Below, piece after piece: positions 1 through 64,000 of a DNA stretch of 64,000 bases. This DNA is from Macrostomum lignano (lineage: Eukaryota). A model generated the notes under the pieces. That model did not search any database and was not told the DNA's origin. It saw only the letters and a program-made list of their open reading frames with translations. Positions within the stretch are counted from its first letter, which is position 1; every line of letters starts with the position of its first letter. Location: NCBI GenBank assembly GCA_002269645.1, contig NIVC01002114.1, forward strand, positions 85,441 to 149,440, read 5' to 3'. Both the position numbers and the translations under genes were made by a program.

Positions 1-113
1 ATCTTGTTATTTTAGTATCTGTGGTCCAGAGTTGCAAACCAATATAGATTTGATTTACAGTTCTTTACCATCATACCACATTGATGCCATCAGCACCCTA
101 AATACTAGCAACA

Positions 114-503
114 ATGGCCAGTTCAGCGCTGCAGTGGGAGCTAATCAAGGGTACCAGCTGTTTCTTAGTTAAGCGCGGTCGCAAACAATTCTCTACTGAA
201 CCGGGCAATCTGAAGTCGCGCAACTGTTTCAACTCCAACGGTTTAATTCATCGTAAAACTGTTGGCATTGAGCCTGGCGCCTCCGGGTCTGGCGTCACTC
301 TGGTTCTGCGCAATAGCAAACGGGTTAATAAACCGTCGCGCGGCTATTCAAGGATCGCCATCAAGAAGCAGGGCCCGAGGCCGACGTTGAACACAGTGAA
401 ACGAATCCTGCGCCAGCGTCGCTACCGTCGCGATCTGGAACTCGCAGCTCTGCGTCGGGCCTCTGCTCTGCTCCGATCGCAGGGTCGCAAAGTTGGAAAG
501 TGA
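114..503 (+). CDS. RPL28: 60S ribosomal protein L28 (eL28), intronless CDS
   Basis: 129-aa basic ORF with eL28 hallmarks (LQWELIK..SCFLVKR, FSTEPGNL, NGLIHRKTVGI, YRRDLELAALRRASALLRSQ); AATAAA at ~609. Confidence 0.95.
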   Translation: MASSALQWELIKGTSCFLVKRGRKQFSTEPGNLKSRNCFNSNGLIHRKTVGIEPGASGSGVTLVLRNSKRVNKPSRGYSRIAIKKQGPRPTLNTVKRILRQRRYRRDLELAALRRASALLRSQGRKVGK

Positions 504-790
504 TGCAATTCGGCTGAGATGATGTCTATATGCTACTGTTAGTAGCTTCATTAGACCGTGTTTGCTTTGAATTATCAACTGGAATCTTTACTAAGTTAGT
601 AAGACAGAAAATAAACGATGATATAGTTTGTCGGCAGAACAGTGTTGTTTGTGTTGATCAGTTTAATGGCAAGTGAGTGGACAAAAAAAAGACTAGAATG
701 CCTTGTGCTCTTCTCTTTTTTTCAACAAAAATGTCAACATTTATTGTTGTTAAATTTGCCTAGACGGGCGTAAGATCTTGGAGTTTATTT

Positions 791-1390
791 GTCTAGACTT
801 AGTGAGATCTCAGAGCTGTCTAGTCTAGAATGAGATCTCAGAGCTGTCTAGACTAGGGTGAGATCTCAGAGCTGTCTATTCTAGGGTGAGATATCGGAGC
901 TGTCTAGACTAGGGTGAGATTTCAGAGCTGTCTAGACTAGGGTGAGATCTCGGAGCTGTCTAGACTAGGGTGAGATATCGGAGCTGTCTAGACTAGGGTG
1001 AGATATCGGAGCTGTCTAGACTAGGGTGAGATATCGGAGCTGTCTAGACTAGGGTGAGATATCGGAGCTGTCTAGACTAGGGTGAGATATCGGAGCTGTC
1101 TAGACTAGGGTGAGATATCGGAGCTGTCTAGACTAGGGTGAGATATCGGAGCTGTCTAGACTAGGGTGAGATATCGGAGCTGTCTAGACTAGGGTGAGAT
1201 ATCGGAGCTGTCTAGACTAGGGTGAGATATCGGAGCTGTCTAGACTAGGGTGAGATATCGGAGCTTTCTAGACTAGGGTGAGATCTCGGAGCTGTCTAGA
1301 CTAGGGTGAGATATCAGAGCTGTCTAGACTAGGGTGAGATATCAGAGCTGTCTAGACTAGGGTGAGATCTCGGAGCTGTCTAGACTAACT
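791..1390. repeat. 28-bp tandem minisatellite, ~21 copies
   Basis: Unit TAGACTAGGGTGAGATATCGGAGCTGTC recurs every 28 nt (e.g. 961, 989); edges are more degenerate. Confidence 0.95.
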
Positions 1391-2617
1391 AGGGTTTGAT
1401 TGTAGCACCAGTCAAACAAAAAAACTATATATCCAGAAATGCACATTTTTGTATTGATTTCTCGAGTTCATTTAGCGATTCATACAGGCTGAGTGCAGTC
1501 TGGATATCGATGCAGCACAGCGGGTTGTACTCGTAAAACTCTAAGTGGCTCAAATCAGATCTAGATATATTCCTCATCAAAATTGGTGCCTGATTAGCGC
1601 TAACACTGCTCGCTGCATATGGGAGCGAGAAATTCTGTGATTTGATTGACTCGCTCTCTCACTCGCTGCTGGTCTTGTCTGTCTTGCTCATATTTTTTCT
1701 CTGATCTTCAGCGTATTTCTTATACGAGTATATATACTCTGGACAAATTTGAGCTTAGCTACCGCTTGATCGCGGCACAAAAAATTTTATCGTTAGGCTG
1801 CGGCTGGACGAGCAATTGGAGAAATGGCTGCAGGGGCTCTGTGGTGGTTGGTTTGGTTTAGTAGATTTAGGGTGTGTGATGTTCTGAGGCTGCTGGGCTG
1901 GTAGGCCTCCATGCCACATCAGTGAGCTAATTGGATTGGCTAGGGAGGCTGCAGCGCTCCTGCAGTTCTAGCATTCCTACTCTCCTCTCTATAGGCCAGT
2001 GGCTGTGGAGGGCGGAGCTGGGATGGAGCTAATGAGGTGAACAAATCCCTGATGGAACGGCGCCCCCTGTCTCGACCCGCCCTCGTGTCGTGTCTTTATT
2101 ATTTGAGCTGCTCAATCTCGCCGGCCCTCTAAAACTGCAGCATTGGATCCGAAATCTATCTCTAGATATCTTACTCGATTGCTCGAACTCGGAACTCTTT
2201 TAGCTCGTGATCAGGAATTATAATTAATTAACGGTGGGCGCATCTCACCCAACCTGCTCAGGTTGCATACACCCACTGATTTGACTAGCAAAGGAAGTAT
2301 AGGTGAGTTATTATTAAGGCGAGGTCGACTTTTTGCCTCATTAAATTTGCGTATACTTTTTGCTTCCGCTGTTGCATCCTTTGCCATATTTGGGTTTACT
2401 TTTTTGATCACTATATCAGTATGAGTTGGAGCTTGAGCTCGTGTATAAACTACTGAAGCATACTAGATTTATTAGGTATTTTGTGTTCATACAAACTACT
2501 GAAGCATAGTATATTTATTAGGTATTTGATTGTGTTCAATAGCAGCCTAATAATAAAGGCTAGATGTTTAAAATTGTAAAATGTTATGGCAGTGGCATAC
2601 CTCGTCAACTCGCAAAC

Positions 2618-3026
2618 CACCAAGAGACAGGGGGCACCTACCAAGAGACAGGGGACGCCTACCAAGAGACAGGAGGCACCTACCAAGAAACAGGGCCGCC
2701 CACCAAGAGACGGGGCGCCTACCAAGAGACGGGCGCCCACCATATACAGGGGTGCCCACCAAGAGACAGGGCAGCCCACCAAGATACAGGGCCGCCTACC
2801 AAGAGACGGGGGCGCCTACCAAGAGACAGGGGGCGCCTACCAAGAGACGGGCGCCCACCAGAGACAGGGGCGCCCAGCAAGAGACAAGGACGCCCAGCAA
2901 GAGACAAGGACGCCCACCAAGAGACAGGGCCGCCCACCAAGAGACGGGCCGCCCATCGGAGAGAGGGGCGCTCACCAAGAGACAGGGGCGCCCATGCATG
3001 AAGAGACAGGGGGCGCCCACCAAGAC
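2618..3026. repeat. GC-rich ~20-22-bp degenerate minisatellite
   Basis: Repeats of (C)CACCAAGAGACAGGGGGCGCC(T); accounts for the repetitive ORFs in all frames at 2450-3041. Confidence 0.9.
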
Positions 3027-5693
3027 ATGATATACTGACACCCCATTAGGGTTGCGGCCTCTCCAATCAGAATTCCTGCTTAATCCACTGTTTACTTGAG
3101 CCTTGAGTAGCGGAGCATTCTAACGCATTTAGGAGTCTCAAATCATCCCAAAGTCCCGGGTACGATTCCGCGCCCGGAAGCTGCTTGACCTGAGGCTACA
3201 TGTAGTCGAAGGCCAATAGCAATAACGACACTGTCCTGACAACTGTTGAAGTTAATTTCTTGATTTTCGTTATTAAGTTATTATTTTTTGTTTACACGCA
3301 AATCCGCGATATTATACGTAAACTAAGCCCTTGAAGATAAACTATTGAATATCTTCTCTGGGTGGGGGGGGGGGGGGTTCGTAGCCAGACAGGATGTGAT
3401 GGCTGAGCCGCAGCTGGCACTGGCTTGAGTCTTCATTGATAATAGGGATATTTGTTTATGCTTGAAGATATCCCGCGGTGCATTTCGAATAAGATAAGCC
3501 AAAAACATTTTCGTTGCGTTGTCGTCTTAATTATAATTAAATTTTTTTCCACCACACTGCACTGCACACAAAATGGTTTTGAGTCTAAGGCGAAGCACAT
3601 GGTTATGAATATGCATTATTCAACGCCACTGGGACCCGCAAGATAAGAGCGAGGCCGGCGCATAATCCCTGTTAATAACCTATTTTATATGGTTTATGTA
3701 AGCTACCTTTTTGCGATATCTTTTTTCTTCGGCAAAGAGGCGAGCGATTCCTCTCTCCCGCCTCTCTCTCTCCTAGTCGCACTCAAGGGATCTAACTGGG
3801 ACTATCAAGGTATAGAGCTATCGGGAAAAGGATTTTTGCGTGTGTCATCACCTATAGCCTATTGCTAAATATCTCATTCCCAATTCCTGCAGCTGGTTGA
3901 GCTCAAAAGTCAGTGGAGCATTGCGGGGGGGGGCGGAATGCCTTGTGCCAAATCTAGAACACGGAAAGACAATTAGAGCTGCATCACTGACAAGGGATCT
4001 CCGATCTCAATCTCCAAAATCCTATTTACTTTCTCTAGACTGAACAGTCACTGTACGCAGCTAGCGTGCTATACCCTTTCTTGAGCCTGTCTTGATTCTG
4101 TTGTGTGTTAATTTACTGACTTTGAACACTACGTATACCCAGCTAGTTAATACTGATGTGGCTTACCGATCAACTAACTGCGTGCCGACGGACCACAGCT
4201 CTAGAGGAAGTGGGCAAACTACACAATAGGCTAAACAATGTACGAGTATTATGTAGAACAATTGCATTGTTAAACAGACGTCAATGAGCTAGTTGAGAAG
4301 CTTTGTGTGTAAAAGAGAATGGAGACCGATTCTTTGTATGAGGCTATAGCTAAATAAATCAATCAATAATTCCGTGTTTTTTGTTTGAACTGGTCGAAAA
4401 TCTCTTGTTATTTTACAGACAATATAGCCCCCGATTCCTTCAACTGAATTCACTTTCCCAGTTCCTGGGTTTTTCTTCGAAAGATTCGGCATGCGTATTT
4501 ACACTTTAGGTCAATTTCTTCTTTTCCCAACAACAGGAGGGACGACATTGCTTGTGTCACAAACTATTTTTAAATGAGACACATCTTACAGTGTATAGGA
4601 AGTTGTTCAGGGAGAAAAACTGGCCCCTATAGCCACGTGGATACAGGAGGGGGGTGGGGTTGGGTGTCCATATCCGCCTCTCTAAAAGGGGATTCGCATA
4701 CTAAATTGGCGCGCGTGAATTTTTGGCTAGCGAAGCGGAGACAAGCCTCTCCTCAGCAAGGGCTGGGTTCATTGTACTTGAGCACGCGAAACTCACCATG
4801 CCGCGTTAAGCACTCAAGTGCTGCTGCCCTGCGCGAGCGGCGTTCCTTTTTAATCTGAAGAAGAGTTGCAACAATAAATTTTTTGGAGAGCAATTTTTGC
4901 CACCTCGTTGACTGGCTTATTGTAGCTGCCTGCATCTGCTTCACTTGGACAACAAAGCTTACCACACTCTGTACCTTCTCAAAGCCATGGCCTAAATAGA
5001 TTTTTTCACCCTAAATTCAAGCCCCACCCTCTGCAACTGCTCTAATTCTATTGTCGCTTGCTCATTCATAAATCACGCAAAGAGGACTTTGATGGTATGG
5101 AAACTGTACTATAGATGATAGGGACCGTGCCAAAACGTTGCCTGATGGTGCTGTGATTGTAAAAAAGCATTTATTCACTCATCTTTAGTGTACGGTCGGC
5201 ACTTAATCTGCTGTGCAAAATTGCTTTTATTACAAAAGTGGTCCCTATAGTGAAAGCGGTCTAATTTGACTCACTCAGAAGTTCATTCAATCTGGGGTGC
5301 GCGATCATTCTTTCGCAAGAAAAGCTGTCACGCACTTTCTCTTATTCAAGACCTTGGTGTTTTATTAATCGCATTTGCTCCAGCTCCCGGGGCTCTAGCG
5401 CTGAAGGATCCGTCCATATCGTGTTGACAAAAGATAACTGATGGTATTACAGACCTGTGTCGAAGAACATCTGGAAACTCCTACTCCTGCCAAAAGCGTG
5501 ATAATTTGAATTTTACATTGAAGGCGTACATGTACATGTACATAGAGGTCATGGAAAAATCGTTTCGCATCATTGACAGAGCGTTGTGCAGTCAGGATGA
5601 AGTCTGTCGTGCCAATTGATTGCGGCGAATCACGCGAGGAGGGCATGTCTCGAGTTGAAATTGGTCACGACCAATGCTGATGCTAAAAACGCA

Positions 5694-7447
5694 ACAACAA
5701 CAACAACAAGGTACTGCTCCCGCCGGCCACGCAGTAGCCAGAAAGGGGGAGCAGTCAGAAAGCGCGTCTCTGGGCCATTGCCCTCAGGAAGTCGCATCCC
5801 CCTGCTTGGTCCGGGGCGCCAGCGTCACTCAAAAGTCGGTCAGGGTATCGCAACGTTCGCCCTTGGCCTCGCCTCCGCGGTCCCTGCAGCTTGAGCAGCA
5901 GCACGTCGTGTAGCGGCTCAGGACAGCGGGCCTCCGACCGGATGACGTGGCCAGCCAGTCGAAGTCGCCGCCCGCGCAGCAGGTCAGAAGGCCGCGTCAG
6001 GCGCGCCCTAGTGTAGAGCGCGGCATTGGTCTCGCTGCCTGGGCCGCTGCGCACTCCGAAAGCCGCACGCAGCATTGCCGCATGCGCAGCGTCCAGCTGC
6101 CTCTCCAAGGCGTCCGTCAGGGTCCAAGTCTCGGCGTTGTACAACAGGACAGTCTCGACGACTGCCTGAAACAGCCGAGCCTTGAGCCCGTCGTCCAGGG
6201 CCTCAGATTGGAGCACGGAGCGCACAGATCGAAATGCGGCCCAGGCCAGTCCTCGTCGTCTCTTCAGGTCGTCGGCAACGTCCGGCACGGAACCGCCGAG
6301 GTACACAAAGCGCTCGCAGCGGGTAAGCATAAATGCATTCCCGGCAGCGTCTCGGTAATTGATCTCGGCCGGCAAGTCGGAGGGCACCGTGAACACTACC
6401 GTCCTCCGCGCGTTCAGCTAAAGGCCGACCCGCGACGCTGCCGCCGTCAGGCCATCAAGCAGCCGCTGGGCACCTTCGTCCGTCGATGAAAGTAGCGCGA
6501 GGTCGTCCGCGTAGCCGAGAACGGAGAGCCGCTTCTCCGGGTGCCGCCGACTCGTGCGTCTTCTCAAAAGGAAGCCGTCATCCAGGTTGGGCAGGCCGGT
6601 TCTCAGCACCCAGTCCAGTGCCAGCACAAACAGAAAAGGCGCCAAAGTGTCACCCTGCAGCACGCCTGACGACGTGCTGAATTGGTCTGACAGTCCATCT
6701 GGCGTCATCACCGAAGCGGTCGTGTCCTGGTACATCGCCATGATGGCGGAAATCAGTTGCTCCGGTACATTGTACGCACGAAGCACGAGAGGCAGCGCGC
6801 CGCGAGCCAGCGAGTCGAAGGCCTTGAGGAAATCAATGAAGATCACCACGAGACTTGACTGATGGATGCGCGCCTCCTCGATGATGCGGCGGAGGGCTAG
6901 GATCTGCGTCACTGTGCCGCGATGTGGGCGGAACCCGTTCTGCTCAGTTCGCAGGAACTGGTCCAGCACAGGCTGTAACCGAGCCAGCAGCACCCGGTTG
7001 AACAGCTTCGCGGCGCAGGACATAAGCGAGATCCCCCTGTGCTCCTCCTTCCGTGTCGTGCCTGGCTTCTTCGGGATCGCGACGATGTGCGCGGTTGTCC
7101 ACTCGCGGGGCGCGGCATCTCCAGAAAGGACACCGTTCATCACACGAGCCACCTCAATGGCGACCGTTGTGACTCGCAGCACCTCGATAGGCACCTCGTC
7201 CGGTCCCGGGGCGCGACCTCCCGGCGCCTGGCGAGCGAACTGCACAACGTCGTTGCTGGTCACTGGCTGGGTGTTGAAATCTTCCTGCGACGGCAGCGCC
7301 GTCTCGAGCGGCAGTGGCATCACTTCTGGCAGAGGCGGTGGCGGCGCGTTGACGATATCGGCGAAGAAGTCGCGTAGCTCATTTCTGCGCGCTTCTGGCG
7401 TGTCGCCGGTCATTTAGCACCGTTCTCTTCTTGCGACCAGTCAAACG
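5694..7447 (-). mobile_element. 5'-truncated non-LTR retrotransposon (RTE-like) with target-site duplication
   Basis: RT-bearing ORF; identical 10-bp TSD TAAAAACGCA at 5684-5693 and 7448-7457; (TTG)6 3' tail on the minus strand (5692-5709); no endonuclease present. Confidence 0.9.
5755..7413 (-). pseudogene. Reverse transcriptase of the RTE-like LINE, one in-frame nonsense codon
   Basis: Motifs RGISL, QNGFR, FIDFLKAFDS, GVLQGDTLAPFLF, YADD, YLG, LLYNAETWTLT. ORFs 6418-7413 and 5755-6396 share a frame and are split by TAG at 6418-6420 (GL*LNARRT). Confidence 0.88.
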
Positions 7448-7736
7448 TAAAAACGCACTAACTAATATAGCCTTACAAAAAGATGCTTAAAATTGTTTCT
7501 ATACACTTGTAAATGTTGATTGATTCGGTTAAGTTTATTAATTTACCTGTATAACTTTACGTGAATTCTCTGATACTATTCGGATTTTTATAAACTTGAT
7601 TAGTGATATTATCAGGAACAATTCTAAGAATGAAAGCTAAAAGAACTGGTTTTGGAACACACCTCCTGTTAAGCAATTTACATTCAACTTTGTTTGATTA
7701 TTTAATAGAAGCAATGTGTAACGTGTAGAATGTAGA

Positions 7737-8700
7737 TTCTTTCCATTCTTCCCATCGATCCCATTTTTCCATTCTTCCCATCGATCTCATTCTTCCCATT
7801 CTTCACATCGATCTCATTCCATTCTTCCCATCGATCTCATTCTTTCCATTCTTCCCATCGATCTCATTCTTTCCATTCTTCCCATCGATCCCATTCTTCC
7901 CATTCTTCCCATCGATACCATTCTTTCCATTCTTCCCATCGATCTCATTCTTCCCATTCTTCCCATCGATCTCATTCTTCCCATTCTTCCCATCGATCTC
8001 TTTCTTTCCATTCTTCCCATCGATCCCATTTTTCCATTCTTCCCATCGATCTCATTCTTCCCATTCTTCCCATCGATCTCATTCTTTCCATTCTTCCCAT
8101 CGATCTCATTCTTCCCATTCTTCCCATCGATCTCATTCTTTCCATTCTTCTCATCAATCTCATTCTTCCTATTCTTCCCATCGATCTCATTCTTTCCATT
8201 CTTCCCATCGATCTCATTCTTCCCATTCTTCCCATCGATACCATTCTTTCCATTCTTCCCATCGATCTCATTCTTCCCATTCTTCCCATCGATCTCATTC
8301 TTCCCATTCTTCCCATCGATCTCTTTCTTTCCATTCTTCCCATTTTTCGATCGATCCCACCTTTTCCATTCTTCCCATCGATCCCATTCTTCCCATCGAT
8401 CTCATTCTTTCCATTCTTCACATCGATCTCATTCTTCCCATTCTTCCCATCGATCTCATTCTTCCCATCGATCCCATTCTTTCCATTCTTCCCATCGATC
8501 CCATTCTTTCCATTCTTCCCATCGATACCATTCTTCCCATTCTTCCCATCGATACTCTTCTTCCCATTCTTCCCATCGATCCCATTCAGCCCATTCTTCC
8601 CATAGATTATATTCTTCCCATAGATACCATTCTTCCCATGATCTCATTTTCCCATAGATACCATTCTTCCCGTACCATCCCATTTTCCCATTCTTCCCAT
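7737..8700. repeat. Pyrimidine-rich ~27-bp minisatellite (TTCCCATTCTTCCCATCGATCTCATTC variants)
   Basis: Direct reading; built from nested TTCCCAT(T/C) subunits. Confidence 0.93.
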
Positions 8701-10385
8701 ACGAGCTAGATAGTCATATGCGCTTGTTTACACCTCTAGGCATCCAGATGGATTCAACCCGAACCCAAAACAATCAGAATCTGGTGGAAGCTGCAGTCCA
8801 ATTTTAATTGAGAAATTCCATCCCTGGAATTTGCATGCATCCCTGCCTCAGTTCGATCCTAGTAGGTTTGTTCAGCGACATTCAGCAAGCATCTTCAGGC
8901 TGCAATGATTTTGCGTAATTTAATTCCTCTTTAAAGCTATTATAAGAATCCTGATTGATTTGCCAAATCTCCTGTTAAAATTGCGTTGCACAAGCAGAAT
9001 ATCCCGGACTGCCACTTATGTTGGTGCAACGTTTTTCCAATCATTGAAATTAGGTGTTTCTTTAACATTTAAATTACATTAATTTTGACCCGCTTTGTAC
9101 GGTTTTTTCAACGTTGTAGGCCAACGTTGGTAACCCACCATTAAACAACCTTCTAACAACCTTTCTGTGAGAGCTCGTACATACTACTAGCAGTAGTGAG
9201 CACAGTAAAGGCACTCAATCTTGTTTTTATATATTGAAGCCTATAGTTTGCAACGCAGGATTTGCCTCATTTTTCTGTAATATCAACAAAAGAAACTCAC
9301 TCGGTATCAGAGCTAGTTTATGAAAGCGAGTATATTTATTTTATTTTTATTAACAAAAAAGTTCACATATAGCTTTTTTACGATATATTGGCGATGTTCA
9401 TAAATATTAGCATAGAGTTAAGAAAGTAAAGAAGGTTTTACATGTAGTACGAGCGTACTGCAATACTGTAGTATTGCAATGTAGTACTGTTAAAGAAACA
9501 TTTTTACATGTAGTACTGCAATGTAAGAAGACACAAGAGTAAGTACAACATTAAGCTTGGGGTTACATACTTGGGATACATGGGCTATCATTTATGTAAC
9601 CTTTAGTCTTCAGTGGTAATCCGACCCGATTAATTTCACACATACATTTTACACATTCAAGTAAAACACTTAGTAAAATTTTCTAAAAGTTTAAACTACA
9701 AAAAGATGCAGCAGACTAACAGACGCGAAAAACAAAGCAAAAGGTTTTATCTGCTTCACTAAGCTTAAAAAATACATTCACTTTTAATATAATTTGGCAA
9801 ACGCACTTTTCGAAAATTTAGCTCACTACTGTTAGTAGCTAATACTGCACAAACAGTAAACCTTAAGCGACCGAAACAGTTAAATTATGAAAGATTATGC
9901 ACAACCAGACATAAAAAGTTTTTTAATCTGATATATAAGAACAGAATAAGATAATATTTTACTAAAACTAAACATAAAATGATTTCTAAGATCAGCCAGG
10001 CCCCTTTTATAAAAATAAGATTAATCCTGTCTACAAAGTCCCAAGCTCCTGCACCGAAGGTTTACCCTTTCGGCTTTCTACGATTTCTAAGAAACCCTTA
10101 GCAATTAGATAGTTAAAATTACTTATTTTTTTCACTTTGTGATAACAATTGAACCAAGGTTGCTTTTTACCTGTTTGGTATACACTTTCATATCAACGAT
10201 TTTTAAATCTAGACTTTAATATTAAAGCGACACAGTTCATGGCCCCTATATGCAAACTTTCATTTTTGCTTTTCTTATTCAATCGATTTTACTAGTGCTG
10301 GTCCTAAAAATTATATCACCCTGGATTAAATACCAAGATTGAATAGCTAACATATGAGGAGAGGAAACATACATAGTGCACAGCT

Positions 10386-12120
10386 TTAGTTTGAGTAAAT
10401 TTGATCCAACAAGTCAAAGTCGTCTTCATCATCAGCCTCCATCGACTCTTCTGAAGAAGATGCGACAGCTCCAGCTGCCATCTCGAGCTGCTGTGAAGCC
10501 TGGCTCTGCTTCTTCACTCGAGTGCCGGCGTGCCTCAAATGTTCGGCCACGGCTAGGCCCACCGAAACTGCAGTTGCGTCCTTGAAAATGCCTCCTGCTG
10601 CATCTGAAGCAAAAAAAGTATAAATTGATAATTTGTATTTTTCCATGTCCATAACCTTATTAAAAACCGTTTCATTAACTGTTGCAATCTTCGATTTTAC
10701 TGCCTACTTAGTGGTTTAGATATTATATGCACTACTCATGTACTTACTAGCAATGATCGGCAGCAGTCCGAGACTCGAAAAACTCTTTTTTGATTTGCCT
10801 TGGCGGGTTGCTCCACGAAGGCTCATCTGAGCCGCCAGTTCATCGGTCATCAGAAGCCGCAGTATATTAAAGACTAGATGATTGAGTCGTCTCCCTCCAA
10901 GTGAGCGAAAGTGCGACACCTTGAATGGACGAGATAAAGTAGTTAAAATAATTACGAGCGTACCTCTGTGATTTTTTCGCCTGATATACTATGCATTCAA
11001 ATGATAGCAACATTGGCAGCTTACAGCGTGTTTGACAGCCTTTCGATCAGACTGAAGAGCCGCCACCCAGTTTTGTAAGGCAACGAACTCTGTATATGGC
11101 AGTCCATCGAACAGACTGTGTAAGTCACCGTCATCTTCTGAAGGTCCACCAGATGTGTGAGCCACCAACTTGTTCTGAAGGTCAACCAAAGAACTTTTCA
11201 CTGAAGTATGCTGTGCGCGAATCACACCTGTCAATAAATATTTTAGTCACATCTCTCTGTTGAAAATTAACCCTTTGCCATTTGGGGTTTTTCAAAGCTA
11301 TATATTACGTTCGTTTATACTACATTTAAATTTAAATTTACACTGCTAGACTACTCTATCTCAATGGATTATCTCATTCAATTGTCTGTCACAACTGTCC
11401 TCAGAAATTTAAGCGTTTCGAGTTTGAAAATTATGCAGACTCACTCTCCAGTCGCTCAACGGCTGCAGTGAGCTTCTCGACTTGTGAACTCAAGTTGGTG
11501 ATACTTAGGTTGATGCCTGCAAGCCCTTCCTTTGGCAAGCTTGAGACTTGGACTGGACCAGCTGGTGTTGATTATCCTGCTGTGCAGCTTGCCGAAACGT
11601 TTCGAGCGGCGGAGGTGGAGACGCAAGGGCATGAAGCGTTGGTGGGGGTGAATCTGGAGGTCGGGCCACTCGTCGACTTTGTCTGCCAACACGCGAGCTC
11701 CCAGCTTCCACAGCTTCATTGATGAAGCGACTGACTGTCTTTCGAAGACGAGGAGCATCAGAGTCGCTTGTTTCCACTGTCCCTTTGCTCAGAAAGCGCC
11801 GTCGTAGTTTAACGGCCTCTGGGAGAGTGGCTGAAGTTTAAAATTAAAAGGCATTTTCCCTGGTGTGAGATGCGATTGCCCAAGAAAGAATTGTTGAGTA
11901 ATTAAATGGAATGGACCCTTGTCTTACCTCGAGATCCGACAACTTCAACGGTTTCCACAGCCCAGTTCTCATTCGGTGTCCTGTGGCCTTTGATGGCTTG
12001 ATTGTACTCTGCTGCAGGGGGCCAGTGCACAGAAGTCCCGCTTTCAAACCATTCTTTTAGGACGATTTCTACACTATCGTCTTCAAAAAGAACCAAGACA
12101 AACCTGTTGTCCGATGACAT
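10386..12120 (-). pseudogene. Spliced DUF4806-like (BEN-related) protein, probable transposon accessory gene; one frameshift in exon 2
   Basis: Five phase-compatible GT-AG exons: 12120-11928, 11830-11445, 11227-11025, 10919-10748, 10603-10386. N-terminal FVLVLFEDDSVEIVLKEW..VHWPP; C-terminal LGGRRLNHLVFNILRLLMTDELAAQMSLRG..KKSFSSL. A frame change is needed near 11510-11530. Confidence 0.65.
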
Positions 12121-12577
12121 GCTGTCTCAAAGTTGTGCTAAATACGATCTTAAAGCATATAATCAGTCGTGATACATGCAAATCTTTGCGATAGGGAATG
12201 AAACGGAAATAAAAAACTAATGTTAGAATAGGCTTCATGGTTCAGATCTTCCGATTGGTTTGAAATTTTTGCATACAGGAAGGAGGTTTAAAAAATTTCC
12301 CCGCACGACCCAATGCGAAGCAGCTGAGCTGAATGTTACTTTAAAATTTAGTAGACTGTGAAGTCGCACGGCATTGGACGCGCCAACATCTGAACTCACG
12401 GGAGGCGCAATAGTGTTCATGCGACCCACGCTTCCAGCTTTACCAATCCAAAATTCCCAGTTCCATACTTTAAGTTTTTACACTTAACAAAATTAATTTT
12501 TTTAATTGCAGCTTTTTCATTTTAGACCCTTATGAGCTATTTATAAACTGCAGCATTTTACAAATATAACTATGATT

Positions 12578-12779
12578 CAGGGGCGGATCTATTCAAGGGC
12601 GGCCGCCCCCCAAAAACAGCTTGATAAAAAATATTGCTTCCCCTAAGACCTAAGTTTTTTGGGGGAGCCCTTTAACTTGATTTCTGCGCCCCCTAGCTAA
12701 AAAATTGGCGCCCCTGATATTTATGTTGGCGCCCCAAACTTGGACCGCCCCCTTAAATGAAATTCTAGACCCGCCACTG
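12578..12779. mobile_element. hAT-type MITE (202 bp)
   Basis: TIRs CAGGGGCGGATCTA / TAGACCCGCCACTG; 8-bp TSD CTATGATT (12570-12577) / TTATGATT (12780-12787), 7 of 8 matching. Confidence 0.8.
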
Positions 12780-13878
12780 TTATGATTATATTTGATTTCA
12801 TAATGTGTCCAACAACAAACAACTCGTGAAATCCAGTTGGGCAAGAAAAGATTCGTGCCTGTCTGTTGCAGATTTAAAATGCACGATTCGAAATTTTATT
12901 TCAATGTAGAAATTTATGCTACCTTAGGTTAATTAAAATTTATGAAGCAAATAAATACAAACTAAAAAGCTAAGTGGAGAAACTGACAAGAAGCGCAGGA
13001 GAAAATATGAAACTAATGGATTGATTGGGAAGAGGATTTCAACTTCTCGCGTGTTAGCCACTGGATATTGCACACTTTTGAGCAGTGGCACAGCAGAATA
13101 ACAGAATAGACAGATAAAAAATAAATGTGTTAATACGCCCGTATATGCCAATTTTACTTACTACAAGATGATTTAAAATATCAGGATCAAAAAATTCTAC
13201 AGCAATCAACGCGTACGCTCGTATCAGAGCGTCTGTTTACTGGTGGAAGGTCTTTTATTTTTGGAAAAGTTCACGTTCAGCCGGTTCAGGCAGGCTGTTT
13301 TTCTCTCACCGATTCCATATAGTGTCACTTTATTTGCACCTAAAATGCACCTTGTAAGAATATCATTCATTGAAGTTGGCTCAAGAATTCTTTGTTCCGT
13401 GCTTCTTTGTTCTTTGTGTTTTGCTTTAAAATGTCCCTAAGTTGGGGGTGGGGGACTAAATTCATTCTCAGTTAACCCGAAAGCAAGCATACGCTATATA
13501 TGTTGTACAGAGCTAGTATAGAATAATGCTATAGCATATGCTTGGCTGCAATTCCCACGATGCTTCAATATAGCTTCTTGATAAGAACAGATCTTATCTT
13601 TTATCAACCTTCTGACCAGGAAATATTCTCGTCGATCAATGAACTTGCTTTTGGTTAGAACTATATGCGCTTTGGCCTTGCTTTGCTTCTATAAACTAGG
13701 AGGTAACATGGTACAAATAAATTCATTCATTTCATGAATATGAAAAAAACCAGCTGCACAAAAATTATTGTTTTTTTCTATTGAATACAAAAAACAGAAA
13801 AAAACTAATGAATTCGAAGAACAGCGAGCTACACGGTAAATTACAAAAGCGGGGAATAAATTGAGGGGCCGTAAATAA

Positions 13879-14097
13879 TTATTCGCATCCTATAGTGTGC
13901 AACAGTGGAAAGGCAACCAACTTGCCATTTAGAGCGATAACAAGCGCTTTGCAGTGAAGTTCATCAATGCCTAGTATGCAACGGGTATCTGACAGGCTGC
14001 TCACAACAGAAATCATGTTGGTTTGGAAAGAGTTCACTGGGGTGTTATAAAGAGGCTCAGATGAGCGGAAGCGTCGCACATGCAAGTAGCAGGAATT
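13879..14097 (-). pseudogene. C-terminal fragment of a CACTA/EnSpm (CMC)-like transposase
   Basis: ...PLYNTPVNS...IDELHCKALVIALNGKLVAFPLLHT resembles the (F/Y)xxPxxS...K(C/A)...PLLH terminus of animal CMC-type transposases; co-oriented upstream of the DUF4806-like gene; catalytic core not found. Confidence 0.5.
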
Positions 14098-17000
14098 CCG
14101 GGAAAATGGGCAAATCCGGGAAAATCAATCAGGAATTGCCAAGCTGTATCAATAGCCTCAGCTTTGGGATTCTACACATCATTAGAGTGTGCCAGTCGGT
14201 ATCAGCCGCAGAAAGAATCGTGTCTCTAGATTAATCCGCTTTCCAGATATTCGAAGGCGGCGATTCGGGAAAATTCTAATGCATTCAAATGGGCAAATCC
14301 GGGAAAATCAATCAGGAATTGCCAAGCTGTATCAGTAGCCTCAGCTTTGGGATTCTACACATCATTAGAGTGTGCCAGTCGGTATCAGCCGCAGAAAGAA
14401 TCGTGTCTCTAGATTAATCCGCTTTCCAGATATTCGAAGGCGGCGATTCGGGAAAATTCTAATGCATTCAAATGGGCAAATCCGGGAAAATCAATCAGGA
14501 ATTGCCAAGCTGTATCAGTAGCCTCAGCTTTGGGATTCTACACATCATTAGAGTGTGCCAGTCGGTATCAGCCGCAGAAAGAATCGTGTCTCTAGATTAA
14601 TCCGCTTTCCAGATATTCGAAGGCGGCGATTCGGGAAAATTCTAATGCATTCAAATGGGCAAATCCGGGAAAATCAATCAGGAATTGCCAAGCTGTATCA
14701 GTAGCCTCAGCTTTGGGATTCTACACATCATTAGAGTGTGCCAGTCGGTATCAGCCGCAGAAAGAATCGTGTCTCTAGATTAATCCGCTTTCCAGATATT
14801 CGAAGGCGGCGATTCGGGAAAATTCTAATGCATTCAAATGGGCAAATCCGGGAAAATCAATCAGGAATTGCCAAGCTGTATCAGTAGCCTCAGCTTTGGG
14901 ATTCTACACATCATTAGAGTGTGCCAGTCGGTATCAGCCGCAGAAAGAATCGTGTCTCTAGATTAATCCGCTTTCCAGATATTCGAAGGCGGCGATTCGG
15001 GAAAATTCTAATGCATTCAAATGGGCAAATCCGGGAAAATCAATCAGGAATTGCCAAGCTGTATCAGTAGCCTCAGCTTTGGGATTCTACACATCATTAG
15101 AGTGTGCCAGTCGGTATCAGCCGCAGAAAGAATCGTGTCTCTAGATTAATCCGCTTTCCAGATATTCGAAGGCGGCGATTCGGGAAAATTCTAATGCATT
15201 CAAATGGGCAAATCCGGGAAAATCAATCAGGAATTGCCAAGCTGTATCAGTAGCCTCAGCTTTGGGATTCTACACATCATTAGAGTGTGCCAGTCGGTAT
15301 CAGCCGCAGAAAGAATCGTGTCTCTAGATTAATCCGCTTTCCAGATATTCGAAGGCGGCGATTCGGGAAAATTCTAATGCATTCAAATGGGCAAATCCGG
15401 GAAAATCAATCAGGAATTGCCAAGCTGTATCAGTAGCCTCAGCTTTGGGATTCTACACATCATTAGAGTGTGCCAGTCGGTATCAGCCGCAGAAAGAATC
15501 GTGTCTCTAGATTAATCCGCTTTCCAGATATTCGAAGGCGGCGATTCGGGAAAATTCTAATGCATTCAAATGGGCAAATCCGGGAAAATCAATCAGGAAT
15601 TGCCAAGCTGTATCAGTAGCCTCAGCTTTGGGATTCTACACATCATTAGAGTGTGCCAGTCGGTATCAGCCGCAGAAAGAATCGTGTCTCTAGATTAATC
15701 CGCTTTCCAGATATTCGAAGGCGGCGATTCGGGAAAATTCTAATGCATTCAAATGGGCAAATCCGGGAAAATCAATCAGGAATTGCCAAGCTGTATCAGT
15801 AGCCTCAGCTTTGGGATTCTACACATCATTAGAGTGTGCCAGTCGGTATCAGCCGCAGAAAGAATCGTGTCTCTAGATTAATCCGCTTTCCAGATATTCG
15901 AAGGCGGCGATTCGGGAAATTCTAATGCATTCAAATGGGCAAATCCGGGAAAATCAATCAGGAATTGCCAAGCTGTATCAGTAGCCTCAGCTTTGGGATT
16001 CTACACATCATTAGAGTGTGCCAGTCGGTATCAGCCGCAGAAAGAATCGTGTCTCTAGATTAATCCGCTTTCCAGATATTCGAAGGCGGCGATTCGGGAA
16101 AATTCTAATGCATTCAAATGGGCAAATCCGGGAAAATCAATCAGGAATTGCCAAGCTGTATCAGTAGCCTCAGCTTTGGGATTCTACACATCATTAGAGT
16201 GTGCCAGTCGGTATCAGCCGCAGAAAGAATCGTGTCTCTAGATTAATCCGCTTTCCAGATATTCGAAGGCGGCGATTCGGGAAAATTCTAATGCATTCAA
16301 ATGGGCAAATCCGGGAAAATCAATCAGGAATTGCCAAGCTGTATCAGTAGCCTCAGCTTTGGGATTCTACACATCATTAGAGTGTGCCAGTCGGTATCAG
16401 CCGCAGAAAGAATCGTGTCTCTAGATTAATCCGCTTTCCAGATATTCGAAGGCGGCGATTCGGGAAAATTCTAATGCATTCAAATGGGCAAATCCGGGAA
16501 AATCAATCAGGAATTGCCAAGCTGTATCAGTAGCCTCAGCTTTGGGATTCTACACATCATTAGAGTGTGCCAGTCGGTATCAGCCGCAGAAAGAATCGTG
16601 TCTCTAGATTAATCCGCTTTCCAGATATTCGAAGGCGGCGATTCGGGAAAATTCTAATGCATTCAAATGGGCAAATCCGGGAAAATCAATCAGGAATTGC
16701 CAAGCTGTATCAGTAGCCTCAGCTTTGGGATTCTACACATCATTAGAGTGTGCCAGTCGGTATCAGCCGCAGAAAGAATCGTGTCTCTAGATTAATCCGC
16801 TTTCCAGATATTCGAAGGCGGCGATTCGGGAAAATTCTAATGCATTCAAATGGGCAAATCCGGGAAAATCAATCAGGAATTGCCAAGCTGTATCAGTAGC
16901 CTCAGCTTTGGGATTCTACACATCATTAGAGTGTGCCAGTCGGTATCAGCCGCAGAAAGAATCGTGTCTCTAGATTAATCCGCTTTCCAGATATTCGAAG

Positions 17001-20000
17001 GCGGCGATTCGGGAAAATTCTAATGCATTCAAATGGGCAAATCCGGGAAAATCAATCAGGAATTGCCAAGCTGTATCAGTAGCCTCAGCTTTGGGATTCT
17101 ACACATCATTAGAGTGTGCCAGTCGGTATCAGCCGCAGAAAGAATCGTGTCTCTAGATTAATCCGCTTTCCAGATATTCGAAGGCGGCGATTCGGGAAAA
17201 TTCTAATGCATTCAAATGGGCAAATCCGGGAAAATCAATCAGGAATTGCCAAGCTGTATCAGTAGCCTCAGCTTTGGGATTCTACACATCATTAGAGTGT
17301 GCCAGTCGGTATCAGCCGCAGAAAGAATCGTGTCTCTAGATTAATCCGCTTTCCAGATATTCGAAGGCGGCGATTCGGGAAAATTCTAATGCATTCAAAT
17401 GGGCAAATCCGGGAAAATCAATCAGGAATTGCCAAGCTGTATCAGTAGCCTCAGCTTTGGGATTCTACACATCATTAGAGTGTGCCAGTCGGTATCAGCC
17501 GCAGAAAGAATCGTGTCTCTAGATTAATCCGCTTTCCAGATATTCGAAGGCGGCGATTCGGGAAAATTCTAATGCATTCAAATGGGCAAATCCGGGAAAA
17601 TCAATCAGGAATTGCCAAGCTGTATCAGTAGCCTCAGCTTTGGGATTCTACACATCATTAGAGTGTGCCAGTCGGTATCAGCCGCAGAAAGAATCGTGTC
17701 TCTAGATTAATCCGCTTTCCAGATATTCGAAGGCGGCGATTCGGGAAAATTCTAATGCATTCAAATGGGCAAATCCGGGAAAATCAATCAGGAATTGCCA
17801 AGCTGTATCAGTAGCCTCAGCTTTGGGATTCTACACATCATTAGAGTGTGCCAGTCGGTATCAGCCGCAGAAAGAATCGTGTCTCTAGATTAATCCGCTT
17901 TCCAGATATTCGAAGGCGGCGATTCGGGAAAATTCTAATGCATTCAAATGGGCAAATCCGGGAAAATCAATCAGGAATTGCCAAGCTGTATCAGTAGCCT
18001 CAGCTTTGGGATTCTACACATCATTAGAGTGTGCCAGTCGGTATCAGCCGCAGAAAGAATCGTGTCTCTAGATTAATCCGCTTTCCAGATATTCGAAGGC
18101 GGCGATTCGGGAAAATTCTAATGCATTCAAATGGGCAAATCCGGGAAAATCAATCAGGAATTGCCAAGCTGTATCAGTAGCCTCAGCTTTGGGATTCTAC
18201 ACATCATTAGAGTGTGCCAGTCGGTATCAGCCGCAGAAAGAATCGTGTCTCTAGATTAATCCGCTTTCCAGATATTCGAAGGCGGCGATTCGGGAAAATT
18301 CTAATGCATTCAAATGGGCAAATCCGGGAAAATCAATCAGGAATTGCCAAGCTGTATCAGTAGCCTCAGCTTTGGGATTCTACACATCATTAGAGTGTGC
18401 CAGTCGGTATCAGCCGCAGAAAGAATCGTGTCTCTAGATTAATCCGCTTTCCAGATATTCGAAGGCGGCGATTCGGGAAAATTCTAATGCATTCAAATGG
18501 GCAAATCCGGGAAAATCAATCAGGAATTGCCAAGCTGTATCAGTAGCCTCAGCTTTGGGATTCTACACATCATTAGAGTGTGCCAGTCGGTATCAGCCGC
18601 AGAAAGAATCGTGTCTCTAGATTAATCCGCTTTCCAGATATTCGAAGGCGGCGATTCGGGAAAATTCTAATGCATTCAAATGGGCAAATCCGGGAAAATC
18701 AATCAGGAATTGCCAAGCTGTATCAGTAGCCTCAGCTTTGGGATTCTACACATCATTAGAGTGTGCCAGTCGGTATCAGCCGCAGAAAGAATCGTGTCTC
18801 TAGATTAATCCGCTTTCCAGATATTCGAAGGCGGCGATTCGGGAAAATTCTAATGCATTCAAATGGGCAAATCCGGGAAAATCAATCAGGAATTGCCAAG
18901 CTGTATCAGTAGCCTCAGCTTTGGGATTCTACACATCATTAGAGTGTGCCAGTCGGTATCAGCCGCAGAAAGAATCGTGTCTCTAGATTAATCCGCTTTC
19001 CAGATATTCGAAGGCGGCGATTCGGGAAAATTCTAATGCATTCAAATGGGCAAATCCGGGAAAATCAATCAGGAATTGCCAAGCTGTATCAGTAGCCTCA
19101 GCTTTGGGATTCTACACATCATTAGAGTGTGCCAGTCGGTATCAGCCGCAGAAAGAATCGTGTCTCTAGATTAATCCGCTTTCCAGATATTCGAAGGCGG
19201 CGATTCGGGAAAATTCTAATGCATTCAAATGGGCAAATCCGGGAAAATCAATCAGGAATTGCCAAGCTGTATCAGTAGCCTCAGCTTTGGGATTCTACAC
19301 ATCATTAGAGTGTGCCAGTCGGTATCAGCCGCAGAAAGAATCGTGTCTCTAGATTAATCCGCTTTCCAGATATTCGAAGGCGGCGATTCGGGAAAATTCT
19401 AATGCATTCAAATGGGCAAATCCGGGAAAATCAATCAGGAATTGCCAAGCTGTATCAGTAGCCTCAGCTTTGGGATTCTACACATCATTAGAGTGTGCCA
19501 GTCGGTATCAGCCGCAGAAAGAATCGTGTCTCTAGATTAATCCGCTTTCCAGATATTCGAAGGCGGCGATTCGGGAAAATTCTAATGCATTCAAATGGGC
19601 AAATCCGGGAAAATCAATCAGGAATTGCCAAGCTGTATCAGTAGCCTCAGCTTTGGGATTCTACACATCATTAGAGTGTGCCAGTCGGTATCAGCCGCAG
19701 AAAGAATCGTGTCTCTAGATTAATCCGCTTTCCAGATATTCGAAGGCGGCGATTCGGGAAAATTCTAATGCATTCAAATGGGCAAATCCGGGAAAATCAA
19801 TCAGGAATTGCCAAGCTGTATCAGTAGCCTCAGCTTTGGGATTCTACACATCATTAGAGTGTGCCAGTCGGTATCAGCCGCAGAAAGAATCGTGTCTCTA
19901 GATTAATCCGCTTTCCAGATATTCGAAGGCGGCGATTCGGGAAAATTCTAATGCATTCAAATGGGCAAATCCGGGAAAATCAATCAGGAATTGCCAAGCT

Positions 20001-23000
20001 GTATCAGTAGCCTCAGCTTTGGGATTCTACACATCATTAGAGTGTGCCAGTCGGTATCAGCCGCAGAAAGAATCGTGTCTCTAGATTAATCCGCTTTCCA
20101 GATATTCGAAGGCGGCGATTCGGGAAAATTCTAATGCATTCAAATGGGCAAATCCGGGAAAATCAATCAGGAATTGCCAAGCTGTATCAGTAGCCTCAGC
20201 TTTGGGATTCTACACATCATTAGAGTGTGCCAGTCGGTATCAGCCGCAGAAAGAATCGTGTCTCTAGATTAATCCGCTTTCCAGATATTCGAAGGCGGCG
20301 ATTCGGGAAAATTCTAATGCATTCAAATGGGCAAATCCGGGAAAATCAATCAGGAATTGCCAAGCTGTATCAGTAGCCTCAGCTTTGGGATTCTACACAT
20401 CATTAGAGTGTGCCAGTCGGTATCAGCCGCAGAAAGAATCGTGTCTCTAGATTAATCCGCTTTCCAGATATTCGAAGGCGGCGATTCGGGAAAATTCTAA
20501 TGCATTCAAATGGGCAAATCCGGGAAAATCAATCAGGAATTGCCAAGCTGTATCAGTAGCCTCAGCTTTGGGATTCTACACATCATTAGAGTGTGCCAGT
20601 CGGTATCAGCCGCAGAAAGAATCGTGTCTCTAGATTAATCCGCTTTCCAGATATTCGAAGGCGGCGATTCGGGAAAATTCTAATGCATTCAAATGGGCAA
20701 ATCCGGGAAAATCAATCAGGAATTGCCAAGCTGTATCAGTAGCCTCAGCTTTGGGATTCTACACATCATTAGAGTGTGCCAGTCGGTATCAGCCGCAGAA
20801 AGAATCGTGTCTCTAGATTAATCCGCTTTCCAGATATTCGAAGGCGGCGATTCGGGAAAATTCTAATGCATTCAAATGGGCAAATCCGGGAAAATCAATC
20901 AGGAATTGCCAAGCTGTATCAGTAGCCTCAGCTTTGGGATTCTACACATCATTAGAGTGTGCCAGTCGGTATCAGCCGCAGAAAGAATCGTGTCTCTAGA
21001 TTAATCCGCTTTCCAGATATTCGAAGGCGGCGATTCGGGAAAATTCTAATGCATTCAAATGGGCAAATCCGGGAAAATCAATCAGGAATTGCCAAGCTGT
21101 ATCAGTAGCCTCAGCTTTGGGATTCTACACATCATTAGAGTGTGCCAGTCGGTATCAGCCGCAGAAAGAATCGTGTCTCTAGATTAATCCGCTTTCCAGA
21201 TATTCGAAGGCGGCGATTCGGGAAAATTCTAATGCATTCAAATGGGCAAATCCGGGAAAATCAATCAGGAATTGCCAAGCTGTATCAGTAGCCTCAGCTT
21301 TGGGATTCTACACATCATTAGAGTGTGCCAGTCGGTATCAGCCGCAGAAAGAATCGTGTCTCTAGATTAATCCGCTTTCCAGATATTCGAAGGCGGCGAT
21401 TCGGGAAAATTCTAATGCATTCAAATGGGCAAATCCGGGAAAATCAATCAGGAATTGCCAAGCTGTATCAGTAGCCTCAGCTTTGGGATTCTACACATCA
21501 TTAGAGTGTGCCAGTCGGTATCAGCCGCAGAAAGAATCGTGTCTCTAGATTAATCCGCTTTCCAGATATTCGAAGGCGGCGATTCGGGAAAATTCTAATG
21601 CATTCAAATGGGCAAATCCGGGAAAATCAATCAGGAATTGCCAAGCTGTATCAGTAGCCTCAGCTTTGGGATTCTACACATCATTAGAGTGTGCCAGTCG
21701 GTATCAGCCGCAGAAAGAATCGTGTCTCTAGATTAATCCGCTTTCCAGATATTCGAAGGCGGCGATTCGGGAAAATTCTAATGCATTCAAATGGGCAAAT
21801 CCGGGAAAATCAATCAGGAATTGCCAAGCTGTATCAGTAGCCTCAGCTTTGGGATTCTACACATCATTAGAGTGTGCCAGTCGGTATCAGCCGCAGAAAG
21901 AATCGTGTCTCTAGATTAATCCGCTTTCCAGATATTCGAAGGCGGCGATTCGGGAAAATTCTAATGCATTCAAATGGGCAAATCCGGGAAAATCAATCAG
22001 GAATTGCCAAGCTGTATCAGTAGCCTCAGCTTTGGGATTCTACACATCATTAGAGTGTGCCAGTCGGTATCAGCCGCAGAAAGAATCGTGTCTCTAGATT
22101 AATCCGCTTTCCAGATATTCGAAGGCGGCGATTCGGGAAAATTCTAATGCATTCAAATGGGCAAATCCGGGAAAATCAATCAGGAATTGCCAAGCTGTAT
22201 CAGTAGCCTCAGCTTTGGGATTCTACACATCATTAGAGTGTGCCAGTCGGTATCAGCCGCAGAAAGAATCGTGTCTCTAGATTAATCCGCTTTCCAGATA
22301 TTCGAAGGCGGCGATTCGGGAAAATTCTAATGCATTCAAATGGGCAAATCCGGGAAAATCAATCAGGAATTGCCAAGCTGTATCAGTAGCCTCAGCTTTG
22401 GGATTCTACACATCATTAGAGTGTGCCAGTCGGTATCAGCCGCAGAAAGAATCGTGTCTCTAGATTAATCCGCTTTCCAGATATTCGAAGGCGGCGATTC
22501 GGGAAAATTCTAATGCATTCAAATGGGCAAATCCGGGAAAATCAATCAGGAATTGCCAAGCTGTATCAGTAGCCTCAGCTTTGGGATTCTACACATCATT
22601 AGAGTGTGCCAGTCGGTATCAGCCGCAGAAAGAATCGTGTCTCTAGATTAATCCGCTTTCCAGATATTCGAAGGCGGCGATTCGGGAAAATTCTAATGCA
22701 TTCAAATGGGCAAATCCGGGAAAATCAATCAGGAATTGCCAAGCTGTATCAGTAGCCTCAGCTTTGGGATTCTACACATCATTAGAGTGTGCCAGTCGGT
22801 ATCAGCCGCAGAAAGAATCGTGTCTCTAGATTAATCCGCTTTCCAGATATTCGAAGGCGGCGATTCGGGAAAATTCTAATGCATTCAAATGGGCAAATCC
22901 GGGAAAATCAATCAGGAATTGCCAAGCTGTATCAGTAGCCTCAGCTTTGGGATTCTACACATCATTAGAGTGTGCCAGTCGGTATCAGCCGCAGAAAGAA

Positions 23001-23593
23001 TCGTGTCTCTAGATTAATCCGCTTTCCAGATATTCGAAGGCGGCGATTCGGGAAATTCTAATGCATTCAAATGGGCAAATCCGGGAAAATCAATCAGGAA
23101 TTGCCAAGCTGTATCAGTAGCCTCAGCTTTGGGATTCTACACATCATTAGAGTGTGCCAGTCGGTATCAGCCGCAGAAAGAATCGTGTCTCTAGATTAAT
23201 CCGCTTTCCAGATATTCGAAGGCGGCGATTCGGGAAAATTCTAATGCATTCAAATGGGCAAATCCGGGAAAATCAATCAGGAATTGCCAAGCTGTATCAG
23301 TAGCCTCAGCTTTGGGATTCTACACATCATTAGAGTGTGCCAGTCGGTATCAGCCGCAGAAAGAATCGTGTCTCTAGATTAATCCGCTTTCCAGATATTC
23401 GAAGGCGGCGATTCGGGAATATTCTAATGCATTCAAATGGGCAAATCCGGGAAAATCAATCAGGAATTGCCAAGCTGTATCAGTAGCCTCAGCTTTGGGA
23501 TTCTACACATCATTAGAGTGTGCCAGTCGGTATCAGCCGCAGAAAGAATCGTGTCTCTAGATTAATCCGCTTTCCAGATATTCGAAGGCGGCG
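14098..23593. repeat. 183-bp satellite array, 52 cores, nearly invariant
   Basis: Period 183 (GCATTCAAAT at 14281, 14464, 14647). Unit is a 133-nt core plus a 50-nt linker; first core at 14130, last at 23461. Confidence 0.98.
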
Positions 23594-26521
23594 TTTTGGG
23601 ATGACGTGACGAACGACGAGGACGAGGACCAGTACTCATTTTTAATTGAGAATGAGAAATTCTATTTTACAGAAAGGAACGAATGGATGCTCTACTGCAC
23701 TTAGAAGATCACGAAAGCACCCTTACAAATATAAAGGAAGTGGTTTATATTGCTTTGAAAGACAGACTTAATGCTGTAATTGGTTAGAAGGATAGGAAAT
23801 ATAGGAAAAATATTAGTGCATGGAGTTTACAGTATACACACACCTTTTGACTGTCAACTGTCACCCCACCGTGTCATTCTTTCTCTGTTGCGGTTTGGTG
23901 GGGGAGGCTGTCAGTGTTCTCTCAATTGGCCGCGCTTTAACCAATGGGAACAAATATTCTATAGAATTCCAGAACGATTCCATGGAAAAATCGTCTTTCC
24001 GTGAACCCAACTGTATTCTACAACTAATTGAGTAATCGGGTGTGATTTTCCAGTGGGTTATATTGATGCTTTCAAACGAATACTCTTTAGGACCTTACTG
24101 TCAGTAGTAGCTAACTACAACGGGCAACCATATTATACATGTATGAATACGTTTTTCACCCGACCATCAAAATCAAAATCAAAATATAAAGTTATTCGGC
24201 GCCTTCAGCAAACTGGAAACTAAGCTCATAATTAATAGTACGTGTAATGTAACTTATAACAGAAATATCTGATTCATTGTAATTGCCATCAGCTCAGCTA
24301 TAGCTGCCTGTACGCTCGTACATGTAGCAGAAAAACAGTTTCAGCTTCCGTATCGTCGTCCAGCGAATTTATTTTTTCATCTTATCTTCGAGCTACATGT
24401 ACAAAAAGCTTTGCATAATTAGTACAAGCGGGAACAGATTATCGTCTATTTTGTACAGGTATACAAACATGCGTATGATGCTACTAAAAGTAAATGTGCC
24501 GCAAATGTGCGGTATTTTCCTTCGTTGAATGTCCCACATTGTTCCAACGTTTTTTCAACAGCCCATACGACTATTCACTTTGCCCAAATATCCTTTTCGT
24601 TGGACGAACGTTTTTTGGCAGCCCGGGAGAGGTATAGGCGCCCTGAAATAATGCTCTCGATGCAGGCTCAGAGCACACACAGGGAACAGAATTTGAGAAC
24701 AAGACAAACAAAACCAAACCAACTTTATGGCTCTCTCCCTTTCTACCAGCTTTCTCAGTTCTCGCGCCTGTTCAAATCTGGTATGCGAGAGGGGTGAGGT
24801 CTGCATGCGGTCGAGACAGGACCTGCTGCTCGTCATTCTCTGTAGCATCTCGCATCAGCATCCTCTCCTCACACAGATCCCCAAATTTCTAATGGCATTC
24901 CCTCATCTGTCTAAGCGGCTCAAGCTACATTGTAAAGCATCCGGTTTAAGGCGGGCTGGGGTTAGCTGCATGTAGGCAGGCGAGAGGGCTAGAGGGGGTT
25001 AAAACCAGGCCACCAGCTGCCGCGCCGCTAAGTCCTGGAGCAGCAATGCGGAAAGGCAGACGCCGCCAACTCATTTCACACGCTTTGCTGAACTCAAACA
25101 CGCGCACAAACATGCTTAAGCAGGAATAGCAATCCCTCTATTTTCTTTATTATTGCATTTACATTTTTTGTGTTTTTTTTCTTGCAGACAGCTATTCTTT
25201 AACCGTTTGGATGCATGAGTGTGAGAATGCGATTGTAGGAATTACTGCATCGGACTACATTTCTTCAGATTAGTCTTTCACTCAAGCTGTCTCACTCTTA
25301 GAAGCATTGCTAAATAAACCCCAACTGCACGTTTGCAACAAGTCCAATCAGGAATTACACAATTAAAGAAATTTCCGTTGTGGGGGATCTACGGACAGTT
25401 GCTTCAATTTTGACTCCCGATGACAATTGACTTCTACTATTCAAAACCACCGATCAATATTCAAAATATTTTGACAGTCATCCAATGGCGGAATACCTTA
25501 ACGAAGCATTGTAACTTGTAAGCGTCATCTATGTGCTTGTGTATTCGAAACACTTACAGAATAATCGGTAATTATACTCGAAAAGTATCGACGAGGAACT
25601 TCCGAAAAAGTTCGACGTAAAAGCAGCCGCTCTCGGAGAAAAGTCAATCTAATCTTTTCCTCTTTTGAAGATGCGTATCGATCGGATTCATCCTGCAGAC
25701 TGCTCAATAATTGTCGACCAAGTTCTACCCTTCCTGCCCCAGTTCGATAAAGCCGTTGAATGCACTAGCAGCAGGACAATCCGATGGTGAATTCGAAGCT
25801 TGATCGTAGCAAGAAGTTTTCGGATGCAAATTTTCCTGGACGGAAATCGGTTTCTTCCACTCTCGCACGCATCGAGTAGCGGGAAGATTAATTCATCAAA
25901 CTGTGCTGTGGAGGAAGCCGTCAGATCGGGGTTGATGGCTTCGGTTAGCAACTGTATATATATATAGCTTGCTGGCTAGAACTGCTACCAACAAGACGAT
26001 TTCTCGTCAGTCTTTTTCCGTTAGCAACTTAAGTCAGAATCTCAATAGTAGAATCTCCCGGCGTCCCCGACTTAAGCAGATGGATTAGCCATCCATTGGA
26101 GCGAGAAATTTTCTGCAGCAAGCAGGGGAATCGGACACGACGGAAAAGGATCACGGATGCCGCCGGGACGAAAGCGTATTGACGCAGACAGATAGAGCGT
26201 AATCCTGAGCTGAGCTGATTCTTGAGCAACTCTTGCTTTCGCATGTAGCTATAACCGAGGGGTTAAATTGAGGACAGACAAGCTAGGAGGGGATTAGAGA
26301 TTTGGATTTCTAAGACTAGTTTTAAGCTATCTGTTTGTTGCAATCTTGATAAAAAGCGGATAGCAGGGGATTTTGTACAAATTCATCAAGTTATTCACGA
26401 TCCACATTAAATATCGGATAGTGAGGCTTGTTGTATGCCTGCGTTTAACTGCAATAATCACTGTCTATAGTACGGTTTTCAAACATAATTTAACATTATT
26501 TTATACCGACAGAGTTAAGAC

Positions 26522-37492
<10,971 letters not shown>

Positions 37493-37604
37493 GCCGCAAG
37501 TACTGAAATGTGGCGCCCCAGCCCCAAGCCAGACCGATAAACAGTTTGGCTTTCCTCTTGACGGCTTGTGTCTGACTTAGGCCTTTTTCCTTCGGTTCTC
37601 TCAT

Positions 37605-37785
37605 TGGCTGAGCCAGATTGGACCTGCCCCCTAGGCCGAGTTTCGTCTGTCTGACTTTGCTCTCTCTCTCTGTCTCTCTCTCTCTCTGTCTCTTTCTGTC
37701 TCTCTCTCTCTCTCCTTACTGCTCTCTCATTGGCTGAGCTAGATTGGGCCTGCCCCCCTAGGCCGAGTTTCGTCTGTCTGACTTT

Positions 37786-37822
<37 letters not shown>

Positions 37823-37862
37823 GTCTGTCTCTCTCTCACTCTCTCTCTCTCACTGCTCTCTG
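37605..37862. repeat. Two-copy duplication (~120 bp) with (CT)n tracts, 3' of the protocadherin
   Basis: CATTGGCTGAGC.AGATTGG.CCTGCCCCC.TAGGCCGAGTTTCGTCTGTCTGACTTTGCTCTCTC occurs twice, each followed by (CT)n. Confidence 0.8.
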
Positions 37863-40283
37863 AGTTTCGTCCGTCTTGTTTTCACTTGTGTGTACATGGA
37901 GTTAAATGCTTGTTATTCATTCTTAACCCCACAGTGCTACTGAGGCCGCAAACTCTGAAGGAAAGGAAATTTTAGCCGCCGGCCACAATAAATTTTTAGG
38001 GCACCTCCGCAGGCATACTACTGAAAAAAAGACTAAAACATACGCTCTGCTTTTTCACAACTTCAATTGCGAGTGACATATCTACGGGCTAGGTATTTTA
38101 GTACCTACTACGCTAGTATATGGTCGCAACAGTTTCAAAAGAAGTTTCCATCAAAAAAGCCAAATCTTAAATGACTGATGATATTTGTACAGTACATGTA
38201 CATACATTTACTCTTGCTCCTGTCCCTATTTTTAAAGTTTTAATTCGATTCTACCATAAGATAAAAGCTTTCCTAACAAATGCACAATCCAATCGTACGT
38301 GTTTTGTAAACTATAATTCAATAACTTAATGTCACGCTGAATTCACGTGTATTTCTTCATTATGAGGTGCACAATGTATAGACTTTAACACATGCTACGC
38401 CACCTTTGTTGCGATTGATGTATTGTTTCTTTTCCTGTGCATCCATCCCGTACAACGTAGCGACGTCCGCTAATTTGGATCCGACGTACCAATGCGAGGT
38501 CGATGGATCGATGTCGCTGGATAAAATTGCTATTCTTAAATTGCAACAGCGAATAAAGACGCATAGGTGGGCCGAACATACATGTATATGGTGTGATAAG
38601 ACTCATACCCATTTTCAAGCGCTGCGCCAAAACGCCAAAACGTCCATTTACTGTTACGGTACTTAATTGCTTCTTTTTAGCGTCTTGACTGTGTCTATCA
38701 ATGTTATGTTTTTGTGTGCTTTTATTGTACTTTATGCATGCATGTAAAAAGGGCACGATGTACATGGTATTACCGAAATAACTAAAAACACGATGATAAC
38801 ATATAGCATGAACATGCAACTATCAAATAACGTGTGAAGAATTTACGAAAGTCTTCCTACATGTTTATTACATGTAACTTAATGTGCACGGATCATTGCG
38901 ACGCTATAATTATTGCATTTTTGCGATTCGAATCATGCAAATTTTACTGTACTTAAGTCGCATCGTGTAAATGTACAATATGCAGATTTGGATTTATTTT
39001 ATTGCACAAAATTCATGTTTGTTTCACGAAAATAAAGGAGCTGGGACAATTAATGTCACTCAATCCAGCCCAATCGGAATACGCATGCTGCCAAAAAGTA
39101 GGGAGAAAAAGTGATAATTTTTCGTTTTACCAGGCCCGCGCGCGTGCTCATTAAATATAGTTATACTGCTGTTTTTCTTGGAAGATCCGAACCGATTCTG
39201 ATTCTGGAGTTGGTAATATGTGAGTGGGGGCAGAGAATTAAAGAAAAATAGTTTTTTTAGGGGTAAGTTGGTAAAGTATGCAATGCTCTGAGGTGGAGGT
39301 TTCAGTTAGCATGCAAGCAATTAATTATTAATATTCGAGTATTATTCGAGTATTATTTCACGTGAAATAATTAGTTATTTCAGTTATTTGTAAAAGTTAT
39401 TGTTGTTACTGTTATATTGTAAACTGTACTGGGGTGTAGGCGGTTTTCTAATGTTTGAATTGCCGCCTGCGAATTGTCTCGGCACTCGGAAAGCCGGAAA
39501 ATTTCTCGAGTTGATGCACTGATTTTTCTCCTTGGTTACTACGTCTGCCGGGGTCCTCAATTCCGGGGGGAGGGTAGTTGTAATCGCAGTCGAGTGGTCT
39601 TTTAGCGGCACGGTTGTTCAAATTGGGTCCTCAGACACCGTAAAATTCGTGATCTGTCGATATGCTCGATTTGTTACTATCAGTAGTAAAGTAGCGCTGC
39701 CACCACCGTAATTTCGTATTACGGAACGATAAGGGTCTCAGAGCTTTCTTTGAGTTGAGACTAATTGGTTATTTTACGCCCCCGCGGGCAAATGACTCAA
39801 TATAGACTAAAGGCTTCGATTAAGTACAACTGAATAAATATTAGATGATTGGTTATAATTATTATTATTATGTTCGCAAGGTAATTGTTAAAGCAAATTA
39901 TGTTTATTAGAGATATTGAAACAAGTTATTAAGCTGACTATGACGGGGTGATTCGGCGTGGACCGAGAGTTGCTCAGACTAAGTTAAATTTCTGCGGTAA
40001 GCCCAAAATATCAAACAAATGAACTAATTAACTCCACAAAAGACAAAACACGGGGAAGGAGGGAAGAAGGGAAGAAACACCAAAACAAACACGCTTAAAA
40101 AAGAGAGCGACAGGCAAACGGTTACATACATCAAAATTCGCTTACTTCAAAGAGGGGAACAAAGAGGGGAACACCGGGTGGGGCACAAGCACAAGCTGGA
40201 AAAAAGGGGGCAAAACCCGGGAAAAACATTAAAACAAGGGCGGGACCAAGGGAAGGAGCAGCAGGGGGAACAAAGGTGGGAAC

Positions 40284-43200
40284 GGAACGGGGGCCTACGG
40301 CCGACCTTCAAGAGGTGCCCCTGTTCTTAACTAACGGACCGTACCACCACCGAGCCTGCGAAGAAGACCAAGAGAACGCGTCGAACTCCGAAAACCTTCT
40401 ATCCGTCATGCGACTCCGCGGCGGCAACAGTGATATCTCAGTCCACCGCCGCCGGCCGCGTAGGAGACACAGGAGAGCAGCGTCGCGCAAAGCCGAGCCG
40501 GTCCAAGAGCTCCTCGTGCAGTTTAACTGCAATGGCATCAAAAGCCGTAATACGGAGCTGGCCCACAGGCTGGCCTCCCTGCGCCCCGCCGCTATACTCC
40601 TTCAGGAAACCAAGCTTAAGAAAGAAGAAGATTATAACCCGCCGCGGGGATACGTGGTGGCCTCCAGGGAAGACGGAGTGCATAACGCCGGCCCCGATGA
40701 CCGCGCTGTCGTGACACCTGCTCACCCAAATCGGCCACCCGACACTGACGGTACAGGCACCGCCGGGACACGACGCCGTACCAACCCGCGCTGCCGGCTG
40801 AGATTCCCAGGACTCCGCGAAAACTGGTGCGCCGGATGTCGCAGCGGCCGTACCGCCTGCAGCGTCCGTTTCACACCATGGCATGGCGCAGACAACCAAT
40901 CTGTTCAAACCAGTGCATCCGGACGAGAAACCACCAGCACGCCACCGCCAGCCCAGTCCACTATCCCAAAAACCAACAAAAAAATTACAGGACGGGGAGG
41001 TACTATGGTGCTCGTCCGCGATGACGTCCAGTACGACAGACTCAAAGTCGATAGAGAACACGACCTCCTGGACGTTGCCACCTGCCGCATCCGCCTCAAA
41101 GGACAGCAGCCGATCGTGATAGCATCTATCTATGCACCACCATCCAGCTGCCAACGTCCCGATAACACCTGGCAACCCAGCTTCACCAATCTCCCGACTA
41201 CCGGTAGAGTCATCCTCGGAGGCGACTACAACGCACACGGAAGCTGGGACCGCCACATTGATGAAGATCTCAGAGGCCAGACCGTCGACGAGTGGGTCGC
41301 CCGCAATGGGCTCGTCATCTGCAATACCACCTGCCACACACGCACCTGCCCCAGTACTGGCCGCCTCAGTAGCCCAGACGTGACCATCTGTAGTAGCACC
41401 ATTGCCGGATCCATCACGGACTCCTGGAAGACGCTACCAGACTGGGGAAGCGATCACCTGCCGATCGTTTTCGGCCTCCCAGCCTCTAACACCGGAAAGA
41501 CCCGTCACTGCGGGCAAAAACGCTGGATCTATAAGAAGGCAGACTGGGGAGCCTTCAGGGAGTCGCTAAATACCTGGGCAGAATCCGAACGCAACGACAC
41601 CACCTTAAACACAGAGGCCACACGCCTTGCCGAAGCCATCCTGAACGCAGCAAGACTTGCCATCCCGCGCAGCTCCGGGAAAGAGACGAGACGCCTGCCG
41701 TTCTGGAACGACGCCTGCGAAGAGGCCTCCAAAGCTACACGTTCCGCGAGACAATCCGCAGAAAAAGAACCGACACCAGAAAATATTATTGCCGCAAACA
41801 GAGCCCGCCACAACGCCTCAGGCTGTCTCCGGAGGGAGAAAAAAGCCTTCCTGTTCGACAAAGCGGCAAATTTCAGCCAGGACTCGGACATTTTTGGCTT
41901 ACTCCGCGCACTGAGAGGCGATGGTTTTAAAACTCCGGACCCGGCTGCCATCGTCAGGGCCGCCTCCCCAGACTCGCCGGAGCGCACCGCCCGCACTAAC
42001 AAAGAGAAGGCCGAACTCTTTTGCCAACTCTACGCCGAAGTTAGCCGAGTCCCCAGACGGAAAAATGACTCGGCCATCAGATACAAAGCGAACGAGGCCA
42101 CCACGCCTATGGGTGACCCCCAAACAGACGGCCCGGACGCCCCTTTCGAGATCGACGAGCTCCGCGCCGCTATCCGATGTCTCAAATCAGGGAAGGCTGT
42201 GGGAACCGACGGTGTCTCCAACGAGATGCTTAAACGCCTCCCGCCGGCCGCTGACAAAGCCTTACTCAGCCTCATCAACCGCACCTGGCGGGAGGGCAAA
42301 ACACCGACCAGCTGGCGAATTGGCACCATTATACCGATCCAGAAAAAAGGGAAAGACGCCGCATCACCGGATAACTACCGCCCCGTCGCACTTACCAGCT
42401 GCATCGCCAAGTGCGCGGAGCGCATGGTTCTGGCTCGTCTTAATTATGATCTGGAGAGCCGTGGCGGCCTCACGCCCACTCAAGCTGGTTTTCGTCGCGG
42501 TCGTAGCACCGAGGAACAGCTCGCGCGAGTCTGCCAAGCCATTTTTGACGGCCTCGAGAGTCTACCGGCGCTACGCAGCATCCTCTGCCTCCTCGACTTC
42601 TGCCGAGCGTATGACAGAGTCTGGCGCCTGGCCCTGTATGCCAAAATGCACCGCATGGGCATCCCCAAGCGCATCATCCGCTGGATCCGCGGCTTCCTGT
42701 CGGACCGTCACAACGCAGTCCGCTGGGTTAACGCCACGAGCCGCAACAGAGTCTTCCGCGAAGGTCTGCCACAGGGCAGTGTGCTAGCGCCCACGCTGTG
42801 GAATATCTATGTCAACGATTTAGCCCAAGCAGTCGCCGAGGCGAACCCTTTGGTTAGCCTCAGTCTCTACGCCGATGACTCGGCCTTACTGGCGACCGCT
42901 CGCACACTCGACATCTGTGCCAGAGAACTCCAACCAGCCCTGGATGCAGTGGCCGACTGGTGCCGAGATTGGAAAGTCTCCATTAGCACTGGGAAATGCT
43001 GCTACTCCACCTTCACTCTAGCGGCAAATGAAAACAACGGCAAACGGAGAGTGAACCTCCAGATCAACGGCGACAAGCTTGCCTTCGATCCAACACCGAC
43101 CTTCCTGGGACTCACTCTTGACGACAGCCTAAGTTTCAGCCACCATGCATCAAAGATCCGTAAAAAGATGGCCGCCCGCAGAAGACCTCTCACTGCCCTC

Positions 43201-44647
43201 GCTACCAGATCGGCCGGTGCGGACAGTCAGATCCTCCGCATGGCTTACATCGCCACCGTTCGCTCTGTTGCCGACTACGCGTGCGGGGTCTGGGGGTCTT
43301 TCACTGCAGCCAGCTCTAAGCTGCTGATCGACCGCCAACAGCACAGCTGTGCGCGGATCATCACTGGGTGCCTCCAACTTACTCACATCCGGGACCTGCT
43401 TGCGGTGGCGAACCTGTCGCCCTTCAGCCATCTGGTGCTACAACGTAGTGCGACGCTCAGAGAAAGAATCCTACGTCTCCCGCAGGACACTCCAGCACTT
43501 CAGGTCGCCAAAATGGACACCCGACCACGACTGAAGAATCGAGCCTTTGAGAGCCACCAGAGAACACCGAGAGACCCAAAGGACATCGTCACCGTCCTCC
43601 ACGACTACCAGCGAGAACACCGTGGTTGCTGGCGCCGCGTTAGCCAAGAGCTCGACAGACAGGGGCTGCTCAACGGCCCCACCAGGGAGCCCGCTCCGCA
43701 GCTCCAGCCGCCGTGGACGGCCCACGAAGCGATCACTTTCGACCTCAGTTTGGCTACGCAGTGCAGCCGCAGCCAGCCCCAGAGCCTCCGCAGCGATACT
43801 GCACTGAGGTACCTCGAGGAGCGCGGCTCCCACCCGGTCAGCGTTTGGACTGACGGCTCGGCCGCCGGCGGCACATCGGACGGCACCAGCGCAGCGGTGA
43901 TCATCACCCCATGCTGGGGTCGGGTCGTCACCAGCGCTGCAGGGAACATCTGCAGCAGCACCCAGGCGGAACTTCAAGCCATACTGCTTGCCATCCAGAA
44001 TACCAGAGAGCATCAATGTATCGACATCTTCACTGACTCCCAGGCGGCCATTTACAACATCATGGCGGGCCAGCGCAGCAACAGCAGAATCGTCTCCGAA
44101 ATTTGGAACCAGAGTAGCGATCACTCCATCCGCATCACCTGGATACCGGCTCACTGCGGCATCCCCATGAACGAACGCGCAGATAGGGCGGCAAGACTGG
44201 CGACCGCAGATCAGAGCGACCATGGTGTCCCCATCATGGCAGCCAGCGCTTACCTCTGCCGGGAAAGACGTGATCTAGACCTTGAGCTTTGGGGCCGTAA
44301 GGCGCCATGGCCAAGACTCCCAACCTTGCCGAGGAAATTTGAGGTCCTGGTCAACCAGCTCCGCGCCGGCTGCAGCAACCTTGCCGCCGCCACTAGACTC
44401 CGACTCGGCCTGTCCGACTCCGACTCCGACGTGTGCCCGGACTGCGGAGCTCGCGACACCGAGCAGCACATTCTTTTCGACTGCCCACGAGGGTTCGCGG
44501 CCCGCCCCGGCGAACAAGACGCACTCCTGGTTGACGCGAGCCTCACCATCAACCTTCTTCGCAGGCTGGGGCGCATCTAGCGCCCCCGTCTCTTGCAGCT
44601 CAGCTGACATCGAGACGTGCGGTGCAGAGAGAGAGAGAGAGAGAGAG
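40284..44647 (+). mobile_element. Non-LTR retrotransposon, I-group (Ingi-like single-ORF organisation), apparently recent
   Basis: Identical 12-bp TSD AAAGGTGGGAAC at 40272-40283 and 44648-44659; (GA)n tail at ~44626-44647; uninterrupted ORF. Confidence 0.92.
40408..44580 (+). CDS. APE endonuclease - reverse transcriptase - RNase H - CCHC polyprotein (1390 aa from the first ATG)
   Basis: APE: QFNCNG, LLQETKL, SIYAPP, GDYNAH, SPDVT, SDHLPI. RT: YRPVALTS, QAGFR, LPQGSVLAP, YADD, FLG. RNase H: WTDGS, AELQAI, TDSQA, WIPAHCGIPMNERAD. C-terminal CPDC..EQHILFDC. Confidence 0.95.
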   Translation: MRLRGGNSDISVHRRRPRRRHRRAASRKAEPVQELLVQFNCNGIKSRNTELAHRLASLRPAAILLQETKLKKEEDYNPPRGYVVASREDGVHNAGPDDRAVVTPAHPNRPPDTDGTGTAGTRRRTNPRCRLRFPGLRENWCAGCRSGRTACSVRFTPWHGADNQSVQTSASGRETTSTPPPAQSTIPKTNKKITGRGGTMVLVRDDVQYDRLKVDREHDLLDVATCRIRLKGQQPIVIASIYAPPSSCQRPDNTWQPSFTNLPTTGRVILGGDYNAHGSWDRHIDEDLRGQTVDEWVARNGLVICNTTCHTRTCPSTGRLSSPDVTICSSTIAGSITDSWKTLPDWGSDHLPIVFGLPASNTGKTRHCGQKRWIYKKADWGAFRESLNTWAESERNDTTLNTEATRLAEAILNAARLAIPRSSGKETRRLPFWNDACEEASKATRSARQSAEKEPTPENIIAANRARHNASGCLRREKKAFLFDKAANFSQDSDIFGLLRALRGDGFKTPDPAAIVRAASPDSPERTARTNKEKAELFCQLYAEVSRVPRRKNDSAIRYKANEATTPMGDPQTDGPDAPFEIDELRAAIRCLKSGKAVGTDGVSNEMLKRLPPAADKALLSLINRTWREGKTPTSWRIGTIIPIQKKGKDAASPDNYRPVALTSCIAKCAERMVLARLNYDLESRGGLTPTQAGFRRGRSTEEQLARVCQAIFDGLESLPALRSILCLLDFCRAYDRVWRLALYAKMHRMGIPKRIIRWIRGFLSDRHNAVRWVNATSRNRVFREGLPQGSVLAPTLWNIYVNDLAQAVAEANPLVSLSLYADDSALLATARTLDICARELQPALDAVADWCRDWKVSISTGKCCYSTFTLAANENNGKRRVNLQINGDKLAFDPTPTFLGLTLDDSLSFSHHASKIRKKMAARRRPLTALATRSAGADSQILRMAYIATVRSVADYACGVWGSFTAASSKLLIDRQQHSCARIITGCLQLTHIRDLLAVANLSPFSHLVLQRSATLRERILRLPQDTPALQVAKMDTRPRLKNRAFESHQRTPRDPKDIVTVLHDYQREHRGCWRRVSQELDRQGLLNGPTREPAPQLQPPWTAHEAITFDLSLATQCSRSQPQSLRSDTALRYLEERGSHPVSVWTDGSAAGGTSDGTSAAVIITPCWGRVVTSAAGNICSSTQAELQAILLAIQNTREHQCIDIFTDSQAAIYNIMAGQRSNSRIVSEIWNQSSDHSIRITWIPAHCGIPMNERADRAARLATADQSDHGVPIMAASAYLCRERRDLDLELWGRKAPWPRLPTLPRKFEVLVNQLRAGCSNLAAATRLRLGLSDSDSDVCPDCGARDTEQHILFDCPRGFAARPGEQDALLVDASLTINLLRRLGRI

Positions 44648-45946
44648 AAAGGTGGGAACAACCAAGGGAAAGTTAATAATCCTTCAAGGGAGCCGTCGGT
44701 GACGTCAACTGTCACTCCTCCGGAGGGAGACGTTGCGCTGTCGCAACCGCTGCCTGAACCCAGTGGTAGACCGGCCTACCACATATGAAAAGCCTCAAGG
44801 AAAGCACCGCATAGTGTCGGTTTACAGTTATTCAGCAAGGACAACTTAAGGAGAGGGGGCTTTTCATATTGCTTGCTCTGGTTCCAGAAGAACCAATTTG
44901 TGAAGTATAACTTTTTGTCTCCATAACTAGGGGGAGATACGTGCTATAAAGTTTTTATTATTGAATGACAATCGCCAAAAAGAAAGTGAAAAATTGTGCT
45001 AAGTTAGGTTGTTAAGGCAGTCAAATATTAACAGAGTTTAATAGTTCTACTGTTGTTTTTCTTGGAATTCCGAACCGATTCTGGTTCTGGAATTGGTAAT
45101 ATGAAAAGGTCCAAGGACGGGAAACCTCGTTTCTTAGAAAATTTTAGAAGGCAGGTTTTCCCGAAAAAGTACACTATACGTCGGAGATAGGCAGGTTTTC
45201 CCGAAAAAGTACACTATACGCCTGTTCAAAATTCAGTGTCAAAATAATTTACCGAACGGAAGTGTAGGATTGCCGAAGCTTTCATTTTTTCAGCACAAAA
45301 ATTGCTATTGCTTTTGATAGGAGGCAGATCCAGTGTTCATATTTTGATATGTTGTGCCTTTCTTAATGCCCTATTGATATTCATAAAGTTTTTCGTTCAA
45401 AGAATTAGGATTCTAGGTGAATCTTTTATTCTACGTACATTTCCTGTACCTAAAAATCATAAAAATGCATGGCCATGGCACAGCTCGAATATTTGGTTTT
45501 ATGAATCCATTTTATCATCTCTGTTACAAATATTTGTTACAGAGTCAGCTAAGAATGATAAAATAGACTCATAAAACCAAAGAGCTGAGCCGCGCCATTA
45601 TAATGGTTTTTAGGCACAAGATATATATATATATGTGCAAATATGTACATAGAAAAAAAATTCACATAAAATCCTAATTCTTTAAATAAAGTTCAAGAAG
45701 GCCTGAAATGGCAGCAGACAAAATGGCAGCAGATGAAACGACTGTCAACCATAACTATTGCATATTGGTGTACTACAAGAACTAGAAGGTATATGCCCTG
45801 TAGGAACTATTGAATAATTTAAAAAAATACTATTTTCTGTGATGTGTAGGATGTCAAGTGTATAGCCTCTAAATTGCAATTGGGATTGGAGAGAAACAGC
45901 TCACTAGGCCTATATCAGGGCCATTGTTCATATTGTATATAGCCTA

Positions 45947-46906
45947 TGCTATGCTAGGTCTAATGCTGTAAAAATTATAAGATTTCACAATTTTTCTGGC
46001 CTAATTTTATAATTAGTAATTTATTAATAATATTACTATTTAGCTAATTATAGCTTTATATTATATATAAAAATCAAATTTAAAATTTAAAAAATAAACA
46101 ATAAAATAGACTCCTTTCTTCAATACTCTAATGCTAAACATTATATTAGCATCAGTGACAATGGCAATCTCTATAAGGGATTGGTCTTAGTCTCTTGTTA
46201 GCCCAAAAGAGCAATTAAAAACTAGCTAAATAAATAGTAGAGCTATATGGCTTTGACCATATTTGGACATGTAGGTACAGGTAAGAATTGACTATGATCA
46301 GGGTCATGATCATGACAAAAATGGTGATCTTTCATATTAGATATAGCCTATAGGGGCCTATTTAATTTTTTTTGTTAATTTCTTATATAATTTTTTATAA
46401 GTTCTATCTTTAATGTCTACAGTTTACAATCAATGTAATAATAAGATAGAAAGCTAATACCCTAACTAAGATTTTGAAATCAAGGGTGAAGTAACTAAAA
46501 AGGTCAGAGTTTTAATCAAAGAAATATCATTTTTATGATTATTTGCTTTATCTATATTCATATCTTGTTCCATATGGGGAAATCCAAAAATCGGGGGCAA
46601 GTTTTATGAAAATTCGTTTTTTGGCAATTTGAAAGCAATAAAGCTATAAAATAAATTTATTCAAGTTTTTAAAACGTTAAAAAGTCTATTAAAGCACAAA
46701 TTATTTTCGTATAGCTTTATTTTTAATAAAATGATTTGTTAAAACGGTAAGTTTAATTACGACCTAAAATGAGTCTAATGAAAATGATTGAAAAGCTATA
46801 ATAATGTATTTTATTAACTTTAACTATCTTATAATGTTACACTCTATAATTCTACAACATATTTAACATTATTTTAAGGTTTTATTTGTTTATCACTTTC
46901 GTTACT
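45947..46906. repeat. Segment A copy 1 (960 bp, AT-rich), duplicated at 47724-48683
   Basis: Same sequence from TGCTATGCTAGGTC to CACTTTCGTTACT at offset 1777. Confidence 0.92.
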
Positions 46907-47006
46907 AATCTAATATCAATTTCGTTACCATTAGCTTAATAGCCTACTTGCAGTAGGAAATTAGTGCATAGTTTAAATAACCAAATTTCTTTAATCTTTA
47001 CTGCAG

Positions 47007-47603
47007 CAGATTCTGTCGAAAACCTGCGGATTCTGCCATTGTCAACTTGTTGGCATTGGCCGCCTCCTAGGTAGAAGCTTTGCAACTGCTCAGTCGCAGA
47101 CTCAAGTCCTGAAAGATGGCTCAGAGATTCTAGTTTACAATGTGCCAGTACGTAGTCGGCTGCGCAGATTTCAACAACTCTATGCTGGATTAGCAGCCAG
47201 CGGTATCATCATTGCTAGCAGTAGCAGCGGTCTGTTGGCTTACTACCAGCTGTACAAAGGCAAACGAAACGAACTGTTAAGTTGGATGTGCACTATTAGT
47301 CTGACAATTGTACTGCCAGCATCTGCTTATTTTGCTCATCGCAGTCTGATTGCGCCGAAACGCGTGGTTCGTAGTGTGTTGCTTAGCCCCGATGGGGCTA
47401 CGGTGACAGTTATTCCACTAAGCATGCTGTTTAAGAAGCCTGTTATCGCTCCGGTGTCTAGCCTAGCCATCTCAGATATTGGCCACAGGCATGTTAAATT
47501 TACTATTAAAAAGCCTGGCGGACCAATCAAGTTTAGTCTGTTAACTGAGACTGTATTTATCCAGCATCGACCGTTGTTTCGTAAACTGTTTAGAGCTAGC
47601 TGA
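47007..47603 (+). CDS. TMEM223-like (TMEM70/186/223 family) mitochondrial membrane protein, copy 1; no genomic ATG found
   Basis: Frame open from acceptor CTGCAG at 47006; presequence-like N-terminus (..GRLLGRSFATAQ), two hydrophobic helices, then RVVRSVLLSPDGATVTV resembling TMEM223 RSVRSVVLRAGGQQV; AATAAA at 47648. Confidence 0.6.
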   Translation, partial: QILSKTCGFCHCQLVGIGRLLGRSFATAQSQTQVLKDGSEILVYNVPVRSRLRRFQQLYAGLAASGIIIASSSSGLLAYYQLYKGKRNELLSWMCTISLTIVLPASAYFAHRSLIAPKRVVRSVLLSPDGATVTVIPLSMLFKKPVIAPVSSLAISDIGHRHVKFTIKKPGGPIKFSLLTETVFIQHRPLFRKLFRAS

Positions 47604-47723
47604 TTTTATCTGACTGCAGAGAAATGTTTGATAATTTGTGTGCTAGCAATAAATTAGTAGCACAACCGTTTGTAAAAAGTGCTCAGTTTTTGACCAATAG
47701 ATACGAGAATAATAAGATAAAAG

Positions 47724-48683
47724 TGCTATGCTAGGTCTAATGCTGTAAAAATTATAAGATTTCACAATTTTTCTGGCCTAATTTTATAATTAGTAATTTA
47801 TTAATAATATTACTATTTAGCTAATTATAGCTTTATATTATATATAAAAATCAAATTTAAAATTTAAAAAATAAACAATAAAATAGACTCCTTTCTTCAA
47901 TACTCTAATGCTAAACATTATATTAGCATCAGTGACAATGGCAATCTCTATAAGGGATTGGTCTTAGTCTCTTGTTAGCCCAAAAGAGCAATTAAAAACT
48001 AGCTAAATAAATAGTAGAGCTATATGGCTTTGACCATATTTGGACATGTAGGTACAGGTAAGAATTGACTATGATCAGGGTCATGATCATGACAAAAATG
48101 GTGATCTTTCATATTAGATATAGCCTATAGGGGCCTATTTAATTTTTTTTGTTAATTTCTTATATAATTTTTTATAAGTTCTATCTTTAATGTCTACAGT
48201 TTACAATCAATGTAATAATAAGATAGAAAGCTAATACCCTAACTAAGATTTTGAAATCAAGGGTGAAGTAACTAAAAAGGTCAGAGTTTTAATCAAAGAA
48301 ATATCATTTTTATGATTATTTGCTTTATCTATATTCATATCTTGTTCCATATGGGGAAATCCAAAAATCGGGGGCAAGTTTTATGAAAATTCGTTTTTTG
48401 GCAATTTGAAAGCAATAAAGCTATAAAATAAATTTATTCAAGTTTTTAAAACGTTAAAAAGTCTATTAAAGCACAAATTATTTTCGTATAGCTTTATTTT
48501 TAATAAAATGATTTGTTAAAACGGTAAGTTTAATTACGACCTAAAATGAGTCTAATGAAAATGATTGAAAAGCTATAATAATGTATTTTATTAACTTTAA
48601 CTATCTTATAATGTTACACTCTATAATTCTACAACATATTTAACATTATTTTAAGGTTTTATTTGTTTATCACTTTCGTTACT
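47724..48683. repeat. Segment A copy 2
   Basis: Matches 45947-46906. Confidence 0.92.
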
Positions 48684-48757
48684 CTTGACAACGTGCATTT
48701 TGTAGAGTTCGTTTGCAATAAATTGTATTCAACGTAAGTTTATTATTTAAACATACA

Positions 48758-49285
48758 AATTCCCGTAAGGATCGGAAAATTGCATTTTACTCAGCTTCTA
48801 CTAAAGCGATTTGGAAAATTCTTTTTTTCCTGCATACACGCCGCGATGATACATGTTTTAGTGTAATTTCATTGTTCTTCGTCGCTTAATAAGCATACAG
48901 TAAGCATCTGATTTGGAAGCCGGGTAACACATTGGAATTCCCATAAGGATTGGAAAATTGCATTTTACTCAGCTTCTACTGAAGCGATTTGGAAAATTCT
49001 TTTTTTCCTGCATACACGCCGCGATGATACATGTTTTAGTGTAATTTCATTGTTCTTCGTCGCTTAATAAGCATACAGTAAGCATCTGATTTGGAAGCCG
49101 GGTAACACATTGGAATTCCCATAAGGATAGGAAAATTGCATTTTACTCAGCTTCTACTGAAGCGATTTGGAAAATTCTTTTTTTCCTGCATACACGCCGC
49201 GATGATACATGTTTTAGTGTAATTTCATTGTTCTTCGTCGCTTAATGAGCATACAGTAAGCATCTGATTTGGATGCCGGGTTCAC
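48758..49285. repeat. 178-bp tandem repeat, 3 copies
   Basis: ATTCCC.TAAGGAT.GGAAAATTGC at 48759, 48937 and 49115. Confidence 0.92.
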
Positions 49286-52200
49286 ATTTTGTGGTACCAT
49301 TTTTTACCCAAAATTTTTAAGTCTAAATATAGGCATATTACAAATACTAATACTATGCAAGTTGATATTTAAATGAAAGAAAACAACTTAAAGATTATTT
49401 TGCAACAAGGAATTAGCGATATATTTACTTTTAGAAAAAGATGTTTGCTGGCAAACTTTGCACTTTATATTAGTATGAATTTTTGCGAGTTTATATGGTT
49501 TTAGAAAAACTTTGAAATCCTTAGAAATACTTCATCTTTTTGAATTGAATAAAAAGTAAAACACAGATTACTTTCTGTTTTGTAAGTAGTAAAAAAATTA
49601 GCCTTCTCTAAGGCCTACAAGTCTTAAAATTAATTGTTTAATAATGAAAAAAAGTGAAACAAAAAATTGCAAATCGGTCAACTCGGACTTTCAAAATGCT
49701 TTTTTGTGGTTTTTTCTTATTTATTCAACAATATAAAGCATGAAAACAATAGTTTTTATCCAGAACTATTTTCTAAGGACCTATCTATCTTTCAAAAACC
49801 TTTTTTAGATACATTACTTTCCATCGAATGTCCGCAGATTTGTTTTACTGTTTTATCCCACGTTTTTGGATTTCGCCATATATATATATATATATATGAA
49901 ACAAGTATATATTTTATTTATATAAAACAGGTACCTATACCATTATTAGTTAACTTTTTAAAATCAAAAAGTAGTTGTTAGGTGTCTATCTTGACTATGG
50001 TAATTTTGGAAGTGAGGATTTGTGGAAATATTATTTATAAATATCCAATGTACAAAAATGGTCTATTGCTAAGTATGTGGATAGGTAAGTGATCAATTTA
50101 GAGTTTTAATTAAAATTTATTATATTTTTTGTATCATTTTGCCAATTTCACTAAATAACAAATTGCTTAGCTTTTTTATTTTTTCTCCTTTTTGTTTCTT
50201 ATTATTTCTCAAAATGGAAGAATACTTGTATATTCCTATATCCCATAGATATGCTACTATAAGAGCAAATCAAGTTATTTAAGGTTAAAAAATCCTGTTT
50301 TTTTGCTTGAGATTGGCTTATAAAAAATCTACAAAGTTTTTGTAACTTAATAATACTATTGCCAATATTAGTCAACAAGCATTTTGGAAAGCACCAAGGA
50401 TCTTTGTTCATACATGATTTATCCAAAATCTGTTAAACAAAGCTTTTTACTGTTGCTATCAAAAGAAATTGTTCTTACTAAAGAGGCATTCAATTGATTG
50501 ACTAAATTGACTGCTAAACTATATATTATAGTTTGGAATTTTGAAAAATCCAACTATATGGTTATGTCTAAGAAGCAAACTGTTAAAAACTTTGTAACAA
50601 TAAATATCTACTCAAACTCATGTTTGGCAAACTACAAAATTCTTTTCTGCAGGCAAATGCATATGGGTTAAGACCCTTTTTAAAGACAGATTGGCTTTTT
50701 TTAACTAAGCAAAGTGGTATAACTCAATCTTTTTAGAATCCTTATCTAGTGTTGGGCAAAATCCTAGCACTTCTGGCACTTTTAATACCAGAAGATACTT
50801 TTTTAAAGTGGTAGTTTTTTCCAGTTCTTTTTTTCAGAATGCTTGACTTGGGTAATGGAAGTTACTTTTTGATAAGTCCAGTCCTCCGGTACTTAAAAAT
50901 GAAATTTTAGGTACCAAACAGCCAATTTAGCACTAAAATATTTCCCCAAAGTTTCACCAAAGTTTTACCAAAATACTTATAGTACAGGTAAGTATGAAAA
51001 GGTAAAAAAGAGATTATTCTAGATCATGCAGTTTTTACTTTTTAAGTTAAGGCACGTTTTAAGCATTATAGAATCATAGAATTAAAGTAATAATTGGTAA
51101 CTACTAATGCTAAAACAAGAAACTTTCAGAACAATAAAACATCCTTTAATAACACCTTGCAAGTTTTCTTACAAGGATAACTAGCAGTACATCAAGACAC
51201 TACAATCCTGATTTGTAGAAAATTTTTGAAGGCCAATTTCTTAATTTTGATATTCATGCAGAACAACATGAGTGATGCATTCTAAGTGTTTTGACTTTTA
51301 ACTCTTTTGAGGCTAATTATAATTTTCTAATTGCAGCTAGCGTATGGCACTAAATCAAGTTATTTAAAGTCTTGTGCATTGGTCCATCTATAAAATTCCA
51401 GCTATTTGTTGTCCTTGTATCTTTTTTCTTCATTGTTAACTGGCATTTCCAAGGCTGCTAAAAGATTATCATTGATTTTAAATGAGTCAGTTGTACAAAA
51501 GTATATTTACACTACTGTAAAAGTATAGCTGCTATAAAATTATAGCACAATACTAGTAGGGCAACTAGAATGACCCACACAAACTAAAAGTCCTCTAAAC
51601 TATTCTACTTATTGCAACACACATACCTATTTGACAAAAATTATCTCCATATAGTACTTCAGAAGAGTCAGAATCAACACTTGAAAATTGGCCTCCAAAT
51701 TTTTTTTCTACAAATTGCAAGTGTAGCCTCCTGATATATCAGATAGTACTAATTCTTGTTTTGTAAAGGTTTTTTTCACTCAAATTTTGTATGCAATGAT
51801 ACGAGTAATAAATAATATTATGTAGCATCTTTATTTGAGGAATAACAGTTTGTTTAACTCTAGACCAATACATACTTTTTGTTTTTTTTCATAAAGACAT
51901 GTTTGAGCACTTTTTAATTGGCAGTTCATTAAAATTAGAAAGGACCAGTAATGGAAGTACTGGAAGTTACTTTTTACAAAAAGTAATGGTACTGAAACAA
52001 GTGCCAGAAGTTACTTTCCTTGGAACTGGAAGTTACAAAACCAGAAGTTACTCTTTCAAAGTAATTTTCCCAACACTGTCCTTATCAAAATAAATATTAG
52101 TATCAGAATTTAATGATTTAGTTTCATTAAAGGCTTCAAAATTATTAGCTTTAGTAATCTTTAGCAATCATCTTGGAAGTTTCCCAATATTCACTGTAAA

Positions 52201-52294
52201 TGGACTAAAATTAGCCCATTAGCTTAATAGCCTACTTGCAGTAGGAAATTAGTGCATAGTTTAAATAACCAAATTTCTTTAATCTTTACAGCAG

Positions 52295-52891
52295 CAGATT
52301 CTGTCGAAAACCTGCGGATTCTGCCATTGTCAACTTGTTGGCATTGGCCGCCTCCTAGGTAGAAGCTTTGCAACTGCTCAGTCGCAGACTCAAGTCCTGA
52401 AAGATGGCTCAGAGATTCTAGTTTACAATGTGCCAGTACGTAGTCGGCTGCGCAGATTTCAACAACTCTATGCTGGATTAGCAGCCAGCGGTATCATCAT
52501 TGCTAGCAGTAGCAGCGGTCTGTTGGCTTACTACCAGCTGTACAAAGGCAAACGAAACGAACTGTTAAGTTGGATGTGCACTATTAGTCTGACAATTGTA
52601 CTGCCAGCATCTGCTTATTTTGCTCATCGCAGTCTGATTGCGCCGAAACGCGTGGTTCGTAGTGTGTTGCTTAGCCCCGATGGGGCTACGGTGACAGTTA
52701 TTCCACTAAGCATGCTGTTTAAGAAGCCTGTTATCGCTCCGGTGTCTAGCCTAGCCATCTCAGATATTGGCCACAGGCATGTTAAATTTACTATTAAAAA
52801 GCCTGGCGGACCAATCAAGTTTAGTCTGTTAACTGAGACTGTATTTATCCAGCATCGACCGTTGTTTCGTAAACTGTTTAGAGCTAGCTGA
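52295..52891 (+). CDS. TMEM223-like protein, copy 2 (same translation as copy 1)
   Basis: Segment 52216-53006 repeats 46928-47718 (offset 5288); the ORF-track translations are identical. Confidence 0.6.
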   Translation, partial: QILSKTCGFCHCQLVGIGRLLGRSFATAQSQTQVLKDGSEILVYNVPVRSRLRRFQQLYAGLAASGIIIASSSSGLLAYYQLYKGKRNELLSWMCTISLTIVLPASAYFAHRSLIAPKRVVRSVLLSPDGATVTVIPLSMLFKKPVIAPVSSLAISDIGHRHVKFTIKKPGGPIKFSLLTETVFIQHRPLFRKLFRAS

Positions 52892-53743
52892 TTTTATCTG
52901 ACTGCAGAGAAATGTTTGATAATTTGTGTGCTAGCAATAAATTAGTAGCACAACCGTTTGTAAAAAGTGCTCAGTTTTTGACCAATAGATACGAGAATAA
53001 TAAGATGGGCCACGCAGCACATTTGCGTGTAAGCTACTTTCAGTTCAGTAGTAAGTTGAACAGAAGCATTTTAATGTATTTTTAAAGCCAAGGCTCATTT
53101 ATTGGCTCTTCCCCCTAGCTTAAACCCTACCACCGCGCCTTTCCACACACCCCTCGTCCCGCCTCAATTTTTATTGCCTTTCTCGGAATTCCAGCCTAAA
53201 GCTGCCATGTACATTTTAGTGGCTAATGTACATTATTGCTGAACCAATTAGCAAATTGTTTACGCCTGCAAGCTTGGCCTTCTAAACTTATCAAAGTCAG
53301 TTCAGCTGACTTTATTTTTATAAAATAGCCTCTGTATTCTTCTTTGCTACTGAAATGAAAGTATAGGAAGCTGTACTACTAAGTATATATGCCTGAGTGG
53401 CCCATCTAGTTATTTTAGAATTTGTGGTTTGAGCAAAATATCGTCTCTTTGTTCTTACTCATTAAAAATCCACTTTAGAGACAAGTAGTGCGTAATGTAG
53501 AAGTTTATATTACTTTTCCAGGTTTAATATTGCCTCAAACTATGAAGACTTGCTTACCATCAGTAGCATTACCGTTACGTGAGCAAAAATTATTAATAAC
53601 AGAGCAATCTAATTTTAGTTGCTGACTTTTGTCTATGGCCGAAATGTTAGCTCGGGTACAAATGGTCAGTAAGTTTGGTGGCTGACTTAGAAAATCTCGA
53701 GAAGGTGCCAAGTTTAATAAATAATTTGTCTGACTAAATCGCC

Positions 53744-54595
53744 ATGGCTTTCACTGGCTATTACGACGCTATCAGTATAGTTCTGGCAACAAAACTATTC
53801 ATATTTTCAATTGTCGCCGCGTTCACTGACTATTGGCATCCGGCATTCTATGCTAGCATTGTTAGCGCCAGTGTTGCAGTGATTATGTCTACTATATTCA
53901 TAGCCATGCTGCTAGCCATTGCTAATCTATTGGTTTTACTACTGGCCGTGTTTGTTACCGAAGCTGTTCGTAGCGTTGCAATGTTTACTACGGGAGCTTG
54001 CGCAATATTTTACACCCTTGCTATGCTAGTGTTCAGCAGTAGCCTAGTTGGCTTAGCTTCACCATGGCTAATGGTTATGCTACCGTGTCCGTTGATTGTA
54101 TTAGCCGCGCATCAGCTACTAATACGGCTCGGCCGTTTAGAGCAGGATTGTCCTGTGTACAAGTTTGCTAGTAGTATCGTATTGTCCTTCCTGTGCCTGC
54201 TCAGCGTGTGCCTAAAGCACTGGTGGATTGTTAGTAAAGATGGTAGCGCTGATGCGGTCTCTCGCACAGTCGGCCTATTCAGCGTGCCAAATGTTGCAGT
54301 AAAGATCACGGCTTTACTAACGTTTGCTTGTCTAATTGCTCTAGTTGTTGTATGCGGCTTGGCCTTGGCTAGAGAGCGTCAGTGGATCTCAGAGAGTCCA
54401 AGATGCGATAGCGTGACGCAGTACCTCGTTATTGGTAGTTGCGTTGCTGCACTTCTACTGTCTACCATCACCGCTAGTGCCTATTGCTCAGTGGCCTATT
54501 ATAGTAACTCACTATTGGCCCCGGTCTGTTTTGTTGATGCCGTCATGGGTCTACTATATCAGCTGTTTAGCGCCAATGTTCTGTCTGCACAGTAA
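53744..54595 (+). CDS. Uncharacterised multi-pass membrane protein (283 aa, intronless)
   Basis: Good start context GCCATGG; roughly 8 long hydrophobic stretches; AATAAA-like signal at ~54675; no family recognised. Confidence 0.7.
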   Translation: MAFTGYYDAISIVLATKLFIFSIVAAFTDYWHPAFYASIVSASVAVIMSTIFIAMLLAIANLLVLLLAVFVTEAVRSVAMFTTGACAIFYTLAMLVFSSSLVGLASPWLMVMLPCPLIVLAAHQLLIRLGRLEQDCPVYKFASSIVLSFLCLLSVCLKHWWIVSKDGSADAVSRTVGLFSVPNVAVKITALLTFACLIALVVVCGLALARERQWISESPRCDSVTQYLVIGSCVAALLLSTITASAYCSVAYYSNSLLAPVCFVDAVMGLLYQLFSANVLSAQ

Positions 54596-55107
54596 ACACA
54601 CTGTTTGACTTTTAGTGATTAGTCTATTAAAAAAGAGAATGAACATGAAAACTTGTGCTTTGATTCTTTTATTAAATAAACAAATCTAAATAACATCTAA
54701 CATCTGGTTTTGTACAAGATTTCGGTTTCATGGCTAGTACATAAATGTAATATACAACTACAATATCTAGCATCTTTCTTGAACGAGTACTTTACTTACA
54801 GTTAAAGCAGAAGAATATTACTACTTTAGTAGTTCTTCTACTCTACTAACAGTAGAAATAATAGAAAAGTAAGAGAACAATGAAATTAAAAAATATGTTG
54901 AGTTTTTAGTCACGCGCTATAATAGGCTCGTAAATTTACAATGTTAAAGTTGGTTTTTAATTGTCTCGGTCATTGTAACTTATCAGTAGAAACATCAGTG
55001 TCAGTTCAATCTCTAGTCAAGAGCAAAGGGACACTTATAGGGGAAGGTAAGCATCAGAAAGTTAAGTTTCAATCATCCATATCGATATGTTTCAGTGCAG
55101 CAGCCAT

Positions 55108-56895
55108 ATGACGCACAGCTTCGCCAGCACAGAAGCCCTCCGTCGCTCAGTCATAGCAGATCTGCACCAGCTTCGTTGTCCATTAGTGTCCGGTACGAGT
55201 CCTTGCGCCAGTGTCAATTCGTCAGCGGACAAGAATAGAACGTTATCAACTTTTTACGATCGTCTGCTGTTCTCAGGCGACGAGCCTGGGCGGGCAAGCC
55301 TATTAGAATGGCTTTTATATGGCGTTACTAAGGCAACAGCTCTGCCTAGCAACGATCCAGAAGCGACGCTAGCTATATTAGTGTCGCTTCGCGTTGCCAA
55401 TGTCAATAATGTTAGCGAAGGAGTTGATTTAGTTAGCGGTGCCGCGTCTCGGCACTCGCAGCTGGTGATGTACAGCCGTCTCTTAGCGTTGATGAAGTCG
55501 ACTCTGGGTGCCGACAGTAGCTCTGGCTGCAGTTCTGTCGTTAGCAGCAGCTTCTCGTCAGTGTCCAGGCCGATTTTTTCGTCCACGCCTGCAAATAGTT
55601 TCTGCGGCCTATTGGACACAAGTGCGCAGTCAGTTGGCGCCAATGCAAGTTAGTTTTGCCTTGATTTACAATTGATTGACAATAAGCTGTCTATAGGCTT
55701 TGCTTGTAAATTTCACATTAAGGGTTTCAGTTCCTCAACTCCCTGCATTCCCTTCAAGCTTCAGTTCCTCAACTCCCTGCATTCCCTTCAAGCTGCAGTT
55801 CCTCAACTCCCTGCATTCCCTTCAAACTTCAGCTCCTCAACTCCCTGCATTCCCTACAAGCTTCATTTCTTCAACTCCCTGCATTCCCTTCAAGCTGCAG
55901 TTCCTCAACTCCCTGCATTCCCTTCAAGCTGCAGTTGCTCAACTCCCTGCATTCCCTTCAAGCTTCAGTTCCTCAACTCCCTGCATTCCCTTCAAGCTGC
56001 AGTTCCTCAACTCCCTGCATTCCCTTCAAGCTTCAGTTCCTCAACTCCCTGCATTCCCTACAAGCTTCCTTTCTTCAACTCCCTGCATTCCCTTCAAGCT
56101 TCAGTTCCTCAACTCCCTGCATTCCCTTCAAGCTGCAGTTCCTCAACTCCCTGCATTCCCTTCAAGCTTCAGTTCCTCAACTCCCTGCATTCCCTTCAAG
56201 CTTCAGTTGCTCAACTCCCTGCATACCCCACAAGCTTCAGTTCCTCAGCTCTCTACATGCATTGTACTTTAACTGTGTAATAAGTGCACCGTAAATGGGT
56301 TAAAACCTTTGCTTAGATTGCATCGGAACTGCGAAAGTTCGTCATCCCAGCACCAGCAGCAACTGCAGCGGCAATGGCGGCAGTCACCAGAACCAGCCTC
56401 AGCAGAAATCCTCAGTCAATGGAAACATTGCTAATATTCAGCAATTTCTGCATCAAGTATGCAGCGGATCGCTAGCGAATTGCTGTCGACAGTTGCAACC
56501 GACTAAGGCATTGGTAGCTGGCAGTCGGGAGGTTCGACAACGAGTCGGTGATAAACCGGAACCGGAAATGCCTTTGCCGCCGCATTTGCGACACGCTTTA
56601 GCTTGTCGTATGGCTGCGACTGACCAGTCCGAGGTGCTTGATGATGACAGCGGCGAGGAAGAGAATCTGGGTATGCTTTGTTTATTAGCATTGTTGATTG
56701 ATGATGCTCTGCTTTTGTGCCTTAGCCAGCTAGATAGTTAGTCAGTTTGTTAGCTAGTTAGTCTATTTCTTTGTTAGTTACTTAGATAGTTAATTAGTTG
56801 GTTAGCTAGTTTGTTAGTTAGTCAGTCAGTTAGTTAGTTAGTTAGTCAGTTAGTTAGTTAGTCAGTTAGTTAGTCAGTTAGTTAGTCAGTCAGTC

Positions 56896-56926
<31 letters not shown>

Positions 56927-57083
56927 CAGTCAGTTAGTTAGTTAGTCAGTCAGTTAGTTAGTCAGTTAGTTAGTTAGTTAGTCAGTCAGTTAGTTAGTCA
57001 GTCAGTTAGTTAGTTAGTCAGTCAGTTAGTTAGTTAGTCAGTCAGTTAGTTAGTCAGTCAGTCAGTTAGTTAGTCAGTCAGTC

Positions 57084-57114
<31 letters not shown>

Positions 57115-58302
57115 CAGTCAGTTAGTTAGTTAGTCAGTCAGTTAGTCAGTTAGTTAGTTAGTTAGTCAGTCAGTTAGTTAGTCAGTCAGTTAGTTAGTTA
57201 GTCAGTCAGTTAGTTAGTCAGTCAGTTAGTTAGTCAGTCAGTCAGTTAGTTAGTCAGTTAGTTTGTTTGTTTGTCAGTCAGTTAGTTAGTTAATTAATTA
57301 GTCAGTTAGTTAATTAGTCAGTTAGTTAGCTAGTCAGTTAGTTAGTCAGTTAGTTAGTTAGTTAGTCAGTCAGTTAGTTTGTTTGTTTGTTTGTCAGTCA
57401 GTTAGTTAGTTAGTTAATTAGTCAGTTAGTTAATTAGTCAGTTAGTTAGCTAGTCAGTTAGTTAGTCAGTTAGTTAGTTAGTTAGTCAGTCAGTTAGTTA
57501 GTTAGTTAGTTAGTCAGTTAGTTAATTAGTCAGTTAGTTAGTTGGTTAGTTAGTCAGTCCGTTAGTTAGTCAGTCAGTTAGTTAGTTAGTTAGTTAGTCA
57601 GTTAGTTAATTAGTCAGTTAGTTAGTTGGTTAGTTAGTCAGTCCGTTAGTTAGTCAGTTAGTTAGTCAGTCCGTTAGTTTGTCCAAAATATGTGTCCAAA
57701 TATCTGTTTGTCCAAGTTTGGGTGCAGAGCCAGTTCGCTTGGTTGTGCTGTATCGTGCATGTTTTCATACATATTTTCAATCTGAAGCAGGCGGCAATCG
57801 TCCTAATTCAACGAGAATGTTGTCTCGTCGACTCCGCTCTGGCATTGACGCCGATGCCAGCCTGTTAGAACGGCTTCGTCAGCGTCGACAAGAGCAGCAG
57901 AAGCAACAGGAGGGAACTCGAAGCGCCGGCCATCCCAATGAAGAAGCTGACGACATCGAATTAGCTAGACTCCAGGACGCTGTTGAGCTTCGTTCCACGG
58001 TTGTCGAGCTTCGCTGCGAACTGGCTCGCCTTGCCGCATCGATTTCGGCCACTTCAACAACTTCTTTGTCGTCGTCGCTTCCCGAAGTCGATGACCGGCT
58101 CGACAAGGCCGTTGAACTGGCCGCTGCTCCGCTGTCTGATTTTTTACGTCGCAGCGAAGCGGCCGGTCGTACAGCTGAATCTGTGTCGGACATTCGACAC
58201 CGACTGCAACGTCTGAGCCGACTTGGCGGCGGCGGGCAGGGTCAGTGTGTTCAAGAGCCTGCGGCTACTTTGTCTCTGTTGGCATCCTGTCAAGAGATTT
58301 GA
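55108..58302 (+). CDS. HAUS7-like (augmin subunit-like) coiled-coil protein, 3 exons
   Basis: Phase-1-compatible exons 55108-55648, 56317-56670, 57788-58302. LHQLRCP, RASLLEWLL and DLVSGAASRHSQLVMYSRLLAL resemble the HAUS7 N-terminal domain. The gene is likely; its identity is tentative. Confidence 0.5.
55722..56256. repeat. 34-bp intronic minisatellite, ~16 copies
   Basis: Unit CCTCAACTCCCTGCATTCCCTTCAAGCTTCAGTT, period 34. Confidence 0.95.
56725..57680. repeat. Mixed (GTTA)/(GTCA) tetranucleotide microsatellite, intronic
   Basis: Direct reading. Confidence 0.97.
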
Positions 58303-58489
58303 TTGATTCAGTGATTCTTAATTAATAAGTAAATTTATTGAGGGTCACTTAGTAGCAAGCTTATCATTGGGTTGATCGGGTAAAAATAATGAGATAAAAC
58401 CTTCTATTTGTCATATTTCTAAACTGTCTTGTTACACATACACCTATAGGTGGGGGGATTCCCTTTAATGCTATTTTCTTTTCAAGGTC

Positions 58490-58945
58490 CTTCTCCTTTC
58501 AGGTTGCAGATTTCCCTTCAAGGTCGCTGTGGATTTCCCTTCAAGGTTGCTGGGGCTTCCCGTCAAGGTCGTAGAGAATTTCTCTTTAAGGTCGAAGGGG
58601 ATTTCCCTTCACGATCGTTGTAGATTTCCCCTTAAGGTTGTAGGTGATTTCCCTTCAAGGTCGTTGGGAATTTCCCTTCACGGTCGTTGGGAATTTCACT
58701 TCACGGTCGTTGGGGATTTCCCCTTAAGGTTTTAGGTGATTTCCCTTCACGGTCGTAGGGGATTTCCCCTTAAGGTTGTAGGTGATTTCCCTTCAAGGTC
58801 GTAGGGAATTTCCCTTCACGGTCGTTGGGGATTTCCCCTTAAGGTTGTAGGTGATTTCTCTTCAAGGTCGTAGGGAATTTCTCTTCACGGTCGTTCGGGA
58901 TTTTCCCTCAAGGTGGTAAGGGATTTCCCTTCAAGGTCGAAGGTC
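58490..58945. repeat. ~21-23-bp degenerate minisatellite (GGGATTTCCCTTCAAGGTCGT variants)
   Basis: Direct reading. Confidence 0.88.
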
Positions 58946-59844
58946 ACAGTGTACTCGTACTTTTTTTAAATGTTTTATTAAGTTTTTATTATAAATGTCG
59001 CAACAAATTCCTAAATTGGTTAGTCGATCCACTACATTTCTAGCACTGAGGTTCTGAGGAAAAATTTTACTGAACACCTAGAATCTATAGTTATGAAAAA
59101 GCTTAGTACGAGCTTAATTTAAAGCTTATAGTTATGAAAAGTTATGAAAAAAAGAAAAAGATTATTTAGTATTAATTCATTTCAATCATTTAGCTTATAA
59201 AAATATTGTTTCAAATTGCGCATATTTTCTACAATAAAATAATCTTACCAACAGTAACTTTAGGCAACTAAATAGTGTACTACTTTTCTGAGTTCTTTTT
59301 TTATACTTAATTTAATGATTTGCTAGTGCTTGCAGGCTAAGCCGTACTTTTTTCTCAAATTTTTCTCCTATGGTATGAGTAGAACAGTCTACTTGTATAA
59401 GTAGGCAGTGACTACGGATACTATGCATTTGTCTATTTTTTAATTTGACAAAATTGCAAACATTAAACAATTTAACATTCTGTATCTCTTGTGTAGCATA
59501 ATATAATACTAATATTCCTAATTATAATATTCTAATTAAATTCGCGAGGTTTTCTTTTTGTTTAATATTTTGTTTTTATTAGTTAGTAATTCAGGGTTTA
59601 TAGTCCTAATGCAATATTATTGAATAATTTAGATTTCTGGCTCAATTTTGGTGTAAAATCACAAGTTATAAAAATGATTAGCATTTTAGAACGACCTTTG
59701 TTAATCCTTAGTTTGAGCTTTGGTTTTGTAACTGTTTCTGGACTTGGTAGTTCTAGTTTTATACCTGCATTTTATAGCCACCCATTCGGTACTTTCAATA
59801 TTTTTAATAGAATTCGGTTTGGTTGTTTTTACGCTGCAATCAGA

Positions 59845-60690
59845 ATGGATTTTTGATTGTTGTGCTGATGACGCAATCAATATGGATTGTTGATTGCTGT
59901 GTTGATGACGCACCCAATCTGGATTGTTGATTGCTGTGTTGATGACGCACCCAATCTGGATTGTTGATTGCTGTGTTGATGACGCACCCAATCTGGATTG
60001 TTGATTGCTGTGTTGATGATGCAATTAATTATGGATTTTTGTTTGTTGTGTTGATGATGCAATCAATATGGATTGTTGATTGTTGTGCTGATGATGCAAT
60101 AAATGTTGATTGTTGATTGTTGTGTTGATGATGCAATCAATATGGATTTTTGTTGTTGTGTTGATGATGCAATCAATATGGATTTTTGTTGTTGTGTTGA
60201 TGATGCAATCAATATGGATTGTTGATTGCTGTGTTGATGATGCAATCAATATGGATTGTTAATTGTTGTGTTGATGATGCAATCAATATAGATTGTTGAT
60301 TGTTGTGTTGATGATGCAATCAATATAGATTGTTGATTGTTGTGTTGATGATGCAGTCAATATAGATTGTTGATTGTTGTGTTGATGATGCAATCAATAT
60401 GGATTGTTGATTGTTGTGTTGATGATGCAGTCAATATAGATTGTTGATTGTTGTGTTGATGATGCAATCAATATGGATTGTTGATTGTTGTGTTGATGAT
60501 GCAGTCAATATAGATTGTTGATTGTTGTGTTGATGATGCAATCAATATGGATTGTTAATTGCTGTGTTGATTATGCAATCAATATGGATTGTTGATTGCT
60601 GTGTTGATGATGCAATCAATATAGATTGTTGATTGTTGTGTTGATGATGCAATCAATATAGATTGTTGATTGTTGTGCTGACGATGCAGT
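59845..60690. repeat. 37-bp minisatellite, ~22 copies
   Basis: Unit GATTGTTGATTGTTGTGTTGATGATGCAATCAATAT(A/G), period 37 (60301, 60338). Confidence 0.93.
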
Positions 60691-60754
60691 CAAGGGATTG
60701 TTTGCTGGCTTGGTTGTGTGTAACTAATTATTGAACAAACAAATAAAAGTACTG

Positions 60755-61537
60755 ATGCTAATTGATCAACAGTCAGGCGACAAGGAAACGAGCGTTACTG
60801 CCGCCGCCGCCACCGACGCCACCTGCCCCGGCGATGACTGTTGGTCAGACTACTACTGTCGAGTAGTAGAGTTCGACAGCGGATTAACCAGCCTCGCTAT
60901 CTGGCAGGCCGGCGTGTGCGATGTTGGCGGCGTCGTCTGGGACGCCGCACTGGCACTGACGCAATGGTTGGATCGGTTTGACAGAGTTGCCGCGGCAGGC
61001 CTTCCAAATCCGGACTCTGTTACAGTTATCGAACTGGGCTCCGGCACGGGTCTGGTCGGCTTAAAGTTGGCTCAGCTAGGCTATGAAAAAGTGCGCCTCA
61101 CCGATCTGGCGGAGTGCTTACCGTTGCTGCGCAAGAATATTGATGCAAACATTGAGGCAATAAAGAATTATCAATCTAAGATGCCGTTAGTGACTTGTCA
61201 CGAACTGGACTGGGCCAGTCTACTTGACAACGACAAGAACTGTTTGCCTAGCTGGTGCTCACCAACTGGTCAACGGTTTCTAGTTGTGTGCGAGTGTCTT
61301 TACTATGAGGACGCTTTAAAACCGTTGCTATGCGCGATGCGTTGCTTAGCAACCGACGCTGGGGTACTATTCGCTTACGAGGCCCGGCCGGACAAAGCAG
61401 AATTGGAATCGAGATTCTTTAAAGCCTGTCTTCAATATTTTCAAGTCGCTTTCGAAGTGCCACTTGATGATATGCATCCTGAGTACTGTTGTCCAGAGAT
61501 TCGAATCATGCTGCTGAAGCCCAAGCAGATAAGCTGA
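60755..61537 (+). CDS. VCPKMT: METTL21D/VCP lysine methyltransferase-like (family 16 SAM-dependent MTase)
   Basis: DVGGVVWDAA, VIELGSGTGLVGL, LTDL, ELDW, CECLYYEDALKPLL, HPEYCCPEIRI. Start is either the ATG at 60755 or the acceptor at 60772. Confidence 0.78.
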   Translation: MLIDQQSGDKETSVTAAAATDATCPGDDCWSDYYCRVVEFDSGLTSLAIWQAGVCDVGGVVWDAALALTQWLDRFDRVAAAGLPNPDSVTVIELGSGTGLVGLKLAQLGYEKVRLTDLAECLPLLRKNIDANIEAIKNYQSKMPLVTCHELDWASLLDNDKNCLPSWCSPTGQRFLVVCECLYYEDALKPLLCAMRCLATDAGVLFAYEARPDKAELESRFFKACLQYFQVAFEVPLDDMHPEYCCPEIRIMLLKPKQIS

Positions 61538-61997
61538 ACCTTTCTTCCTCTTCATTGGAGCAACAAAATTCTTTTGAAAAAGTTCAGTTTAAGTATAAAT
61601 ACATCTTATTGCTCAGTGTGCACAGTGGCATACTTTGGTTTTGTTGTTGCTAATTTAATTCTTGCTTGAATAGTAGCTCGAATACTGACGAATGGAAGAA
61701 ACTATAGGAGTATCATTACTTATATTGTTTCAACCTTTAAATCTAACGGAGAACAAGCAAGGAGATAATTGGGAATATTATGTCAACTTAAGCTCATAAA
61801 GTAGAGTCCCTAATTATCCCCTTGCTTGTTCTCCCTTATCCGAGGTCCAACTTTCGGGTTGTGTGCATTATTACCTACCCTTTGTTACCTTTTCCTTCTC
61901 TACCTACCTTGGAAAAACGCTCAGTTACTTAAAGTCCCGTCTCCAATTGTTTTTGCAGTTAAATAAAAGAATCCCAAGGTTCAAAAAAGACAACAAA

Positions 61998-62390
61998 ATG
62001 ACAGCCAACTCAAATAGACCCACTTCAAACGGATCGGCCGCCTCCCCTACTGGCAGTGGAACCGATGATAGCGGAGACGAAGGGCAGCAACAGCAGCAAC
62101 TGCCTGCTGACGCAAGCGATGCCGAAGATTTTCTAGCAGAATACGCCGATCTTGAGAATACGGTAGACGAAATTGACGAATTTCTCAATAGTTTGGCTCA
62201 ATCTACTATGGATCTGAAGCGGGACGCTGTGCAGTTATTAGACGAGATACGAGCTGAGAAGCGCGCGGCAAACGGTGGCGCGTCTGGTGGCGCCACTTCT
62301 GCCGCTGCTATTGCTGACGATTCAGTTGGAGTTTCAGCTTCTCCTGATGCTGGTCAAGATGATGTTGTAGATGATACTATGGACGAATAG
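61998..62390 (+). CDS. BBLN: Bublin-like (UPF0184 / C9orf16) coiled-coil protein
   Basis: EDFLAEYADLENTVDEIDEFLNSLAQSTMDLKRDAVQLLDEIR parallels the UPF0184 core (EYAAINSMLDQINSCLDHLEE); acidic flanks; AATAAA at ~62445. Confidence 0.62.
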   Translation: MTANSNRPTSNGSAASPTGSGTDDSGDEGQQQQQLPADASDAEDFLAEYADLENTVDEIDEFLNSLAQSTMDLKRDAVQLLDEIRAEKRAANGGASGGATSAAAIADDSVGVSASPDAGQDDVVDDTMDE

Positions 62391-62620
62391 GTATGCATCC
62401 GTATGTGAACATCAGGTACATATACAGTTTTACTTATAAAAGTCAATAAACAGACCTATCTTTAAGTCTTTGTTTTTCTGGTGATTATTTTGCTTTTGGA
62501 AGCTTGTTTCACCTATGTGGGACTGAAAATTGATTGCGTAGTTGCCAATTTGATAAAAAATGTCAATGTCAAATGTCATTTTGATAAAAACATCAGTCCA
62601 TTGTAACATGTATTTTTGGG

Positions 62621-62810
62621 GGGGGGGGGGCCGTAGCCCAGCGGTTTAGCGCAGGCTCTGGTGTGCCAGCGACCCAGGCTCGATTCCAAGTGCAGTCACA
62701 TTAATTTGGAGCTGAATTGGAATCTCGGCTTGGGTCTGCTCGTGCAATTAACGGCCTTGAGAGCCAACCCCCAAGGCGCAGTGAAGTGTACATGCCTAAC
62801 GATAAAATAA
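62621..62810 (+). mobile_element. tRNA-derived SINE (second family)
   Basis: A-box-like TAGCCCAGCGG, B-box-like GGCTCGATTCC, non-tRNA body, A-rich tail ATAAAATAAA. Confidence 0.6.
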
Positions 62811-63524
62811 AGTTAGGGCCGCTGTGCACTCCTGTGTGAGTGTGTGCCTGCGTACGTATCCGCGCGCTTGTATGCCTGCTCAGGGGAGTCGGCGGAATGG
62901 GCAGTAATGCCTCTCGCCGGTTGTGTGCCTATGTCGCTTAAAGTGCGCCAGGGTGCACACAACCCCCCTGCCTCTATAAAAAAAGGTATTTTGAAGTTAT
63001 GGGTGTTGATTGCATTGAAATTTCGGGTGTTGATTGCATTAAAAAACTGAATAAAAAACAAACACTTCATAGAAAGTCTTACAAGCGTTGCCTCTCATCA
63101 TGAAGTAGCGCTGTCTATTTTATTGAATCAGTCGGTACGCGCTTTCTTTTTGAGACCAATTAAAATATCAATGCTACGGATTGATTAACCAGCCGATGCC
63201 TAAATCTCCAAGCGATTCAACTGCGTACTTTGTTAAAAATACGTTTTGTTGTTTGTAGTATTTTGTTTTGTTTTCAGTACATGTCCTCTCCTAATTCTTT
63301 CCATCTATATCCAATTTTGTGTAGAGTTATTACGGATAGCAACAACGCATAATATGCATAATATTCTCGTCTTGTCCTATAGAAATTTTATTGTAGCGTG
63401 ATTAAATATAGAATTATTTGCATGGTAATATTGATACTTAATAATTGATGCAATTATATATAATGTTAGCAGATCTCTTAGCGTATATATTTTTTATTAT
63501 TTATGGCTTAATCACCGAAAACAC

Positions 63525-64000
63525 TCAGTGTCTCGTCAAACTGATTAATAGGATTTTCTTCGCCGTCCCTCGCTGCTGTGTCAACTGTCGTCTGTACAGG
63601 CGCGACAACATCCAGGCGAGACTAAACTCAATGGTAAAGATAATGTTCAACCTGTTTCCCAGTGCCACGTAGTGCAAATTGGCCGAGATGCTCGATATTC
63701 GATTGGCCATAATAGCGACTAGGAAGTTGAATAAAAACAGGTACAGCAATACGTGCATTGCCATGGCGAATACGCCAAGTCGGTTGCTTGACAAGTTGGA
63801 TATGGTGCCGAATACGATGGCTTTGTACACGGCTGTCCAGATGCTCAACAAATTGTTCTTCGACGCATAGAGGAAAGACGGCTCGCAGGGCACTATCGAG
63901 CCTATGATCCAGGAGCTGAGTATGATTGCCACGAATATTACTAAGCCAAAGTTTTGAAAAGTCACGGCAGTCTTCCATACCATGCACATGTGATCGGCTA
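63525..64000 (-). CDS. TRP cation-channel-like (TRPV-like) S5-pore-S6 and post-S6 region; 5' part lies beyond the window
   Basis: FVAIILSSWII helix, pore region, LLYLFLFNFLVAIMANRISSI (S6 NxLIAxM pattern), then RLNIIFTIEF resembling the TRPV post-TRP-box motif. Confidence 0.6.
   Translation of the reverse strand, partial: ADHMCMVWKTAVTFQNFGLVIFVAIILSSWIIGSIVPCEPSFLYASKNNLLSIWTAVYKAIVFGTISNLSSNRLGVFAMAMHVLLYLFLFNFLVAIMANRISSISANLHYVALGNRLNIIFTIEFSLAWMLSRLYRRQLTQQRGTAKKILLISLTRH

Follow-up and report, generated by a model that had tools for sequence, protein, structure and literature searches.

How did 52 copies of a 183-bp sequence, most of them identical, come to stand in a row between two animal genes, with a piece of a transposase frame at their left edge? 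The array occupies positions 14095-23593 of the 64-kb stretch of DNA that was analyzed (the window) and measures about 9.5 kb.

Structure of the array and of its unit

TRF detects a single array of period 183 (14104-23601; 51.9 copies, 99% matches, 0% indels, score 18954), and the anchor sequence CAGGAATTGCCAAGC occurs 52 times, at a spacing of 183 nt in 49 instances and of 182 nt in two, which bears out the size and copy number (about 52-fold, 9.5 kb, 183-bp unit) given in a first-pass annotation of this DNA. From TRF, the anchor spacing, and monomer comparison, the array can be laid out in a single phase of whole units that begin with ATT|CGGGAAAAT and end with GGCGGCG; its span of 9499 nt equals 52 × 183 − 16 − 2 + 1, i.e. 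52 whole units given four small indels. The phase is the same at both ends and the number of units is whole, as expected of a circular intermediate, but it should be noted that a plain tandem duplication predicts likewise. The copies are head-to-tail and of high identity, as in a satellite, with 47/51 full monomers identical; both edges are sharp, and position-specific variants are retained. Smith-Waterman comparisons against 300 shuffles reveal no unit-like sequence in the flanks beyond either edge, and the unit has no second copy elsewhere in the 64 kb, which, with 54 kb of surrounding sequence, is a weak test of dispersal.

The interior variants all fall in one stretch, the A-run of the first CGGGAAAAT motif. 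It is shorter by 1 nt in two copies, which start at 15777 and 22913 (GGGAAAT, at 15917-15919 in unit 10 and at about 23053-23055 in unit 49), and unit 51 has an A>T change at 23420; these variants of units 10, 49, and 51 are possibly homopolymer sequencing errors. The identical 1-nt deletions, 39 units apart, were considered as the mark of a block duplication, but one unequal exchange at a 39-unit offset cannot give a 52-unit array, and independent slips or errors are the better reading of them. The array is a very young tandem repeat of the ordinary kind.

Monomer comparison confirms that the unit can be divided, as annotated, into a 133-nt “core” (CAGGAATT...GGCGGCG) and a 50-nt “linker” with two motifs, ATT CGGGAAAAT TCTAATGCATTCAAAT GGGCAAATC CGGGAAAAT CAAT, in which CGGGAAAAT appears twice; this division is just one of 183 ways to cut the repeat circle. 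The final 8 nt of the recognizable left flank, CAGGAATT (14090-14097), which on the minus strand are read as N-S-(C) in the transposase tail, recur at 14130-14137, where they open the core as they open every core. Between the two copies lie, as described previously, the 32 nt of a shortened linker, CCGGGAAAATGGGCAAATCCGGGAAAATCAAT (14098-14129), composed of CCGGGAAAAT GGGCAAAT CCGGGAAAAT CAAT, so that the left junction reads CAGGAATT / CCGGGAAAAT / GGGCAAAT / CCGGGAAAAT / CAAT / CAGGAATT. The short linker and its flanks form a small cluster of GGGAAAT-like motifs in the order A-B-x-B-y-A. At the right edge, the GGCGGCG of the last core stops at 23593, and the right flank opens with the 8 nt TTTTGGGA (23594-23601), where the other cores continue into ATTCGGGA; the two match at 6/8 positions, in agreement with the earlier description of an end at the core end with partial microhomology. 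The sequence TTTGGGAT of the right flank (23595-23602) is present inside the core too, and GGGAT-type motifs likewise occur both within the core and where the right flank begins.

The first unit (14095-14262) is divergent. Global alignment of its 168 bp to the consensus unit shows an extra C at 14098, the absence of the 16 nt TCTAATGCATTCAAAT, and a G>A substitution at 14152. The 16-nt gap is bordered by AAAT/AAAT, and the “shortened linker” is therefore explained by one microhomology deletion (or the reverse insertion). A search of the window for a donor of TCTAATGCATTCAAAT yielded no more than 13 nt of exact identity (10991-11003, E = 0.8), and a donor was rejected. Of the six differences in the array, three fall in the first unit, which makes up 1.8% of the length (binomial p about 1e-4); this unit therefore predates the amplification burst or stands outside it. 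A whole-numbered array whose first unit differs only by a gap, an extra C, and one substitution fits the form flank + unit × 52 + flank. The proposal of a foreign linker is not supported: 32-34 of the 50 nt already adjoin unique flank, the array consists of 52 whole units in a single phase, and nothing indicates that any part of the unit is of outside origin. Neither the window nor the metagenome, viral, and prokaryote collections yielded a source of the linker, and exact pieces of core and linker gave zero matches in metagenome (two scans), viral, and prokaryote-genome collections.

Nothing found in the array points to a function; it has no ORF, matches no RNA family, and shows no unusual fold. 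The unit contains no known RNA, including those of hammerhead type, at Rfam curated thresholds (only noise at E up to 5) and no tRNA, and its folding as single-stranded DNA is unremarkable (z = −1.35 and −0.62).

The transposase relic and the flanks

The description of the left flank as transposase-like is upheld by phmmer. Residues 11-77 (about 13894-14094) of an 81-codon ORF on the minus strand (13882-14124) share homology with the C-terminal tail of transposases of the Tnp2/DUF4218 type; a search against 1.84 billion representatives returned three proteins, with E values of 3.3e-6, 3.2e-4, and 9.3e-4, and BLASTP of the tail gave 36% identity over 67 aa. The relic aligns to the last ~67 residues of the three homologs with 33-40% identity and a common FP(I/L)LH end motif. 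On the contig of each homolog, Transposase_21 (Tnp2)-like and/or DUF4218-like ORFs lie immediately upstream of it, and in 3/3 the DUF4218 domain is 83-95 residues upstream of the tail. The ORF differs from such transposases in being a tail only: it is the sole match to the family HMM in the window, and neither Pfam nor this HMM finds the catalytic Transposase_21 or DUF4218 parts there. A seemingly DUF4218-like motif on the minus strand of the right flank (23864-24094, ...DDFSMESFWNSIEYLFPLVKARPIERTL...) was dropped when Pfam, tblastn, and the family HMM were all negative. The ORF is a truncated Tnp2/DUF4218-type relic and not a gene, the match being remote but significant. We take transposases of this type (Pfam Transposase_21) to belong to the CACTA-Mirage-Chapaev group. 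The homology of the relic stops at the array edge, and why it ends exactly there is explained by no model. The unit itself has no significant match to the transposase family, but the homologs show little conservation in the stretch immediately before the tail, and a match could be missed.

The core had been proposed to be a native continuation of the transposase frame. With 14098-14137 deleted, the minus-strand frame does grow, from 72 codons to 103 (...LIQLGNSCYLHVRRF...), a gain of 31 codons and not of ~33. A run of 31 stop-free codons is expected by chance with p about 0.19. In a profile of the three homologs, and likewise in tblastn, the splice at CAGGAATT adds only 0.4 bit, a gain equaled by 47% of random peptides, and the collapsed ORF (a 129-residue reading with the stop as X) has no Pfam match and no relatives among 5.8 billion proteins. 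The continuity of core and transposase frame is accordingly not borne out. When the frame is instead read unspliced, through the short linker, the score in the same profile rises by 5.1 bit (1.8% of random peptides equal this), mostly from 1/3 homologs, and the gain is gone with a longer-alignment profile, in which the match starts at ORF residue 9.

The suggestion of a hAT footprint fares no better. The two copies of CAGGAATT at 14090-14097 and 14130-14137 have the 8-bp length of a target-site duplication, but because CAGGAATT also starts every core the duplication is not specific evidence of a hAT element. Terminal inverted repeats do not occur within the 8-bp repeats; the 32 nt open with CCGGGAAAAT and close with GAAAATCAAT, which are direct repeats. 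No inverted or direct repeat longer than 15 nt connects 11000-14097 with 23594-26600, i.e. there is no element bounded by terminal repeats, and no hAT domain was found by Pfam in the flank ORFs. The relic is Tnp2/DUF4218-like and not hAT.

Broken DUF4806-like ORFs (10389-12126; Pfam DUF4806, E = 0.042, below the family cut-off) follow the transposase tail on its own (minus) strand. On the other side is a cadherin-repeat gene on the plus strand (26522-31752; Pfam Cadherin, 5e-46), whose first exon has a signal-peptide-like start and lies 2.9 kb to the right of the array; the best relative of the cadherin exon is 30% identical. Among 28 other flank ORFs Pfam finds nothing except weak DUF4806 and weak B-box matches. 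The window also contains at least eight unrelated tandem arrays and several 100%-identical duplications, and a LINE ORF with a 91% relative, a UniParc entry.

Origin of the array

The account that we favor, at a probability of about one-half, is a very recent in-place tandem amplification of a local stretch of ~168-184 bp beginning where the dead transposase gene is broken off. The whole unit, including most of the so-called linker, would then be local DNA. The starting state would be flank, unit, flank, in which the unit opens within the GGGAAAT-like cluster and the right flank carries the similar motif TTTTGGGA. A first duplication would join GGCGGCG to ATTC(C)GGGAAAAT; the two copies would diverge by the 16-nt indel between AAAT repeats, the 1-nt indel, and one substitution, and the right-hand copy would be multiplied to give 51 identical copies. 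The multiplication could proceed by a few rounds of unequal sister-chromatid exchange, by out-of-register re-invasion in break repair, or by rolling-circle copying of an excised circle with homology-directed re-entry, routes that the sequence cannot separate. The order of events and the mechanism of amplification are what we infer from the array, its edges, its whole units, its divergent first unit, and the relic. The ends of the array fit amplification in place, as the first-pass annotation had supposed. Local origin is also favored by the composition of the unit, which resembles that of the flanks (GC 0.45 vs 0.39-0.43; CpG observed/expected 0.98 vs 0.81-0.97), by linker-like motifs at both sides, by the lack of a further copy in the window, by the other tandem arrays and duplications around it, and, with the reservations given above, by the 5.1-bit gain of the unspliced reading over the 0.4 bit of the splice. 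Against it, a linearized circular multimer captured in one break also gives a whole number of units, CAGGAATT at the flank/array border and before every core is explained only as part of the motif cluster, and the GGCGGCG|ATTC junction arises without clean use of the TT.GGGA microhomology.

Most satellites with units of 150-200 bp are multi-locus families, and the unit may instead belong to a dispersed family from which the array was imported, for example as an opened eccDNA multimer inserted into a break or by gene conversion, perhaps with later expansion. A circle cut once would likewise give whole units in equal phase at both ends, the junctions have short imperfect matches (AATT/GATT at the left, TTTTGGGA/ATTCGGGA at the right), and a break would also account for the relic stopping at the array edge; satellites in gene-rich DNA are known to spread in this way, with junction microhomology (PMC7403614, PMC11610590). 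We nevertheless regard import as rather unlikely: a strongly divergent first unit beside 51 near-identical ones is not predicted by it, no second copy occurs in the 54 kb of surrounding sequence (a weak test), and the match to the transposase family does not improve significantly when the flanks are joined directly (+1.4 to +2.4 bit; 10-23% of random peptides equal this). The search for further copies covered the 64-kb window and metagenome, viral, and prokaryote collections, so that a dispersed family in this genome keeps some probability.

The length or the near-perfect uniformity of an otherwise real array might in part be produced by assembly or polishing, through averaging of copies or a mis-estimated copy number. 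The identity of 47/51 copies and the location of all three interior variants in one A-run, typical of homopolymer error, agree with this, as does the 100% identity of other repeats in the window (a 273-bp array, (TCTA)217, and a 960-bp duplication), but the edges are unique and clean, position-specific variants are kept, and 9.5 kb is within reach of current long reads, and we consider an artifact improbable. The model of the first-pass annotation, in which a native, single-copy 133-nt core of the transposase gene was looped or circularized via a foreign 50-nt linker and amplified 52-fold in place, with CAGGAATT marking the insertion, seems to us more improbable still. It does accommodate the presence of CAGGAATT at the close of the flank and the opening of every core, the 31 codons opened by the splice with one stop in about 75 codons of frame, and the transposase tail of the flank, which is authentic and must once have had an upstream part; moreover, the 14 residues next to the splice (RIPKLRLLIQLGN) loosely fit a hydrophobic strand of the homologs, and tblastn extends the match to P0059 by 14. 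Yet the extension remains at the level of random peptides and of chance, and DUF4218, which because of its distance from the tail in 3/3 homologs should fall in the right flank, is absent there. The model also needs an extra partial linker and an 8-bp duplication at the left, which a rolling circle and homology-directed re-entry would not produce, and it finds neither a linker source nor, for its hAT reading, terminal inverted repeats. Its unamplified state would read ...GTAGCAGGAATT|GCCAAGC...GGCGGCG|TTTTGGGA, linker-free; the empty site of a pure insertion would read ...GTAGCAGGA(ATT)|TTTTGGGATG..., unit-free.

Relation to known satellites

The array has in common with the euchromatic satellites of insects (Drosophila 1.688 and Rsp-like; Tribolium castaneum Cast1-9) a unit of about nucleosome length, a kilobase-scale extent between genes, very similar copies from recent bursts, more variable edge units, and short junction matches (PMC7403614, PMC11610590). 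These satellites are multi-locus, with proven circular copies, whereas the present array is known from one locus and is more uniform (47/51). In the standard model a satellite can be founded by any tandem duplication, identical copies being the product of an amplification burst (PMC8822648); edge monomers are the most variable (PMC11610590). The array agrees with this duplication-born model in its whole units between unique flanks, its older divergent edge copy, and its many identical copies, although the model is general and the array is seen only in its amplified state (PMC8822648). Like transposon-derived satellites, including tandem repeats inside non-autonomous DNA transposons, it adjoins transposon sequence, here a Tnp2/DUF4218 tail, but it differs from them in a unit without detectable transposase homology and in the absence of flanking terminal inverted repeats (PMC9659126).

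As it stands, the array is one more young tandem repeat in a repeat-rich window. Its position 2.9 kb upstream of a cadherin-type gene makes a length-variable element near a promoter conceivable. Tentatively, it may be a satellite caught at birth, confined to a single locus, with the divergent first unit as its founder copy, and formed at the break that truncated the transposase gene; if so, the founder, the first junction, and the burst could all be read from one locus. The beginnings of satellites are usually inferred afterwards from old, scrambled arrays, and a single-locus array in which unique flanks and a preserved older edge copy accompany 51 near-identical copies would serve as a clean example from nature, which, given an unamplified state in another haplotype or a sister species, could help to separate plain duplication, template switching, and circle re-entry.

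Structure and Edges of the 183-bp Array

Tandem Repeats Finder reports 14104-23601 as one array of period 183, with 51.9 copies, 99% matches, no indels, and a score of 18954, and the anchor CAGGAATTGCCAAGC occurs 52 times, with a spacing of 183 nt in 49 cases and 182 nt in two. The overall observation of the first-pass annotation is confirmed, including the division of the unit into a 133-nt core and a 50-nt linker, the two CGGGAAAAT motifs per unit, the short 32-nt linker at 14098-14129, the 8-bp repeat CAGGAATT at both 14090-14097 and 14130-14137, and the end of the array, where TTTTGGGA comes after GGCGGCG (23593). The complete monomers are identical in 47 of 51 cases. One variant is a G>A substitution in the first copy (14152). 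The others concern the A-run of the first CGGGAAAAT motif, which is 1 nt shorter in two copies (those that start at 15777 and 22913) and has an A>T change at 23420. A single homopolymer run thus holds all three interior variants, and the assembly may have affected the copy number or uniformity of the array. The unit has no second occurrence within the 64-kb window, and no similarity to it was found in the flanks beyond the array edges. CpG observed/expected is near 1 throughout the window, and the composition of the unit is similar to that of the flanks.

When the repeat is cut at ATT/CGGGAAAAT...GGCGGCG, the array occupies 14095-23593, and its 9499 nt equal 52 × 183 − 16 − 2 + 1, that is, exactly 52 units. 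The first unit can be aligned to the consensus over its full length, with an extra C (14098), the substitution at 14152, and one 16-nt gap. The absent 16 nt, TCTAATGCATTCAAAT, lie between two AAAT repeats, so that the "shortened linker" can be accounted for by one microhomology deletion or, equally well, by an insertion in the copy from which the others descend. Of the six differences found across the array, three fall in the first unit, which makes up only 1.8% of the array length (binomial p about 1e-4), an excess indicating that this unit predates the burst of amplification or stands outside it, and edge units are generally older than, or outside, such bursts (PMC11610590).

The 8-bp repeat belongs to a small cluster of related motifs (CAGGAATT, CCGGGAAAAT, GGGCAAAT, CCGGGAAAAT, CAAT, and CAGGAATT), and the core, like the beginning of the right flank, also contains similar GGGAT motifs; the linker is therefore similar to its surroundings. 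Judged from its sequence, the array has the form flank, unit repeated n times, flank, as would arise from tandem duplication of local sequence, for which a foreign piece is unnecessary. The proposal of a foreign linker is unsupported, given the exact 52 units in one phase, the motifs resembling the surroundings, and the lack of need for such a piece, and the suggestion of a hAT footprint is unsupported as well. Local duplication treats the position of CAGGAATT at the array border as part of the motif cluster, without explaining it.

A Transposase Tail in the Left Flank

The native ORF to the left of the array (13882-14124, minus strand) has three protein matches in an exhaustive phmmer search of 1.84 billion representatives (E = 3.3e-6, 3.2e-4, and 9.3e-4), which cover its residues 11-77 with 33-40% identity, to a common ...FP(I/L)LH ending. 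On the contigs carrying these homologs, which can be aligned along their length, each homolog is the final ORF, preceded by ORFs with Pfam matches to Transposase_21 (Tnp2; E = 4.6e-4 and 0.02) and/or DUF4218 (E = 7.8e-5, 0.0058, and 0.03); these matches are individually weak but consistent in pattern. The homologs and their context thus identify the sequence previously described as transposase-like in the left flank as the C-terminal tail of a transposase of the Tnp2/DUF4218 type, and only the tail is present. A family HMM built from the alignment of the three homologs matches the tail at E = 1.4e-16 within the window and has no other match in the 64 kb. The three contigs (ENA ERZ27272053, Logan SRR23946970, and Logan SRR23525758) are AT-rich and have a common Tnp2-like, DUF4218-like, and tail architecture over two to four ORFs each, which suggests that they represent a family of animal transposases that is widespread but poorly annotated and has no Pfam model for its C-terminal tail.

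The first-pass annotation had also extended this frame into the core by removing 14098-14137. The splice adds 31 open codons, a run expected by chance with p about 0.19 when 5.3% of local codons are stops, and the collapsed ORF has no Pfam match and no relatives in a word-indexed search of 5.8 billion proteins. Three candidate upstream peptides were fused to the tail and scored against the profile of the three homologs, with 1221 random local peptides as control. The tail alone scores 56.6 bit, and the splice into the core 57.0 bit, a score equaled by 47% of the random peptides; the native sequence read across the short linker (FSRICPFSRN) scores 61.7 bit (1.8% as high), and the flank joined directly to the flank 58.0-59.0 bit (10-23%). 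The preferred reconstruction differs from homolog to homolog, by 0.4-4.2 bit in tblastn, and the match to a larger family profile begins at residue 9 of the native ORF. These scores leave the splice without homology support, so that the frame continuing into the core is unsupported; at most, they hint that the short linker may be native coding sequence, in which case copies of the element would have GGAATTCCGGGAAAATGGGC upstream of the tail.

Neighboring Genes and Other Repeats

Two divergently oriented genes flank the array. The one on the right, on the plus strand, is a cadherin-repeat gene (Pfam Cadherin, 5e-46) with its start at about 26522; its exon shares 30% identity with its best relative. 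To its left, broken DUF4806-like ORFs (10389-12126, minus strand; Pfam E = 0.042), which start with ...FVLVLFEDDSVEIVLKEWF..., share the strand of the transposase tail; they are located some 1.8 kb downstream and may be part of the same dead element.

The window consists of animal DNA and is rich in tandem repeats. Ahead of a 273-bp array at 35219-36893 (6.1 copies, 100% identical) there is a 213-bp part of the array's unit in inverted orientation (35003-35215), with a palindrome at 35003-35452; this arrangement, inverted at first and then in tandem, suggests a fold-back event. This structure is bracketed by (TCTA)217 at 34123-34989 and (CTAT)61 at 36879-37121. The former is perfectly pure (216.8 copies, 100% matches), and uninterrupted microsatellites of such length are unusual. 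Of nine repeat units that are otherwise unrelated, five (7736, 14104, 48758, 55726, and 58509) contain GGGAA/TTCCC, with 9 matches in about 800 nt of consensus versus 1.4 per kb outside the repeats, a post hoc comparison; it is no more than a guess that the units share a motif that is prone to breakage or bound by protein.

Two segmental duplications are recent, one of 960 bp (45947-46906 and 47724-48683, 100% identity) and one of 791 bp (46928-47718 and 52216-53006, 99.9% identity), the latter containing identical 153-codon ORFs (47142-47603 and 52430-52891); the region 45947-53006 has about 30% GC. An uninterrupted LINE ORF of 1434 codons (40276-44580, plus strand; 60% GC versus 44% in the window), whose relatives have endonuclease, reverse transcriptase, and RNase H domains, is 91% identical to UniParc UPI0007A11279 over 43% of its length and may therefore represent a recently active element. 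A second reverse-transcriptase-like fragment is located at 5755-7413 (minus strand).

Origin of the Array

The earlier interpretation remains plausible in its transposon flank and local amplification, but its foreign linker, frame into the core, and hAT footprint lack support. In that model the core directly followed CAGGAATT, giving GGAATTGCCAAGC. The model requires more separate events, and it predicts that the right flank contains the DUF4218 part, at a distance of 83-95 residues upstream of the tail; the family HMM did not find it there. In the main rival, the array came from another location as a circle that was cut once, a route proposed for the satellites that Drosophila and Tribolium have in gene-rich DNA (PMC7403614, PMC11610590). 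The number of units would again be whole, and a break would account for the truncated transposase, but a divergent first unit is not predicted. The recognizable end of the truncated relic coincides with the left array edge, and none of the models accounts for its ending exactly there.

The most likely course is a founding duplication of about 168-184 bp, after which the two copies would have diverged and the right-hand copy would have multiplied rapidly, a course of events that agrees with the general model for how satellites are born and amplified (PMC8822648). Multiplication could have proceeded by six to ten unequal sister-chromatid exchanges, by out-of-register re-invasion during break repair, or by rolling-circle copying with re-entry by homology, all of which would yield one and the same sequence. 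The array is a young, satellite-like tandem repeat that is probably specific to this locus.
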